Shown here: positions 1 to 64,000 of the stretch, one piece after another
How positions within the stretch are numbered: position 1 is the first letter of the stretch
How the letters are laid out: the number at the start of each line of letters is the position of its first letter
Source: a virus
Lineage: Duplodnaviria; Heunggongvirae; Uroviricota; Caudoviricetes
IMG/VR virus record: IMGVR_UViG_3300028048_001599
Length of the DNA: 64,000 nucleotides
Reading direction: 5' to 3' (one strand)
Notes under the pieces: generated by a model
Seen by the model: only the letters and a program-made list of their open reading frames with translations
Database searches by the model: none
Told to the model about the DNA's origin: nothing
Position numbers and translations under genes: made by a program

Positions 1-33
1 GGGTTTCTAAGAACTAATGTACTTTAATATTTA

Positions 34-1596
34 ATGAAGGAGTATAGTGGTATGAAATTCTATCAGAATCAGTATTATCAGGGAACATTAACAGACCATC
101 AGTGTGATACACTGTTAAGATTACTTGATGAGGAAAAAGTGGACACGCTGAAGCATATTATTAGAAATGCAACAGTAAGTGAAATTGACGAAATAAAAGA
201 TGCATACAAGAATGGAAGTGTACCTCCTGTTATAGAAAACAGGGGTACACTGACTGATGCGCAGACTTTAGGTGTAGCTTTTATGTACTACTCACGTAGG
301 TGTTTAGTTGGTGACCAAGTTGGTTTAGGTAAGACTGTAGAAAGTGCAGGACTTATCAATATAATCAAGCAAGATGGGGTAAAAAATATATTGTTTTTAA
401 CAGAAAAAACAATAGTACCTCAGATAAGGGATAAACTAATCAAGTTCACGGGTGAATATGTAGATATGATTCCGTCTGCAACTAAACCTCAGATTGAGAA
501 GTTCATGAAAAGACATCCTGACGGATTTACATGTCCGATTGTAGGTAGTCACTCACTTTTAGGTTGTGCTGAGTTTTTGTATTATTTAAGTAATCACCCA
601 CTCGGTTGTTTAATAATAGACGAGGGGTATATAATTAAGAACACAACTCACACTTATTACAAGAGTGCAAACGAATTGTCAAAACAGTGTGATTATTTCT
701 ATATACTAAATGCAACTCCACTTGAAACATCGGCAAGGGATTTATACAATCAGTTAAAACTGATTGACAAACCATTCATGCCAACTGTAGCGGAGTTTGA
801 GAGAGCTTTTTGTATAAAAAGACCGAAACGATACGGTTTTGGGTTTGAGGTAGCAGGGTATAAAAACTGTGAAGCTTTCAAGCGTGCTATATCACTTCGG
901 TATATTGCAAGAACAAGAGATGATATATCGGCAGTATTTGCAGATAATGATACAAGAATAATTTATGTTCCAATGTCAAGTGTTCAAAAACATCTCGAGT
1001 CTAAAACATCACTGCATCAAATGGTTGCAGACTATCCCACAGGTGTTGATTTTACTGTGGAGTATACTCCTGAAACAACTGGTAAACTTGCTGCAACCGT
1101 GGAACTTTGTAAAAGAACTAATGGTAAGGTATTGATTTATAGTAGATTTGTACAATGTCAAGCGGGTATCAAGGAGGCACTTGAAAAAGTAGGTAAAAAA
1201 CCTGTAATTTTGAATGGTCAGTGTTCAAGTTCTGAGCGTGACATAATAATTAAGGACTTTAATGTTGGTACATATGATGTAGTAATAACGAACTTAGCAA
1301 GGGGTATTGACCTACAGGATTGTGATACTTGTATTCTTTACACACTTGACCCGAATCCGCAGAATATGGTTCAGACCTTTGGACGTTTAACACGTGATAT
1401 TGACGTTGTAGGTAAAACTCTCTACTTCTTAATATCTGAGGGTCGGGAAAAAAGATTGTTTGAAACTTCATCGAAGGTTCGTGCTACAGCGAGTATGAAG
1501 TTTACTAAAGTTGGTACTAATTTAGTTCTTGAAGCTATTGCTAATGCTGGTAATTCATATCAAGCTCTTGAAACTGATGCAAGTGATATGACATAA
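34..1596 (+). CDS. SNF2/SF2-family helicase
   Basis: GDQVGLGKT motif I, IIDEG motif II, NATP motif III, C-terminal QTFGRLTR motif VI. Confidence 0.85.
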   Translation: MKEYSGMKFYQNQYYQGTLTDHQCDTLLRLLDEEKVDTLKHIIRNATVSEIDEIKDAYKNGSVPPVIENRGTLTDAQTLGVAFMYYSRRCLVGDQVGLGKTVESAGLINIIKQDGVKNILFLTEKTIVPQIRDKLIKFTGEYVDMIPSATKPQIEKFMKRHPDGFTCPIVGSHSLLGCAEFLYYLSNHPLGCLIIDEGYIIKNTTHTYYKSANELSKQCDYFYILNATPLETSARDLYNQLKLIDKPFMPTVAEFERAFCIKRPKRYGFGFEVAGYKNCEAFKRAISLRYIARTRDDISAVFADNDTRIIYVPMSSVQKHLESKTSLHQMVADYPTGVDFTVEYTPETTGKLAATVELCKRTNGKVLIYSRFVQCQAGIKEALEKVGKKPVILNGQCSSSERDIIIKDFNVGTYDVVITNLARGIDLQDCDTCILYTLDPNPQNMVQTFGRLTRDIDVVGKTLYFLISEGREKRLFETSSKVRATASMKFTKVGTNLVLEAIANAGNSYQALETDASDMT

Positions 1597-1657
1597 AATG
1601 ATAAAAAATTTAATAAAAATATGATATAATAAAGGACTTTTAAAAAGTGGTGATGTT

Positions 1658-1984
1658 ATGCAATATAGAGATATTGCTAAGGAAGCTATAAAAGAATATA
1701 CACACTTCCTTGTAGATAGTGGTTATGATTTCCCTGATTATGACGTGTATAAAGATGTATTTTATACGGTACTTTCTGATATTATGAGAGTATCTTATGA
1801 AGATAAGGTATACAATGAGAAAATCAAGGAAATAGAAAAGGGGTATCGAAAAATTCTTAAAGAAAAAGACCTATTAAGACATTTAAAACACAATAAGGAA
1901 ATAACGTTTAACATTGTAAAAGCATTATTTGATATTGTGTTTAGAGACCTGGAAGAGAGTGGGGGATTACATAATGATATGTGA
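1658..1984 (+). CDS. hypothetical protein
   Basis: 108-aa ORF, co-directional, GGTGA RBS-like upstream. Confidence 0.65.
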   Translation: MQYRDIAKEAIKEYTHFLVDSGYDFPDYDVYKDVFYTVLSDIMRVSYEDKVYNEKIKEIEKGYRKILKEKDLLRHLKHNKEITFNIVKALFDIVFRDLEESGGLHNDM

Positions 1985-2768
1985 TTGCTGTGGTGGTAGA
2001 GGTCAAGTTATTGACCGAATTACAGGACGATGGGTAAATTGTCCTAAATGTCAAAGTTTAATTAATGAAGTAAAAAATACAATTAACAGTATAGCAGAAA
2101 ATGATATTACGCCTAATATGTTAGATATTCTTAAAATTCCAAAGGTATATAAGGATATTAAATATAGTGCTGAGTTAATCTTATCTCATGATAGGTTTTT
2201 TAGAGTGACTGACCTTCATGAATTGGCTAATATATGCGATAAGATACGTGATACTTTAAATTATGGTGATTTACCAACGTATAGTTACTATATCCATTGT
2301 CCGCCGGTGATAGACATAAATGTGTGGGTGTATACACTTCAAAGAATTGCTATTACTAAAAATATATCGACTGTTCCGTATATTACAATAAATGAGTTAA
2401 CAATGTATATAGACGATATGGGGTATAAACCAGAATATATTGATTATATAAACGCTAAATTATGTATACTCGATGTATCAGCACGCTTGACTCAGATTTC
2501 TGCAAGTACACTTGCTGACTTGTTGAATGTAAGAGCCAAGAAGGGGCTACCAACAATCGTAACGGGTTATTGGGGTGCTGACACATTGATTAATGGTACG
2601 AGTGCCATGAGGTACCTTATTACTGATGATGAATATCATCTTAATGTTCTTCATGGTAACTCTGTACATTATAAATCTGGTAGGCAAAAGTATAATAATG
2701 TTGTTCAAACAAAGAGTAATGATGTAAAATCTGATGATATTGCTTCTGCAACATTAAAATACATGTAA
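1974..2768 (+). CDS. DnaC/IstB-like helicase-loader homologue with N-terminal CxxC-CxxC Zn finger, Walker A degenerate
   Basis: CDCCGG...CPKC Zn ribbon; LCILDV Walker-B-like; LLNVRAKKGLPTIVT resembles the DnaC/IstB R...PTI.T segment; ATG at 1974 after GGGGGA. Confidence 0.55.
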   Translation: MICDCCGGRGQVIDRITGRWVNCPKCQSLINEVKNTINSIAENDITPNMLDILKIPKVYKDIKYSAELILSHDRFFRVTDLHELANICDKIRDTLNYGDLPTYSYYIHCPPVIDINVWVYTLQRIAITKNISTVPYITINELTMYIDDMGYKPEYIDYINAKLCILDVSARLTQISASTLADLLNVRAKKGLPTIVTGYWGADTLINGTSAMRYLITDDEYHLNVLHGNSVHYKSGRQKYNNVVQTKSNDVKSDDIASATLKYM

Positions 2769-2794
2769 AAATTAAAGAAATAGGAAGGTTACTT

Positions 2795-3268
2795 ATGAGT
2801 TATATTATAGCACGTGTAGAGGATGGTGTAGCTTACCTATGGGGTGAGAGTTTCGCTCTAATAAGTTCTGAGGAGACTTATAAAAATGGTTGGTATTACG
2901 CCACAACTTCAAAGAGTACGTTCAAGGACAAGAAAGGGGTAACAAGACAATATGTTACTATTGTTGCGGAAATATACCCTGAATCTGTTGATGATTATGC
3001 CGAATTGAAGAAACTATTAGCAATCTATTATGGTACATTTGATGGATTGAAGGATATAGTGAATAATTATAATCATCTTATCCCATTTAAAATACGTAAT
3101 GATAGTCGTTTTCATGCTTTTGAATCTGTGATAAACTTGAATTTTGGTTATTCAAGTTGTTTGGCTAAAGAGTATGAAATGTCTAATTTTGTAAGTAAAA
3201 TTTGCTCTATTGTAGCAAGTAGACTTATTAAGGATAAATTTGTTAAGAAGGAGACAGTTGAGGATTAA
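2795..3268 (+). CDS. hypothetical protein
   Basis: 157-aa ORF with AGGAAGG RBS. Confidence 0.65.
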   Translation: MSYIIARVEDGVAYLWGESFALISSEETYKNGWYYATTSKSTFKDKKGVTRQYVTIVAEIYPESVDDYAELKKLLAIYYGTFDGLKDIVNNYNHLIPFKIRNDSRFHAFESVINLNFGYSSCLAKEYEMSNFVSKICSIVASRLIKDKFVKKETVED

Positions 3269-3630
3269 TGAAATACAGAAGTGATTGTGTTTATGTTAAG
3301 AATGATTTAGAGGAAGTGGTTTCAACACCCGTTGATGGTATATTACGGTTGTTACACTGTAAGAAAGGTTATATAGTTGTTAAGATAAAGGTAAAACGTA
3401 GAGAACAGCTATACATGTACCTTAATCAGATAGCATTAGGGGTATCCGCAAATGAGCTGAAGTTTAAGAAGTATTTCCCAGTTTCTATTGACTTGAGTGA
3501 CTACTTTAGTAACATAATTAAAGACCATTGTGTAGATAAAACTGCTGAATATAAATCAAAAAATAAGGATAAAACAACTGTTTCATATCATGAGATTGTT
3601 TTAAAGTACTCGGATGTAATTAATACATAA
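3268..3630 (+). CDS. hypothetical protein
   Basis: 120-aa ORF translationally coupled (TAATG). Confidence 0.65.
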   Translation: MKYRSDCVYVKNDLEEVVSTPVDGILRLLHCKKGYIVVKIKVKRREQLYMYLNQIALGVSANELKFKKYFPVSIDLSDYFSNIIKDHCVDKTAEYKSKNKDKTTVSYHEIVLKYSDVINT

Positions 3631-3691
3631 TTTCATACTTAAATGTTTATTGTTATGAAATTTTTTAAGATGAAAGGTGTGTTTGATTATA

Positions 3692-5674
3692 ATGGAGTAT
3701 AATGATAGTTCTATAAAGGCACTTAAAGGTGCGGATAGAGTACGTCTACGTCCGGCCGTAATTTTTGGTTCAGATGATATCAGGGGTGCATTTCACACTG
3801 TTACAGAGATTCTCGGTAACTCACTTGATGAGGCAAGAGCGGGGTACGGTAATAAAATTTATGTAACTTACCATAGTGATAAATCTATTACAATCAGAGA
3901 TTATGGTCGTGGCGTACCTATGGGTTGGAATGAAGCAGAACAGCAATATAACTGGCATCTGGTTTTCAATGAAATGTACGCAGGTGGAAAATACGGGGTA
4001 GACGATATTTACAAATATTCCGTAGGACTTAACGGTCTTGGCGCAGCATCTGTTCAGTATGTTTCTGAATGGTTTGATGTTGAATCATACACTTCTGATA
4101 AAATTTCTAAAATATCATTCAAGAAGGGTAATCCGGCAAGTGAACTTGACGTTGTTGATAACACAACAGGTGAAACTGGTACTAAGATAACTTGGAAAGT
4201 TGATACTGAGGTATTCAGTAATACTGATTTTACAGAGCAGATGTTTTCTGAGCTGTGCGAATTACAGGCTCATATAGCAGGTATCATTATCTACTTCAAA
4301 GACGAGGTGCATGGGGTAGAACATACCTTCGAGGGTAAAGGACTTCTTGAATATCTTAGAAGTAAGGTTGGTAACAATGAAGTTGAATCTTTCGAGGTTC
4401 ACAACGAGTCTGCAGGTGTTGATGAAAAGGGCAAGGCATTTAAGGCTGAATGTGACATCGTTCTTATGGTTACAGATGAAATGAAATCAAAAAGAATGTA
4501 TTTTCATAATACAGCTATAATGCGTAACCCTAATGGTTATCATCATCTGGCATTTGATGCAGCACTCTCTCAGTTCTTTAAGGAACTTGGTAATCAGATG
4601 GGGTTAAAAATCCTGCCGAGGGACTACGAAGATTATATTTCATGTATTGTATCGACTTATTCAAATACAACAAGTTTTTACAATCAGACAAAAGATGCTG
4701 TATCTTCTCAGTTTATATATGATTTGATTTATAATACAGTTAAGCGTACTCTTGATATTGAATACGCAAAAAGTAATGAATCAATCAAAGCTTTTGTAAA
4801 CAATGTTACTGTCGCTGCACAAGCAAGAGTTAAGGCAAAACAGTTAGAACAGGCAGAACGTCAGGTTAAAAAGAATATTACAGGTAAACGTCACAAGGCT
4901 GAAAAATTTAAGGATTGTGCTGAAAAAGACCCATCAAAACGTGAATTGTATATCGTTGAGGGTGATTCAGCACTTGGTGCTTGTAAGCAGGCACGTGATT
5001 CAAAGTTTCAGGCTCTCATTCCAGTTCAGGGTAAAATCTTGAATTGTCTTAAAGCAAGTATGGAAAAGATACTTGAAAATAAGGTAATTACCGACCTGAC
5101 TTCAACGATAGGTACAGGGGTAGACCTTGGTACATCAAATCTTTTTGATATATCGAAACTGCAGTTTGATAAAATCATCATATGTACTGATGCAGACGTC
5201 GATGGTTTTCAGATACGTGTTCTTCTTTATGCGATGTTCTATCGTCTAATGCCAGACTTACTCAGAACAGGGCATGTGTATATTGCTGATACACCTTTGT
5301 TTGAGCTTGAAACGAATAAGGGTAGTTATTTTGCTTATACTGCCGAAGAAAAAGATAAACTTCTCAAGGAATTACCTACAAAGGGTATTCGTATATCACA
5401 GATAAATCGTTCTAAAGGTCTGGGTGAAAACACAGCACCGATGATGAGACAGACAACAATGTTGCCTGAAACTCGTAAACTTATTCCTTTGAATATTGAT
5501 ATTCGCGACGAAATAGTACGTGAGCTTAGTATTGTACTGTTTGGTAATGACTACAATAATCAGCGTAAGGAATTTGTAAAAGAGCTGTTGGGGGTAAATC
5601 TTGCAGAACTTGTTGATGAGATTGAAACTTTGACTGAGGCTGATAGGAACATGGAAGAAATTGAAGTTAATTAA
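3692..5674 (+). CDS. gyrB: type IIA DNA topoisomerase subunit B (GyrB/ParE)
   Basis: VRLRP..., GHKL motifs (EILGNSLDE, DYGRGVP, GLNGLGA), TOPRIM EGDSA, GKILN, DADVDG, SKGLGE; ATG 3692 after GAAAGGTG. Confidence 0.95.
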   Translation: MEYNDSSIKALKGADRVRLRPAVIFGSDDIRGAFHTVTEILGNSLDEARAGYGNKIYVTYHSDKSITIRDYGRGVPMGWNEAEQQYNWHLVFNEMYAGGKYGVDDIYKYSVGLNGLGAASVQYVSEWFDVESYTSDKISKISFKKGNPASELDVVDNTTGETGTKITWKVDTEVFSNTDFTEQMFSELCELQAHIAGIIIYFKDEVHGVEHTFEGKGLLEYLRSKVGNNEVESFEVHNESAGVDEKGKAFKAECDIVLMVTDEMKSKRMYFHNTAIMRNPNGYHHLAFDAALSQFFKELGNQMGLKILPRDYEDYISCIVSTYSNTTSFYNQTKDAVSSQFIYDLIYNTVKRTLDIEYAKSNESIKAFVNNVTVAAQARVKAKQLEQAERQVKKNITGKRHKAEKFKDCAEKDPSKRELYIVEGDSALGACKQARDSKFQALIPVQGKILNCLKASMEKILENKVITDLTSTIGTGVDLGTSNLFDISKLQFDKIIICTDADVDGFQIRVLLYAMFYRLMPDLLRTGHVYIADTPLFELETNKGSYFAYTAEEKDKLLKELPTKGIRISQINRSKGLGENTAPMMRQTTMLPETRKLIPLNIDIRDEIVRELSIVLFGNDYNNQRKEFVKELLGVNLAELVDEIETLTEADRNMEEIEVN

Positions 5675-5686
5675 GGGGAGATTATT

Positions 5687-6754
5687 ATGTTTAAGAAAAA
5701 GGTTATAAAAGCATTGTGTAAGAATGTGTCATATGAGGATGTAGTGACAACTCTTGGAATGTTAAATTCAACTATTGAACCAGCACTCGAAAGTGATATG
5801 CTCGATGAAATTGTAGAGGTCTTTACTGAAGAGGATAGTCTTTATACTTTGGTACTTTTCTCTTTGGTACTTGAGGGTTTGCTCCGTGACTACGGTCATT
5901 TTAAGGATTATAAGAAAATGAAGGAACGAGTAATACTCGACCTTATTGAACTCAATAAGGGTGATAATAGTATTTTATCAGATATAGACTCTATGTTTGA
6001 TGATACGAAGGATTGGGGTTGTGTTCCTGTGGAAGATGACAATGACGATGATTATGATTTCGACATTGACGAAGATGAGGAGTACGTAGCTGACGATTTT
6101 GATGACAACTTTTTCGATAGTGACTTCGAGGAAGTTTCCGATGACATCGATGACGATGATAACATTGATGCTGAAGACATTTTTGATATAGACGATGACT
6201 TTGATGAAGACGAGGACATTTTTGGTTGTTCCGAGGATGACAGTGACATTGATGATTACACTTTCTTTACATCAGATACTGATGAAGACACGAGTGATTA
6301 CCCTGGTAATTTCGAGATTGTTCTCGACACTGATGACAATATTGGCACAAATGAAGTTGACACAACAAAATACCCTGATGGTTTAATAGAATCGTTGGAA
6401 TCTGCGAAGTGTAATTTGGAGGCTATGGGTTTAGAGGTTGAAGCTCCAATGGACTCAAGTACCTCAAAGAAACCTAAGGAAACCAAAGATACTGAAGAAA
6501 CTAAGGGAGCAAAGAAAAAACGTAGCAGAAAGAAAAAAGACAAGGATATAAAGATAACTACAAGCAAAGAGGATTCAAAAGAAATTGGTGATATGTTTGC
6601 TACTTTTATCGGTGACAAGGTTCAGGACGATTCTACATCCAAATCAACAAAAAAATCCATCGGTCAGAATGGCGACCCGTTTGAAAATGTAGATATTGAC
6701 TTGTCTATCTTTTCAAACTGTATAGAAAGTGAGGATGATACTAATGAAGATTGA
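5687..6754 (+). CDS. hypothetical protein with long Asp/Glu-rich tract and Lys-rich patch
   Basis: residues ~115-215 are mostly D/E/F/I; GGGGAG RBS. Confidence 0.7.
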   Translation: MFKKKVIKALCKNVSYEDVVTTLGMLNSTIEPALESDMLDEIVEVFTEEDSLYTLVLFSLVLEGLLRDYGHFKDYKKMKERVILDLIELNKGDNSILSDIDSMFDDTKDWGCVPVEDDNDDDYDFDIDEDEEYVADDFDDNFFDSDFEEVSDDIDDDDNIDAEDIFDIDDDFDEDEDIFGCSEDDSDIDDYTFFTSDTDEDTSDYPGNFEIVLDTDDNIGTNEVDTTKYPDGLIESLESAKCNLEAMGLEVEAPMDSSTSKKPKETKDTEETKGAKKKRSRKKKDKDIKITTSKEDSKEIGDMFATFIGDKVQDDSTSKSTKKSIGQNGDPFENVDIDLSIFSNCIESEDDTNED

Positions 6755-8192
6755 TATTAACTGGTATCGTTCGGAGGTTACATCCTTTACAATCAAGAAT
6801 GTCGAGCAGTTAATGGGTTTGGCATCCATAGTAACCTCAGAGGGTGGGGTAATTCCTCATGATACATTCCTTAATAAAACAATTACACTTGCTTGTGATT
6901 TAGACCTTTCTCAGATAGGTGACGAATGGAAACCTATCGGTTCACGTGAAAAGCCATTCGAAGGAACATTTGATGGTTGTAAACACAAGCTTAGTGGTCT
7001 AAAAACTTCAAATTCTCTCGCATATAATGGTATTTTCGGTGCAACCGAAGAGAGCGCCTGTATCAAAAATCTCATTGTAAAAGCTGAGTTTTATGAGGCA
7101 CAGTCAATAGGTGGTATTGTAGCAATTAACAGTGGTAACATCACATCTTGTAAATTCTATGGCACAGTCATGGGGTATCACGCAGTCGGTGGCCTTGTAG
7201 GTACGAACACTGGAACAATTTTACGTTCGTCAAATCATGGTAACATTGTATCAAAGAACCAGCACGCAGGCGGTATTGTCGGTGTAAATCAAAATGATAT
7301 TGGTGAAATATCAGATAGTTATAACACTGGAACAATAAGTGGTGTAAATTGTGTAGGGGGTATAACTGGACACAATTCTGGAACACAGATAAAGAACTGT
7401 TTCAACAAGGGTGAGGTTGTTACCTTTGATGGATATGTAAACAGTGAATGTTTCGGTGGTATCTCAGGTTTTAATAACGCAGGTTGTCCTATTAAAAACT
7501 GCTTTAACTCAGCTAATATCACAGGGGGTAAATACACAGGTGGTCTTGTAGGTAAGAACCTCGGAACACTTGACGGTTGCTTTAATGAAGGTATCGTTAA
7601 GGGTTCAAAATCTGTCGGTGGTATATCTGGTGGTAACTTCAATGGTCAGTTTGAGACTTGTAGAAATAAAGGTAACGTATCAGGTAAGGCACAGATAGGT
7701 GGTATTTCAGGTGAGAGTCAGGGTGGTTTTATACAGAACTGTATTAATTCTGCATCAGTAGACGGTGAACAGGGACTTGTTGGTGGTATCATCGGTTCAA
7801 GCAAATGGGGTCAGATTACCAACTCGTCCAATGACGGGGTAGTAAGAAATACTACTGATGAAAAATGTGGTGGTATCTTAGGTGAGATTAGTTACGGTAA
7901 GGTTCGTAACTGTTCAAACACTGGTGCTGTTGTAGGTTCTGCACGTGTCGGTGGTGTTATAGGAAACTGTGTAAATCGTTCCACTGTTGACAGTTGTTCT
8001 AACACTGGTGATGTTCGTGGTAACTCACTTGTTGGTGGTTTACTTGGTTATGCTTATGGTGACATCAAAGATTCCTATAATACAGGAACAATTTATGGGT
8101 ATGAAACATTTTCAAATATTGTGGGATATAATGAGAGTGGTTCTATAAAGGATTGTTATTCAACTGGTAAAATGGTGAATATTAATAGTTAA
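6744..8192 (+). CDS. GLUG-motif beta-helix repeat protein
   Basis: many VGG(I/L)(V/A)G.N...I..(C/S).N.G.V repeats; W.PIG....PFEGTFDG N-terminal motif; no obvious signal peptide. Confidence 0.8.
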   Translation: MKIDINWYRSEVTSFTIKNVEQLMGLASIVTSEGGVIPHDTFLNKTITLACDLDLSQIGDEWKPIGSREKPFEGTFDGCKHKLSGLKTSNSLAYNGIFGATEESACIKNLIVKAEFYEAQSIGGIVAINSGNITSCKFYGTVMGYHAVGGLVGTNTGTILRSSNHGNIVSKNQHAGGIVGVNQNDIGEISDSYNTGTISGVNCVGGITGHNSGTQIKNCFNKGEVVTFDGYVNSECFGGISGFNNAGCPIKNCFNSANITGGKYTGGLVGKNLGTLDGCFNEGIVKGSKSVGGISGGNFNGQFETCRNKGNVSGKAQIGGISGESQGGFIQNCINSASVDGEQGLVGGIIGSSKWGQITNSSNDGVVRNTTDEKCGGILGEISYGKVRNCSNTGAVVGSARVGGVIGNCVNRSTVDSCSNTGDVRGNSLVGGLLGYAYGDIKDSYNTGTIYGYETFSNIVGYNESGSIKDCYSTGKMVNINS

Positions 8193-8214
8193 TATATCAG
8201 GCGGTGCTACAATT

Positions 8215-8487
8215 ATGGATAAAAACAAACGAATCATAATAATATGTGTAGTGATAGCTGTTGTTATACTTGTAGGATTTATTGTTTTATTTGTAAATTT
8301 TGCACACAGTATTTTTGTATATCGACCTTACTCGATAACGGATGATATTAAAAATATGCCATATTACGGTGATGATTATGAAATTTATAGAAAACCTGTA
8401 AATCCAAATGAAACTCCGAAAATAAGTAATGAAAAATTGACCTGTGGTAATGCTACAGGTCAATTATATTTAATACATAGATTGTAA
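8215..8487 (+). CDS. small single-pass membrane protein
   Basis: N-terminal hydrophobic stretch IIIICVVIAVVILVGFIVLFV. Confidence 0.65.
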   Translation: MDKNKRIIIICVVIAVVILVGFIVLFVNFAHSIFVYRPYSITDDIKNMPYYGDDYEIYRKPVNPNETPKISNEKLTCGNATGQLYLIHRL

Positions 8488-8531
8488 CTTTTATATTTGA
8501 TAGTATAAGATTAGTGAAAGGTGGTATAATC

Positions 8532-10616
8532 GTGTCAAAAGTAAATAGTGATATGAATGAAAATGTACCAAGTGGTCTGAGAACATTAATAAAGGGGTAT
8601 GCTGATTATGCATCTGAGGTAGTACTTGAGCGTGCTATTCCGGCTATAGATGGTCTTAAACCATCTCAGCGTAGAATCCTTTATACAATGTATAAGAATA
8701 AAAATACAAGACTTACTAAGTCAGCAAATGTTGTCGGTGAGGTAATGAAACTTCATCCTCATGGTGACATGTCAATCTATGATACACTTGTAAGACTTAC
8801 GGATGATGGTAGATATATGAATGTACCATATCTTACAGGTAAGGGTAGTTTCAGTAAGGTATATTTTACAGAGAAAGCTGCGGCATCGAGATATACAGAG
8901 TGTATGTTATCACCTCAGTCAAAGTTACTGTTTGGTGAAATGAATGGTATCGACATGATTCCGTCATACGATAACAAGTTTAATGAGCCACTTTGTTTAC
9001 CTGTAGCATTTCCTACTATTCTCGCTAATCCAACACAGGGTATCGCAGTTGGTATGGCATCAAATATTCCTGCTTATAACATGATTGAACTCAATAATGC
9101 AGTTATAGAGCTTATAGAAACAGGAACAATCAGTAAGCCACTTGCTCCTGATTATGCAACAGGTAGTGTTTACATCAGAGATGATGACGAGCTTGCAAAG
9201 ATAATGAAAAAGGGTAAGGGTCGAATAAAACTCAGGGGTAAATGGCACGTTGAGGGTAAGTCAATAGTTATTGATGAAGTTCCTTACTATACTAATGTAG
9301 ACGCTATTGGTAAGGTAATGAATGAAGACCCGAATGTTCTTGATGTACGTGATGAATCTGACTTTAATGGTCTTAGACTTGTTATTGAATGTCGTTCAAA
9401 GGCAAGAATGGAAGAAGTACTCGTAGTTCTTCTTAGAGATACTCAGATGCAGATGACAATATCATCTAATATCTCTGTCATCATCAATAATAAACCAAGA
9501 ACTCTGGGTATTGTAGAACTTCTCAAGGAATGGGTAAAATTCAGGAAAAAGGTTCTGCAGAAAAAGTATAGACTTGACCTCACTTCTGTTCAATATGAAA
9601 TTCAGCGTTATGCTTTTCTTCTTAGGTTACTTAGTAATAAGGAAGCATTTGATAATTATATAGAAAACGTCAAAAAATCAGAGGTTGACGGTAGGACATT
9701 TCTTCGTAGCTTTGATAAGACAACCACTGACGATGCTATCGACTGGGTCATGGGATTATCCTTCAAATCTATTTCAAACATTGGTCAGAAACAAAAGCAC
9801 CTTAATGACCTGTATGAACAGGAAAAACAGATTAGGAATAATCTTAATAATCTTGATAGGGTTATTTGTGAACAGCTTCGTGATATCAACGCTAAGTACG
9901 GTACTCCGCGTGCAACCGAGATAGGTACTGACGATTATGTGTTTAACAAGGCTGAAAAAGAGAAACCTGCACCGACTAAGTGTTACATCCAAATAAAGAA
10001 TAAATTTATTTATAAATATCAGACTTATGTTAATGGTGCTATAGAGTGTATGTCAGATGATTATATTCTTGTACTTGACTCACAGAGTAGATTGTTGCGT
10101 ATCAAAGTAGAGGAAGTAGAAAATTATAGGGGTACTCCAGGAACTTATCTTCCTGTGTATGCAGGTGTTCCCGATGACTTTGAGGTTATAGATTATCACC
10201 TTGAAGAGGACGCAAAGACATCATACTTCTATAAGGACGGTTATGTATCAGTTGTAGACTGGGGTAAATCAATGAATAACAGACGTAAGATGCGTGTTCT
10301 TCAGAGAGCTACGTCACAGTTTATAAATGATGCTATAGCATATCTCCCTGAAACTCAGTTTGTTGTATGTTACACAGCACAGGGTAAGTTCGGAATAGTA
10401 CGTAATGAGTTTATGGAAAAGTCAGCAACAGCAAGAACAAAGCTCATAGGGGTAGACACTAATGACTATGTGAAGATTGTTTGTGGTGCTACTATGGAAG
10501 ACCTTTTGAAGTTGCTACCTAACTTTAATAACTATATGGGTAAGTGTAAGAAGATTCAGAAAGGCGACACACTTAATATTGATTACTTTAAGGAGATGTT
10601 GAAGCGTGTACGTTAA
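8532..10616 (+). CDS. gyrA: type IIA DNA topoisomerase subunit A (GyrA/ParC-like)
   Basis: RAIPAIDGLKPSQRR, HPHGD, catalytic A.SRY, GIAVGMASNIP; GTG 8532 after GAAAGGTGG. Confidence 0.92.
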   Translation: MSKVNSDMNENVPSGLRTLIKGYADYASEVVLERAIPAIDGLKPSQRRILYTMYKNKNTRLTKSANVVGEVMKLHPHGDMSIYDTLVRLTDDGRYMNVPYLTGKGSFSKVYFTEKAAASRYTECMLSPQSKLLFGEMNGIDMIPSYDNKFNEPLCLPVAFPTILANPTQGIAVGMASNIPAYNMIELNNAVIELIETGTISKPLAPDYATGSVYIRDDDELAKIMKKGKGRIKLRGKWHVEGKSIVIDEVPYYTNVDAIGKVMNEDPNVLDVRDESDFNGLRLVIECRSKARMEEVLVVLLRDTQMQMTISSNISVIINNKPRTLGIVELLKEWVKFRKKVLQKKYRLDLTSVQYEIQRYAFLLRLLSNKEAFDNYIENVKKSEVDGRTFLRSFDKTTTDDAIDWVMGLSFKSISNIGQKQKHLNDLYEQEKQIRNNLNNLDRVICEQLRDINAKYGTPRATEIGTDDYVFNKAEKEKPAPTKCYIQIKNKFIYKYQTYVNGAIECMSDDYILVLDSQSRLLRIKVEEVENYRGTPGTYLPVYAGVPDDFEVIDYHLEEDAKTSYFYKDGYVSVVDWGKSMNNRRKMRVLQRATSQFINDAIAYLPETQFVVCYTAQGKFGIVRNEFMEKSATARTKLIGVDTNDYVKIVCGATMEDLLKLLPNFNNYMGKCKKIQKGDTLNIDYFKEMLKRVR

Positions 10617-11655
10617 TATAAACCTTACAACTAAAGATTTTGCTGGATTTAATATCAGTGGCTCGAATGATGATGTGGATAGTGCTCATAAAAGTAGTTT
10701 TATAGGTGCTATTCCATCAAGTATAAACCTTGCAGTTGAACAGTTACCTGGTATTTCCAGTGATGACTTTGGTATGCTTGACATGCAGGGTAGTGCAATC
10801 GGTAATATATTGATGAATAATGTAATAAATACATTATGTTTATCACCTCTTATGTTAAGGAGTATGCTACCGAGAGTCGAAATAGAATACAAGGGTTCAA
10901 AGAAAGAATGGGGTAAATTTGCTTGTAACCTGTTTACTGTTGATAGTAAGTTTCAAGGAAGCACATCAAGAGGTGCGGTTCTTGATGATATTCGTAATTA
11001 TGTATTCTATAATAACCTTAAAACTCCTGAGCACTTAATGAAGGGGTTAGGTGGTTGTGTAACTGAAGATTTTTTCCTTTATCGTCAGGAGGTTATACCT
11101 GAGCAAAGTAGAAATCAACGTGTTACTGAACAGCACACTCAGCGTGGTCAAAAAACAATTCAACAAGTATTTCCTACTGAAACAGATAAAAAGCTAATAG
11201 GGATAAGGGCAATGCATTTTGCTGATACAGTAGGTAGAGCTTTAAAACAAATAGGTATTGGAGATTTTAAGGTAGCTAATCGTACTGATGATTCAGGTAA
11301 ACCTTATCAGGAGTTGTTGGTTGAATTATCTTATGATTACGCAAATTCAAAAGGTTTAACATCTTATGGCACTACTGAATCTGGTATTGAAATACCGATT
11401 TCAATGTTGGACTCTATATATTATGAGCTTATGCACTTATGTTCTGATATTACTAAGTATAAGACACACATTCCAATTGTGCTTATCAATTATGCAGACT
11501 ACGCTCAGACGCTCCCGTCGCAGGTTATTCCTGTGCTTAAGGCTTTTAATACATTTATAAAACGTATATCAAATGGTATTGTGATTTACTTTAATGTTGA
11601 CACATCAGTACCGAAATTTTATGATGCTATAATGAATATAGAACGTGTTCAATAA
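10606..11655 (+). CDS. hypothetical protein between gyrA and the helicase
   Basis: 349-aa ORF overlapping gyrA stop. Confidence 0.65.
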   Translation: MYVNINLTTKDFAGFNISGSNDDVDSAHKSSFIGAIPSSINLAVEQLPGISSDDFGMLDMQGSAIGNILMNNVINTLCLSPLMLRSMLPRVEIEYKGSKKEWGKFACNLFTVDSKFQGSTSRGAVLDDIRNYVFYNNLKTPEHLMKGLGGCVTEDFFLYRQEVIPEQSRNQRVTEQHTQRGQKTIQQVFPTETDKKLIGIRAMHFADTVGRALKQIGIGDFKVANRTDDSGKPYQELLVELSYDYANSKGLTSYGTTESGIEIPISMLDSIYYELMHLCSDITKYKTHIPIVLINYADYAQTLPSQVIPVLKAFNTFIKRISNGIVIYFNVDTSVPKFYDAIMNIERVQ

Positions 11656-11724
11656 CTTATATTAATACTTTATGATTTAGTGGTATCTACTCTTTGTGGA
11701 AATAATAAAAAGGAGACAAGCATT

Positions 11725-13179
11725 ATGTTTGTAGAACTGAGTGGAAAAATATTTGCTGGTATCTATTCAAAGAACAACGAAAATGGGGTTCTGAATAGAC
11801 GTAGACAAGACCTTATAACTAACTTTGCGGAGAATATATTCAAGGACGAGTATTTTGTATATTATTCAATTTTGAAAAGGTTTCCGAAGTTGGGTACTGT
11901 TGATGAAAAGTTTTTAGCTTTGTACCTTAATACAAATAAGGCAACATTTTTAAAAGAACGTAGCATAGATTTAGGGAAATATGCAGGGGTAGCCGATAGT
12001 TATAATGAGTTCTGCATAACTTGTATAAATACATATAAGGAATGTATGAATCATCCTGTAATTTCTGACGAGGAGTTCATTCTTGCTATTGAACAGTACA
12101 GGATTGAATACATAAATGAACAGTCAATTATTCTTATGCAGGACTCAGCTGCTATTATGACTGATGGTATGCCTTACGGTAGACGTGTTCTTAATGGTTT
12201 TCATGATATGCAGGCTTATATGAAAAGAGGACTACAAACACTTGAAAATCTCGATAATGGTTCATCACATATAGGTATTATAACTTATGGTGATAATGAA
12301 CCCGAAGACATGTCGAATAATCTTAAAACTATATGTGAATTTGGTATTGAACCACTGGACAAAGCAACAGGGGGTATGACTGAGGGTGATATGATTTCCA
12401 TTCTTGGTGTTGCTAAGGGTGGTAAATCAAGGTTTATGACCTATCTTGTGCATAGAGCACTTATGCAGGGTATCAATTGTGTTGTTTGGTCAGTCGAAAA
12501 CGGGGTAAAAGGTTGGGAAGCACTTTTAAGAGCAAGACATTTTGATTATAAGTATAATTCAACAAATGATATTACGTCACATTGTTTTATATCAGATAAT
12601 GAAATTCGTAAAGGTACATTATCTGGGGTACGTAAAGATAAGGAGGCGGCTTCTTGGCTTGACCTTAGAACGAACAAAGAGTATGGCAAACTTACAGTAA
12701 TTGATGAGCCTTTTGATATTAATTCATACATCGAAACGCTCGACACTGCGGTTAAACAGGGTTCAGCTCAGCTTGTAGCTGTTGACTATCTTCAGTTGAT
12801 TGGCGACAGTAATAATTCACGTAACCGTAATGAAGTTATTGCTGAAGCATATCAGAAATCTTTGAGGTACCTTAAGGCAAATAAACTTGTAGGTCTTTTT
12901 CCTGCACAGATTAAACAAACCTCTGTATCGAGTCTATCTTCATTAAAGACTGAGGAACTTGGTTCTGTTGAAACAAGAGATATTGCTGGTGCATCCTATG
13001 AAGTTGTAAAAACACCGGATATTAATATAGCTCTTATAGGCTCTGTTGAGGATATTAAGGTTGGACATCTTGCACTTGTGTCAATGCCATCAAGAAACTC
13101 AGCTCCGTTTGCACCAACCGATTTAAGTGTAGATTTTGGTGCTTGTAATTATATGGTAATGAATAAAGATAGGGGATAA
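11725..13179 (+). CDS. DnaB-like (SF4) replicative helicase
   Basis: Walker A GVAKGGKS, WSVEN, VAVDYLQL Walker B, PAQ motif; ATG 11725 after AAGGAG. Confidence 0.8.
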   Translation: MFVELSGKIFAGIYSKNNENGVLNRRRQDLITNFAENIFKDEYFVYYSILKRFPKLGTVDEKFLALYLNTNKATFLKERSIDLGKYAGVADSYNEFCITCINTYKECMNHPVISDEEFILAIEQYRIEYINEQSIILMQDSAAIMTDGMPYGRRVLNGFHDMQAYMKRGLQTLENLDNGSSHIGIITYGDNEPEDMSNNLKTICEFGIEPLDKATGGMTEGDMISILGVAKGGKSRFMTYLVHRALMQGINCVVWSVENGVKGWEALLRARHFDYKYNSTNDITSHCFISDNEIRKGTLSGVRKDKEAASWLDLRTNKEYGKLTVIDEPFDINSYIETLDTAVKQGSAQLVAVDYLQLIGDSNNSRNRNEVIAEAYQKSLRYLKANKLVGLFPAQIKQTSVSSLSSLKTEELGSVETRDIAGASYEVVKTPDINIALIGSVEDIKVGHLALVSMPSRNSAPFAPTDLSVDFGACNYMVMNKDRG

Positions 13180-13181
13180 AC

Positions 13182-13700
13182 ATGTATTTAGTGGGTAAAA
13201 CGTATAAAAATAATAAAATAACGGGATATGCGGTAATTACTGTGGATAGAAAGGTTATAATACTCGATGAAACACAGTTTAACAACTATAAGTTTTTAAA
13301 CGACATTCGTAATGTAGATGCTTGTTATTCCGATTTGTTAGTAATAAAAGACGGGGTAGCAACGAATGAAAACATTGCTGTAATATCAATTCACAGTAAT
13401 CGTGCAATGGTACTATCTATAATAAGCGGTTCATTTTGTATTTCGTCAATGTCCTGTGATAAGATTGACAGTGACAGTATAATAAATAAGAATGACTTCA
13501 TAGTATTTGATTATGAAAATTCTTTAGATAGCTACAAAGAATATGCGTACTCAAAATATTTGGAGTACTGCTCCAAAAATTCTAAGAGGGCACCTAAACC
13601 TCGTGAAAAATTTGTTGCTGAAGATTGGACTTATGCTTTTCATATAATGAAAACATTTTATACGGCGGACTACAATGACTGGATGAGATGGTTAGGTTAA
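13182..13700 (+). CDS. hypothetical protein, paralogue of 14476-15108
   Basis: MYLVG start; shared C-terminal PKP....DW....M.TF.TA.YNDW.R.L. Confidence 0.7.
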   Translation: MYLVGKTYKNNKITGYAVITVDRKVIILDETQFNNYKFLNDIRNVDACYSDLLVIKDGVATNENIAVISIHSNRAMVLSIISGSFCISSMSCDKIDSDSIINKNDFIVFDYENSLDSYKEYAYSKYLEYCSKNSKRAPKPREKFVAEDWTYAFHIMKTFYTADYNDWMRWLG

Positions 13701-13715
13701 GGTAGGCGATACAGT

Positions 13716-14438
13716 ATGTGGTGGAGTCGTGAAGATTCACTTTTGGACATAATAAAAGGTACCACACATGAAGAAAGAAGGCCTTATAGGGATAGTCGTG
13801 TAGACACAGATGCAATGCATGACGAAATAGTCAGAAAATTTACAGGTAAATTTGACTTTAAGAAATTCTGTGGTGCTATATCGATTCTTTCAGGTACTGT
13901 ATGTGTTGCGTTGGCTATAGCATTTATGTTTTTCACGGAATATACAGTATTTATAGTAAACGATATAGAAAAAGATGAATACTGGGTGTCAAAAGAAGGT
14001 GTTCATTATGAAGAAGATGAGTACTACCGTCGTGGTTACAGAAAAGGTGACAAGCATAGAGTTAACTACATTTATTATGATAACTATATGGTAGACGGTG
14101 TAGAATACACTCATAAGTCATACGTAGACTTTGGTGATAGGGGTATTCGATACTTTCCAAATAATCCGTCAGTAAGTATAACTGACTCAGAGTTTACCAT
14201 AGTAGTAGGAATATCAGGGGGTATTTGTGTTTTAACCTTAATAATGGTTTTGGTTTTACACTTTGTAGATACAGATATTGACGAGGTTGACTCGCTTTCG
14301 GATGATGAATTAGATAGCTCAGGAGACATTAATGATTTCAACATAGATACTGACGTAGGTAACTTTGACACTGGCATGAATAAGTCTAATTATGATAGTG
14401 GTTATGACTTGGGCGATGAAATAGATTTTGATGATTAG
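13716..14438 (+). CDS. two-TM membrane protein with acidic tail (DUF3592-like)
   Basis: two hydrophobic segments flanking Y.VDGVEY...I.Y.P.NP segment. Confidence 0.6.
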   Translation: MWWSREDSLLDIIKGTTHEERRPYRDSRVDTDAMHDEIVRKFTGKFDFKKFCGAISILSGTVCVALAIAFMFFTEYTVFIVNDIEKDEYWVSKEGVHYEEDEYYRRGYRKGDKHRVNYIYYDNYMVDGVEYTHKSYVDFGDRGIRYFPNNPSVSITDSEFTIVVGISGGICVLTLIMVLVLHFVDTDIDEVDSLSDDELDSSGDINDFNIDTDVGNFDTGMNKSNYDSGYDLGDEIDFDD

Positions 14439-14475
14439 TGCTTAACATAAGTGGTTTAAGAGTGGAGGTAACAAC

Positions 14476-15108
14476 ATGTATTTAGTGGGTTGTAACAGAA
14501 GAATAAACGATGGTTGTTTAAGGCATCCTGTTTATGATTATGCAAATCCGACAGTATTGAGTTTACTGTCAGACGAAGTAATTATTAACATGCATAATAT
14601 AGATGACATTCAAAATGTGGCAATTAAGGACGACATGTTAAGCACTGAAACAAGTTTTGGTGTTATGGATATATTTATAATGTGTCGAATCAATAACAAG
14701 TATAAGGTAGTAATGTACGACAGTGCTACTGAAACAAACAATGGTTTCTATACTGATATGTTTACCTTTGAAGCACTTGATGCTATGGAATGTAACGGTT
14801 GTAACATAGTAAATGCATATGTCAAAGATGGTGAGTACAAAGGAACAGGGGTACATATTCCGAATGTTATTATCGGTAAAGGTGAACCTTGCATGTTTGA
14901 TAGTTATAATGAAATTTATAAGCGTTTTCTGCTAAGAATGTATGATTTGTACTGTATGTACTCAGTTGAAGGTAAGTCAAGTCGGTCGCCCAAACCTTAC
15001 AGTCACTTAGATAGTGGTGATTGGCACTGGTTAAGACAGCGAATGAGGACATTTCACACAGCTGAATATAATGACTGGATACGACTTCTTTCAGCAACAG
15101 TGAAATAG
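14476..15108 (+). CDS. hypothetical protein, paralogue of 13182-13700
   Basis: MYLVG start and same C-terminal motif; GGAGG RBS. Confidence 0.7.
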   Translation: MYLVGCNRRINDGCLRHPVYDYANPTVLSLLSDEVIINMHNIDDIQNVAIKDDMLSTETSFGVMDIFIMCRINNKYKVVMYDSATETNNGFYTDMFTFEALDAMECNGCNIVNAYVKDGEYKGTGVHIPNVIIGKGEPCMFDSYNEIYKRFLLRMYDLYCMYSVEGKSSRSPKPYSHLDSGDWHWLRQRMRTFHTAEYNDWIRLLSATVK

Positions 15109-15119
15109 GGGGAATTACC

Positions 15120-15515
15120 TTGAATAAAGAACTAAGAAATAAAATTGTAGGTCTATGTATGACCGACTTAGAAACTTTAGTAGCTACCAATCCAATAGGT
15201 GCAAAGGATTTAGTACTTGATTATAGAGCCGATGTAATTCAGAGGTTCAATAAAAAGGTCATAACAGGGGTAAGCTACCTTGAATTGAGAATCTTACCCA
15301 TGAATAAACAGTTTGATAGAAACAACTTCTTAGCAAACTTAATTATTCTTTGTAACAATTGTCTTGATAAACACGGTGTTCCGGTTGATACAGTTGTAAA
15401 GGTTCTTGACGATGACGAAAAGGATGGTCACATCATATATGAAATATGGTGTCCTGATGGTAATAAAGAAATTCGAGCAGAGTACGTAAGGAAGTTTACA
15501 AAGTATTTGAAATAG
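15120..15515 (+). CDS. hypothetical protein
   Basis: 131-aa ORF, TTG start after GGGGGA. Confidence 0.6.
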   Translation: MNKELRNKIVGLCMTDLETLVATNPIGAKDLVLDYRADVIQRFNKKVITGVSYLELRILPMNKQFDRNNFLANLIILCNNCLDKHGVPVDTVVKVLDDDEKDGHIIYEIWCPDGNKEIRAEYVRKFTKYLK

Positions 15516-15517
15516 TA

Positions 15518-15961
15518 GTGGTGATAAAAATGAGTAACGAAGAAGTAAAAGTGATGCTTACCAAAATTCAGGTAATAATATTGGTAATTACAGTGGTAAT
15601 GTTAGTAGCAAATAAGGTTGTTGCTAATACATATGATGGTTATGAAACAGTAAAATACGAAATCACAGGGGTAAGAGAAGTTAACAATTACCCCTATAGT
15701 ACAGATGGTTACAGTAGAAATTTCTACACAACAGTAAAGTATTCGGATAAACAAGGGGTAGAATACACAAAGACATTTAACAAGAGATTACAAGATGATT
15801 TCCAAATCAGATGTGATTCTACTGATTATAGCAATTATTTAACATCGGATATGGTAAAAACAAGTAAGGCACAATCTATAATAATGTCTATACTTTGTGT
15901 GTTGTTTAGTTTGATGGTTTGTGTAGCTTATTTTCCGTTTAGAGGTGTAAAACGTAAATGA
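15518..15961 (+). CDS. two-TM membrane protein
   Basis: N- and C-terminal hydrophobic helices; true start may be ATG 15530. Confidence 0.6.
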   Translation: MVIKMSNEEVKVMLTKIQVIILVITVVMLVANKVVANTYDGYETVKYEITGVREVNNYPYSTDGYSRNFYTTVKYSDKQGVEYTKTFNKRLQDDFQIRCDSTDYSNYLTSDMVKTSKAQSIIMSILCVLFSLMVCVAYFPFRGVKRK

Positions 15962-16458
15962 TTAATTGTGAAAATTGTGGTGCTGAAATAGACATCATGG
16001 ATGAATACTGTCCTGTTTGTGGGGCTTCAAACAAAACAATAAAAGATAATATGACATACGGTAGTTATGGTCGAACTGAATGTAATTTACAGTCTGACAT
16101 ATATGAAGAACAGAACGAAGATGGGGTAGCTGTGTTAGCATACTTTGGTTTGTTTGTAATAATCCCTATAATAAAATCAAAGGATTCTGACTTTGTAAGA
16201 TTTCACGCAAATCAAGGTATAATATTAAATATATTTTCAATAATATGCTTTGTTATAATGTATGGTCTATACAATGTAAGTAGTTTATATCTTGGTAATA
16301 TTTCTGAGCACTCTCAATTGATTGCAACTGTCACTGCTATTTGTGCCATATCAATTTTTATAGTACTTTTCGTATGCTGGGTAGTACCTCTGGTTGGAGT
16401 TTTTCATGGTATGAGACGTAAAGCTCCTATAATTGGTAATATACGGATATTGAAATAA
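15958..16458 (+). CDS. zinc-ribbon + DUF4870-like membrane protein
   Basis: CENCG...CPVCG ribbon; LAYFGL....FVRFHANQG motif; three TM segments. Confidence 0.75.
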   Translation: MINCENCGAEIDIMDEYCPVCGASNKTIKDNMTYGSYGRTECNLQSDIYEEQNEDGVAVLAYFGLFVIIPIIKSKDSDFVRFHANQGIILNIFSIICFVIMYGLYNVSSLYLGNISEHSQLIATVTAICAISIFIVLFVCWVVPLVGVFHGMRRKAPIIGNIRILK

Positions 16459-16463
16459 GATAG

Positions 16464-16490
16464 CTGCATGAAATCTTCATGCAGTTTTCT
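16464..16490 (+). terminator. rho-independent terminator
   Basis: CTGCATGAA-atc-TTCATGCAG then TTTTCT. Confidence 0.75.
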
Positions 16491-16500
16491 TATTATAGTC

Positions 16501-16605
16501 TAAAATGGCTCAGAATCGTCTGTAACGGATTTTTCTTTGAAAAATGGGTTGGTAATAGTTTCGGAAAAAAGTTGCTCAGAATGGTTCACAGCTCATTTCA
16601 GGGCA
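16501..16605. repeat. bipartite dispersed element, copy A
   Basis: two GCTCAGAAT half-sites 66 bp apart; related to 30645-30750. Confidence 0.6.
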
Positions 16606-16642
16606 TAGTAAAAATAAATCACATTAGGTTGATAAAAATGTC

Positions 16643-16671
16643 TTGACATTTTTCGACATCTGTGTTATAAT
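16643..16671 (+). promoter_or_regulatory. consensus sigmaA/sigma70 promoter with extended -10
   Basis: TTGACA-17bp-TATAAT with TGn. Confidence 0.85.
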
Positions 16672-16695
16672 AATTCATAAAAGGAGGCAATTACA

Positions 16696-17583
16696 TTGAA
16701 GGACTATAAAAAACTTTTAGAGGACTTGGATAAATACACTAGGTTATTAGTCGTATCATGTGCAATTGTTGATGAACAGTTTACTTTGGAAGGAACCTCT
16801 GATAATATGGACGAGGACAAACGAAAATTCATAGATGAAGTAATTAATTATATTCGTCACGAATGTTTATCTGTGTATTGTGTTGGTATGATACAGGCGG
16901 TTCTCTGTGAACTAAGTGCGAATGAGTCTGTAAATGATATAGAAAAAACCTACAATATAAATTTGAGGGAGCCTATTCTTCATACATTAAAAATTGTTGA
17001 AGCACTTATGGGTATTACATTATCTTCATTAGGTACTGTGATATGTATGCGTGACGAACACATATATTATTGGGATGTGGTCGACGTAGATATAGAAGAA
17101 AATATGGGTTTATTTTTGAACTTCATATGTAATGAAATTAATTCACTTGCTGTTCTAACAATCATAGAGCTAGCATGTTACCTCACAATAGAAACTGGTT
17201 ACGCTTACTCGTCATTCTTCACTGCAGCTTGTATATCACAGCATTTATATGATTACGGGGTAGACAGCCAATTCATTGAATTTGCTCGAAACAGAGCTGT
17301 TGAAAATCTTGAGTTCACTTGTAGGAAGATGGAAGAAGTAGGTAAGTCTAAGCAACTTAAAGAATTGAAAGAGTACGCAAAAAAGCAATATTGGTCTGCA
17401 CCTCGTTTATATTGGTTTGTTAATGTTTTAATTGAGCAAATGCAACTGTACGTAAACGGTTCAGTAAATGATGGTAAAGACGCACAACTTTGTTCCTCAC
17501 TGTATTCTTCTCTTGTTGACAACTTTGGGTCAATTGATGACGAAAGAGCTACTATATTAGCATTGATGGAAGATTATGATTAA
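16696..17583 (+). CDS. hypothetical helical protein
   Basis: 295-aa ORF, TTG start after AAGGAGG, directly downstream of the consensus promoter. Confidence 0.7.
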   Translation: MKDYKKLLEDLDKYTRLLVVSCAIVDEQFTLEGTSDNMDEDKRKFIDEVINYIRHECLSVYCVGMIQAVLCELSANESVNDIEKTYNINLREPILHTLKIVEALMGITLSSLGTVICMRDEHIYYWDVVDVDIEENMGLFLNFICNEINSLAVLTIIELACYLTIETGYAYSSFFTAACISQHLYDYGVDSQFIEFARNRAVENLEFTCRKMEEVGKSKQLKELKEYAKKQYWSAPRLYWFVNVLIEQMQLYVNGSVNDGKDAQLCSSLYSSLVDNFGSIDDERATILALMEDYD

Positions 17584-17637
17584 CACTTGTTTTCGTACTG
17601 TTTAATTTCGTAGTAGAAATTTTATAGGGGTGATGAT

Positions 17638-18594
17638 ATGTCAAGCATTGAAAGTATATCAAAGAACATAAATAAGTGGGGTACTTTGTTGGTTTTGACA
17701 AGGATGATAGAGACAGGTATAATGGAGTTTGGTGCTATACCAACAAAGGATGAACCTGACGACGTTTCTGAATTTGTGTCCGACCTAATTAAAGAGCTTA
17801 ATGAAACTTCATTATTTAGTGAATATACTTTTGCTCGTTTGTTGTTTGAGATGCAAAAGTTGTATAAGTACATTTCAAAGGGAAATGTAGTTGACTCCAT
17901 TCTTGAACAGACGGTGGAGTTGATACATGAAAAAACTGGTATGCTTGTAGCAAAATCGGGATATGTATTATATGAAGACCCGTCACATACACCTGATTTT
18001 AGTATATTCTCAAATGCACTCGCTAATTTCGGAGTATTATCAGAGTTTATATATGAATACGTGGCATCACCGACTGAACTGCATATTATTCAGGCATTTA
18101 CTGATTTAACTAACTGTCTGTGTAGTATAGAACAGCAACTATTTATTTCCTATGTTATAGACAAGCATATAAAATCGGATATAGGAATACCTGATGTTAA
18201 GTTAAAATTAATTGGTCTATCATTCGTCAAGCTTGCAAAAGAACGTATTAAGAAAAGTATAGCAACAGAACAATATGATTTCATAACTGCCACATTTGCT
18301 ATTGCAAAGAAGGAAAAAATTACTGCTACTCCATTCAATGTACCATACATAGAGATGTTATCAAATATACTATTGAAAATGCAAATATATTCTTCCATTT
18401 TGCAATATGACTTGACTTCAACTTTGAACGACACAGAACTTGACTTTTCGAAGGTACCTATATTTACTGAGGATAACTACAATAATACATTTGCGTTCTT
18501 CGACAATTTGTACGAACAGGCGGACATTTATGGTGACTGTAAGGAATGTATTATAGACATAGTAAAGACAGTATACGAAAAAAGTTGTGAATAA
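17638..18594 (+). CDS. hypothetical helical protein
   Basis: 318-aa ORF with GGGGTGA RBS. Confidence 0.7.
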   Translation: MSSIESISKNINKWGTLLVLTRMIETGIMEFGAIPTKDEPDDVSEFVSDLIKELNETSLFSEYTFARLLFEMQKLYKYISKGNVVDSILEQTVELIHEKTGMLVAKSGYVLYEDPSHTPDFSIFSNALANFGVLSEFIYEYVASPTELHIIQAFTDLTNCLCSIEQQLFISYVIDKHIKSDIGIPDVKLKLIGLSFVKLAKERIKKSIATEQYDFITATFAIAKKEKITATPFNVPYIEMLSNILLKMQIYSSILQYDLTSTLNDTELDFSKVPIFTEDNYNNTFAFFDNLYEQADIYGDCKECIIDIVKTVYEKSCE

Positions 18595-18610
18595 GAACTT
18601 TGTGTAGGAG

Positions 18611-19072
18611 ATGTTAAATATGATTATATGGTCAGAATGTGGAAATGATATATTTTATGATAGAATGGTTAAGAAATACGGGACTGACGATACAGGTATA
18701 ATTTATAGAAAACTTGTAAAGAGGGCGAGTAGTAAACCTATTGCAAGAAATGGGAAACCTTGTAAGCTTATTTCCTACATTGTTGGTAAGGATGCCGCTG
18801 TATTAGAAACAGCTGAGGTAACCACATATGGTGATATTCTAAATATTATAGGTTCGCATGCAAACCTGGAAGAAATAGGGGTAGCATACAATCAAATTAT
18901 CGTAAGACGTTTGAATTATCCTTGTATTTTCTATAGTGTATTACATCAATCTTTGACAAAATTAGCTGTTCAAAAATTTGAGGACATGGCATATATGGGT
19001 AAATTTTCAGTGACAGTGCTACCTAGATATGCATATAATATAGGTAGAAAAATGGTGGAGGTTCTTAAGTAA
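18611..19072 (+). CDS. hypothetical protein
   Basis: 153-aa ORF, AGGAG RBS. Confidence 0.65.
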   Translation: MLNMIIWSECGNDIFYDRMVKKYGTDDTGIIYRKLVKRASSKPIARNGKPCKLISYIVGKDAAVLETAEVTTYGDILNIIGSHANLEEIGVAYNQIIVRRLNYPCIFYSVLHQSLTKLAVQKFEDMAYMGKFSVTVLPRYAYNIGRKMVEVLK

Positions 19073-19788
19073 TGACAAAACGTGGTATTTTTTACTTTAC
19101 ACTTGCATTAACAGTGCTGACATTGTGTGGTTGTACCAATGAAATGCAAGAAATAGGGGTATCTGATTATCAATTGGCAGAAACATCGTCAGATACAAGT
19201 TTAAACATACTGTCTGGTGGTTTGATTGATAATAGTAATACAATACATATACCCGAAGGTGAAGAAGAGAATTACAAGGGCGGAACAACATCAAATCCAA
19301 GTGGTAAACCCAAAATAACTGTAACCTACCCTAAGTTATATAAAGTTACAACGCCGGATAAAGCTGAATTTATACAATTGAACCGAGCTGACGACAAATT
19401 ATCTGTAACAATATGTGCTTCTTATTTAGATAAAGACAGTTCTGAGAATGTGTTAAACAAGGATAAATGGTCTAAAGCACATAGTAAATCTTGGGTATAC
19501 GATAAAATAAAGGATGAAAAAATAGGTGATAAAAAAGTAACCTATGTTATTTCGGGTGATTATCAAACGTCTTTGTATCATTCATTAAAAGCAGAGTTTA
19601 AAACCGGGGTAAAATGTAAAGCATATACTGGTGAAACAACAGAACTTATTATTAATGTTATAATAACTCATAAAGATTATGACTTTGATTTTACAGATGG
19701 TGACGCTACTAAAATGATTAACCTGATGTATGATTTAATTCCAACAATAGAAGTTGATACAGATGGTATGAACCTAAACAATGATTAA
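19072..19788 (+). CDS. putative lipoprotein
   Basis: MTKR + hydrophobic core + LCGC lipobox. Confidence 0.7.
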   Translation: MTKRGIFYFTLALTVLTLCGCTNEMQEIGVSDYQLAETSSDTSLNILSGGLIDNSNTIHIPEGEEENYKGGTTSNPSGKPKITVTYPKLYKVTTPDKAEFIQLNRADDKLSVTICASYLDKDSSENVLNKDKWSKAHSKSWVYDKIKDEKIGDKKVTYVISGDYQTSLYHSLKAEFKTGVKCKAYTGETTELIINVIITHKDYDFDFTDGDATKMINLMYDLIPTIEVDTDGMNLNND

Positions 19789-19804
19789 ATACTAATAACG
19801 ATAG

Positions 19805-19847
19805 CACTCTGTATCACATCAAAAAAGATACAGAGTGTTTTCTTTTT
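19805..19847 (+). terminator. rho-independent terminator
   Basis: CACTCTGTATC / GATACAGAGTG stem then T-rich tail. Confidence 0.7.
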
Positions 19848-19879
19848 AGTGTTACATTTATCTATAATAAGCAAAGGCG

Positions 19880-20107
19880 GTGATTAAAATGCGTTTAACA
19901 AAGGATTTTGTATACGAATATTGTTTGAAGCTAAATGAGGATGCTAAACGGTTGCACTTGTATAGGACTTATGGTTACTGGTTGATATCTTGTGGTAATT
20001 CACAGTATACATTATACCATGAGCAACAGCAATTAACAACTGGTTCATTACATGAGGTTTTTGGTGCATTACGAGCTGTAAAATATACATTATCGTTAAT
20101 GGGGTGA
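19880..20107 (+). CDS. small hypothetical protein
   Basis: 75-aa ORF. Confidence 0.55.
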   Translation: MIKMRLTKDFVYEYCLKLNEDAKRLHLYRTYGYWLISCGNSQYTLYHEQQQLTTGSLHEVFGALRAVKYTLSLMG

Positions 20108-20361
20108 TATGTGTGAAAGGGACAGTAAAAGAGATTTGTGACTCTCATTCTGCTATTGCTCACTGTTCTGAATGGAATTTAACATTGAAATATATTGACC
20201 ACTTAGATAATCAAGTTTACTTGGAACAGGGTACTGATCCAAGTAGTAAAACTTACCATAGACTAAAAATCTATTATACACCTGAAGATGCATATGTAGT
20301 TTTAGGTGGGCACAGAATATATTTGTCAGAATTTCTCAGAACCGGGGTACACACTGTATAG
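20104..20361 (+). CDS. small hypothetical protein
   Basis: 85-aa ORF coupled to previous. Confidence 0.55.
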   Translation: MICVKGTVKEICDSHSAIAHCSEWNLTLKYIDHLDNQVYLEQGTDPSSKTYHRLKIYYTPEDAYVVLGGHRIYLSEFLRTGVHTV

Positions 20362-20411
20362 TGATTAGTGGTTCAGGGTGCAACAGCACCCTGATTTTGT
20401 AGGAGATTAAT

Positions 20412-20768
20412 ATGTTTTCGGATATTATAAATGAAATCTGTATGTTTGTAGGTATACTTGCATGGTTTTTTGTTATACTGTTGTTATTTGTTGTATTTTT
20501 TCGACAATTTGCAAGTCAGGGTGAACCTTCAAGAAAGGAACCTGATGAGGACGACCCAGGTATATATGGCAATGTATCAGACGACATGGGTGAATATAAT
20601 GGTACAGAGCAAGAAGATGTATACAGAGCACCAAGTGGTGTTTTACGTGTAATATATGCAATACTTTCATTGGTAGTTATAGTAATATGGTTTATAATGA
20701 CATTCGTTTTGATTGCTAACGGAACAATAACTATAGACTTGTTGCGTTATATATTTCCGAATATTTAA
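20412..20768 (+). CDS. two-TM membrane protein
   Basis: two hydrophobic helices, AGGAG RBS. Confidence 0.6.
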   Translation: MFSDIINEICMFVGILAWFFVILLLFVVFFRQFASQGEPSRKEPDEDDPGIYGNVSDDMGEYNGTEQEDVYRAPSGVLRVIYAILSLVVIVIWFIMTFVLIANGTITIDLLRYIFPNI

Positions 20769-20994
20769 TCTAAACTTTACGAATTATTAGTTAATTCTTC
20801 AAGGTTTCAATAAATGTATATAAGAATTAAATTAGAAAAAATATCAAATTTAGAAGTACATAGTGAAATTTTAGGACACAATGGTTTAAATTTTGATTTA
20901 ACAAGTGTGTAAAATGGGTTACAAGTATGGATTAAAGGTGTGACATATTTTTAATACAAGTTTCAGTACATTTTGTACTTCTAAAATGTGAGGA

Positions 20995-21198
20995 GTGTTA
21001 AGAAAAATGAGGACAAAAATTTATGTAAACGGTGTACTTGTGTCTAAAAAGCATCTCGTTTCAATAATAGGAGTAGAGAAGACAGAGTGGTTTATAAACG
21101 ATGCTAAAAAGTTATATGCGAAAAATATTGTAACACCAGACTATATAATTTCTGTAGACGGTATGATGCAATTACTTTCAATTAGGTTCGATAAATAA
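20995..21198 (+). CDS. small hypothetical protein
   Basis: 67-aa ORF, GAGGAG RBS. Confidence 0.5.
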   Translation: MLRKMRTKIYVNGVLVSKKHLVSIIGVEKTEWFINDAKKLYAKNIVTPDYIISVDGMMQLLSIRFDK

Positions 21199-21223
21199 GA
21201 TATCAAGATACGGAGGTGTTATT

Positions 21224-21415
21224 ATGGCATATTATACGGGTATAAATGGCGGATTACTTCAAGTTGGTTCTGATACAAGATATGTTCGTGTTGAAGATAC
21301 TACGGATGTATACAGGTTTATAGACATTCCTATTGAATACTTGAAGGATTGGTATACGAGCGATATAAAATTGGACTCATCTATATGTAAGAACATAGTG
21401 AGACTTCCGCAATAA
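21224..21415 (+). CDS. small hypothetical protein
   Basis: 63-aa ORF, GGAGGT RBS. Confidence 0.55.
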   Translation: MAYYTGINGGLLQVGSDTRYVRVEDTTDVYRFIDIPIEYLKDWYTSDIKLDSSICKNIVRLPQ

Positions 21416-21437
21416 CATTAAAATAATGAACAAAAGA

Positions 21438-21471
21438 CAAGGGAGTAATAATTACTCCCTTGTAATTTTTT
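21438..21471 (+). terminator. rho-independent terminator
   Basis: CAAGGGAGTAA / TTACTCCCTTG stem plus T run. Confidence 0.75.
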
Positions 21472-21572
21472 TATCTACTTAGATACAGATTTGTAATTTT
21501 TGTGACATTTTTGTTTACCTTTATCTATAATATATTGTCACTGAATAATTAATAGATAAAGGAGTTTTTAAA

Positions 21573-22571
21573 ATGAAAAAAGGATTATGTTTAGTATTGT
21601 CAGCATTAGCAATTGTAGGTGGAACACTACCAACTGTTTCATACACTGTAGATGCTGCATCGAAGGTATCTAAGACTTCAGCTATGTCAAGTACTATGAA
21701 GAAGTCAACCAAATCGTCTGCTAAGGTTAATGTAGTTAAGGTAGAATATAAAACTGTTGAATTAGCAAAAGGTGATGTGTATAGCGTGACTTACTATGGG
21801 TATAACAACTTGACAGGTGTGAATAGTACAAATTCTTCAGTTGCTTCTGCTAAGATTAAAAATCAATCGAGTAAATTAGAAGTAACAATAAAGAATAGGG
21901 GTACTGCTGACGTTACTGCTTCTTTCAAGGATGGTTCAAAGGTAAAAATTCACATTATAGCTACTAATTATAAATATTCCGATGTGTTTAAAACAACAAA
22001 GAAAACAAGTGACAAAACATATTGGTCTACTTGCAAATTAGGGGGTTCTGATAAGAAGATTGTTTACCGTACAGGAAAAAGAATAAAAACAGTGAAGCAT
22101 ATAGACGGCACAAAATCAGTTTTGTCTTGGACTTTAGGTAAATGGGATTCTAAGGAGACTTATAATGGGTATGTAACATTCAAGGTGAACAAGGGTGGGT
22201 ATGAAGTTATCCAGATAGTTTATACCGATGGAACATCTGAAAAGGTTGGTTTTACATGTGATAGTCCGAGACCTGTGTCGTATAGTCCTATGTCAATATC
22301 ATATAATCAGTTTATGAGCATGGGGGTAGTAAACTTTGATGGTAAGAGATTCACATATTATTCTCAGTCAGTTCTTCCGGGCTATGGTTTGAATATACCT
22401 GGTAGGCATGTAGATAATGGGTATGTTTGTGATGGTGATGGTTATATTGTTCTTGCTTCACCTAATCTTACAACTTATCCGCGGTATTCGGTAATAAACA
22501 CACCTTTTGGTAAGAAGGGTAAATTCTACGACTTCTGTCCGGGTGGTAGTTTTGACGTATATGTTCAGTAA
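21573..22571 (+). CDS. secreted protein with C-terminal 3D/DPBB-like (possible peptidoglycan-lytic) domain
   Basis: signal peptide; C-terminal TYYSQ..LPG.GL.IPGRH...DGDGYIVLAS...TP.G..GK.YD....FDVY. Confidence 0.55.
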   Translation: MKKGLCLVLSALAIVGGTLPTVSYTVDAASKVSKTSAMSSTMKKSTKSSAKVNVVKVEYKTVELAKGDVYSVTYYGYNNLTGVNSTNSSVASAKIKNQSSKLEVTIKNRGTADVTASFKDGSKVKIHIIATNYKYSDVFKTTKKTSDKTYWSTCKLGGSDKKIVYRTGKRIKTVKHIDGTKSVLSWTLGKWDSKETYNGYVTFKVNKGGYEVIQIVYTDGTSEKVGFTCDSPRPVSYSPMSISYNQFMSMGVVNFDGKRFTYYSQSVLPGYGLNIPGRHVDNGYVCDGDGYIVLASPNLTTYPRYSVINTPFGKKGKFYDFCPGGSFDVYVQ

Positions 22572-22575
22572 TAGT

Positions 22576-22608
22576 AATGGCACAGTTTTTACTGTGCCAT
22601 TTCTTTTT
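22576..22608 (+). terminator. rho-independent terminator
   Basis: AATGGCACAGT-tttt-ACTGTGCCATT then TCTTTTT. Confidence 0.8.
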
Positions 22609-22677
22609 ATAAAAATTCTGACAAAGGTGTAAAAAGGTTAAAATCCGACAAATGATTTATGATAAATTAGTATCGAG

Positions 22678-24123
22678 GTGATATCAGTGAGTTATAAATT
22701 AATTGGTCGAAAGAAGTATAACTGGCGTAGTATATCTCATTACATGCTATTAGACCCTAACGGTAATATAAAATTAGTACCACCAAATGAAGCTATAGTG
22801 ATGTATGAAAAGGGAGAAATAGACGGGGTAAAATTAATTAACAAGGTATTAAGAATAACTTACACTAACGATCGTTTAGTTCCGTCATTCAATCAAGACG
22901 GCATTGGGAGACAGGATAATTCTGTTGTAATACTGAGGGCTTTGCATAGTAATAGAGAGATTGTAGGCTACACTGTTCTTCTCCCAAGTGGTACACAAAA
23001 GAATTTAAGAACACGAGAAATTATTGACACACTTGTAAACAAATTAAAATTAGGGTTTTTAAATGCTACCGTAGTAAATGGTAGAATAACTGGGTCATTT
23101 CCTCACATTGATATAGATAAAAAAGAACAACCAAAAGTTACTGTTCAAAAACCTGTAAAAAAGGCAACAATTGTAGAAAAACTAAAGTATACAGTTATTA
23201 AAGAAACACCCAAATATCGTTCAAATAATACTCCTATATTTGAGGAGTTTCCGTCTATTTCAAGATATAGTAATCTACGTTATTTTTGTGTAGAATCATA
23301 TCCGTCTGTAATATTTGAAGTGGTAACTTCTGAATTTGTAAATAGTTTAGATTACAAAGAAATACAGGGGGTAGATAGGTTCTCACTTAAATTAATAGTT
23401 CATATAATATTAGATGAAAATACACCTGCGGATTTAATAATAAACCCACCTTTATTAAATAAGCAAATTATATTAGGTTCGGCTATATACCGTGGTCATT
23501 GTTTGATAAATACACTTTCAGTAAAGGCATCTGTTGTATTAGATTCAGCTTTTTGTGATTTAAAAAATGTACTATTTCGTAATATATTTATATATTGTGG
23601 TGAAAATGGTTATATTGGAAATGAATCATTTTATAAAGCTAATATAGAAAACATTGAAATAAATTCTCATAATAGTCTAATTATAGGTGACAGTGCTTTT
23701 GAATGTAGTACATTAAAGTCGTTCAATGGTGGTTTTGATAGTTTAATAGAAGACTATTCGGAGCTATCATTAGGTGTTTCTGTATTCAAGAATTGCATAT
23801 TTTTAAGTAAATTTCAATGGAAAGGAGTAGTTAAATATCTACCTGATAATTTATTTCATAACTGTGTATTTCTTCAAAAGCTACTTATTGACCGTTTTGA
23901 TGACTTAAAGTTAGGGCGAAACGTTTTCTATTATGATGATAATTCCAATAAGACCATTCCAGATAATATAGATAAGGAAAAATTTTTACGATATCTTAAT
24001 CAATGTAAGAAGATTCGTAAAGAGCGTGTTATTGAGGTATTACATCTTAATAATATTGTGGACAATCAAGGTATAAAATTTATTACAGAAAGGGTCGATG
24101 TGAACAATGAAAGCAAGGTTTAG
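22678..24123 (+). CDS. protein with N-terminal duplicated family module and C-terminal BspA-like LRR (LRR_5)
   Basis: IGDSAFECS, LGVSVFKNC, LPDNLFHNC, LGRNVFY repeats; N-terminal YKLIG.../IVGY.. modules shared with 13182, 14476 and 47203. Confidence 0.6.
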   Translation: MISVSYKLIGRKKYNWRSISHYMLLDPNGNIKLVPPNEAIVMYEKGEIDGVKLINKVLRITYTNDRLVPSFNQDGIGRQDNSVVILRALHSNREIVGYTVLLPSGTQKNLRTREIIDTLVNKLKLGFLNATVVNGRITGSFPHIDIDKKEQPKVTVQKPVKKATIVEKLKYTVIKETPKYRSNNTPIFEEFPSISRYSNLRYFCVESYPSVIFEVVTSEFVNSLDYKEIQGVDRFSLKLIVHIILDENTPADLIINPPLLNKQIILGSAIYRGHCLINTLSVKASVVLDSAFCDLKNVLFRNIFIYCGENGYIGNESFYKANIENIEINSHNSLIIGDSAFECSTLKSFNGGFDSLIEDYSELSLGVSVFKNCIFLSKFQWKGVVKYLPDNLFHNCVFLQKLLIDRFDDLKLGRNVFYYDDNSNKTIPDNIDKEKFLRYLNQCKKIRKERVIEVLHLNNIVDNQGIKFITERVDVNNESKV

Positions 24124-27100
24124 AAAATTTGTAGCTGTCGCTTCAGCAGTGACATTGTTAACAAGTAGTGGGGTAAGTACAGTTTTACCTGTGGCTGTTA
24201 CCGCAAGTGCTGCCGAAACAACATCAGCAGGGGTAGCTACAGAAATTAAGGTTTATGATAGTAAGGGTAAGGATGTCAGTGTAAATGTAGTAACACCTAT
24301 ATCAAACACTGAATTAAATCAACCAAATCATGAATTCACTGAAGCAAAGTATTCTTATGATAGCATAGGTCGTAGAGTCTACGTTAAGGAAATGTACGAG
24401 GCATTTACAGTAGTTCTTGATAACCCTGATGATAGTCTTGCTGTAGCACAGGTAGGTTCAGCAAAATTGGGGGTAAAAAACCCTATATCGGTTACTAATG
24501 AGGGTGATGGAGTTTATAAGGTTCGTATTATTACAAAACGTGTAACAGGTTCTTATAGTAATGAAACCGCAACAAGTCAGACTGTAACCACTGAAACAAT
24601 GCCTGAAGGTGAATACACATTTACATTAACAACAGCAAGTGGTAACATTTACAGAGCAATTCATGTATCTGTTCGTTCTGTATTCTCTTCAATTGAAATT
24701 AGTCTTGGGGACAAATCAAAGCTGCTTGAAATTGTAAAATCACAGGGTGACAGTGAAAAAGGTTTTTATGAGCTTCAATTAGGTGGTTTTGTAGCAATAG
24801 CAAATCATCAGATGGAAATATCTAAAAACATTAAAGGTAGTAAATATGACAATGTAAAATATGCTATTGTTGCAGATAAAAACGATACACCTACAAATAT
24901 AGCTGAAATTACTCAGGATGGTGTATTCACTCCGAAGTCAAGTGGAACAGGGTATCTTAAAGTTATGACATCAGATGATAGTGAGCACTGGTGTGCTGTT
25001 ACGGCTTCAGTTGAGGGTGAAACAGTAACGATTCAAGGTAAGGAACGCAAGACTACTTGTAAAGAGCAAAAATATAAGAAATTTGATTATCCTGCGTATA
25101 TTCACTTTATTGTTGTAAAAGAAAACCCAGCAAAAAGTTTGTCATTTATCAATGCTCCGAATACAATTTATAAGGGTTCAGACACAGCTCTAAAGTTGGA
25201 AAAAATTCCTACATACAATAGTAGTGAATATGCAACTAGTGCGACCGATACTATTACATGGACATCAAGTGACCCTAAAGTTGCAACGGTATCAAAAGAC
25301 GGGGTAGTTACTCCAAAAACAAGTGGTAAAGTAGTAATTAGGGCACAGGGTGAAAGTAGTAATGTGTTTGTAGAGCATACAATTACAGTAGTTGCTAAAG
25401 CATCTTCACTTACAATTAATGAGAATCCGATTTTATTAGCAAGTGGTAGTACAATTAATATTTCAGCTACAATGAAACCAGTTGAAGCCAATGAAAAAAT
25501 CACTTGGACTACTGAGGATTCATCCATAGCTAAGGTTGAGGAAAGTAGTAAAGATTTAGGCAACACTCAATCAGTAAAGCTTACTGGTGTATCAGATGGT
25601 GTAACGAAGATTTATGCTCGTACTGCTTCTGGTAAAGAATTTGTTGGTACTGTTACAGTAAATTCAAAGCCTCCTGTTGATAACTTTGAAATTTACAGTA
25701 ACAATAAACAAATAACAAATAATGCTACTCTTGTAGTTTATGATGACCAAACAATAGAGCTGACAGGTAAATCATTTACAAAGGGTACTTTCCTTGATAA
25801 CGAGGTAACATGGGAACTTACAGATTCCTCTGGGGTAGTTAGAGTTCTTGAAAATAGCAATACGTTAAAATTTAAGACTCTTACAACTGGTACTATTAAG
25901 GTTAAGGCAATATGTAATTCAGACTCATCAATAACTAGAACATTTACGATGAAAATTGCGAAGTCTGCAAACGAAATAATACTCTTTGATAAAGATGGCA
26001 ACAGAATAAACTATTCTAAGGACATTATAAAGGGTGTTTCACTTCCTATAACTGTTAAGCTTACAGCTAATGGTTCAGAACAACACAATGATAGCGTTGC
26101 ATCTTGGGAATCTTCTAATAAATCTGTTGCTACCGTATCTTCTACAGGTGTTGTAATTCCTGTTGGTTCAGGTACAACTGATTTGACTGTAACTACCGCA
26201 AGTGGTAGGTCAAAGAAAGTGACAATCAATGTTCGTGTACTTTCAAAGATAGCTATTAAGGAAGTGACTTCTTCTAACTTTGAACTTGTTTATAGTTCTA
26301 CAAGCATGAAGAAACAATTTACCGTCGTTGCTTACGACGACGAGAACAAACGTATCAACGGACTTGACGAGTATTGGACTTCCTCAAATAAGAATGTCGC
26401 AGAAGTAAGTTCTAATGGTACAGTTACAGTAAAGGGTAAAGGTACTTCAAAGATATCTGTTCAGGTAGGTAATCGTAGAACATCTTTTAATCTTATTGTA
26501 AAGGTTTCTCTTAATCAGTGTACTATCAGTCCTATAGGTAACATTGAATATCAACCTGGAAAAACATCATATAACCCTGCAACAACAGTTAAGTACGGTA
26601 ATACAGTTCTTGACCGTGGTAATAAGGGTGACTATGTAGTAAGTTATGAAAACAATAAAGGGGTAGGTAGAGCAACCGCAATACTCACCGGTGTTGGTGA
26701 ATTTGTAGGTACTAAATCAGTTGTATTTAGTATTACTCCGAAGGACATAACTACTGGAACATCAGTTAAGGGTCTTACAAATAAGGTATATACAGGTAAT
26801 GCAATAGCACCTAGTGGTATGCAGGTATACAGTGGCAACTATCTTATGAAACCGGGAACTGATTATACATTTACTGTAAGTAACAACATTAAGGTTGGCA
26901 CAGCAAAAATAGTAATAAGAGGTATGGGTAACTTTAAGGGTGTATACAATGCATCGTTCAACATAACTCCTAAATCTCTTGCTTCAACAAGTGGTTTGTC
27001 AATATCTATTGATAAGTTTACATATGAATACACTGGTAGAGATATCAACCCCAAGGTAACGGCTAAATTAAACGGGGTAGTATTTAAAGACTTTAATGTT

Positions 27101-27757
27101 TCTTACTTAAACAATAAGAATGTTGGTACTGGTACTGTTAAGTTGACTGGTAAGAATAACTACAATGGAACAATTTCAAAGACATTTAAGATTATGCAGG
27201 CTTACCCATCGAAGATTACTTTGAATAAATCATCCTATAGCTTGGGTGTTAATGAAACTGTAACATTGAAGGCTACTATTGATAAAGCTGACTTTACTAA
27301 AAATAAGACTATCAAATGGTCATCTACTAACAATAGTATAGCTGCTGTATCTAATGGTAAGGTTGTAGGTAAAAAGGCTGGTACGGCTACTATTAAAGCT
27401 ACATCGGCTAATGGTAAGGTAGTTGCTCAGTGCAAGATTACTGTAGCAAAAGCTCCTTCAGACATCAAGATATCTTTACCAAAACCGAGTCAAGTAAAAT
27501 CGAAATCTTTCGATAAAAATAAATCACTGACTTCTATTACTGTTAAGGTAGGAACAAAATTCCAGTTAGGAAGTAGTGTTTCAAGTGGTTCAGTTTCCAA
27601 TACACGTGATTGGAGTACAAGCAATAAGTCTGTAGTATCAATTGTCGACAATGCATGGAATAGGTCATTTAAAGCGAATAAAGTAGGTACTGCAACGATT
27701 ACTGTTAAGACTTATAATGGTAAGAAGGCTACTTGTAAAGTAACGGTGGTTAAATAA
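24107..27757 (+). CDS. large secreted Ig-like (Big_2) repeat surface protein
   Basis: signal peptide; repeated W.SS...VA.V...G.V....G...I..T...G....C.VTV; also Y.NN..VG.A...I.G.GN..G modules. Confidence 0.8.
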   Translation: MKARFRKFVAVASAVTLLTSSGVSTVLPVAVTASAAETTSAGVATEIKVYDSKGKDVSVNVVTPISNTELNQPNHEFTEAKYSYDSIGRRVYVKEMYEAFTVVLDNPDDSLAVAQVGSAKLGVKNPISVTNEGDGVYKVRIITKRVTGSYSNETATSQTVTTETMPEGEYTFTLTTASGNIYRAIHVSVRSVFSSIEISLGDKSKLLEIVKSQGDSEKGFYELQLGGFVAIANHQMEISKNIKGSKYDNVKYAIVADKNDTPTNIAEITQDGVFTPKSSGTGYLKVMTSDDSEHWCAVTASVEGETVTIQGKERKTTCKEQKYKKFDYPAYIHFIVVKENPAKSLSFINAPNTIYKGSDTALKLEKIPTYNSSEYATSATDTITWTSSDPKVATVSKDGVVTPKTSGKVVIRAQGESSNVFVEHTITVVAKASSLTINENPILLASGSTINISATMKPVEANEKITWTTEDSSIAKVEESSKDLGNTQSVKLTGVSDGVTKIYARTASGKEFVGTVTVNSKPPVDNFEIYSNNKQITNNATLVVYDDQTIELTGKSFTKGTFLDNEVTWELTDSSGVVRVLENSNTLKFKTLTTGTIKVKAICNSDSSITRTFTMKIAKSANEIILFDKDGNRINYSKDIIKGVSLPITVKLTANGSEQHNDSVASWESSNKSVATVSSTGVVIPVGSGTTDLTVTTASGRSKKVTINVRVLSKIAIKEVTSSNFELVYSSTSMKKQFTVVAYDDENKRINGLDEYWTSSNKNVAEVSSNGTVTVKGKGTSKISVQVGNRRTSFNLIVKVSLNQCTISPIGNIEYQPGKTSYNPATTVKYGNTVLDRGNKGDYVVSYENNKGVGRATAILTGVGEFVGTKSVVFSITPKDITTGTSVKGLTNKVYTGNAIAPSGMQVYSGNYLMKPGTDYTFTVSNNIKVGTAKIVIRGMGNFKGVYNASFNITPKSLASTSGLSISIDKFTYEYTGRDINPKVTAKLNGVVFKDFNVSYLNNKNVGTGTVKLTGKNNYNGTISKTFKIMQAYPSKITLNKSSYSLGVNETVTLKATIDKADFTKNKTIKWSSTNNSIAAVSNGKVVGKKAGTATIKATSANGKVVAQCKITVAKAPSDIKISLPKPSQVKSKSFDKNKSLTSITVKVGTKFQLGSSVSSGSVSNTRDWSTSNKSVVSIVDNAWNRSFKANKVGTATITVKTYNGKKATCKVTVVK

Positions 27758-27779
27758 TACATACAGTAAAACAGCGTTC

Positions 27780-27805
27780 ATAGGGGTAACTTCGGTTACC
27801 CCTAT
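27780..27805 (+). terminator. hairpin terminator
   Basis: ATAGGGGTAAC-ttcg-GTTACCCCTAT. Confidence 0.7.
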
Positions 27806-27826
27806 TATATTAAATTTTAGAAAGGT

Positions 27827-29989
27827 GTGGATATTATGAGAGTTAGGAAGTTTATAGCTACATCGTTAGCAGTAACGATGATAGTAAGTTCCGTAGTAGC
27901 ACTTAGTTCTTCAATTGAAACAATTGGTATAGGCGGTATTGTAGTAAATGCTGCAAGTGATACCGTTCAAATTAGGCTTGATAATGCTCCTTTGGGTAAA
28001 ACTCTTGAATTTGACGCATTAGTTGTTGGTATGGAATTACCTATTGAAGCTGGTACTATTTCGGGTGGTGCATATAAAACATCAAGCAATGTAAAATGGA
28101 CAGTATCAAATTCAAGTGTAATCAAAATAAGTAATGGGACACTTACTATAAAGGGTACAGGTGCATGTAAGATTACTGCAACAATAGGTAGTGCTTCAAC
28201 GTCAGTAAACGTCACAGTGAAAGGGGTAGCCGACTCATTTGATATAGCATACGTTCCTGCACAGGAATACACGGGGTCAGCTATTTGTCCTAAACCTGTT
28301 GTAAAGGCTTTTGGTAAAACATTGACTCTTGGTAAAGATTACACATTGTCTTACAATAATAACAAAGAGATTGGTTTAGCACATTTATATGTAAACGGTA
28401 AAGGTGATTTTAGTGGTGCACATAAGACAGTAAACTTTAATATTGTTGGTAGAAATCTTGGTACTACTTGTGAAATTACAAGTATTGCAAACTATAAATC
28501 TGAAGTTGTTTATACTGGTAAACCAATAACATTTGGAACTGTAAAGATAAGAGATAAGGGTAAAAATAAAGAACTTGTAGCAAATAAAGACTATAAAGTG
28601 GTTTATGAAAATAATACTGCTGCTATAACAAAACGTCCTGATGGTGTTCTTGTGTTTAGATATGGTATTGCTACTATTAAAGTTATGGGAATTGGTGCTT
28701 ATGGTGGTTCATTAAGTAGAACATTTAAGATAGTTCCTTGTGACATTTCTAAAGCAGAGAATAATGTAGTATTTGAGTACTCTAAGCGTGTAGCTTACAA
28801 TGGTAAGGAACAAAAACCGAAAATAACAATGAAGCGAAACGGCATGACCTTATCAGATTCAAGTTTCACAGCATCTTATAGCAATAATACAAAGATTGGT
28901 ACAGCAACAATTGATATCAAGGGTGAGTATAATTACACAGGCTCAAAGAAGTTAACATTTGAGATATGTAAGTATGCCGAACCTGCTGGTATTGCACTTA
29001 ATAAGACTTCCGCAACTTTAAGTAGTTTGGGTAAGTTAAATTTATCGTACACATTCAAAGATGAAAATGGTAAAACAATTGCTGCTAAGGACATTGCAAA
29101 GAATGGTGTTACATGGACTTCAAGTAATACCAAAGTAGCAAAGGTAAGCAACGGGGTAGTAACTCCTGTTTCCGAGGGCAATTGTACTATTACCGTTAAG
29201 ACTCAAAATGGTGAAACTGATGAGTGTGACGTTGACGTTGAAATTGACGCAGCTTCTATTTCTGTAAATAGCACTTATACAATCTACAAGGGTCTTGAAC
29301 GTAAACTTACTGCCAAAACAACACCTGCTAAATTAACTAATGGTGATCTAAAGTGGGTTTCTACTAATACGAAAGTTGTAAAAGTTGATTCAGAAGGTGT
29401 AATAACAGGGGTAAGTAATGGTACAGCTAATGTAGTTGTTTCAACACCAAATGGTAAAAAGGCAACATGTAAGGTTACTGTAGTTACTCCTGCATATGGT
29501 TTGAAACTTGATAAGACTTCATTATCACTTGAAAAAGGTAAGAAATATACTCTAAAAGCAAATTATACAAACTCAGACATATCAAGTACTGAACGTGGAA
29601 TGACTTGGTCTACAAGTAATTCTAAGGTTGCAACTGTATCAAGTGCTGGTGTTGTAACTGCTGTTGGAAATGGTACTTGTAATATCACAGTAAAGTCAAA
29701 GAATGGAAAAACTGCTACTTGTAAGGTAACGGTAAAATCACCCATTCAAAGTGTAAAATTAACTAAGACTTCAATGACTTTAAAGATAGGCAAATCCTAC
29801 ACATTAAGGGGTACGATTAGTCCATCCGATGTTTTTGACAGTAAGTTGACATGGACGACAAGCAATACAAAAATTGCTACTGTTGATAAGAATGGTAAAG
29901 TAGTAGCGAAGGCTGCTGGTTCTTGTAATATTAATGTAAGAACAGCAAATGGAAAAACAGCTACATGCAAAGTAACTGTTACAAAATAA
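27827..29989 (+). CDS. secreted Ig-like (Big_2) repeat surface protein
   Basis: signal peptide similar to 24107 gene; about five Big_2 repeats ending NGKTATCKVTV. Confidence 0.8.
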   Translation: MDIMRVRKFIATSLAVTMIVSSVVALSSSIETIGIGGIVVNAASDTVQIRLDNAPLGKTLEFDALVVGMELPIEAGTISGGAYKTSSNVKWTVSNSSVIKISNGTLTIKGTGACKITATIGSASTSVNVTVKGVADSFDIAYVPAQEYTGSAICPKPVVKAFGKTLTLGKDYTLSYNNNKEIGLAHLYVNGKGDFSGAHKTVNFNIVGRNLGTTCEITSIANYKSEVVYTGKPITFGTVKIRDKGKNKELVANKDYKVVYENNTAAITKRPDGVLVFRYGIATIKVMGIGAYGGSLSRTFKIVPCDISKAENNVVFEYSKRVAYNGKEQKPKITMKRNGMTLSDSSFTASYSNNTKIGTATIDIKGEYNYTGSKKLTFEICKYAEPAGIALNKTSATLSSLGKLNLSYTFKDENGKTIAAKDIAKNGVTWTSSNTKVAKVSNGVVTPVSEGNCTITVKTQNGETDECDVDVEIDAASISVNSTYTIYKGLERKLTAKTTPAKLTNGDLKWVSTNTKVVKVDSEGVITGVSNGTANVVVSTPNGKKATCKVTVVTPAYGLKLDKTSLSLEKGKKYTLKANYTNSDISSTERGMTWSTSNSKVATVSSAGVVTAVGNGTCNITVKSKNGKTATCKVTVKSPIQSVKLTKTSMTLKIGKSYTLRGTISPSDVFDSKLTWTTSNTKIATVDKNGKVVAKAAGSCNINVRTANGKTATCKVTVTK

Positions 29990-30010
29990 TAAAATAAGGG
30001 GACGTCAGTT

Positions 30011-30100
30011 ATGCAAGGGGTAGGTACTGGTTCTGTGCATATCACAGGTATTGGTAATTATACTGGTTCAAAGACAGTGTACTTTAATATAGTTAAATAA
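30011..30100 (+). pseudogene. orphan fragment of the repeat module of the upstream surface protein
   Basis: encodes MQGVGTGSVHITGIGNYTGSKTVYFNIVK, in frame with 27827-29989 after TAA TAA. Confidence 0.6.
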
Positions 30101-30413
30101 TATAGTTAAATAATTTTATTAGGTAAGGGTTGGCATCTAATAGATGTTAGGGTTATACTTAGGTGGTAGATTTAATCTACCACCTTCCTTATTTACAAAT
30201 GAGGTAAATTTGTGCATTAAAAATATTAACATATAATGATAATTTTAGTTATTTTGATTACGATTATTGGCATATTACACAAAACGAATGTTTTTTAGTT
30301 CAGCAAGTTCCACATCGAAGGCTATTGCAATTTATCCAAAAATATGTTATGATATATGTGTCGAAAGACAAAGGGAATAAAAGGATAAGAAAAATAACTA
30401 AGGAGAGATTTAT

Positions 30414-30593
30414 ATGTTTGGAACTAATGTATTTGTAAAGGACTCATGCAAGGTAACGCATGCAAACATTATTAAGACTGAGGGTACTACAGCAATTGCT
30501 GAAATCAACGGCAAATATTATACTGCAACGTATGATAGAGATAGCAAACTGTTTCACGTTGATTGTACCAAAGAAAGGCTTCAGACAGCTTAA
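30414..30593 (+). CDS. small hypothetical protein (59 aa, below ORF-track cutoff)
   Basis: AAGGAG RBS, MFGTNVFVKD..., followed by a terminator. Confidence 0.6.
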   Translation: MFGTNVFVKDSCKVTHANIIKTEGTTAIAEINGKYYTATYDRDSKLFHVDCTKERLQTA

Positions 30594-30606
30594 TGGTCTT
30601 GATATG

Positions 30607-30638
30607 ATGGGAACGACAATTTGTCGTTCCCATTTTTT
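30607..30638 (+). terminator. rho-independent terminator
   Basis: ATGGGAACGACA-att-TGTCGTTCCCAT then TTTTT. Confidence 0.8.
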
Positions 30639-30644
30639 GATAGG

Positions 30645-30750
30645 TCTGGAATTGCTCAGAATGGCTCACAGTCGCTTAAAATAGTTTAGGGGTATAGTTT
30701 CATAGGTAGGTCAAAAAGTCGCTTGTAGGGCTTCACAGCGGATTTTTCAG
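30645..30750. repeat. bipartite dispersed element, copy B
   Basis: TTGCTCAGAATGGCTCACAG nearly identical to 16572-16591; second half ends CGGATTTTT like copy A. Confidence 0.6.
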
Positions 30751-30810
30751 AATTGGTAATTATTGGAAGTATAAGTAAAAATATTTCACAAAAAAATTTA
30801 GAAAAAAGTG

Positions 30811-30839
30811 TTGACAAATTTGGAAATAGGTGTTATAAT
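30811..30839 (+). promoter_or_regulatory. sigmaA promoter P1 of the RNA operon
   Basis: TTGACA-17-TATAAT, TG extension, A-tract UP-like element. Confidence 0.85.
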
Positions 30840-30915
30840 CGTTAATGTAATCGAAAAGGTCAGTACAATTATAGGACAGAGTAAGAATATAAATCAAAAA
30901 TCTTGGTTGTATTGT

Positions 30916-30944
30916 TTGATATATTCTGAAAAAGTTGTTATAAT
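30916..30944 (+). promoter_or_regulatory. sigmaA promoter P2
   Basis: TTGATA-17-TATAAT, TG extension. Confidence 0.7.
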
Positions 30945-31015
30945 CAGGTACGGGGTAAATATCGGTAGAATTTGTCAATCATGAAAAAATCTTGAAAATT
31001 TTTTTGAAAAAAGTG

Positions 31016-31044
31016 TTGACAAAGATGGAAAAATGTGTTATAAT
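31016..31044 (+). promoter_or_regulatory. sigmaA promoter P3
   Basis: TTGACA-17-TATAAT, TG extension, same AAAAAAGTG upstream as P1. Confidence 0.85.
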
Positions 31045-31317
31045 GAAAAAGCGGTAAAAAAGTAGGATGTTTCATGTAAATGGCTTCTTTTTTGGCTTTC
31101 ATTATTCTGTCCTCCGATTTACCAGAGTGATAGAATGTCTGGCATACATCGATTATTCCGCAAATACTCGATGGCAGTTGCTACTGAGCTGCATTTAGTA
31201 CCTTAGACCGCATTGGGTACTACCTCCTTTCTATCGGTAGCTGAACTCGAAAAGATGAGGGTGTCAACCTTATGGTTGACGAGTGTGATGTGGTGGAGGT
31301 TTCACACAGCTAAATAT

Positions 31318-31362
31318 GGTAGTAATGGTACTTTATTACAGGTTCGACTCCTGTAGCTACCT
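31318..31362 (+). ncRNA. armless tRNA-like minihelix 1
   Basis: GGTAGT/GCTACC stem + bulged A + ACAGG-TTCGACT-CCTGT T-arm, no D or anticodon arm. Confidence 0.6.
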
Positions 31363-31522
31363 GTGAACCGCTTGCAATTATGAGAAGTATGTTTTCAAAT
31401 TAGCAAGTAAAACCCAACCGTTGGCACATTGGGGGAGAACACCGGGGGTGTTTGTTGATTACTTGTGACCGGGAACAGTGGGGGAGGCAAGGTTACATGC
31501 TGCGGTTACTTGCCATTTATAT

Positions 31523-31593
31523 GATGGGAATGGATGGTTCTTGCAGACTTTGTTAGCTTTTGGAACTGGTCGGTTCGACTCCGACACCTGTCA
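31523..31593 (+). ncRNA. tRNA-like element 2 (minihelix with an inserted hairpin)
   Basis: GATGGG/CCTGTC stem + bulged A + GTCGG-TTCGACT-CCGAC T-arm. Confidence 0.55.
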
Positions 31594-31597
31594 ATGT

Positions 31598-31639
31598 GGT
31601 GGTGTACAAGTATGGTCGGTGCAACTCCGATAGCCACCT
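31598..31639 (+). ncRNA. armless tRNA-like minihelix 3
   Basis: GGTGGT/GCCACC stem + bulged A + GTCGG-TGCAACT-CCGAT T-arm. Confidence 0.55.
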
Positions 31640-32302
31640 AAAGATTATATATTGTTGATTTAGTAAGTCGCTGCTTTCTGATGTCTATGTGGGGGCTTGC
31701 GGAAGTGCAACAATATGGTAGTGTTCTAAGACACGAGATACGAACACTTTTAACCTGCTTTATAGCTGGTAACATTGGTATAATACCGTGACTTGTCAAG
31801 GATTACCTAAAACAAGGAGATGTTACCGATAGTGAGTGAGTACTTGCTATCCTCAGACTAAAAAATAAAAACTGAGGTATGGTCGGAAACGGCAAACAAA
31901 GCGGTGCTATGAGGTTATACCTACTCTAAGGCACTGTAAGGAAGGGGTTTCAAAACCACCGTTGGAAACATAAATAAACATTGAATAATACAGTATGGCA
32001 AGGTTGGGTCAGTTGTATTAGTGGGCGGTCACTTGAACATAAGGAGTGACAACAGACATAGCGAGGTGGCAGCTATGTTATTATAATTAAATTGCCGGTT
32101 CGTTGAGGTGTTAAGACTGAATGATTTTGCTATGGATTACCTAAAGCAAAAGAGAGGAACCTATGTTGCTCAGAGGTGTACTGAGGATTTGAGAAAGGCT
32201 GTAAACAGTAAATAAACACAAAATCGGAGTTATGCAAGGAGTTAAAATGCCTTTATGATTGTGGTGCATAACAGTAAAGTACAAGGTGGGGTACTTAAAT
32301 AT
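31640..32302 (+). ncRNA. large structured ncRNA, GOLLD-like
   Basis: ~660-nt ORF-free multi-hairpin segment next to tRNAs; motifs GTGGGCGGTCAC...GTGAC, GCGAGGTGGCAGC, GAATGATTTTGCT...AGCAAAAG resemble my recollection of GOLLD; not searched. Confidence 0.45.
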
Positions 32303-32346
32303 GGTAACACTGGTGTCTTGTATGAGTTCGATTCTCATAGTTATCT
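32303..32346 (+). ncRNA. armless tRNA-like minihelix 4
   Basis: GGTAAC/GTTATC stem + bulged A + ATGAG-TTCGATT-CTCAT T-arm. Confidence 0.6.
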
Positions 32347-32525
32347 GCTGGCACTCTGGAAATAGACAGGGCAAGTTTAGTTACTTAGTTCTTGTAAAAA
32401 CTGAGTCTGAATACTTATTATACTTAACGAATGTAGTAATACAGGGGGTAAGTTGCGGTAGCTGCTTGGCAACAGTGGAAACAATGTTCTAAAAGATGCC
32501 ACCTAATAATAATACTGGAAACAGT

Positions 32526-32565
32526 TGACAAAGCGGAAAGACGCTTGGCACTCGGACAGACGGGC
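32526..32565 (+). repeat. tandem GAAAGA-loop hairpin motif, copy 1
   Basis: TGACA-AAGCG-GAAAGA-CGCTT-GGCA-CTCG-GACAGA-CGGG. Confidence 0.7.
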
Positions 32566-32616
32566 TATCTTCGGATAGGTACTTTGAAAGTTAAATAAGT
32601 ACATACTCAAAAATAT

Positions 32617-32691
32617 GGCACCATAGTGGAAGTGGTTTATCACGCCACCCTTTCAAGGTGGAGATTCCGAGTTCGAACCTCGGTGGTGTCA
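32617..32691 (+). tRNA. trnE: tRNA-Glu(TTC)
   Basis: canonical cloverleaf, anticodon loop CTTTCAA; no encoded CCA. Confidence 0.92.
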
Positions 32692-32887
32692 CTAAAGATC
32701 ATTTACTTAGCTGGGAACATGATCTATATATTTAATCAGCTCGGAACTGTGAGAACTGTGCGTTGGACGTCTTACATATCTTACTGAGTAGGTGGTTAGA
32801 GGTAAGATACTTTTAAAAAATAGTTTAAAAAACTATTTATAAAATAAAGTTATTGTGTTATAATATATACATAATAAAAATAAACAT

Positions 32888-33222
32888 GGGGGTATGGTGG
32901 AATTGGCAGACACAAGGGACTTGCTGTTGACTGCTTGGATAAAACCAAGTATACCATAGGAAACTATGGGGAGTGCCTTTGGGGAAACCCTTAGAGTAGA
33001 AGTCGCCTAAACGGGGAATGTGTCAACAAAATCCCGTACCAATGCGAAGTGTAAGACTTCAGAAGTGTGTAGAGGCTATACAGCGACTACCTAAACCACA
33101 ATGTGGCATGGTAAAGAGTGAGTCCAGACTACAACGATATCAGTCGGCTATGGTGACATAGAGTAGTAAGAAAATCCCTCGGAGTAACATCCATACGGGT
33201 TCGAGTCCCGTTACCCCCACCA
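32888..33222 (+). tRNA. trnL: tRNA-Leu(TAA), intron-containing (exons 32888-32922 and 33171-33222)
   Basis: joined exons give AGGGA-CTTAAAA-TCCCT anticodon arm, long variable arm, T-arm, A73 + CCA. Confidence 0.88.
32923..33170 (+). mobile_element. group I intron (248 nt, ORF-less) in the tRNA-Leu anticodon
   Basis: follows U34, ends in omega-G; P3 AGTCGC/GCGACT, P4 CGGG/CCCG, R-like GTAGAGGCTA, S-like GAGTCC, P9 ACTAC/GTAGT. Confidence 0.85.
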
Positions 33223-33259
33223 TAAAAAAGAAGTGTAATTTAGCGAGGATATTAAATGT

Positions 33260-33784
33260 ATGGAATATCAAAGAGTACCTATTAAGACAGAGGGTTTTGA
33301 AGGATGTACTGTTGATACAGATGGTATATTATATAAGAATGATGGTACAAAATTTACATATTATGAAAACCATAAAGGCTATTATATGATATATCAAAGT
33401 GGATATATTCGTAAATCAGTACATAGTATTGTTGCTGAAACATTTATACATAATGATAGACCTGGTATAGCTACTATGGTTAATCATAAAGATGGGAATA
33501 AGCACAACAATTCTGTCGATAATCTTGAATGGGTTACATCATCTGAGAATGTAAGGCATGCAGTAGATGTACTTGGGGTAAATTATTCAAGTAATAACGG
33601 TAATGCAAGGGCAATAAAAGGAATAAATAAGTATGATTGTAGTGTTATATACTTTCCTACTATTGCAGATGCAGGCAGACATTTTAGACCCGATAATCCA
33701 GTTAGAGGAAAGGTTTCTATTTGGCGTGTACTTAAAGGTATGAGAAAATCTGTTTATGACTATTATTGGTATTATGACGATTGA
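33260..33784 (+). CDS. free-standing HNH homing endonuclease (HNH_3 + NUMOD1-like)
   Basis: HSIVAETF...VNHKDGNKHNNSVDNLEWVTSSEN..H; C-terminal F.TIADAGR. Confidence 0.9.
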   Translation: MEYQRVPIKTEGFEGCTVDTDGILYKNDGTKFTYYENHKGYYMIYQSGYIRKSVHSIVAETFIHNDRPGIATMVNHKDGNKHNNSVDNLEWVTSSENVRHAVDVLGVNYSSNNGNARAIKGINKYDCSVIYFPTIADAGRHFRPDNPVRGKVSIWRVLKGMRKSVYDYYWYYDD

Positions 33785-33801
33785 ATAAATCGTTATATAT
33801 A

Positions 33802-34075
33802 TGACTTGTCAATGTCATTAAACTTGATAGGTGATAACTACCTGAAGGGTTCTATTTAGTACATTTCAGCTTGTGTACTACCATTGCGTAGAGTGCTAGT
33901 CGACGGCTTTAGAGCTAACTTTACAATGGGAACAGTGCATATATATTGTTGGAATTGCTAAGTATGACTTAGTGTGAAACCTCGTGCGGTTGTGCTGTAA
34001 CACATGGGCAGAGAGAAACTGCGGAGCGTAGAAAAAGCAAAAATGCCTTTACAGAGGTAGAAGTAGCTTTAGAGA
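33802..34075 (+). ncRNA. unknown structured RNA starting with an H-type pseudoknot, copy 1
   Basis: TGAC-TTGTCAAT-GTCA-TTAAAC-TTGATAG; related to 35480; 3' boundary approximate. Confidence 0.4.
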
Positions 34076-34114
34076 CATCGTTGTGAGGTTACCGATGTCA
34101 ATTTATTAAAAAAT

Positions 34115-34182
34115 TACGGTAGCACATATAACAGTTACTTCAGAAAATATTGAACTATAAACTGTTGTAGATTTTCTCCGTA
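34115..34182 (+). ncRNA. Y-RNA-like motif, copy 1 (short loop)
   Basis: outer stem, TAGCACA, 9-bp stem, TACTTCA ... GATTTTCT. Confidence 0.6.
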
Positions 34183-34278
34183 TACTTTCATGGATTCTCA
34201 GTTAGAAGTGAGGTATTAAAATTAACTGTGACTTATCTGGTTAGTACCGACTTGATAAGTATATAAAGGTACAAATTG

Positions 34279-34501
34279 AATGTGGCAGTGCAGAGGACGG
34301 TTACTTCAGAAGATTTTATGATTGGTGCTCTTTTATGGGTACATGTGATCTACTACTTTAGTGTAGACGTTCTGTAACACGTTATTGCAGGAGCGTCCAT
34401 GGCTCTAATATTGGGGGTTTCGCTTCAGCCTTAGAAGCACTTAAATTTAATAGAGCTGGACTACGGTCTGGTTCATTACTGTTCTCGATTTTATCCACAT
34501 T
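34279..34501 (+). ncRNA. Y-RNA-like motif, copy 2 (~170-nt insert)
   Basis: AATGTGG/CCACATT, CAGTGCA, GAGGACGGT/ACTGTTCTC, TACTTCA, GATTTTAT. Confidence 0.6.
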
Positions 34502-34510
34502 ATTTTTTAA

Positions 34511-34666
34511 ATGGCGACAGCGTAGGAAACAGTTACTTCAAAAATTATAAATTTTTTACATTTAAACAAAGCAGCTATGTCTTATAAGACTATGTTGTAA
34601 GATTAACGGTGGATATATCTGCCGTACATATTAAGATTTTTTACTGTTTTCGATTTTCTTCGCTAT
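34511..34666 (+). ncRNA. Y-RNA-like motif, copy 3 (~100-nt insert)
   Basis: ATGGCGA/TCGCTAT, CAGCGTA, GGAAACAGT/ACTGTTTTC, TACTTCA, GATTTTCT. Confidence 0.6.
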
Positions 34667-34673
34667 AACATTT

Positions 34674-34767
34674 GTTGGTATGACGGAAATATAGACGTGG
34701 GTTCTCGCGTGAGCCTGATGCAGAAAGCTAATGCATCGTACAGGTGTAAATCCTGTTGCCAGCACCA
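34674..34767 (+). ncRNA. aberrant class-II tRNA-like RNA A
   Basis: 7-bp acceptor + A73 + CCA, D loop lacks GG, 6-nt anticodon loop, long variable arm, T loop TGTAAAT. Confidence 0.7.
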
Positions 34768-34813
34768 GTTGCTACTAATTAGTAGTAATGTTTTCACTCA
34801 TTTCCATAGTAGA

Positions 34814-34854
34814 TGACAAATCGGAAAGACGATTGACACTCTGGAAAGACAGGG
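34814..34854 (+). repeat. tandem GAAAGA-loop hairpin motif, copy 2
   Basis: TGACA-AATCG-GAAAGA-CGATT-GACA-CTCTG-GAAAGA-CAGGG. Confidence 0.7.
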
Positions 34855-34891
34855 GTATATACTAAAAAGAAAGAAGATAGGTGAATGTATT

Positions 34892-35146
34892 ATGAGTATG
34901 AATCAGACCTTTTATAAATTTTTGGAAGAGAGTACGACTTCTACGAATACTCAGCTACGAAAATATGCTTCTGCACTTTATGGGTACATCAACACTCTGC
35001 CTAAGTTTCCCAAGAAGAATAAGGATAGGAAAACTGTGGAGCAGTCCTTAAAGGCTTCAATGGGGGAGACTTTTGACAGCTTTATGTTTGAGTATGTATG
35101 GCAGGCGTATGAGCAGAAGAAAATGATGTCCGTGTTCTTTGACTAA
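34892..35146 (+). CDS. YozE-like (SAM-like) small protein
   Basis: TFYKFL...FPK...F...W.AY pattern. Confidence 0.5.
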   Translation: MSMNQTFYKFLEESTTSTNTQLRKYASALYGYINTLPKFPKKNKDRKTVEQSLKASMGETFDSFMFEYVWQAYEQKKMMSVFFD

Positions 35147-35190
35147 AATAGTACGCAGTCGTGTAGTATCGTTTTCTTCTCTATTTTTAT

Positions 35191-35281
35191 GTCACTGTGG
35201 CGAAATTATAGACGCTATACCTTGGGTAGAGATACTTGAAATTGAAGTATCGTACAGGTGTAAATCCTGTCAGTGACACCA
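35191..35281 (+). ncRNA. aberrant class-II tRNA-like RNA B
   Basis: GTCACTG/CAGTGAC + A73 + CCA, D loop lacks GG, truncated anticodon hairpin TACC-TTG-GGTA, 7-bp variable arm, T loop TGTAAAT. Confidence 0.7.
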
Positions 35282-35403
35282 CTAAAATTGTATAGATGAT
35301 AAAAGTAGTTTAAATAAAATTCATTGTGACAAAAGCGATAAGCGAAACTAAGCATGAGATATGAGTAGAATCTCATCTTTTAGTAGTCTATACAATTCTA
35401 TAT

Positions 35404-35476
35404 TCCCTCATAGCTCAGCAGGTAGAGCAAACGGCTGTTAACCGTTGGGTCGTAGGTTCGAACCCTACTGGGGGAG
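35404..35476 (+). tRNA. trnN: tRNA-Asn(GTT)
   Basis: canonical cloverleaf, loop CTGTTAA. Confidence 0.93.
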
Positions 35477-35479
35477 CGC

Positions 35480-35730
35480 CGACTTATCAATGTCGTAAAA
35501 CTTGAGAAGTGTAGCATACTTGAGAGCTTATGGAAGTGTAAAAGTTTGGGGGTATCTATAGGTACCACATGGAAGTAAGTAAAATGTGAATCCGAAGCAG
35601 TCGCCCCTCAGCAAATAGGGGTACATAGAAGGATTGCAAAGACTGAAAGTTAGTGCTGTAATGAGTAAGTCAAGGCACCGTGGGGATGTCGGTGTCAAAT
35701 CCTTGAATAGCATAACTGCAATCGTTCCCT
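35480..35730 (+). ncRNA. unknown structured RNA starting with an H-type pseudoknot, copy 2
   Basis: CGAC-TTATCAAT-GTCG-TAAAAC-TTGAGAA immediately after tRNA-Asn; 3' boundary approximate. Confidence 0.4.
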
Positions 35731-35833
35731 TATATACTTATATAATTGTTGCAGACTGATTTATGTACAATATTCAAAAGGATACGCTTACAGGGAAGTT
35801 TATCCATGCACTATGTAGGATATAGTGCGACAT

Positions 35834-35911
35834 GATTCGGTAGTTCAGCTGGTCGTTAGAACACCGTCTATACCAAGGCGGAGGTCAGGGGTTCAAATCC
35901 TCTCCGAATCA
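35834..35911 (+). tRNA. tRNA-Asp-like body with 8-nt anticodon loop (TATACCAA), identity undetermined
   Basis: arms closely match tRNA-Asp at 42831; loop expanded and altered. Confidence 0.6.
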
Positions 35912-36222
35912 CTACTTATAATCTTTGATAATGGGGATTATAAATATTATACAGACTATCTTGAGTGCTGTTACATTATCTATGATTTATAAGGATGCGA
36001 CATGGAATAGCAAGTTGAATTGGTGGTGTGGAGCTGCAAAGCGTAGAAGCATCAGTGATTAAGGATTTATCCGACTTGTTCCTTATAGATTGAAATTAAG
36101 CTAAGGATGTCAGGGTAACTCTCCATATACATTTGTATATAGGGCAAGATAGTTGGTAACAACTTGAGTATGATATGATGAGAGATAGAGTTACAGATAG
36201 GTAGTGGGAAAGCCTATTATAT

Positions 36223-36293
36223 GCAAGTATGGTGTAGGGGTAACATATCAGCTTCCCAAGCTGAGGTCACGGGTTCAAATCCCGCTACTTGCT
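36223..36293 (+). tRNA. trnG: tRNA-Gly(CCC)
   Basis: cloverleaf, loop TTCCCAA, U73. Confidence 0.88.
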
Positions 36294-36409
36294 CTTATAA
36301 TGTATTGATTTTTTAACAACTCATTTGTTTTCCAATATATTACATTTATGTGTCAGATATACCTCAAAAGGTCGTCCATACCCTTAGCCATATATTTGAC
36401 ACATTATAT

Positions 36410-36479
36410 ACTGTACTAGCTTAAAGGTAAAGCAGTCGATTACAAACGATGGATATTAGTTCAAATCTAATGTACAGTA
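36410..36479 (+). tRNA. aberrant tRNA (4-bp anticodon stem, 8-nt loop ATTACAAA), identity undetermined
   Basis: perfect acceptor ACTGTAC/GTACAGT, D arm, T arm ATTAG-TTCAAAT-CTAAT. Confidence 0.55.
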
Positions 36480-36659
36480 CTTTTGGGTAAGGTGCTTTTG
36501 AAGTGAATATTGCATTTGTGGCTATTTGTCAGTATTGCTAATAGGGGTGGCACCAGTACAGGATAGAAAGAGGTTGATTCCTGTTTACATTGAGGATAGG
36601 TATTTATGAACCTTGAACCGGGTTTTCTCATTATCGGCTTTAACATTTTGCGGACTTGG

Positions 36660-36894
36660 AGAAATGAAGATGCGGCTGGATAAAACCGCCTGCCGACATA
36701 AATACTTAAATAAATACCGCAGTAATGGGTTTGTTCATTTTCTCTTGCCACTGCGGTATTGTATTATGCTGATGTAGCTCAATTGGCAGAGCAGCTGATT
36801 TGTAATCAGCAGGTTATGGGTTCAAGTCCCCTCATCAGCTTTACTTATTATAAGAAATGAAGATGCGGCTGGATAAAACCGCCTGCCGACATAA
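36660..36894 (+). repeat. 42-bp exact direct repeat (36660-36701, 36853-36894) flanking tRNA-Thr
   Basis: AGAAATGAAGATGCGGCTGGATAAAACCGCCTGCCGACATAA twice. Confidence 0.9.
36768..36840 (+). tRNA. trnT: tRNA-Thr(TGT)
   Basis: canonical cloverleaf, loop TTTGTAA. Confidence 0.93.
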
Positions 36895-36925
36895 GTATCT
36901 TTATTTTTTTTTACTATTTTTGCAC

Positions 36926-37465
36926 TTTGACAGTTAAATAAGTTTCATTACACCTAAGTGTATGACATCTGGTAAATGTGCTTAGACATTCGTAGAGTTA
37001 GGTTGTGTAACGATAGCTACACTTCAGTGAACTTTGATGCATGGTGATGTGTATCGTAAATACGAATGGTATTCAAAATACATTGGGGTAGAACACAAAT
37101 ACAGTGGCAACCATAATTCTGACTACCTATGTAGGGATACATAGGGGTAAGAGCCAACTATATAAGCCGTGATGGGCTTGTACCTTATGTTGTTGGTAAA
37201 TGCTAAATAAGGTTGTTAGCCTTGAAATAACATTGTATTTGATACTATTAGCTGAATGGCTGGTATACAAAAGTATTGTGAAAAGTTTTTTTTATTTCTG
37301 AATACTCAGTGAACGTTGCAGACTAAAAATTCTGTTGGAGATAACATGGGTGAAGAAGTCAGGAGGTCGCTTCTTTTGGCTCAGACTTCACTTCTCTATC
37401 GTTTAATAACCTCTGTGTATGGTGATACCTTGAAGGAGGGTAATGAAACTTATTTAACTGTCAAA
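36926..37465 (+). ncRNA. large structured ncRNA, ROOL-like, copy 1
   Basis: closed by a perfect 26-bp inverted repeat; shares CCTAAGTGTATGAC, GTGCTTAGACAT, TACA.TGGCAACC, AAGGTTGTTAGCCTTGAAATAACATTGTA with copy 2; family from memory only. Confidence 0.55.
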
Positions 37466-37486
37466 ACTGTACCTTGATAATTTAAT

Positions 37487-37925
37487 ATGCTGTTTTAGAC
37501 CTAAGTGTATGACGTCTTGTTGGCGTGCTTAGACATCTGTTGTAGGTAGACCTTTAACTGATAGGTTTGGGGTAGTGACTTATGTATACAAGTGATTGAT
37601 ATGCGTTGAAAACAGGTGGTACTAAAATACAGTGACATAAAGCAAAAGTACAATGGCAACCGTAAAGCTGACATTGTGGTCAGAAATGGACACAAGGAAA
37701 GTGACATTAACCTAAAGTGTAGCACCTTTGGGGTAGTAAATGTTAATATCAAAACAAGGTTGTTAGCCTTGAAATAACATTGTACTTTGTACGAGTAGCA
37801 TAAAGGCTGTTGAATTACCATGTGAAAGTTGGGGGTATAGTCCTTCATAAGTTTGCAACTTCGGTTGTGCATAAGACAGTTACGGGATAGCAACCTGTTA
37901 TTGAAATTTATGTCTTATTAGCTTA
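37487..37925 (+). ncRNA. large structured ncRNA, ROOL-like, copy 2
   Basis: same ordered motif blocks as copy 1 with divergent intervening stems; boundaries approximate. Confidence 0.5.
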
Positions 37926-38004
37926 ATAATGTATATGTATGTAGGTACTATGAAGATAGTTAAAACAGTGTATTAAATTATCAAGATTACAAATAATAAA
38001 ATAT

Positions 38005-38089
38005 GCGGATATGGTGAAATCGGCAGACACGCAAGATTTAGGTTCTTGTACCGTAAGGTGTGCAGGTTCAAGTCCTGTTATCCGCACCA
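38005..38089 (+). tRNA. trnL: tRNA-Leu(TAG)
   Basis: class II cloverleaf, loop TTTAGGT, A73 + CCA. Confidence 0.93.
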
Positions 38090-38197
38090 AATGTCAGGTA
38101 GGTTCTACAATTATAAGTTCTTCTCACTTTCTTATTTTTGTAGCTACCTGACATTGTTAATTGAACTAATATTCATGATGCTAAATGGAGTAATATT

Positions 38198-38518
38198 ATG
38201 AGGTTATTTAGTTTAATAATTATAATAATTGAATTGGTACTATGTGTTGTATCTGCATATTTGACTATTTTAGGTTATGTAGAACCAGCACATATTTGTA
38301 TATTTTTGATACTTATACTATCTATATTATATATCATTCTTCATTCTGCTTATGTAGATAAAAAATATGTAATTATAGAAAATAAAATACTACATGAAGG
38401 TTATACTCTATTTTTAGATGGTGTAAAGACAGATATTAGTATGGTAGTATTAGAAGATTATTCTCTACAAAAAATTAATGTTGATAACATTAAAAAAGAT
38501 GTTTATATTACTTTATAA
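38198..38518 (+). CDS. small membrane protein
   Basis: two hydrophobic helices. Confidence 0.55.
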   Translation: MRLFSLIIIIIELVLCVVSAYLTILGYVEPAHICIFLILILSILYIILHSAYVDKKYVIIENKILHEGYTLFLDGVKTDISMVVLEDYSLQKINVDNIKKDVYITL

Positions 38519-38636
38519 TGTGATTATATGGGAAATAATAAACTTCGTAGATATATGAACGAATGTCGCAAATGGACAGATAAATCTACTAAACGTCATA
38601 AACATAATTTTAACCAACAGGGAATAATACATTCAT

Positions 38637-38855
38637 ATGAGTAAATTTGCAGTAGACTTAGTGACTGTGAGGTGTAAAAAGAAGCTTTTCAAGGCAAAAA
38701 GACGTGTTGCTATTGATAAAAGAGATTTCTATGAGTAGATGGTCAAGAAATATTCAAGACTAAGGGATGAAGCTGTTCAGTACGAGAAGGATTGTAGCAA
38801 GTACATAGAACAAGAATATACTAAAATTCTTAAGTTTACATCTGAAAATAATTGA
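38637..38855 (+). pseudogene. small basic ORF interrupted by an in-frame TAG (38736-38738)
   Basis: MSKFAV...DFYE*MVKKYSRL...ENN* in one frame. Confidence 0.35.
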
Positions 38856-39130
38856 TGTTTTAAATTGTGGTCGGTATATTTTATATATATATATCGACCA
38901 TAATTTTATATTATTTACTTTATAAGTCTATAGTTTAACTCATATGAAAAAGCATTGTTGCTGTATTAAGTTAAAACTTATGTATATGTTAATACCTTAA
39001 TATAATTTAGTACATAAATATTAAATCTTCTATTAATAGTCATAATAAGACATAAGATAAAATATCACATTTATTCTTACATATTTTTTAGTAAGTAAAT
39101 ATTAATTTTAATGGAAAGGTGTTAATGATT

Positions 39131-41332
39131 ATGCGGATTATTAAGCGAGATTCTTCAGAAGAGATATTTGACGTTAATAAGATTGTGAACGCTATTTCAA
39201 AGGCTAATTCTGCCACAGATGAAAATAATATAGCACCTGAGAAAATCAGGGATATAGCTGAGTATGTAGAATATAAATGTTCTAAATTAAGTCGAGCTGT
39301 ATCTGTTGAAGAAATTCAGGACATGGTAGAGAATCAGATTATGGCTGTTGGTGCATTTGAAGTAGCAAGAAATTATGTACGGTATCGTTATAAGAGGTCA
39401 CTTGAAAGACAGACTTCTGTTACTGACGCAAAAATTATCAGTCTTATTGAATGTAACAATGAAGAAGCAAAACAGGAGAACAGTAATAAAAACCCAGCTA
39501 TAAATAGTGTTCAGCGAGACTACATGGCAGGTGAAGTAAGCCGTGATTTAACAAAGCGTAAGTTACTCCCACCTGAAATTGTAGAAGCTCACGAAAGGGG
39601 TATTATACATTTCCATGATACTGATTACTATGCTCAGCACATGCACAATTGTGACCTTGTAAATCTTGAGGATATGTTACAAAATGGGACAGTTATTAGT
39701 GGTACAATGATAGAAAAGCCACACAGTTTTTCTACAGCTTGTAACATTGCAACTCAGATAATAGCACAGGTGGCATCTAATCAATACGGCGGTCAGAGTA
39801 TAAGTCTTACCCATCTTGCTCCTTTTGTTGACATTTCAAGAAAAAAGATTAAAAATGCAATTATCGAGGAACTTGAAGTGACTGGAACAGAGATGTCCGA
39901 GGAAAATATAAATAAGATTACTGAAATGCGTTTAAGAAAAGAGATTGAAAAAGGTATTCAGACTATACAGTATCAGGTTGTAACCTTACTCACAACTAAT
40001 GGTCAAGCACCTTTCTTATCTGTATATATGTACCTTAACGAGGCTCGTAATGAACAGGAAAAAGCAGATCTTGCCGTGATTATTGAAGAAACGTTAAAAC
40101 AAAGAATATTAGGGGTAAAAAACGAGAAGGGTGTAAGTATTACACCAGCTTTTCCGAAGTTAATATATGTTCTTGAAGAAGATAATATTCACGAAGGTGA
40201 TAAATATTGGGATTTGACAGTGCTTGCTGCAAAATGCACTGCCAAGAGAATGGTTCCTGATTACATATCAGAAAAGGTGATGCTTGAGTTAAAAGGTGAT
40301 GTATACACATGTATGGGTTGTCGTAGTTTCTTAACACCTGATGATTTTACAGATAAGGGTGTCGGAAACATTGCGAGAGCTAAAAATTATATACCTGGTA
40401 AACATAGATATTATGGTCGTTTCAATCAAGGGGTAGTTACTGTAAATCTTGTGGATATTGGTTTATCTGCAAATAAAGATATGAACAAATTCTGGGAAAT
40501 ATTCGATACAAGAATGGCACTTTGTCACAAAGCTTTAAGATGTAGACATGAGCGTCTAAAGGGTACACTGTCAGATGCAGCTCCTATTTTGTGGCAATAT
40601 GGGGCACTTGCACGTCTTGATAAGGGTGAAAAGATTGACGAATTACTGTATAATGGTTATTCAACAATATCATTGGGGTATGCTGGACTTTGGGAGTGTG
40701 TATACAGTCTTATAGGCAAGAAGTTGACTGAGCCAGAGGGTAAAGAACTCGGACTTGAGATTATGCGTAAACTTAATGAATACTGTGCTAAATGGCGGTC
40801 TGAGGAAAACATAGCTTATAGTTTATACGGTACACCTCTTGAGTCTACCACATATAAGTTTGCAAGATGTTTACAGCAACGTTTTGGTGTCATAAAGGGG
40901 GTAACAGATAAGAACTACATTACTAATTCTTATCATGTACATGTAACTGAACCTATTAACGCATTTGATAAACTTAAGATTGAATCAGAATTTCAGGCTC
41001 TTTCACCAGGTGGTGCTATAAGTTATGTAGAAGTTCCAAACATGACAAATAATATACCTGCTGTGTTAGCAATAATTCAATTTATATACGATAACATCAT
41101 GTATGCAGAACTAAACACAAAGAGTGATTATTGTCAATGTTGTGGGTATGATGGTGAAATTGAGATTGTAAAAGATGATGACAAACTCATTTGGAAATGT
41201 CCTAACTGTGGTAATACTGACCAGGACAAGTTAAATGTTGCAAGACGTACTTGTGGCTATATTGGGACTCAGTTTTGGAATCAGGGGCGTACTCAGGAGA
41301 TAAAAGAACGTGTTATTCATCTTTGTTGTTAA
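39131..41332 (+). CDS. nrdD: anaerobic (class III) ribonucleoside-triphosphate reductase
   Basis: N-terminal ATP cone (IIKRD...FD..KI..AI), HFHDTDY, CMGCRS, FNQGVV, C-terminal CxxC...CxxC and RRTCGYIG glycyl-radical loop. Confidence 0.96.
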   Translation: MRIIKRDSSEEIFDVNKIVNAISKANSATDENNIAPEKIRDIAEYVEYKCSKLSRAVSVEEIQDMVENQIMAVGAFEVARNYVRYRYKRSLERQTSVTDAKIISLIECNNEEAKQENSNKNPAINSVQRDYMAGEVSRDLTKRKLLPPEIVEAHERGIIHFHDTDYYAQHMHNCDLVNLEDMLQNGTVISGTMIEKPHSFSTACNIATQIIAQVASNQYGGQSISLTHLAPFVDISRKKIKNAIIEELEVTGTEMSEENINKITEMRLRKEIEKGIQTIQYQVVTLLTTNGQAPFLSVYMYLNEARNEQEKADLAVIIEETLKQRILGVKNEKGVSITPAFPKLIYVLEEDNIHEGDKYWDLTVLAAKCTAKRMVPDYISEKVMLELKGDVYTCMGCRSFLTPDDFTDKGVGNIARAKNYIPGKHRYYGRFNQGVVTVNLVDIGLSANKDMNKFWEIFDTRMALCHKALRCRHERLKGTLSDAAPILWQYGALARLDKGEKIDELLYNGYSTISLGYAGLWECVYSLIGKKLTEPEGKELGLEIMRKLNEYCAKWRSEENIAYSLYGTPLESTTYKFARCLQQRFGVIKGVTDKNYITNSYHVHVTEPINAFDKLKIESEFQALSPGGAISYVEVPNMTNNIPAVLAIIQFIYDNIMYAELNTKSDYCQCCGYDGEIEIVKDDDKLIWKCPNCGNTDQDKLNVARRTCGYIGTQFWNQGRTQEIKERVIHLCC

Positions 41333-41487
41333 TCAGGTTAAATAATTAGCACATTTTGTTATAACTATTTAGGTTATTAACTTGTAAAGGTGTGTTGATT
41401 ATGTTAAACTGGTTTATAGTCATGGTATTATTCATGTCCGAGAGAAAGCACAGGGGTAGCTAAGTTAATGAGGGCACAGGGTGTCCC

Positions 41488-41555
41488 GCAGGTATACAGG
41501 TTCGAGTCCTGTAAAGACAAGTTCGATTCTTGTCAGTGTATGGTACGAAACCTGC
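41488..41555 (+). ncRNA. element with two tandem T-loop hairpins inside a closing stem
   Basis: GCAGGT/ACCTGC enclosing TACAGG-TTCGAGT-CCTGTA and GACAAG-TTCGATT-CTTGTC. Confidence 0.5.
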
Positions 41556-41560
41556 CTTGA

Positions 41561-41629
41561 TGCAGTATGCGTAGGTCGCACGACATCTTCATACGGTGTC
41601 TTATGCAGGTTCGATTCCTGCTACTGCAA
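41561..41629 (+). tRNA. atypical tRNA with CAT anticodon
   Basis: TGCAGTA/TACTGCA acceptor, mini D arm with no 8-9 linker, 6-bp anticodon stem, loop TTCATAC, canonical T arm. Confidence 0.55.
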
Positions 41630-41636
41630 TTTATCT

Positions 41637-42015
41637 GGGGATGTAACGGTTTCGACAGGGTACGTGAGGTATGTTAAGCAAGCAGGCGGTCAGTCGCCTT
41701 ATATACTGAAACTTCAAAATAAACGCTACTAGAAATAGCAGACCTGTTGCACTTGCTGCCTGATTGGGCAGTAGCAACAGCTTGAGGCATGACCTCAAGT
41801 GCATCTTATGATAGTACCACGGATTGTAAGATGTATGGACAAGTGGTGAACGAAGTAGGGGTATGTCAAGACCACGACTTTGTATATTGACTACTGTGGT
41901 ATAAAACCTGTTTGTCGGTGTTATACTTTGGGAAATTTTAATAGATAAACTAAGCTTGTAGAAAAACATATTGAAGGTATTTTGGACAGGGGTTCGATTC
42001 CCCTCATCTCCACCA
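41637..42015 (+). ncRNA. ssrA: tmRNA; predicted tag (A)ATRNSRPVALAA* at 41725-41763
   Basis: GGGGATGTAACGGTTTCGAC 5' end, G3-U70, GGTTCGATTCC T arm, ACCA end; tag ends ALAA. Confidence 0.95.
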
Positions 42016-42189
42016 TAGTATATGAGGTGATTTACATGAACAAGTATTCTGAAATAAGTTATAACAATAAAAATATGTGTGATACACGATGAAGACTGAC
42101 AGATAAGCATGTTCAAACTTTCGATTTGATGGACTTAAGTAAACACCATTTGCTTATTAAGTATATTAAAATTGAGAAAGGTGGTTCAC

Positions 42190-42408
42190 ATGGCAGATTT
42201 TGAATTTGACATTGTAGAAGAAATAGGGGTACTCTCTGAGAGTAGACGTGGTTGGACTAGGGAACTGAACTTGGTTTCTTGGAATGGAGCTGACCCGAAG
42301 TATGATATACGTGACTGGTCGCCTGACCATGAGCGTATGGGTAAAGGTATTTCATTGAGTGTTGACGAGTTTAATGCTTTAAAAGAGATACTTGCAAATA
42401 CGGATTAA
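42190..42408 (+). CDS. YdbC/PC4-like ssDNA-binding protein
   Basis: FDIVEEIGVLSES.RGW..ELNLVSWNG..PKYDIRDWSPDH.RMGKGISL. Confidence 0.85.
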   Translation: MADFEFDIVEEIGVLSESRRGWTRELNLVSWNGADPKYDIRDWSPDHERMGKGISLSVDEFNALKEILANTD

Positions 42409-42421
42409 CAGGGGTGATTTT

Positions 42422-42667
42422 ATGATTATAGGCTTTGCAACTCAGTCTATGGATTTAACTACAATTTTTGTAGAACTCAGTCGTAAGGTTAGTGCTGAAA
42501 CAATAAAAAAGCTTGAGGGTAACCTTGATAAGTTTGTAGAAAATTACGGAGCACGTAACAATGGTGACTACAGTGGTTTCAATATTTATGCAGCTGTTGA
42601 AACAGTTATGAACAGGTCAAGATTAAAATGGAGATTTTTGAAGCCTGATGTATACATTTACTTCTAA
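42422..42667 (+). CDS. hypothetical protein
   Basis: ATG 42422 after GGGGTGA. Confidence 0.55.
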   Translation: MIIGFATQSMDLTTIFVELSRKVSAETIKKLEGNLDKFVENYGARNNGDYSGFNIYAAVETVMNRSRLKWRFLKPDVYIYF

Positions 42668-42748
42668 TTTGTTAATTTTGGACAAAAATCTGGTCGAAAA
42701 AAGGCATTTTCTTGTTAGATTTTTTCTTAGAATATTTTGAATATCCTA

Positions 42749-42777
42749 TTGACAAAGTTAGAAATTGATGTTATAAT
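42749..42777 (+). promoter_or_regulatory. consensus sigmaA promoter for the second tRNA/ro60 block
   Basis: TTGACA-17-TATAAT with TG. Confidence 0.85.
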
Positions 42778-42830
42778 TAATGTGTTCTTAAAAGTAGGTG
42801 AATTAAATAAGTTATTCGCCTACTTGTTTT

Positions 42831-42904
42831 GGTTCAATAGTTCAGTTGGTTAGAACGCCGCCCTGTCACGGCGGAGGTCAGGGGTTCGACTCCCCTTTGA
42901 ATCG
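42831..42904 (+). tRNA. trnD: tRNA-Asp(GTC)
   Basis: canonical cloverleaf, loop CTGTCAC, G73. Confidence 0.94.
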
Positions 42905-42907
42905 CTC

Positions 42908-42967
42908 ATGTAGGTAGGACAAACGATGTCTGTACGACATATTGGAATAAGTACCTTGTACCTACAT
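42908..42967 (+). ncRNA. small three-stem motif, copy 1
   Basis: AAACG-loop hairpin + GAYATATTGGAATAA-loop hairpin in a closing stem; second copy at 46863. Confidence 0.5.
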
Positions 42968-43025
42968 TTATATAGTAATCACAATCAAGTAGGCTCACGC
43001 CTCTTGATTAGTGTATTACATTTGT

Positions 43026-43112
43026 GGAGGAGTAAGCATAGTTGGTACTGCAGCGGATTGCTAATCCGTTACACTTGTTAAAGTGTCATAGGTTCAAGTC
43101 CTATCTTCTCCG
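43026..43112 (+). tRNA. trnS: tRNA-Ser(GCT)
   Basis: class II cloverleaf, loop TTGCTAA, G73. Confidence 0.92.
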
Positions 43113-43185
43113 TTGTTCATATAACACTCCTAATTTTGTGGTACATTGAGAAATTGGTGTACCACTTTTGAAAGGGTCGATAATT

Positions 43186-43401
43186 ATGGTAAATAAACGT
43201 ATTGTTCAGTATGTTAAATCGGTATACAAGAAGGGTGACAGAGTTGTCTGTTATGATATGACTGACCCTTATGTGCCTATTCAGTATGGTACTGAAGGTA
43301 CTGTAATGTTCGTTGACGATATCGGTACTATCCATGTTTTATGGGATAATGGTCGTACCATAGGTTTGGTATATGGCGAGGATAGCTTCGCAAAATGTTA
43401 G
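43186..43401 (+). CDS. DUF4314-domain protein
   Basis: GDRV...MTDPY.PI..GTEGTV..VDDIGTIHV.WDNG..IGL..GED. Confidence 0.8.
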   Translation: MVNKRIVQYVKSVYKKGDRVVCYDMTDPYVPIQYGTEGTVMFVDDIGTIHVLWDNGRTIGLVYGEDSFAKC

Positions 43402-43523
43402 GGGGTAGTACAAATGCGTAGGTTTTACTACTATGTAGGTATACGTAACCTTAATGGTATTGACTCATTTGTAGTTAAGACTCTTAAAAAGAGTAATGAG
43501 CATCTTACTGTAAGAAAATATTA

Positions 43524-43598
43524 GGATTGTTAGCTCATTTGGTCGAGAGCATTCGGCTCATAACCGAACGGTGGTAGGTTCGAATCCTACACAATCCA
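43524..43598 (+). tRNA. tRNA-CAT, probably Ile2 (lysidine) or elongator Met
   Basis: canonical cloverleaf, loop CTCATAA, G1G2A3 acceptor like Firmicutes Ile2. Confidence 0.88.
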
Positions 43599-43697
43599 TT
43601 AGGGAAAGAGTAATGTCAGGTATTCACGACTTACGAGAGTCTGGGTACGGAATTAGGGTCGCATTACTTAGGCAGGTATGGGGTGAACCTGCTATTA

Positions 43698-43774
43698 TCG
43701 ACATTGTAGACAGAAGTTACTTCACAGCAAATGAAATGGTTTTGAATCCTATTACTTCTGTTGATTTTATTCGA
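43698..43774 (+). ncRNA. Y-RNA-like motif, copy 4, ~80 nt upstream of ro60
   Basis: CATTGTA, GACAGAAGT/ACTTCTGTT, TACTTCA, GATTTTAT; loop has a degenerate T-loop GGTTTTGAATCC. Confidence 0.65.
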
Positions 43775-43853
43775 CTTTATATTAAAATATGACATTGATT
43801 GTCAGTAATATAAAGCCAATCAGACATTGTTTTATTCTGAAAGGGGTAGTAAA

Positions 43854-45311
43854 ATGAGTAAATTTAACAGCACAACTATCGGTAAGTCAAAGACTGTCAA
43901 TAAAGAGGGTCACGTTGCGTACAAGATGGGCGAAAAAGAGAAGTTGGTTTCAATGGTACTAACTTCATTTTTTAACGAATCTAAGTTTTACGGGGACAAC
44001 TCTGAGGAACTTGTAGAGACACTTATAAACGTCATTAAGGAAGACCCGAAATTTGTTTCCAATCTTGCAGTATTTGCACGTAGGGAGTTTAACATGAGGT
44101 CTGTATCTCAGGTACTTACTGCATATCTTGCCAATATTGTAGAGGGAAAACCTTACGTAAAAGAAACGATAAGGGGTATTGTTGGTCGTGGTGATGACAT
44201 AACGGAGTTGCTGTCTTTTTATTTGAGCACATTCGGCAAGCCTATACCTAACTCGTTGCGTAAAGGTATTAATCGTGTTTTCACGTCTTTTAATGAATAC
44301 ACTCTTGCTAAGTACAAGGGTTCAAAGAAGGGCGTTAAAATGAAGGATGTTATTAACATCTGTCACCCATCTCCTAAAAACGAGGAGCAGTCACAGATGT
44401 GGAAACGTTGTCTTGAAGACAGCCTGCAAGTACCGTACACGTGGGAAGTAGAAATAGCAAAGAGGGGTAATACCAAAGAGGTTTGGGAGGAACTTATAGA
44501 CTCAGACAAAGTTGGGTATATGGCACTTCTTCGTAATCTTCGTAACATAGCAAATGCAGAGGTATCAAACCTCGATAAGGTTCTTGATATTATCTCTGAC
44601 CCTGAACGTATCCGTAAGTCGAAACAGTTACCGTTCCGTTATCTGTCAGCTTACTTAGCCTTGAGGGGTAATCCTTGTATTAATGCTAATGTACCTTATT
44701 CTAAGATTTTTTCAGCACTTGAAAAGGCTGTCAATATATCTGCTGAAAATATGCCTAAGTATAAAGGTAGAACAGTTATTGCCATTGATGTTTCGGGTTC
44801 AATGTCGAGGGGAGGGGTAGGTAAACAGTCTGATGTAACTCCTATTCAAATTGCTTCAGTACTTGGACTGCTTGCAAACAAGATGTGTGAAGATAGTATA
44901 GTATACCTATTTAATGACAGCATTAAGACTTTGGCAGTTTCAGAGTACACACCTGTTCTTGAAACGGCAGTAACCATGAATGCAGGTGGGTTTACATATA
45001 TGGAGTTACCCATTATCGAGTTGTGTGAGAGAAACATTAAGGCTGACCGTATTATTTACATTTCTGATAATCAGTCTAACAGTGTGAGCGCACTGGCGGT
45101 ACAGGGTTGGCTTAATGAGTACCGTAAGATTAGTCCTGACTGTTGGCTTCACGCTATTGATATAGAAGGGTACGGTACACAGCAATTTTGTGGTAAGAAT
45201 ACCAATATTATTGCAGGGTGGTCTGAGAAGGTGCTTGACTTTATACCAATGGCAGAACAAGGGGTATCTTCTCTTATAGACGTTATCGAACAATATGTTT
45301 GGTATGACTAA
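43854..45311 (+). CDS. rsr: Ro60/Rsr RNA-binding protein (TROVE + vWA)
   Basis: VNKEGHVAY, FARREFNMRS, LAKYK, TWE, GYMALLRNLRN, QLPFRYLSAY; MIDAS DVSGSM; ATG 43854. Confidence 0.93.
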   Translation: MSKFNSTTIGKSKTVNKEGHVAYKMGEKEKLVSMVLTSFFNESKFYGDNSEELVETLINVIKEDPKFVSNLAVFARREFNMRSVSQVLTAYLANIVEGKPYVKETIRGIVGRGDDITELLSFYLSTFGKPIPNSLRKGINRVFTSFNEYTLAKYKGSKKGVKMKDVINICHPSPKNEEQSQMWKRCLEDSLQVPYTWEVEIAKRGNTKEVWEELIDSDKVGYMALLRNLRNIANAEVSNLDKVLDIISDPERIRKSKQLPFRYLSAYLALRGNPCINANVPYSKIFSALEKAVNISAENMPKYKGRTVIAIDVSGSMSRGGVGKQSDVTPIQIASVLGLLANKMCEDSIVYLFNDSIKTLAVSEYTPVLETAVTMNAGGFTYMELPIIELCERNIKADRIIYISDNQSNSVSALAVQGWLNEYRKISPDCWLHAIDIEGYGTQQFCGKNTNIIAGWSEKVLDFIPMAEQGVSSLIDVIEQYVWYD

Positions 45312-45348
45312 TATTTCAAGACCTTGAGTGTTTCTCAAGGTCACTCGA

Positions 45349-45422
45349 TGAGGTATGGCCTAATGGTAGGGCATCAGACTTTGACTCTGTGTGTATGGGT
45401 TCGACTCCCGTTACCTCAGCCA
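45349..45422 (+). tRNA. trnQ: tRNA-Gln(TTG)
   Basis: cloverleaf, loop CTTTGAC, U1-A72, G73 + CCA. Confidence 0.93.
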
Positions 45423-45489
45423 CGTGTTAGTAATTATGTCAAGCGAGGACTGAGTGATATATTAGAATAAGCTCTTACTAACAAAATAT

Positions 45490-45571
45490 GGGGGTATGCT
45501 GGAATTGGCAGACAGGGAAGACTCAAAATCTTTTGCAGCAATGCGTGTGGGTTCAAGTCCCACTACCCCCA
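45490..45571 (+). tRNA. trnL: tRNA-Leu(CAA)
   Basis: class II cloverleaf, loop CTCAAAA. Confidence 0.93.
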
Positions 45572-45663
45572 CTACAAATTGGATAGATGCACCATTTTGA
45601 TTATGCTATATAAGTAATATTGTTGGAACACATAAAATAGACAATGAGGGACTGGGTGATTAA

Positions 45664-45828
45664 ATGCATTATTATGTATACGGTAGACATTACCAGACAG
45701 GTAGGGAAGAATATATAGGTACTTATGATACTATGTTGGAGGCTATACAGAAAATTGCTTTTTGTTATCATATAGATAGTACTTCAGGTTTTGGTCTGCA
45801 ATATTACTATTTTATGAAACAGCATTAA
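45664..45828 (+). CDS. small hypothetical protein (54 aa)
   Basis: GGGTGA RBS, MHYYVYGRHY... Confidence 0.45.
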   Translation: MHYYVYGRHYQTGREEYIGTYDTMLEAIQKIAFCYHIDSTSGFGLQYYYFMKQH

Positions 45829-46021
45829 GTATATGGGGTATATACCTTTGTACACATTTATTATATTATAAAGAAGTGATTATATGTATATTCTGTATGA
45901 AATCGAATGTATAAAAGGAATACCGTATATAACTTGTAAGGGGTACGCCTCTTGTAAATTTATAGCATCAAATTGGGTATCTGAAAAGCCGGATATTCGT
46001 ATTTATGTAAATTATTAAAAT

Positions 46022-46097
46022 CGGGGTATAGCGCAGTTGGTAGCGCGCCTGCTTTGGGAGCAGGATGTCGGGGGTTCGAGTCCCTCTACTCCGACCA
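46022..46097 (+). tRNA. trnP: tRNA-Pro(TGG)
   Basis: canonical cloverleaf, loop TTTGGGA, CCA. Confidence 0.95.
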
Positions 46098-46236
46098 TAC
46101 AAACTAAGACACCGAGCAAGGCTTAGGAAGTTATCAGTACCGATGTAGTGTCTATCAAGGTATTGGCTCAGGCATACACGAGGTAAAGTGTTCGTACAAA
46201 CGGTATGTTGAATAAGCAGTATGTTAAGAATTACCG

Positions 46237-46275
46237 TGACAAATTGGAGAGTCAGTTGACAGCCGGAAAGACGGC
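46237..46275 (+). repeat. tandem GAAAGA-loop hairpin motif, copy 3
   Basis: TGACA-AATTG-GAGAGT-CAGTT-GACA-GCCG-GAAAGA-CGGC. Confidence 0.7.
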
Positions 46276-46285
46276 ATTTATATAT

Positions 46286-46362
46286 TGCAGAGTAGTAGCA
46301 GTGGTTAGCTCGTCAGGTTCATATCCTAAAGGTCAGTGGTTCGAGTCCATTCTCTGCAACCA
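46286..46362 (+). tRNA. trnM: tRNA-Met(CAT), initiator-like
   Basis: AGCTCGTCAGG-TTCATAT-CCTAA-AGGTC resembles fMet; AACCA end; one anticodon-stem mismatch. Confidence 0.8.
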
Positions 46363-46482
46363 TATAAATTAGGTGCAACTTTTACATAGTTGTTAAATGT
46401 CCAATGAGGTGAAGTACTGAGTTAAACATCGTTAAGCATGGAGTAGCAGGGATACTTAAAGAGGAAACAGCCTATAATACGT

Positions 46483-46555
46483 GTGTCCGTAGCTCAGTGG
46501 GTAGAGTAAAGGACTGAAAATCCTTGTGTGAGTGGTTCAATTCCATTCAGCAGCA
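46483..46555 (+). pseudogene. degenerate tRNA-Phe(GAA)
   Basis: intact D, anticodon (CTGAAAA) and T arms; three acceptor-stem mismatches. Confidence 0.6.
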
Positions 46556-46561
46556 TTAAAA

Positions 46562-46638
46562 GTAATAGTAGCTCAAAGTGGTAGAGCAACGTACACTTGA
46601 ACTGGCGTGTGTTGCAGGTTCGAGTCCTACCTATTACT
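46562..46638 (+). tRNA. aberrant tRNA with extended/bulged anticodon arm (TGA-like loop)
   Basis: perfect acceptor GTAATAG/CTATTAC, D and T arms; anticodon arm ACGT-a-CA-CTTGAAC-TG-GCGT; short variable loop. Confidence 0.5.
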
Positions 46639-46645
46639 TTTATAT

Positions 46646-46717
46646 GCACCATAGATTATACGGTGTGGTAGTTGTCTGCAAAGTAACTTTTAGTAGGTTC
46701 GACTTCCACATGGTGCT
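46646..46717 (+). pseudogene. degenerate tRNA-Cys(GCA)
   Basis: GCACCAT/ATGGTGC acceptor, U73, loop CTGCAAA; weak D and T stems. Confidence 0.55.
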
Positions 46718-46777
46718 TTAATTTAATATTATTTTTTTTTGAGTGCGACTGGATTTTTCCATTTTTTTCATCCTTTT

Positions 46778-46860
46778 GACTGAGTACATCACTGTATTGT
46801 GATGTATTTAGTCTAAAGTATATAAATACTATATACTTTAGACTGAGTACAAAAACTCAG
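46778..46860. repeat. cluster of three overlapping inverted repeats
   Basis: 15-bp stem 46778-46813, perfect 15-bp IR 46810-46844, 6-bp IR 46843-46860; direct repeat GACTGAGTACA. Confidence 0.75.
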
Positions 46861-46862
46861 TA

Positions 46863-46917
46863 GTGGGAATTACGTCAAACGTGGACTGTGCGATATATTG
46901 GAATAAGCACTTCCCAC
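46863..46917 (+). ncRNA. small three-stem motif, copy 2
   Basis: same loops as 42908 with covarying stems (GTAC/GTAC vs GTGC/GCAC). Confidence 0.5.
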
Positions 46918-46928
46918 ATTAATTAGGT

Positions 46929-47189
46929 ATGGTGATAAAAATGAAATCGAATTATACTACAAAACAATTGGATGAAACAGCAGACAATGTTTTATGTAAA
47001 TTCCAAAGTTTGGGGTACTCTGTTGAAATGAAAAAGAACTTTATTTGTGGGAAGTTTGGTTATATTTTCATATTTGACGGTGGAAAGTCTTATATGACGG
47101 GATATGACTCTAAAGATACATGTATGCAAAAATTACTGGATTTATATAAAAATGCTGATGATGTTGTAAATTTGTATGGTGTAAAGTAG
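46929..47189 (+). CDS. hypothetical protein
   Basis: 86-aa ORF. Confidence 0.55.
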   Translation: MVIKMKSNYTTKQLDETADNVLCKFQSLGYSVEMKKNFICGKFGYIFIFDGGKSYMTGYDSKDTCMQKLLDLYKNADDVVNLYGVK

Positions 47190-47202
47190 AGTAGGTGTTA
47201 AT

Positions 47203-47655
47203 ATGGTAATTATATATGCTTTATGCGATAACACAAAAAGCATAGAAGGATACGGGGTATTTGACGGTTCAGGTATTCAGGAGTATAACATTGAGGACAC
47301 TTCGGTTTTAATTCAAACTAAGGAGATACGTAACGCAGAATTAAAAGATGGGGTAATAACTATAATAAATTGTTCCTCAGTTATTCCGACGTTTTATAAA
47401 AATACTTATGAACCTATGTATAGACATTCACCTATATACGTTGTTTGTAGGTGTAGTCAAGATGGGGTTCAAGGTTACTTGATATTAAATCCGATGTGTA
47501 GGCTACAGTTTGTTTCGAGGGATGAATTGGTAGCAATATGCAAAAAGTATATAGTGACAAATGTCAGATTACAAAAGTTGAAGAAATCAAAGAGAATGTT
47601 TCCTGTTCCGAATAAGATACTTTTCAAAAACATTGGTGAGGTTGAATTAGATTAA
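47203..47655 (+). CDS. hypothetical protein of the duplicated-module family
   Basis: two IEGY/VQGY...NA.L/NV.L modules like the 22678 N-terminus. Confidence 0.6.
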   Translation: MVIIYALCDNTKSIEGYGVFDGSGIQEYNIEDTSVLIQTKEIRNAELKDGVITIINCSSVIPTFYKNTYEPMYRHSPIYVVCRCSQDGVQGYLILNPMCRLQFVSRDELVAICKKYIVTNVRLQKLKKSKRMFPVPNKILFKNIGEVELD

Positions 47656-47662
47656 GAATTAT

Positions 47663-47696
47663 GAGGGGAGAGTGTTCTCCCCTCAACTTATTTTTG
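47663..47696 (+). terminator. rho-independent terminator
   Basis: GAGGGGAGA-gtgt-TCTCCCCTC, T-rich tail. Confidence 0.7.
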
Positions 47697-47736
47697 TACT
47701 GTTGTCTATAATATAGAAAGGTTAGGTGGTAGAAAA

Positions 47737-48075
47737 ATGAAGGCATTAAAATTAAGTAACGGGGGATTTTTTGATATTGACATAAAGTCGTATGCGGATA
47801 TTCAGCGTATGTGTGGTAGTTCTTTGGATATTCAGGAATATACTGTATTTACCAAAAGAGGAATAGGGGTACTTAGTAGTAATAGTACTAATATATCACT
47901 TAAAGTTATAAAATCAGATAAATCTACTGATTTTATTTGTGGTGACATCTTCTTTGTAGGTCAGAAAGGTGCCGATGATTCTTATGTACTATCAGAGTTA
48001 ACGTCAGAACAGCGTGATTTTATTATTTCGACTCTTATAAAAGATGGAGATACTTATAAAGTATTGGAGGAATAA
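47737..48075 (+). CDS. hypothetical protein
   Basis: 112-aa ORF. Confidence 0.6.
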   Translation: MKALKLSNGGFFDIDIKSYADIQRMCGSSLDIQEYTVFTKRGIGVLSSNSTNISLKVIKSDKSTDFICGDIFFVGQKGADDSYVLSELTSEQRDFIISTLIKDGDTYKVLEE

Positions 48076-48077
48076 GT

Positions 48078-48932
48078 ATGATAAAAAGAGTAATAGCTTT
48101 ACTTTTGGTTTCTGTTTTATCACTTGGTCTTTGTGCTTGCAATAAGGAGGAACCTGAGGAAGAATCGTCTATTGTCGAGTCAAGTGGACCGAATGTAAAA
48201 GGTGACTCACACTTGGAGGCTGACGAATCATCAGAGAGTGAAGAATCATACAATTTTAGACTTAAACAGCAGGCTGATGAAATACGGTCAACAAATACGG
48301 TGTATACTCAGAGATATAAGGATTTCTTCGATAAATTAACTGGTAGTAATTACTCTATTAGATATCATTATACAACAGATATTAATGCTGATTACGTTTA
48401 TGATGTTGTACACAGTGACTCTGATTTCTACTACAAAATGTCTGTAACCGATGTCGATGGTAGAACTGATGGTTTTGAATACTTTGAATTGAATGGTATT
48501 GGTCATTACTATGATGATAAAAACAAGATATGCGTAGTAATTAAGGATACTATTAAGACTCTGACTGATGTCATTCCTGTTCAATCAGGGGTAAAATTCA
48601 AAGAAAAGAAAACAGCGACTTTTAAGGGTAATACCTATTCTTGTGACGTATTTGACATTATAACAGGTCATTATACTGACGATATGCAGAACCTTGAACC
48701 AAGAGTTTCAGGTTCTTTGACAGTATATTATGACGACAAAGATAATGTTATAGGTATGTATAAAGAGTATATAGATGATTACAGCGAGTTGTTATCAATT
48801 GACAAAATATCGGCTGCTGACATAAGTGTATTCAAGACAAAAGAGGGGTACACAGAACTATCAGTTGAAAAATACTTAGAAAAATACGGTGAAACTTCAA
48901 AAAATGAAGAAACCACAGAAGAGGGAGAATAA
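48078..48932 (+). CDS. putative lipoprotein
   Basis: MIKR + hydrophobic core + LCAC lipobox; GGAGG RBS. Confidence 0.75.
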   Translation: MIKRVIALLLVSVLSLGLCACNKEEPEEESSIVESSGPNVKGDSHLEADESSESEESYNFRLKQQADEIRSTNTVYTQRYKDFFDKLTGSNYSIRYHYTTDINADYVYDVVHSDSDFYYKMSVTDVDGRTDGFEYFELNGIGHYYDDKNKICVVIKDTIKTLTDVIPVQSGVKFKEKKTATFKGNTYSCDVFDIITGHYTDDMQNLEPRVSGSLTVYYDDKDNVIGMYKEYIDDYSELLSIDKISAADISVFKTKEGYTELSVEKYLEKYGETSKNEETTEEGE

Positions 48933-49162
48933 TGGTAACAGGTTATAGAATAACAGTTGTTGGGATAAAACAATATTTTGAGGAGAATTATAAACAGGCA
49001 TTACTGCGATATCATGACATTATTGATAACACTAATAATACATGTAGTATTGAACAATTAACTTATAATGTAAATGGTTCAATATTGAAGTCAAAAGAGG
49101 TACTAAGAGGTGGAACAGATTTAGTGTCAGGTAAAAAGTGGGAGTACCAATTTAAGGAGTGA
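48932..49162 (+). CDS. small hypothetical protein
   Basis: coupled 76-aa ORF. Confidence 0.55.
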   Translation: MVTGYRITVVGIKQYFEENYKQALLRYHDIIDNTNNTCSIEQLTYNVNGSILKSKEVLRGGTDLVSGKKWEYQFKE

Positions 49163-49167
49163 TTTGA

Positions 49168-49728
49168 GTGGTAAAAAGAGTAATGAACATTATTGTAAAT
49201 GTTTTACTTGTGTTAATAGTTTTAGTATGTATAGGAATTTATTGTGCAACCAATTATATGGGGTATTCAATGTATGTTGTATTATCTGGTTCAATGGAGC
49301 CTACAATATGTGTTGATGACCTTGTAGTAATTAAGACCGTTAATATTGAAGATGTTAAGGAAAACGATATTATAACATATACTGAAAATAATTCATATGT
49401 AACGCATAGAGTAGTGGGTATATCGAAAGAAAACGGAATATCACTTACAATGCAAGGTGATAACAACAATACGATAGATAAAACAAAGGTAACTAAGGAT
49501 AATATTGAAGGAATATATGTAACTCATATAACAGGTGGGGGTAACATATTTTACTTCGTTCATTCTCCTTTAGGCACAACAATTCTTATTAGTGTGCCTG
49601 TAGCTTTAATAGCTATATGGTGCTTATTTACATTTGTATTTAAGGATAAAGATGATGACAATAGTGATGATACAGATAGCAATAATGATACAGAAGATAC
49701 AAATACTGATGAGGATTCTGGTACTTAA
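49168..49728 (+). CDS. sipW: SipW-type signal peptidase I
   Basis: VVLSGSMEPT (catalytic Ser), GDIITY-like motif, VTHRVV (His), QGDNN..D; N- and C-terminal TM. Confidence 0.88.
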   Translation: MVKRVMNIIVNVLLVLIVLVCIGIYCATNYMGYSMYVVLSGSMEPTICVDDLVVIKTVNIEDVKENDIITYTENNSYVTHRVVGISKENGISLTMQGDNNNTIDKTKVTKDNIEGIYVTHITGGGNIFYFVHSPLGTTILISVPVALIAIWCLFTFVFKDKDDDNSDDTDSNNDTEDTNTDEDSGT

Positions 49729-49861
49729 TAAGTTTATATAAAATTTTCAGAATTTAATCTTACGTAAGTGAAATTATCATAACTTTTACTTATAATAAAT
49801 ATAACGAGTTACGACTTGTTAAAAAGAAAAAAAATAAAATTTTGTAAAGGAGTTTTGTACG

Positions 49862-51052
49862 ATGGGTAATACAAAACAGAAGAAGAGTAGGAAGAACACG
49901 TTACTGCGTGTTGGCGCAGTAGCAGGGGTATGTGCTATTACAGCAGGTGTAATTGGCGCAGGTACAATGGCACGTTACAGTTCACAGTTTGGTGCTGATG
50001 GTCTTGAAGGTGACGGACATGGTGGGAATCCTGCAAGAGCAGCAGCTTTCCATTTTGTAGGTTCGTATCAGAAAGATGGTACTGGAGATTTTACTGACGC
50101 AACAGGTCACATTTCACTGTTTAGCTCGATGTATAAATCCAGCACAGGTCGTGGTACAGGCACTGATAGTGATGATGTAACAGTTAAGGCTTCACAGCAG
50201 GTTGTAGCACCTGGTACTAACGGTGCACTTTCACTTAAGATGGAAGCAGGTACTGATGCTACTGCTGATAAGAAGTGTTACGCAGAAACAGATACAATCG
50301 TAAAGCTTGATGTAAAACAGCTAGAAACTGGGGTATATACAGATGAGTCAGATGGTTCACATATTCCGATTATTTACAAGCTCAATAATAAGTATTATGT
50401 ATCAAAAGACTCCAATTTAGATAAAGGAAATACATATGTATTCCATAACAATGGCGGTGTAGGTGGATTTACAAAGGATCCTACTGGTAATACTGTTATT
50501 ACTATTGATGGATATCTTGAGGATATGGCTGAGGATAGTGCATATTACTATAAGGCAAAAGATAAGTTCTATAAGATGCAGCTTGGCACAGATGATAAAC
50601 TTACATATACTGCTTCAGATAAAAATTTTATAGTAGATGCAGATACAACAACACCTGCTAAAGATGGTATTACAGAACTTAAGTTTGATCTTGATTGGAT
50701 CTGGAATTATCAGAACCTTGGTGATATTACTGCTTATGTAAATGACTATAAGGATGCTCATAGTGGTGCTTCAACTGCTGCTGCTATTACAGCATTCAAT
50801 AATGAATCTGCAGATACAAAGGCTAAATATTTGACAGAATATTCTGCTCATGCTAATGATGTATGGGATACATTACTTGGTGAGGCTGCTTATCAGAGAG
50901 CTAAGCGGGCTGCAGCAGGTGGTGGTACTGGTGCGCCTATAGTTATAGGTGATGATATAGGTGATGATACAGGTACAGGTACAGATATAGATCTTGGTAA
51001 GGGTAGTGACATCCAGCTTTCAGTTCGTGTAGACGCTACTCAGGTAGACTAA
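49862..51052 (+). CDS. SipW-class secreted fibre subunit (TasA/CalY-like)
   Basis: basic N-terminus, hydrophobic core, GTMARY cleavage motif; VVAPGT.G and C-terminal LSVRVDATQVD. Confidence 0.65.
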   Translation: MGNTKQKKSRKNTLLRVGAVAGVCAITAGVIGAGTMARYSSQFGADGLEGDGHGGNPARAAAFHFVGSYQKDGTGDFTDATGHISLFSSMYKSSTGRGTGTDSDDVTVKASQQVVAPGTNGALSLKMEAGTDATADKKCYAETDTIVKLDVKQLETGVYTDESDGSHIPIIYKLNNKYYVSKDSNLDKGNTYVFHNNGGVGGFTKDPTGNTVITIDGYLEDMAEDSAYYYKAKDKFYKMQLGTDDKLTYTASDKNFIVDADTTTPAKDGITELKFDLDWIWNYQNLGDITAYVNDYKDAHSGASTAAAITAFNNESADTKAKYLTEYSAHANDVWDTLLGEAAYQRAKRAAAGGGTGAPIVIGDDIGDDTGTGTDIDLGKGSDIQLSVRVDATQVD

Positions 51053-51087
51053 TCTATATCATATTTAATATAGTATAATACCTAAAT

Positions 51088-51125
51088 GAGGGCGGTGGAT
51101 GAGGATTCGTCCACCGCTCATTTTG
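51088..51125 (+). terminator. rho-independent terminator
   Basis: GAGGGCGGTGGATGA / TCGTCCACCGCTC plus T run. Confidence 0.65.
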
Positions 51126-51145
51126 TTATAAAGTGGTGATAAAAG

Positions 51146-51952
51146 ATGTATATAAAAAGATACTTATTTTCGTTACTTACCATGTTAATATTAGTATCTG
51201 GGGTAGCACTTAATGCTTATGCATTAGATAGTGGGTTTGGTGCTTCTGATAAAAACGGAGAGTGGTCGACTGAAACACATGCGAATATATTTCATACGAT
51301 GAGATATGACAACAATTTATTATACCCTGGTGCTTCTAATGTATACTCTTTTAAAGTGCAAAATGACGGCTCGAAATATATCAAGTGTCAACTCACAATA
51401 GAGGATAAAAACGATTATAAGATACCGATGGAGTTTAAACTAAAGAAAAACGGTAAATACGTAATTGGTAGTGAAGATACTTGGTATGAATCTCCCAAAA
51501 TGGATACAGGCCTATATGAATTTAGGGGTACTGATGAGTACGAATTAGAGTGGCGCTGGGTTTACCTTTTAGACGACGAAAACTTACGTTCTTCAAGAAA
51601 TGAATATGACACCTCATTAGGGGTAACAGCATTTACAACTGAGGAACCTTACTATTTGAATATAGTATTATATGGTGAGGGTGCAGATGAACCATCAATT
51701 ATCATTCCTGAAGACCCTGACCCATCTAAACCAGAAGAACCATCGAGACCTGATGAATCTTCTATACCTAACGAACCCGAACCATCAAATCCGTCAAACC
51801 CATCAAAACCAACGAGTTTCATAGATACTATTTTAACTGGTGATAGTAGTTATATAGTATGTATTTATTTTGGTTTGATATTAGTGGTTTCATTAACAGT
51901 AATATACATAGGGGGTAGGGTAGATGAAAAAATCAATAAGAATAAACAATAA
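51146..51952 (+). CDS. secreted protein with Pro-rich linker and sortase-like C-terminal anchor
   Basis: signal peptide; LYPG...YSF.V.N; PEEPS repeats; ILTGD + TM + basic tail. Confidence 0.65.
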   Translation: MYIKRYLFSLLTMLILVSGVALNAYALDSGFGASDKNGEWSTETHANIFHTMRYDNNLLYPGASNVYSFKVQNDGSKYIKCQLTIEDKNDYKIPMEFKLKKNGKYVIGSEDTWYESPKMDTGLYEFRGTDEYELEWRWVYLLDDENLRSSRNEYDTSLGVTAFTTEEPYYLNIVLYGEGADEPSIIIPEDPDPSKPEEPSRPDESSIPNEPEPSNPSNPSKPTSFIDTILTGDSSYIVCIYFGLILVVSLTVIYIGGRVDEKINKNKQ

Positions 51953-52610
51953 AACACTACCTATTCTTTCTATATTGTGTGTTATATCTGTTTTGTTATT
52001 AGTGGGTTTCACGGTTGCTAAATTATCTATTGATACTATTAATTCTCGTACAGATAATAGAGTTGCTACATTTGATGTTGTAGTGGACGGTGTTCCGTCA
52101 AGTACCGTTGATTGTAAAATATATGCTACATCTAAGGTTAACGATATTGAAGAAGTAACAGAAAATGTACTATATAATGGCAATAGTTTTATAGACGGTG
52201 CTTATCGCACATATTCTCTTGTAGTGCACAATAACAGTGAAGTAAAGACAAATGTAGAATTAAATATAAACAAGACATTCAATGATGATAGAATATTTTA
52301 CGCTATTCTTCCGAATTGTGCAACGGAGCAAGATATATACAAAAAAATATACGAAAAAACAGGCGGTTCATCTTTATCACTTACTCAGATAAGAGCAATG
52401 TGCGATGAATTTAATAGTACTATTTTTAATGTAGATAACGATGATTATTTAAGACTAACATTAGTAGTTTGGGCAGAACATGACGCTGTGTTTGTAGATG
52501 AAGATAACAATGGGGTAGCTGATGAAGCGAACAAGAAGATATCTGAGCTTACAAATGGTATTCCTACTGAAACATTAAATATAAATTATACTATTGTACA
52601 AAGAGATTAA
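51924..52610 (+). CDS. SipW-class secreted protein
   Basis: hydrophobic core then GFTVAKL; C-terminal Y.I.Q.D end. Confidence 0.55.
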   Translation: MKKSIRINNKTLPILSILCVISVLLLVGFTVAKLSIDTINSRTDNRVATFDVVVDGVPSSTVDCKIYATSKVNDIEEVTENVLYNGNSFIDGAYRTYSLVVHNNSEVKTNVELNINKTFNDDRIFYAILPNCATEQDIYKKIYEKTGGSSLSLTQIRAMCDEFNSTIFNVDNDDYLRLTLVVWAEHDAVFVDEDNNGVADEANKKISELTNGIPTETLNINYTIVQRD

Positions 52611-52618
52611 GAAACGAG

Positions 52619-53278
52619 GTGAGATTAGTGGAGAATAAAGAAATAGAGAGAAAGCGGTTTATTGTATCTTTAATAGTGTATATATTCTGTCTTGTAATTA
52701 TGATTGGGTTTGTGTCCTATCACTATACGATTGCAAGGTATAGTAGAGGTGCAAGTGCAGAGTATACTTCCGAATTAAAGGATTTCGACTTATCATTTCA
52801 GTTAAAATACAATGATGGAACGGATCATGTAGTGGGTCCTGCTGATTTACAAGCAAGTCATGGGGTAGTGCGGTTAACCTCTGCTCAGTACGAATCATTA
52901 AAACTTGATACAATGTATACAGGTGAGGGTAAATGTTATTATCGTTTTAAGATAACTGAGAGTTGGTTACATAAGGATGCAAGTGATAAAGATGTACTAA
53001 CTCCACGTTCTCTATCGGATTATAACTTGAGTGACGACTTTTATGATAATCGTTCATATGATGGTTACATTTACTGTAAAAATGCCGTTAATGGTAGTTC
53101 ACCAACGGATACAATAACTACTCAGGCAATAACAAACTGTGTTCCGGGTTCTGACGCTGTTGACTTGTTAGACCCTGCTGATGCTGCAACATTAGTTGAT
53201 ATATCTGTGGAAGTAGAAGGGGTACAATGGAATAGGGCTAAAGAAATATGGGGTTTATCAAAACTACCTTGGGAATAA
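52619..53278 (+). CDS. SipW-class secreted protein
   Basis: hydrophobic core then YTIARYS; C-terminal VEVEGVQ...A...WG; start may be GTG 52628. Confidence 0.6.
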   Translation: MRLVENKEIERKRFIVSLIVYIFCLVIMIGFVSYHYTIARYSRGASAEYTSELKDFDLSFQLKYNDGTDHVVGPADLQASHGVVRLTSAQYESLKLDTMYTGEGKCYYRFKITESWLHKDASDKDVLTPRSLSDYNLSDDFYDNRSYDGYIYCKNAVNGSSPTDTITTQAITNCVPGSDAVDLLDPADAATLVDISVEVEGVQWNRAKEIWGLSKLPWE

Positions 53279-53321
53279 CGGATAAAATTACGAAACAGTG
53301 AATAACATTGAGGTGTTGTAA

Positions 53322-56300
53322 ATGAATTTAAGAAATAAGAGGTTTTTAAGCGGTTTACTTTCAGCGTCTATCATAATAACTAGTTTACCTTTAATGAATG
53401 TAGGGGTAACTGCAGCGACTCCGAATAGTGTTAATATTAGTGTTCCTGAGAAGTTATCTAAAACGGACGACCCTGACTACAATCCTACTTTTAATTTTGA
53501 GTCAAGTGAGTGGAAAACAAAATATGACACAATAGTGGCTGCATCATCTGACATTCATGACATAGGTAGATTACCTAATCTTGAAGAGTTTCGGTCATTA
53601 TATGGATATACTAGTCCTGATAGAATGACACTTACTAGGTTTAGACAAACATATGGTGAGGGTTCTGAATTTATAGAACCATCAGAAGTTATTACTATTT
53701 ATATTGCTAATGAAACCGAACTTGATTTGATGTCAAATCTTGTAAATAATACAGCAGATTCAGAAACAGCAACAGAACAAGCTTATTATTCTACTTGTGG
53801 TTATAAGTTGATGTCTGAAATAGATTATACTGGTACAACTTATCAACCTATCGGTACGTATGATTATCCGTTTAATGGTACTTTTGACGGTGATGGCTAT
53901 GAATTAGTTGATGTGAAACTAATTGATGACGTTGAAAGTAGAGCAATATACAGTGGTTACGACTACTTAGGTATATTTGGTTATACAGGCACATCGGCAG
54001 TAATAAGAAATCTTGGGGTATCAGCCATGACTCTTACTGCAAATTATGTACTTGGTGGTGACGCTGCTTTCTTATGTGCAAGAAATAATGGTACTATTGA
54101 AAACTGTTATGTAAATGGTAAAACTACATCCAAACTTACAATTTCTAACTCAACAGCCGGTGGTATCTGTGGTGAAAACTATGGTACAATCAGGGGCTGT
54201 TATGCTGATGCTTGGGTTGATGTTGCTACGCATAGTGGAACATATTCTGAACCTCAGCCGATAGCAACTGTAAACCACACATCGGACGGTGCTGTTGTAG
54301 AAAATTGTTACTACATTCGTCAAGCATATAAGGACTTGGTAGTTCCTAAGGATATTATGGTAACATCACCATTTTACAAGACATTAGCAGATGATAACAA
54401 TGATGGAACAATAATGGGATGGAAATATACGGGAGACATTTCTCAGATTAATGGTACTCCATTAAATTATAAGACATTTGTAGAGAATATGTCATCACAG
54501 ACAGGGGTAAGTTTCGGAAATGGAAAAGTGACTGGTACCACTAAAAATATGTGGGCGTACGGTCATTTGTATACTTTGAATGATTTGAGACAGACCGTTG
54601 GTTCTTGTGTCGACTTTGATTTACAATATATAACTCCTGGTATATCTTCTTCTATTACAGGTAATTCAGGTAAGGGTTGTGTTCTGGAGATTAGAACAAA
54701 TGATGAATGGAATACATATTGTAAATTAGTAAACAAAACAATGTCCAATGAAACTGATGAAGAACAAGCATTTTGGGCTTCAATGTGTGTGACATTTAAG
54801 GGTAGTGAAACAATAACTTTGAATGGTAAGACAGTTGAGGTTTTTGACCTATATCAAGATGATGAACCACTTGGTACTGAAACTTATCCTTTCACTGGTT
54901 ATTTAAACTACAATAGAAACACATTAATTAGACTTCATCTTGAAAATAGACATTCAGGGGTAGTAACACCTGTAATCGGTTATAACAAAGGTAATATCAT
55001 ATTTACAAATATGATAATTGATGGTAATGATATATCAGGATATATGGAAAAATCCATACTATGTGGCATAAATGATGGTTATTTGAGAGGTGACATTCGA
55101 GATAACAGTTATAGGGCTACGAATGACAGTCAGGGGGTAAACATATACAGTGATAATCCGAATTATTCTACATTAGCCAATAAAGACTATGATGGTATAA
55201 CAATAGTTGGAATAATGAGAAGTGGTACAATAGGGGTGAATATGGGGTTTGCATACCAATGGTATTCTGCCGATGATACTACAGTTCCTGCTGGTTATAA
55301 CTATTTACCTCTTACTTTGGTAAAAGAAAGTGGCACTATAGATTCTGGTAAGTATGTAAAGTATATGTCTGATGAAACATTTCAGGGGTATGGTTCAAAG
55401 ACAACTAATAATACCAATTTAATTACTGATATTAATGCAAATTCTACATCTGTGTCAACTTTTAATGGTCAGGAATTTAAGACCTATGCTAATATGACTA
55501 TATCTGCATATCCTTCTCTTGTAGCACCTGAAAAAGATGCAGATGGTAATTACTTGATAAGAAATGATAGAAACCTTGTATGGCTTATAAGGTATGCATC
55601 TGGTGAAAATGCAAAGCTCATGAACACTATCGACATGAGCGACTATACATTTAAAGGTACTCCATTCACAGGTAGTTTTACATTAGATGGTACACTAACA
55701 GATACTTCCGATATATGTAACAACATAGATTTGGGGGTAACAAAGTGCTATGGTATTATAAACTTGCAGGTATATGATACAAAGCTTTCTTCAAATGTTA
55801 TAAATTGGAACAACGTATACTTTATTGGTGGTACTTTCACATTAGGTGACCAGATGGGTACTAAATTTACAGGTGTCAAATCTCACTGGTTAGGTGAAAC
55901 TGTTTCAAATATTCATTTATCTAATGATTATATAGTTAATAGGGCTAATGGTAGTAGTACATGGTGGTCACCTACACAAACAGCTACAGGTTGTTCAGTA
56001 TCAGGTAGAATTATAATAAACAGAACAAACTATTCATGGAACTATCCTCTAAGTTTCACAGCTGAGGATTGTGTAACCTATGAGACCATAGTTTACAATG
56101 TGGATTCTTCTAATGTTACGGCTTTGGCAGATACAGTTAATCATTCTATTTGTAGACAGTCGGCAATAAAGACTGGTTCATTTACTTCTACTACATATAT
56201 GCATAATGGCGGTGGTATAGGTAGAACAGTTAGAAACTGTTTAGCCGATTGGACATATAATCAAAAAGGTAATGATAAAGCACCTATTAAAATATTTTCT

Positions 56301-59300
56301 TGTGATGGTATAGCAACAAATTGTACATTTACTGGTACTTATATAGCAGATGAAAATAGACAAAATACTAATGTATCTTTATCTAATATAGCAGTTAATT
56401 TAGTTTGTACACCAGAAAGTATAATAGATGGAAATTTTGCACTAACTTCTGCAAACAGTGAATATGTAATATTTAGAGGTACTCTTAAGGCATATGTGCC
56501 ATATAATTTAAAGTTTATTGGAAATTCTACTAAAAATGCTTATATAGATGGTAATATAGATTTATATAAAATGACAGAAGATAGTTATTATACTAATATA
56601 TCAAATACTAATGAACTTAAAACTAGATTTGGCTTTACTAAATTAAATGAAGCAGAAAATGGTTTAAATATTTTTAGTTATGGTACTAGAGATAGTATAT
56701 TCAATGGTAATATTAATTTTATAGATTTTGATGACACTTGTGCTTTTACTAAATATAATATAAGAATGTTTGAATCAAATTTATATGGAACATGCATAAA
56801 TTATTCTAATATTAATATAAATAGTAAAATTATGTTAAATTCTTTGACTATATTTGGTAATGGTTCTGGTAGTGGTAATTTAAATACAAAAGCATATAAT
56901 TATGGAAATATTAATATTGGATCAAATACTTATTTTAAAAATATAAATGTTATAGGAAGTTCTTATGGTATTAGTAAAAATTATGGAAATGTTAACGTTA
57001 CTGATGGAAATAATTTATCTATAATATTAATGTCAGGTTCAACCTATGGACAAACTGGCGAAAAATATAAAAATTATGGCAATATTACTGTAAATAAGAC
57101 TGGATTAGCTGGTGGTATACAAAATGTTTATGCTTTAAATAAAGTATACGCTGGTATAAATTATGGAGACATTTTAGTAGATTTTCATAATAATAGAAAT
57201 TATAATACAAACAATAGTGATATAAGAGATTGTAATATATGTGGTAATAATGCTAGTATTAATGTTGGTAATATTGAAGTAAAGAATTATACTTCTACTG
57301 ATAATTCTTATATGGATAATATTAATGTATATGGCGGTGGTACTGAAAACTATGGTAGTATAAAAGTACATGATATAAATTCAATAAATGGAACAAATGT
57401 TACTATACAGTCTTTAACTAATCCATCTTATTTTTCTACTCATTGGTATGGCATATCTAAATGTAAAGTAGAAATAAATAATATAAATATTAAAAATAAT
57501 CTGTCATATAGTGGAGCGCATAGATATGTTAGGTCTACAGATCAATTTGACCCAGAATATTATATAAGTAACGTAGATTTAGACATAAATAATATAACTT
57601 GCCAAAGATGTGTAATAAGAGGCGGTTATGTTACTAGTAGTTATTATTCAGAAAGTGGTACTTATGAACCACTCATAAAAGTATCAATAAATAGTAATAT
57701 TATAAATGATATTGATATTAATAATGTAACTACTAATAAAGATTTTAGATATTATGGAGTAACTGATTGGTATTGTACGAGTGATCATGGTTATAGATAT
57801 AATAGTTCTACTATTGATATTAATAATTGTAATTTTAATACATTGCTTTATTCTGGAGTATGTAATAAAGAAAGTTCATATCATGATGCCTGGATAAATA
57901 ATGCTTCGCTTAATATAGATAATACTGTAATTACTAAAGATAGTATTATAAATGGTGTAGCATTAAATTATAATAATAGTTATAATAGAACTACTTCAAG
58001 TAATGAATATAAAGCTATATCAAATGCATATTCATTTGGACCTATGAATATTAATATTACTGGTGCTCCAATAACTATAAATGGTATAAGTAACGGTGTT
58101 AAAATAAATGCTGAAGCAACCAATAAAAATTTAATTGTATTTAATAGTAGTGATATTCATGTAACAAGTGACAATAATATAAAAATAAACGGCATATTTT
58201 CAAATGATAATTATAAAGTATCAGACTCAGTAATATATAATGCAATAAATTGTGGTAATTTAACTGCTACGCAGACTGGAGATGGAATAGTACAAATATG
58301 TGGAATAGCAGATAAGGTAGCACGTCTTGAAAGTGTTGAGAACTTTGGTAATATATCGACTAACGCATCAAATGGTGAGGTATATGCTATATGTGGTGCT
58401 GTAACACAGGCTGCCATAGGTTGGGTTAATTACGGTGATGTATCAGCACCTAATCTAGGAGCGTATAAGACAGTATCAACAATAAAAGCTGACAGTGCAT
58501 CCGCTAATTTGACCTATGGTATTAATTACGGGGTATTTGACCATGCATTAAGCAGTAATGTTGGTGAAACATTGTTCTTGGTTGACCTATCAGGTAACTG
58601 GAGGACAATTCCTTATGGTGAAAATACATTCTCTACTGACTCTACTGTATCTGGTGTTACTACAAAGCAGGCTAAGGGGTATAATGATTTCGATAGTGTT
58701 ATAAATAACTATGATGCAGTAGGCACAGACGATGTAATACCAACGCACATTACATATGAAGATTTTATAAGTCCTGACTTTGGTATTCGTTATTGTAATT
58801 ATATTACAACAAACTATATAACCTCAACAACAAAACAGAATTACAATAGTGAAAATCTTTTTGAATATGTAACGGTAGCAAAGGCTACTGGGCGACTTCG
58901 TGAAGAAATTGACGAGCGTGATGGTGCTGGCGGTTACGTATTATGCTGTGTAACTGCTGATGGTAAAAACTTGATGGGTAAAGAGTTAGAGTCAAGATTA
59001 TATGCTGAAAATACTATAAAGGATGTTAATAGGTGTAGTTGGTGGTCTGATTATGAGGTTCACGATGTAGGGTTTAACTCATATATAGACGGTACTCTCA
59101 AACAAAGAGACCAGGGGTCATTAGCTGAGTTGTTCTCAATGTCAATTACCTCAACTGGTACTTATGAAACAACAGAAGGAAATCAACAAAATATAAGAAA
59201 TATTTCAATGTTGAATCCTTTCCAAGCACCTGTAAAAGTTAATAATACATATGCGAATGATAACATTGTAACAATAGTTGATTTATATGTTTTAGCTAAC

Positions 59301-61856
59301 ACTTATAAGAATATTGAGAATACTGATATAAGTTGGGATGTAAATGTTACAGGCGTTGCTGCACAGAAACTAAGATTGTACAATAATCCACTTGTATACT
59401 CTGACCATACAACATTTAAGGCTGGTATAGAGTCAGTGAGTTCAAATCTTAGTACAACAAATATTTCCGGTGATACTGCAACGACATTGCACTTAGGTGA
59501 GATAGGTGAGACAACTTATGCTATTATAGGTTATCTTGAATCAGAGGATGGTACATTCTATGACATTCTTGCCGTAAGGTTGCACTGTACCACAACTCAA
59601 CCTATGGGTTGGGTAACAGGTTTCTCATACGCCTATAAAACAAAGGATGACTTAGGTAAAACTCTTGATTATACTCAGGCATTTAACGGTTCAAGAATGT
59701 TCTATGCTACCTCAAAGGGTGCTGAGAAGTTTGATACTGATGGTTATACATTATCGAAAGGTCAGGAAGAGGGGTATAGTTACCCAATATACACAATGAC
59801 AGTTCCAATGATTCATTCAACTAATGGTACGAGGGGATATTCTGATGATGGTATTCAAAATACTGGTAATGTTACATTAAATTTCGATGTTCAAAACATT
59901 AAGAGTTACAGGTCTTTGATATCTGGAGATAATGCTGAGGAGTTTGAAGCTTCTTCTTCTACTCCGACAACAGGTAGTGCTTCTGCCGATGGTACTGTTA
60001 TAATTAAAGATAATACTTCATATGTTAAACGTTACACTAATGGTGATGGTGCTATATATTATAAAAAGTCTGATGGTACTACACAAATTTCTATAAAGTA
60101 TAACGAGAACAATCCATTCTACCATGGCGGAAATAAAAAAATAGAAGTATTTGGGGTATCTGAAGACAATGACGATGAAATCAAATTGTTTGAAATCAGA
60201 CTTGCTAAGACATATAGCTTTGAGAACTATGTAAGAAATAGCTCATTAACAAACAGATATTGGTTTGGTAATCAGGATAATTCACCTGATGGTGAAACAA
60301 CTGAGACACTTGATATTCCTAGTTTCCATGAAAATTATTTTAGTAGAAGTGGTGCTAAAATATCGTCACTGGGTGAAGTTACTGACGAGCACATAGACTT
60401 TTCAGAGTGTCGCAAAAGGGGTTCATATACAACATATCCTGATTATATGACACACTATAAAACCATAAAGGCAGAGGATGGCTCAGAAGCTACTTATACT
60501 GAAAAGATAAACTTCGTAGATTTCAATATACTTGATTATACAGGTTTAGGTGTATCGGATTCATATTGTTACGAAAAAGACGGGATAGTAGTAATAAAGG
60601 ACGAATCAGAGCGAATGTATTTTCACCGAGTAGTAAATAGTGCAAAGACAGCAAGTATAGCTTCATATCGTTATGGTAAGTTTATAGTGGAAAAGTTTGA
60701 TATATTTGTAGGCGGTACTTATATGAGAACTGTTGATACATTGAAATCGGCTAATAATGCAGGTCAAGGTGTATATGACTCACAGTGGGGTTTAACAGTT
60801 TATGTCGAAAGCTACGACTCAAATTACGCAGTAAGGCGTATATGTATTGCAAAAGATGATACAGTAGCAAAAGCTGATTTACCTGACGAGCCTATCTCAA
60901 TTAAACCATATATTAAGTATGAATTACCTGATGGGCAGACTGTAAAGATAGAATGTGCAGAAACAACGTTTGTAAAGTCATTAAACCCTGATAGACAGCT
61001 GTTAAGTGTTAAGACACAAAAAGTGTTGACATCAACATATATTTCAGAGTTTCCTGACGCTGAGGCTGTAAATGTTGATTTTAATGGTAACAATGTAGTA
61101 TATGGGGTAGATTACACAACACTTCCTAATTTGTATATTACAGATGTCGTAGAGCCTAACTGTACTAATTCAAATGTATCGTATAGTATTTCGCCTTGTG
61201 CAACACTTGAACAAAAAGTTGGTGGTACTTGGACTAAGGTATTCACTGCAGCATCAGGTGCTAATGTATACACAACAAATTATACGTTCACTTCCGATGG
61301 TTTGGGAGCGGGGTATGTGTATGAATATCGAATAGTTGCTCAAGATTATACTACTGAGGACCCTGCTAAAATGACACATATAACTTATTTCACACATTTT
61401 ATAGGGGCAGCTACAAGAAATAAAACGATATCAATAGATTTTAAGGAAGACGATGTTGAAACAATGGCACTATATCATGAGATATTAAGTACTGATGGTA
61501 ACTTATCAATTCAACTTAAAAATATGAATGTAGACCAAATAAAGATGCAACAGACAAAGTTCTATGTTGATGATACGTCACTTGAAAGTAATTACTATAA
61601 CATATCTCAAGGTGACTATGCAATTCTTGTAAATTTGCCCGATGGATATACTGCTAAAGTAAAAATCAGAGGTGGTTCAACAGAGGGTTACCTTACTGAA
61701 AACTCGAATGTAAGGGGTAAACGATTAAGACTACCGTTTGCAAATTCACAAAATATAAAGCTTGAGGTAACACTTGAAAGAACGGATATCGCAACACATT
61801 GGGGTATTCAGCAACGAAGAACTTCATATAAGTCTGTACGTGAAAATAAGATTTAA
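53322..61856 (+). CDS. giant (2844-aa) secreted surface protein with GLUG/beta-helix repeats
   Basis: signal peptide; PIGT...PFNGTFDG; GGICG.N.GTI..CY; long Asn/Ile-rich beta-helix-like middle. Confidence 0.8.
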   Translation: MNLRNKRFLSGLLSASIIITSLPLMNVGVTAATPNSVNISVPEKLSKTDDPDYNPTFNFESSEWKTKYDTIVAASSDIHDIGRLPNLEEFRSLYGYTSPDRMTLTRFRQTYGEGSEFIEPSEVITIYIANETELDLMSNLVNNTADSETATEQAYYSTCGYKLMSEIDYTGTTYQPIGTYDYPFNGTFDGDGYELVDVKLIDDVESRAIYSGYDYLGIFGYTGTSAVIRNLGVSAMTLTANYVLGGDAAFLCARNNGTIENCYVNGKTTSKLTISNSTAGGICGENYGTIRGCYADAWVDVATHSGTYSEPQPIATVNHTSDGAVVENCYYIRQAYKDLVVPKDIMVTSPFYKTLADDNNDGTIMGWKYTGDISQINGTPLNYKTFVENMSSQTGVSFGNGKVTGTTKNMWAYGHLYTLNDLRQTVGSCVDFDLQYITPGISSSITGNSGKGCVLEIRTNDEWNTYCKLVNKTMSNETDEEQAFWASMCVTFKGSETITLNGKTVEVFDLYQDDEPLGTETYPFTGYLNYNRNTLIRLHLENRHSGVVTPVIGYNKGNIIFTNMIIDGNDISGYMEKSILCGINDGYLRGDIRDNSYRATNDSQGVNIYSDNPNYSTLANKDYDGITIVGIMRSGTIGVNMGFAYQWYSADDTTVPAGYNYLPLTLVKESGTIDSGKYVKYMSDETFQGYGSKTTNNTNLITDINANSTSVSTFNGQEFKTYANMTISAYPSLVAPEKDADGNYLIRNDRNLVWLIRYASGENAKLMNTIDMSDYTFKGTPFTGSFTLDGTLTDTSDICNNIDLGVTKCYGIINLQVYDTKLSSNVINWNNVYFIGGTFTLGDQMGTKFTGVKSHWLGETVSNIHLSNDYIVNRANGSSTWWSPTQTATGCSVSGRIIINRTNYSWNYPLSFTAEDCVTYETIVYNVDSSNVTALADTVNHSICRQSAIKTGSFTSTTYMHNGGGIGRTVRNCLADWTYNQKGNDKAPIKIFSCDGIATNCTFTGTYIADENRQNTNVSLSNIAVNLVCTPESIIDGNFALTSANSEYVIFRGTLKAYVPYNLKFIGNSTKNAYIDGNIDLYKMTEDSYYTNISNTNELKTRFGFTKLNEAENGLNIFSYGTRDSIFNGNINFIDFDDTCAFTKYNIRMFESNLYGTCINYSNININSKIMLNSLTIFGNGSGSGNLNTKAYNYGNINIGSNTYFKNINVIGSSYGISKNYGNVNVTDGNNLSIILMSGSTYGQTGEKYKNYGNITVNKTGLAGGIQNVYALNKVYAGINYGDILVDFHNNRNYNTNNSDIRDCNICGNNASINVGNIEVKNYTSTDNSYMDNINVYGGGTENYGSIKVHDINSINGTNVTIQSLTNPSYFSTHWYGISKCKVEINNINIKNNLSYSGAHRYVRSTDQFDPEYYISNVDLDINNITCQRCVIRGGYVTSSYYSESGTYEPLIKVSINSNIINDIDINNVTTNKDFRYYGVTDWYCTSDHGYRYNSSTIDINNCNFNTLLYSGVCNKESSYHDAWINNASLNIDNTVITKDSIINGVALNYNNSYNRTTSSNEYKAISNAYSFGPMNINITGAPITINGISNGVKINAEATNKNLIVFNSSDIHVTSDNNIKINGIFSNDNYKVSDSVIYNAINCGNLTATQTGDGIVQICGIADKVARLESVENFGNISTNASNGEVYAICGAVTQAAIGWVNYGDVSAPNLGAYKTVSTIKADSASANLTYGINYGVFDHALSSNVGETLFLVDLSGNWRTIPYGENTFSTDSTVSGVTTKQAKGYNDFDSVINNYDAVGTDDVIPTHITYEDFISPDFGIRYCNYITTNYITSTTKQNYNSENLFEYVTVAKATGRLREEIDERDGAGGYVLCCVTADGKNLMGKELESRLYAENTIKDVNRCSWWSDYEVHDVGFNSYIDGTLKQRDQGSLAELFSMSITSTGTYETTEGNQQNIRNISMLNPFQAPVKVNNTYANDNIVTIVDLYVLANTYKNIENTDISWDVNVTGVAAQKLRLYNNPLVYSDHTTFKAGIESVSSNLSTTNISGDTATTLHLGEIGETTYAIIGYLESEDGTFYDILAVRLHCTTTQPMGWVTGFSYAYKTKDDLGKTLDYTQAFNGSRMFYATSKGAEKFDTDGYTLSKGQEEGYSYPIYTMTVPMIHSTNGTRGYSDDGIQNTGNVTLNFDVQNIKSYRSLISGDNAEEFEASSSTPTTGSASADGTVIIKDNTSYVKRYTNGDGAIYYKKSDGTTQISIKYNENNPFYHGGNKKIEVFGVSEDNDDEIKLFEIRLAKTYSFENYVRNSSLTNRYWFGNQDNSPDGETTETLDIPSFHENYFSRSGAKISSLGEVTDEHIDFSECRKRGSYTTYPDYMTHYKTIKAEDGSEATYTEKINFVDFNILDYTGLGVSDSYCYEKDGIVVIKDESERMYFHRVVNSAKTASIASYRYGKFIVEKFDIFVGGTYMRTVDTLKSANNAGQGVYDSQWGLTVYVESYDSNYAVRRICIAKDDTVAKADLPDEPISIKPYIKYELPDGQTVKIECAETTFVKSLNPDRQLLSVKTQKVLTSTYISEFPDAEAVNVDFNGNNVVYGVDYTTLPNLYITDVVEPNCTNSNVSYSISPCATLEQKVGGTWTKVFTAASGANVYTTNYTFTSDGLGAGYVYEYRIVAQDYTTEDPAKMTHITYFTHFIGAATRNKTISIDFKEDDVETMALYHEILSTDGNLSIQLKNMNVDQIKMQQTKFYVDDTSLESNYYNISQGDYAILVNLPDGYTAKVKIRGGSTEGYLTENSNVRGKRLRLPFANSQNIKLEVTLERTDIATHWGIQQRRTSYKSVRENKI

Positions 61857-61860
61857 TATT

Positions 61861-61899
61861 AAAAGGTCTATTATCTAATGATAGTAGACCTTTTTACTT
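61861..61899 (+). terminator. rho-independent terminator
   Basis: AAAAGGTCTATTATC / GATAGTAGACCTTTT. Confidence 0.75.
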
Positions 61900-62086
61900 T
61901 TTAATAAAAATTTAAAAATGGGATAAAAAAATTATACTATCGTTTATAATATTATATGAAAATGATTTAATCATTTTCGGTGTAAGTGGTTCAGGGGCAG
62001 GACTACTTTACAAAAAATCAAGTTTCGGCTTGATTTAAAGTTGAACGTTGAACTTTAAATTTAAGAAAGAAAGGTTGCGATATGTA

Positions 62087-64000
62087 ATGAATAAGAAAGT
62101 GCAAAAAGCATTGTCACTTATTATTTCTGCTGCAACTATCGGAGGTATGGGAGCAAGCGCAGCTCTTGTAGCCGATGCAACTACAGCAGTAGAAGTGACT
62201 CCGAAGTCAGGTGTTTATGTAGCATCTGATGGCACAATAACAGATAAAGCTGGTAACGTATTTAAGCTTATTAACTCAGAAACAAATGAGGTAGCTTTAG
62301 TAAGAATTGGTGACCCATCAAATGGTGGAAAAACAACAAGTTGGGGTAAAAATTACGTTGTGCCTGATGTAGTAACAGGTGGGGGTAAAACTTATACGGT
62401 TGTTCAAGTAGGTACTGGTTCTTCTATAGCTCCTAAGAATGGTTCTAAGGTAGTAAGTGCTGGTTATACAAGTATAACACTTCCTAATTCTATTAAGACT
62501 GTTTCTTCAAAGGCATTTGACACAAATGTTCTTGGAGAAAATGCAACAATTACTCTTGGTTCAGACAAGAATTTTAAGGGTCTTTATTTTGAATCATTTG
62601 CTGCTGGTGCTTTTGGTAACTATGATACGAGTAAGCTTACAATTCAGACCTATAAGTTGTATGTAAGTACTGCTTATAATTCAACTTATGGTTATATTCG
62701 TTCACTTCCCACTAATTGTACGTTTAAGTCTTATTTCTTGAGTGCTTCATTCTTTATGCTTGACGCTCTGAAAGCAGCGGATACGTCATTTAGCAATTTA
62801 AAATGGGAACCTGTTGAGGCTATCAACTTTGCAGCAGGTGTAAAGACAGATGCACAGGGGTGTAAGTTCTATTATGGTATTTCTCCTATGGGTAATAAAT
62901 TGATGTCTGAAACACAACTTCCACAGGTATATGTAAGAGCTACAGGTACTGCTGGTGATTTCACAGTACGTACACTATCTGGTGCAACGCTTAATAAGTA
63001 TTTTAAGAAAACAGCAGATTTTGATGATTTTTCAATAACTCTTACACCGAGGGATAATAAAATTGCACAGGGTTCACAGACTGTATCTGGTCTTAATAAA
63101 GCCATTGATATAACTCCACAAAGTATTACGGGTAGTGATGATAAAACATCTTTTGTATATCTACCAACTACTGTAAAATTTAGTTCAGGTTATGCTACAG
63201 ATGGATACAAAATATCCACTGCTAACTACTGTAACTCAGCTATTATTGTTAAGCAGGCTAAGGGTTATGTATTTGTTCCTTGGAGTTACATGACTTGGAC
63301 TTATGATAAAAATAAGGCACCTGGAATATCAACTGTGAAAGCTGTTGCCGATACTTCTGCATCTCCGTTATATTCTGGTTCTACTTCAGCTAAGTTCTCT
63401 CTGATAAATGCATCGTTGGCATCTACAGATAAGACTTATATAAATGTTGTGGAATCAGAAGATGGTAAACAAAAAATAAATGTTGTACCTAATGCTGACT
63501 ACTATTATGTTGTAGATTATAAACCAATAGGTACTACTTCTACTAAGTTTGTAACACTTTGGAATGGTATAACACAGGATAAGAAGGGGTATATTATGAC
63601 ATCTGACGATGTTAAATCTGCTAGTGTACCTGCTAATTACGCTTCACTTGTAAGAGTTCGTGCTTATTCTGCTAAGTCAACTTCTGCTTTAGTTGATAGT
63701 TCATATACAATAATTCATCCTGAATCACTTATGGTTCAGCACACAGAATATGATAGTAGCGGAGCATCTAAAACTGTATATAACACATTGATGAAGCCTG
63801 TTGTTAGAGTAAATAAGTCTTTCAGGGTTGTATATTTTGCAAAAGATATAAGGGTTAACAATGTTGTTGACACAAATCAAAAGTATTATATCACCATTTA
63901 TAAGTCAAATAATGGTACAGCTCCTAAAGTGCTTAAAGATAAGGAGTTAATGACTGCTCATAGTGGTTATTATAATCATGCTTATTACTATGATGCAAAG
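62087..64000 (+). CDS. secreted surface protein with BspA-like LRR, truncated by the window end
   Basis: ATG 62087 after GAAAGG; MNKKVQKALSLII... signal peptide; VVPDVV...YTVVQVG...SITLPNSIKTVSSKAF; appears open to 64000. Confidence 0.7.
   Translation, partial: MNKKVQKALSLIISAATIGGMGASAALVADATTAVEVTPKSGVYVASDGTITDKAGNVFKLINSETNEVALVRIGDPSNGGKTTSWGKNYVVPDVVTGGGKTYTVVQVGTGSSIAPKNGSKVVSAGYTSITLPNSIKTVSSKAFDTNVLGENATITLGSDKNFKGLYFESFAAGAFGNYDTSKLTIQTYKLYVSTAYNSTYGYIRSLPTNCTFKSYFLSASFFMLDALKAADTSFSNLKWEPVEAINFAAGVKTDAQGCKFYYGISPMGNKLMSETQLPQVYVRATGTAGDFTVRTLSGATLNKYFKKTADFDDFSITLTPRDNKIAQGSQTVSGLNKAIDITPQSITGSDDKTSFVYLPTTVKFSSGYATDGYKISTANYCNSAIIVKQAKGYVFVPWSYMTWTYDKNKAPGISTVKAVADTSASPLYSGSTSAKFSLINASLASTDKTYINVVESEDGKQKINVVPNADYYYVVDYKPIGTTSTKFVTLWNGITQDKKGYIMTSDDVKSASVPANYASLVRVRAYSAKSTSALVDSSYTIIHPESLMVQHTEYDSSGASKTVYNTLMKPVVRVNKSFRVVYFAKDIRVNNVVDTNQKYYITIYKSNNGTAPKVLKDKELMTAHSGYYNHAYYYDAK

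What the first reader, a model, noticed from the sequence alone, without database searches (positions are those of the whole stretch)
34115..45311. Modular family of four Y-RNA-like RNAs sharing one stem but carrying different cargo domains, with an element-encoded Ro60
Four loci (34115-34182, 34279-34501, 34511-34666, 43698-43774) share an exact architecture: outer stem; 7-nt left strand (TAGCACA/CAGTGCA/CAGCGTA/CATTGTA); a 9-bp stem that fully covaries (TATAACAGT/ACTGTTGTA, GAGGACGGT/ACTGTTCTC, GGAAACAGT/ACTGTTTTC, GACAGAAGT/ACTTCTGTT); invariant TACTTCA; and right strand GATTTT(C/A)T. The enclosed domain differs completely (~18, ~170, ~100, ~30 nt). Copy 4 is 80 nt upstream of ro60 and has a degenerate T-loop. 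Established: bacterial Y RNAs pair their ends into a Ro60-binding stem and use the distal domain to tether effectors (PNPase) or mimic tRNA (YrlA), and lie next to rsr. Inference: this element encodes a programmable Ro60 RNP set, one protein with several interchangeable RNA adaptors, three of them tandem 9.5 kb from the gene. I consider this the best candidate for the undescribed system.
Basis: partly seen in the sequence, partly recalled or inferred. Interest (0 to 1): 0.92.

Follow-up and report, generated by a model that had tools for sequence, protein, structure and literature searches.

The report
Phage Ro60 with four Y RNAs
A giant rumen phage encodes the ring-shaped RNA-binding protein Ro60 and four small RNAs that share one docking stem but carry different bodies; this is a divergent, unannotated branch of the known Ro60/Y-RNA partnership, not a new kind of system.

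Summary
Four + strand loci (34115-34182, 34279-34501, 34511-34666, 43698-43774) share one architecture, and a covariance model finds only these four in the window (59-65 bits; next best hit 12.5).

The same "handle" recurs hundreds of times beside Ro60/TROVE genes of Clostridia and their phages. Nearly all copies are on the Ro60 strand, mostly within 1 kb upstream, in arrays of up to 12. All stem pairs covary.

Among 60 related genomes scored for the handle, it was found only in TROVE-positive ones (4 of 5, against 0 of 55). About half the family members elsewhere carry the permuted tRNA-like body of YrlA. Rfam's YrlA model sees those only below threshold, and sees none of the four window copies.

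So these are Y RNAs of a divergent handle type that lacks the GNCGAA motif. This window is unusual in three ways. Three copies lie 9.2-9.7 kb from Ro60. None has a tRNA-like body. Two carry large bodies (169 and 103 nt) with no relatives found.

Rumen metatranscriptome contigs put the trio in a highly covered RNA island. Ro60 binding itself is inferred, not shown. The scan has found this family before on other DNA. Verdict: new variant of a known kind.

The parts
34115..34182 (+). Y-like RNA copy 1. Outer stem 34115-34119 / 34178-34182; bulge 34120; 2 bp 34121-22 / 34176-77; loop CACA / GAUUUU; 9-bp stem 34127-34135 / 34161-34169; UACUUC 34136-34141; 19-nt apical loop.
   Evidence: Sequence; fold z = -3.3; R2 63.2 bits, E 3.7e-13. 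The loop departs from the family UGYA consensus at two positions.
34279..34501 (+). Y-like RNA copy 2. Outer stem 34279-34285 / 34495-34501; 9-bp stem 34293-34301 / 34478-34486; UACUUC 34302-34307; 169-nt multi-hairpin body 34308-34476.
   Evidence: Sequence; fold z = -3.07; R2 59.0 bits. The body has no Rfam match at E<=10 and no homolog in the 135 other Ro60-bearing sequences held. Its K-M pair is a G/A mismatch.
34511..34666 (+). Y-like RNA copy 3. Outer stem 34511-34517 / 34660-34666; 9-bp stem 34525-34533 / 34643-34651; UACUUC 34534-34539; 103-nt body with two hairpins. A tRNA-like unit follows 5-8 nt downstream.
   Evidence: Sequence; fold z = -3.28; R2 65.2 bits; no homolog of the body found.
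43698..43774 (+). Y-like RNA copy 4. Outer stem 43698-43701 / 43771-43774; 9-bp stem 43709-43717 / 43754-43762; UACUUC 43718-43723; 30-nt body with a T-loop-like GGUUUUGAAUCC. It ends 79-80 nt upstream of Ro60.
   Evidence: Sequence; R2 65.3 bits. Handle and body are identical in a relative of about 95% nucleotide identity (L014, L015). Its own fold is not significant (z = -1.16).
43854..45311 (+). Ro60 (Rsr) gene, 485 aa: TROVE ring domain plus vWA domain with a DxSxS metal site.
   Evidence: Pfam TROVE 8.1e-35 and vWA_Ro60 1.2e-8. Best solved relatives are the Thermus phage phiLo Ro60 (9KOP / 9L5Y, 7e-38), then D. radiodurans Rsr 2NVO and Xenopus Ro60 1YVP. D312, S314 and S316 are invariant in 28 homologs.
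30811..46920 (+). Co-oriented RNA island that holds all four copies, together with tRNAs, a tmRNA (41637-42015), two ROOL RNAs (36930-37978) and tRNA-like units. It is context and the likely source of the precursor transcripts.
   Evidence: Rfam and ARAGORN. In metatranscriptome runs X1 and X3, zero-mismatch contigs over 31.1-36.7 kb have depth 122-291; coding flanks have depth 2-10.

Best explanation
The four loci are genes for Y RNAs, the small RNA partners of the phage's own Ro60 protein. They belong to a large Clostridia/phage branch of the bacterial Y RNA family.

Each RNA pairs its 5' and 3' ends into a conserved 'handle'. From the outside in, the handle has an outer stem, a bulged pyrimidine, two pairs, a UGYA / GNUUUU internal loop, a 9-bp stem and UACUUC. 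This handle is the likely Ro60 docking site. It is laid out like the Rsr-binding module of YrlA: two stems around an asymmetric loop, then the conserved YUAY kink.

The apical body is the variable effector module. The three distal copies are probably made as part of a long, highly expressed precursor of the RNA island, and released by tRNA-processing enzymes that cut at the flanking tRNA-like units.

Bound to Ro60, the RNAs would gate the ring and/or tether it to partners. The host 3'-5' exoribonuclease PNPase is the published precedent. The particle would steer quality control or decay of structured RNAs during infection.

Shown here: the structure, family membership, genomic linkage to Ro60, and presence in RNA libraries. 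Inferred: Ro60 binding, the processing route, and any cargo-specific partner.
For: (1) Only these four loci in the window match the model (59-65 bits; next best 12.5).

(2) Family covariation. In 67 relatives, 96.8% of cells pair, against 60% in shuffles and 35-49% with slid partners. All 14 pairs show double changes. A further pair that was not in the search model covaries G-C 30 / U-A 28 / C-G 5.

(3) Linkage to Ro60.
- R2 hits: 215 of 215 lie on the Ro60 strand, in 77 of 80 bacterial loci.
- My own pattern scanner: 239 of 240 on that strand, and 218 of 234 upstream hits within 1 kb.
- Five complete or near-complete phage genomes: all 28 hits lie within about 2 kb of the Ro60 gene, with up to 12 copies.
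- 60 related genomes scored: handle found in 4 of 5 TROVE-positive and 0 of 55 TROVE-negative ones (Fisher p about 1e-5 by my arithmetic). The fifth TROVE-positive genome has a hit.
- Ro60 is the only gene shared by all 70 loci compared. RtcB follows it in 20.

(4) Kinship with YrlA. Rfam RF02553 matches two family members in L022 at 37.8 and 30.8 bits, with T arm, closed acceptor-like stem and D arm in YrlA order. Of 132 members with 60-95-nt bodies, 122 have a T-loop word. The UUAC after the stem fits YrlA's conserved YUAY (PMC4201824; bioRxiv 10.1101/312249).

(5) Expression. In runs X1 and X3, zero-mismatch contigs over 33146-36729 have depth 291 and 122. Coding flanks and the Ro60 contig have depth 2-10.

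(6) Precedent. The Thermus phage phiLo Ro60 binds two upstream Y-like RNAs and host PNPase in vitro (PMC12135203).
Against: - No binding data exist for this handle.
- The published Ro60-contact motif (GNCGAAN0-1G in bacteria, GGUCCGA in animals) is absent.
- Rfam YrlA and Y_RNA give no match to the window copies even at E<=10.
- None of the four has the tRNA-like module that Chen et al. 2014 found in at least one Y RNA of each species.
- Copy 1 departs from the loop consensus at its two best-conserved positions. Copy 2 breaks the covarying pair.
- Three copies lie 9.2-9.7 kb from Ro60, the extreme of the family distribution.
- Contig depth is one figure per contig. It cannot show discrete small RNAs or their ends, and copy 4 lies in a low-depth contig.
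- The loci searched were chosen because they hold Ro60. The bacterial whole-genome searches scored only 57-150 of several thousand first-look candidates per genome.
Confidence: 0.8

Rival explanations
1. The handle is not a Ro60 site. It is a protective or processing clamp, or the site of another protein, on stable phage RNAs whose bodies act alone, for example as decoys for host nucleases or tRNA-directed defences. On this reading, nearness to Ro60 reflects a shared 'RNA island', not a physical partnership.
For: The known Ro60-contact motif is absent (PMC4201824). Three copies sit far from Ro60, among tRNAs, tRNA mimics, ROOL RNAs and a tmRNA. No binding test was possible.
Against: Ro60 is the only gene shared by all 70 loci compared. 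Handles lie right next to Ro60 in bacterial chromosomes and phages of very different context. None was found in 55 TROVE-negative relatives. Family members include YrlA-type RNAs.
Confidence: 0.1
2. The elements are mainly cis-acting. They would be Ro60 operator or leader structures that control expression of the Ro60 mRNA (autoregulation), not trans-acting cofactors.
For: Most family copies lie within 1 kb upstream of Ro60 on the same strand. Copy 4 ends 80 nt before the start codon and could lie in the 5' UTR.
Against: Copies 1-3 are 9.2-9.7 kb away, with tRNAs, ROOL RNAs, a 737-aa NrdD gene and a tmRNA in between. Arrays of up to 12 units interleaved with tRNA genes, and units downstream of Ro60, do not fit a leader. 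Characterised homologs are trans-acting Rsr-bound RNAs (PMC4201824).
Confidence: 0.06
3. Some copies, copy 1 above all, are decaying duplicates without function.
For: Copy 1 has CACA where 60-65 of 67 relatives have U and G. In one related strain (run X20) the copy 1 region carries an insertion and a replaced segment.
Against: All four keep full stem pairing and score 59-65 bits. In the X17 strain, at most 4 differences fall in 34212-34700, against at least 15 in the next 140 nt (my count from tables 3 and 8).
Confidence: 0.04

Closest known systems
YrlA (Rfam RF02553; Salmonella Typhimurium, Mycobacterium smegmatis, mycobacteriophages; Chen et al. 2014, PMC4201824; structure in bioRxiv 10.1101/312249)
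   Same: - Encoded next to Ro60/rsr on the same strand, often with tRNAs.
- The 5' and 3' ends pair into two stems around an asymmetric internal loop with the longer 3' strand, followed by a conserved YUAY (here UUAC).
- Modular build: a Ro60-binding module plus an effector module.
- Many relatives of the window copies carry the same permuted T arm / closed acceptor stem / D arm body.
   Different: - The window copies have no tRNA-like body and no RF02553 match at E<=10. Even the YrlA-type relatives reach only 31-38 bits, against a gathering score of 69.
- The handle sequence differs: bulge plus UGYA / GNUUUU and UACUUC in place of GNCGAAN0-1G.
- The inner stem is 9 bp, where the Rfam model has 7.
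YrlB / Yrn2-type second Y RNAs (S. Typhimurium, M. smegmatis, D. radiodurans; PMC4201824)
   Same: These are additional Rsr-bound RNAs without a full tRNA-like module, encoded in the same cluster and made from polycistronic precursors with tRNAs. M. smegmatis YrlB has a possible T arm, like copy 4.
   Different: [quoted passage not shown] Here there are four, with bodies from 19 to 169 nt, and relatives have up to 12 per locus. There is no sequence similarity.
Thermus phage phiLo Ro60 with Yrl1 and Yrl2 (PMC12135203; PDB 9KOP, 9L5Y)
   Same: A phage-encoded Ro60 that is the best solved relative of this protein (E 7e-38). Y-like RNAs lie upstream. Binding to Ro60 and to host PNPase was shown in vitro.
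   Different: The phiLo RNAs were picked by their CGAA motif, which is absent here. There are two RNAs, both adjacent to the gene.
Salmonella rsr-yrlBA-rtcBA RNA repair operon (PMC7790460)
   Same: In 21 of the 136 Ro60-bearing sequences held, an RtcB ligase gene lies within the fetched flanks. In 20 of the 70 loci compared it is the gene right after Ro60.
   Different: No RtcB relative is in this 64-kb window. The context here is a phage tRNA / tmRNA / ROOL island.

Membership tests
Y RNA (functional class: Ro60-bound ncRNA) | Physically bound by Ro60 | not testable with these tools
   No RNA-protein binding tool was available. This is inferred from genomic linkage only.
Y RNA (functional class) | 5' and 3' ends pair into a long stem that carries a conserved, bulged or looped protein-binding helix, with a variable distal module | tested here: met
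   Folds. Covariation of 17 pairs, a conserved bulge and a 4x6 loop. Bodies of 19-169 nt.
Y RNA (functional class) | Encoded near the Ro60 gene on the same strand; present only where Ro60 is | tested here: met
   Copy 4 lies 80 nt upstream. Copies 1-3 lie 9.2-9.7 kb upstream on the same strand. In the family, 239 of 240 copies are on the Ro60 strand and 218 of 234 upstream copies are within 1 kb. The handle was found in 4 of 5 TROVE-positive and 0 of 55 TROVE-negative genomes.
Y RNA (functional class) | Ro60-contact sequence GNCGAAN0-1G (bacteria) or GGUCCGA (animals) in the 5' strand | tested here: not met
   It is absent from all four copies. The family consensus at that place is Y-A-K-U-G-Y-A.
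YrlA (Rfam RF02553) | Score at or above the curated gathering threshold (69 bits) | tested here: not met
   No RF02553 match at E<=10 in 33900-34900 or 43590-43870, and none at gathering score in the window. Relatives in L022 score 37.8 and 30.8 bits.
YrlA (Rfam RF02553) | Permuted tRNA-like effector module (T arm, closed acceptor-like stem, D arm) | tested here: not met
   It is absent in the four window copies; copy 4 has only a T-loop-like hairpin. It is present in many relatives: 122 of 132 members with 60-95-nt bodies have a T-loop word and 52 also have a D-arm word.
YrlA (Rfam RF02553) | Conserved YUAY right after the stem (the kink nucleotides) | tested here: met
   UUAC in all four copies. 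In 67 relatives, U is kept in 67 of 67, A in 64 and C in 66 at these columns. The feature is as described in PMC4201824 and bioRxiv 10.1101/312249.
Ro60 / Rsr protein (TROVE + vWA) | TROVE HEAT-repeat ring domain followed by a vWA domain with a MIDAS DxSxS site | tested here: met
   Pfam PF05731 at 121 bits and PF25045 at 35.5 bits. Sequence matches to solved Ro60 structures. DVSGS is at residues 312-316, with D312, S314 and S316 invariant in alignment A2.

The most novel reading that the evidence does not exclude
The phage uses a panel of Y RNAs with non-tRNA bodies as adaptors that send one Ro60 ring, and a recruited host exoribonuclease or other factor, to different RNA targets, or that sequester different host RNA-repair or defence factors. 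The panel includes two large lineage-specific domains of 169 and 103 nt. Bodies would be exchanged between strains, as the altered copy 1 in one rumen strain hints. The separate, highly expressed trio would then be a regulatory unit uncoupled from Ro60 transcription.
Probability: 0.25. Interest if true: 0.7.

Novelty: new variant of a known kind. Interest (0 to 1): 0.4.

Why it matters
Ro60/Y-RNA particles are known from animals, a few bacteria and a few phages, yet the function of the Y RNA effector modules is still largely open.

This handle type marks a large set of loci in rumen and gut Clostridia and their phages. I counted at least 215 copies in 77 bacterial loci, plus dozens of viral contigs. 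Rfam's YrlA model does not reach its threshold on any copy tested, so standard annotation would miss them.

The family offers many natural "body swaps" on one constant docking stem. That makes it a good comparative set for asking what the effector modules bind. A specific covariance model would let these RNAs be annotated.

For this phage, the four RNAs add a Ro60 particle to an RNA island that already holds tRNAs, a tmRNA and ROOL RNAs. This points to heavy investment in RNA maintenance during infection. It does not reveal a new kind of system.

Tried and rejected
- Rfam at E<=10 over both regions gave only noise: SCARNA1, snoRNAs and miRNAs at 15-20 bits.
- Megablast of 33900-45400 against 50,697 phage records matched only tRNA pieces.
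- A single-protein scan of IMG/VR found no relative. An alignment was needed.
- An exact-pattern scan of IMG/VR (GTTACTTCA, gap, ACTNNTNTNGATTTT) returned 13 loci. All are chance matches, with 3-6 of 9 stem positions pairing. The pattern was too specific to this phage.
- No whole genome is held for the window.
- Candidate pairs inside the 4x6 loop were tested and rejected: 15-338, 16-337 and 17-335 show no covariation.
- The bodies of copies 2-4 found no homolog in other loci by blastn or nhmmer. Copy 4's body was found only in the near-identical strain.
- L014, the 95%-identical contig, begins just after copy 3, so conservation of the trio there could not be read.
- L016 (Ro60 60% identical) has two adjacent copies and none in the 10 kb upstream.
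- In the whole-genome search, G003 gave no hit although its locus L124 has one at 39.4 bits. The first-look filter loses some matches.
- Laid contigs give no RNA ends, and the copy 4 region has only low-depth cover. Nothing can be concluded for copy 4.
- The review PMC10870794 and the supplementary tables of PMC4201824 are not held. I therefore could not check whether any Clostridia YrlA of this handle type was already listed there.
- Full-text searches found no paper that describes this handle. The library is incomplete.

Full report
**What is in the window**

The window is part of a giant phage of the cattle rumen. The same stretch is held by bovine-gut metagenomes and metatranscriptomes, and a contig about 95% identical is 132 kb long.

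Between about 30.8 and 46.9 kb lies a co-oriented RNA island. It holds about 16-18 tRNA genes, a tmRNA (41637-42015) and two tandem ROOL RNAs (36930-37458 and 37477-37978). It also holds an anaerobic ribonucleotide reductase gene (39119-41332) and a 485-aa gene at 43854-45311. That gene has a TROVE domain (E 8.1e-35) and a Ro60-type vWA domain.

The protein's best solved relative is the Ro60 of Thermus phage phiLo (E 7e-38). Deinococcus Rsr and Xenopus and human Ro60 follow. It is a bona fide Ro60.

The four loci are at the stated coordinates on the + strand. The word GTTACTTCA occurs exactly four times in 64 kb, only there.

Each RNA folds on its own into the described shape: outer stem, internal loop, 9-bp stem, apical domain. 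Copies 1-3 have z-scores near -3. Copy 4 folds the same way but not significantly (z = -1.16).

A covariance model built from the four (R1), and a second built from 67 relatives (R2), score them at 59-85 bits. With filters off, the next best hit in the window is 12.5 bits, E 1.2.

**The family**

R1 found two tandem copies directly upstream of the Ro60 gene of a phage whose Ro60 is only 60% identical (L016).

I then fetched 51 IMG/VR loci and 80 bacterial-genome loci that encode relatives of this Ro60.
- R1 gave 124 hits in the viral loci.
- R2 gave 215 hits at E<=0.01 in the bacterial loci, all 215 on the Ro60 strand, in 77 of 80 loci. Two of the three loci without a hit have less than 200 nt upstream of the gene. 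In the third (L133), close relatives carry the array 4.6-5 kb upstream, which would fall beyond the contig end.
- A pattern-and-pairing scanner that I wrote independently found 240 copies in 97 sequences. Of these, 239 are on the Ro60 strand and 218 of 234 upstream copies are within 1 kb of the start codon (median 281 nt). The scanner found 1-8 copies per locus.

The hosts are mostly rumen and gut Clostridia, with isolates of Clostridium, Acetivibrio, Oceanirhabdus and Bacillus.

**Structure of the handle**

On the 67-sequence alignment, 96.8% of cells form standard pairs. Shuffles give 60% and slid partners give 35-49%. All 14 modelled pairs show compensatory changes.

That alignment was fitted to the model, so I also tested columns the model treated as unpaired. 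Its neighbour is A-U in 63 of 67.

From the outside in, the handle is therefore:
- an outer stem of 5-7 bp;
- one bulged nucleotide (C 37, U 20, A 8);
- two pairs;
- a 4-nt / 6-nt internal loop, UGYA opposite GNUUUU;
- a 9-bp stem;
- a nearly invariant UACUUC.

Other candidate pairs inside the loop do not covary.

Copy 1 deviates at the two best-conserved loop positions (CACA). Copy 2 has G/A at the covarying pair.

**Is the motif tied to Ro60?**

- In five complete or near-complete phage genomes of 83-213 kb, all 28 R2 hits lie within about 2 kb of the Ro60 gene. One phage has 12 tandem copies.
- In five bacterial genomes, every hit found lies directly upstream of Ro60.
- I sampled 61 genomes of one bacterial family; 60 could be scored with R2. 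The handle was found in 4, all of them among the 5 that have a TROVE gene, and each hit lies just upstream of that gene on its strand. None of the 55 TROVE-negative genomes had a hit. By my arithmetic the Fisher exact p is about 1e-5. The fifth TROVE-positive genome does have a copy (39.4 bits) that the fast pre-filter lost.
- Among 70 loci with 4 kb on both sides, Ro60 is the only gene common to all. The next real family is RtcB RNA ligase, directly downstream in 20 loci.

The caveat is that the bacterial whole-genome searches scored only a fraction of first-look candidates.

**Relation to known Y RNAs**

Rfam holds YrlA (RF02553). It does not match the window copies even at E<=10.

It does match two family members of L022 at 37.8 and 30.8 bits, below its gathering score of 69. 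The match runs through their T arm, closed acceptor-like stem and D arm, in the permuted order typical of YrlA.

Across the family, 122 of 132 members with 60-95-nt bodies contain a T-loop word, and 52 also contain a D-arm word. The 33 members with bodies under 25 nt are simple hairpins.

The layout matches the published YrlA stem: two helices around an asymmetric internal loop with the longer 3' strand, then a conserved YUAY, here UUAC (PMC4201824; bioRxiv 10.1101/312249). What is missing is the published contact motif GNCGAAN0-1G. A different conserved sequence stands in its place.

The literature already states the following:
- Y RNAs are modular, with a Ro60-binding stem plus an effector-binding module.
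- Y RNAs are co-transcribed with tRNAs.
- Phages carry them (PMC4201824).
- A phage Ro60 binds two upstream Y-like RNAs and host PNPase in vitro (PMC12135203).

**What is particular here**

1. The arrangement is split. Copy 4 is 80 nt from Ro60, but copies 1-3 are 9.2-9.7 kb upstream, the extreme of the family distribution. A related phage with a similar island has both its copies adjacent to Ro60.
2. None of the four has a tRNA-like body. Free-standing tRNA-like units lie directly after copy 3 (a tRNA model hit at 35191-35278).
3. Copies 2 and 3 carry 169- and 103-nt multi-hairpin bodies. Neither has an Rfam match or a homolog in the 135 other Ro60-bearing sequences held.

**Expression**

In two metatranscriptome runs of one rumen sample, zero-mismatch contigs cover 33146-36729 and 32316-35796 at depths of 291 and 122. 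In the same runs, contigs over the coding flanks, NrdD and the Ro60 gene have depths of about 2-10. High-depth contigs from two other studies also cover parts of the trio.

This fits strong transcription of the island as long precursors. Contigs cannot show discrete small RNAs, their ends or their strand, and copy 4 lies in the low-depth Ro60 contig.

In one related strain, copies 2 and 3 are nearly unchanged while the next 140 nt carry at least 15 differences. In another, the copy 1 region has an insertion and a replaced segment.

**Mechanism**

Most likely (about 0.8) these are Ro60-bound Y RNAs. They would be released from island precursors at the flanking tRNA-like units. The handle would dock on the Ro60 ring, and the body would act as gate or tether.

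That different bodies recruit different partners is plausible but untested; I put it near 0.4.

The rivals all fit the linkage data less well:
- a Ro60-independent clamp or decoy;
- a cis-acting leader;
- decaying duplicates.

**Standing in this scan and verdict**

Earlier follow-ups of this scan describe the same kind of array, and apparently the same handle, on other DNA. I used them only as pointers and tested the claims here.

Verdict: a real, well-supported feature. It is a divergent, unannotated variant of a known RNA-protein system, of moderate interest.

Noticed in passing
window 36930-37458 and 37477-37978 (+): Two tandem ROOL RNAs (173 and 150 bits). They carry the highest metatranscriptome contig depths of the stretch, up to about 2500.
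   Followed up: partly
window 41637-42015 (+): A phage-encoded tmRNA with tag peptide ATRNSRPVALAA, directly after a weak tRNA-Met-like gene (41561-41629). It is also deeply covered in RNA libraries.
   Followed up: no
window 34674-35281 (+): tRNA-like units lie flush against the 3' end of copy 3. One gives a weak tRNA model hit at 35191-35278 (31.5 bits). They may serve as RNase P/Z cut sites that release the Y RNAs.
   Followed up: partly
window 36410-36480 (+): A tRNA gene that ARAGORN cannot assign (two-base 'anticodon' call). Rfam's tRNA model scores it at 53 bits.
   Followed up: no
L048 (IMGVR_UViG_3300037280_000066), 15-1894 and contig end 181720-181860: Twelve tandem handle-bearing RNAs upstream of one Ro60 gene in a 182-kb phage. 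This is the largest array seen here.
   Followed up: partly
L022 9045-9887: The Y RNA array is interleaved with tRNA genes and truncated tRNA-like units. For example, 9193-9253 is a 61-nt unit without an anticodon arm, and 9678-9743 has a 4-nt anticodon loop.
   Followed up: no
L018 9085-9227 (-): The only handle copy found on the strand opposite to Ro60. It lies next to a minus-strand tRNA (8913-8985) and looks like a local inversion.
   Followed up: no
L046 9252-10508 and 20 other loci: An RtcB RNA ligase gene lies directly downstream of Ro60 in about 15% of the loci, as in the Salmonella rsr-yrlBA-rtcBA operon. There is none in this window.
   Followed up: partly
window 34147-34180, run X20: A related rumen strain has a 13-nt insertion in the copy 1 body and 53 other letters in place of 9 nt at its 3' side. 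This hints at body or handle turnover between strains.
   Followed up: no
window 33260-33784 (+): An HNH endonuclease ORF (174 aa) lies inside the RNA island, upstream of the trio, near what another reader called an intron-bearing tRNA-Leu.
   Followed up: no
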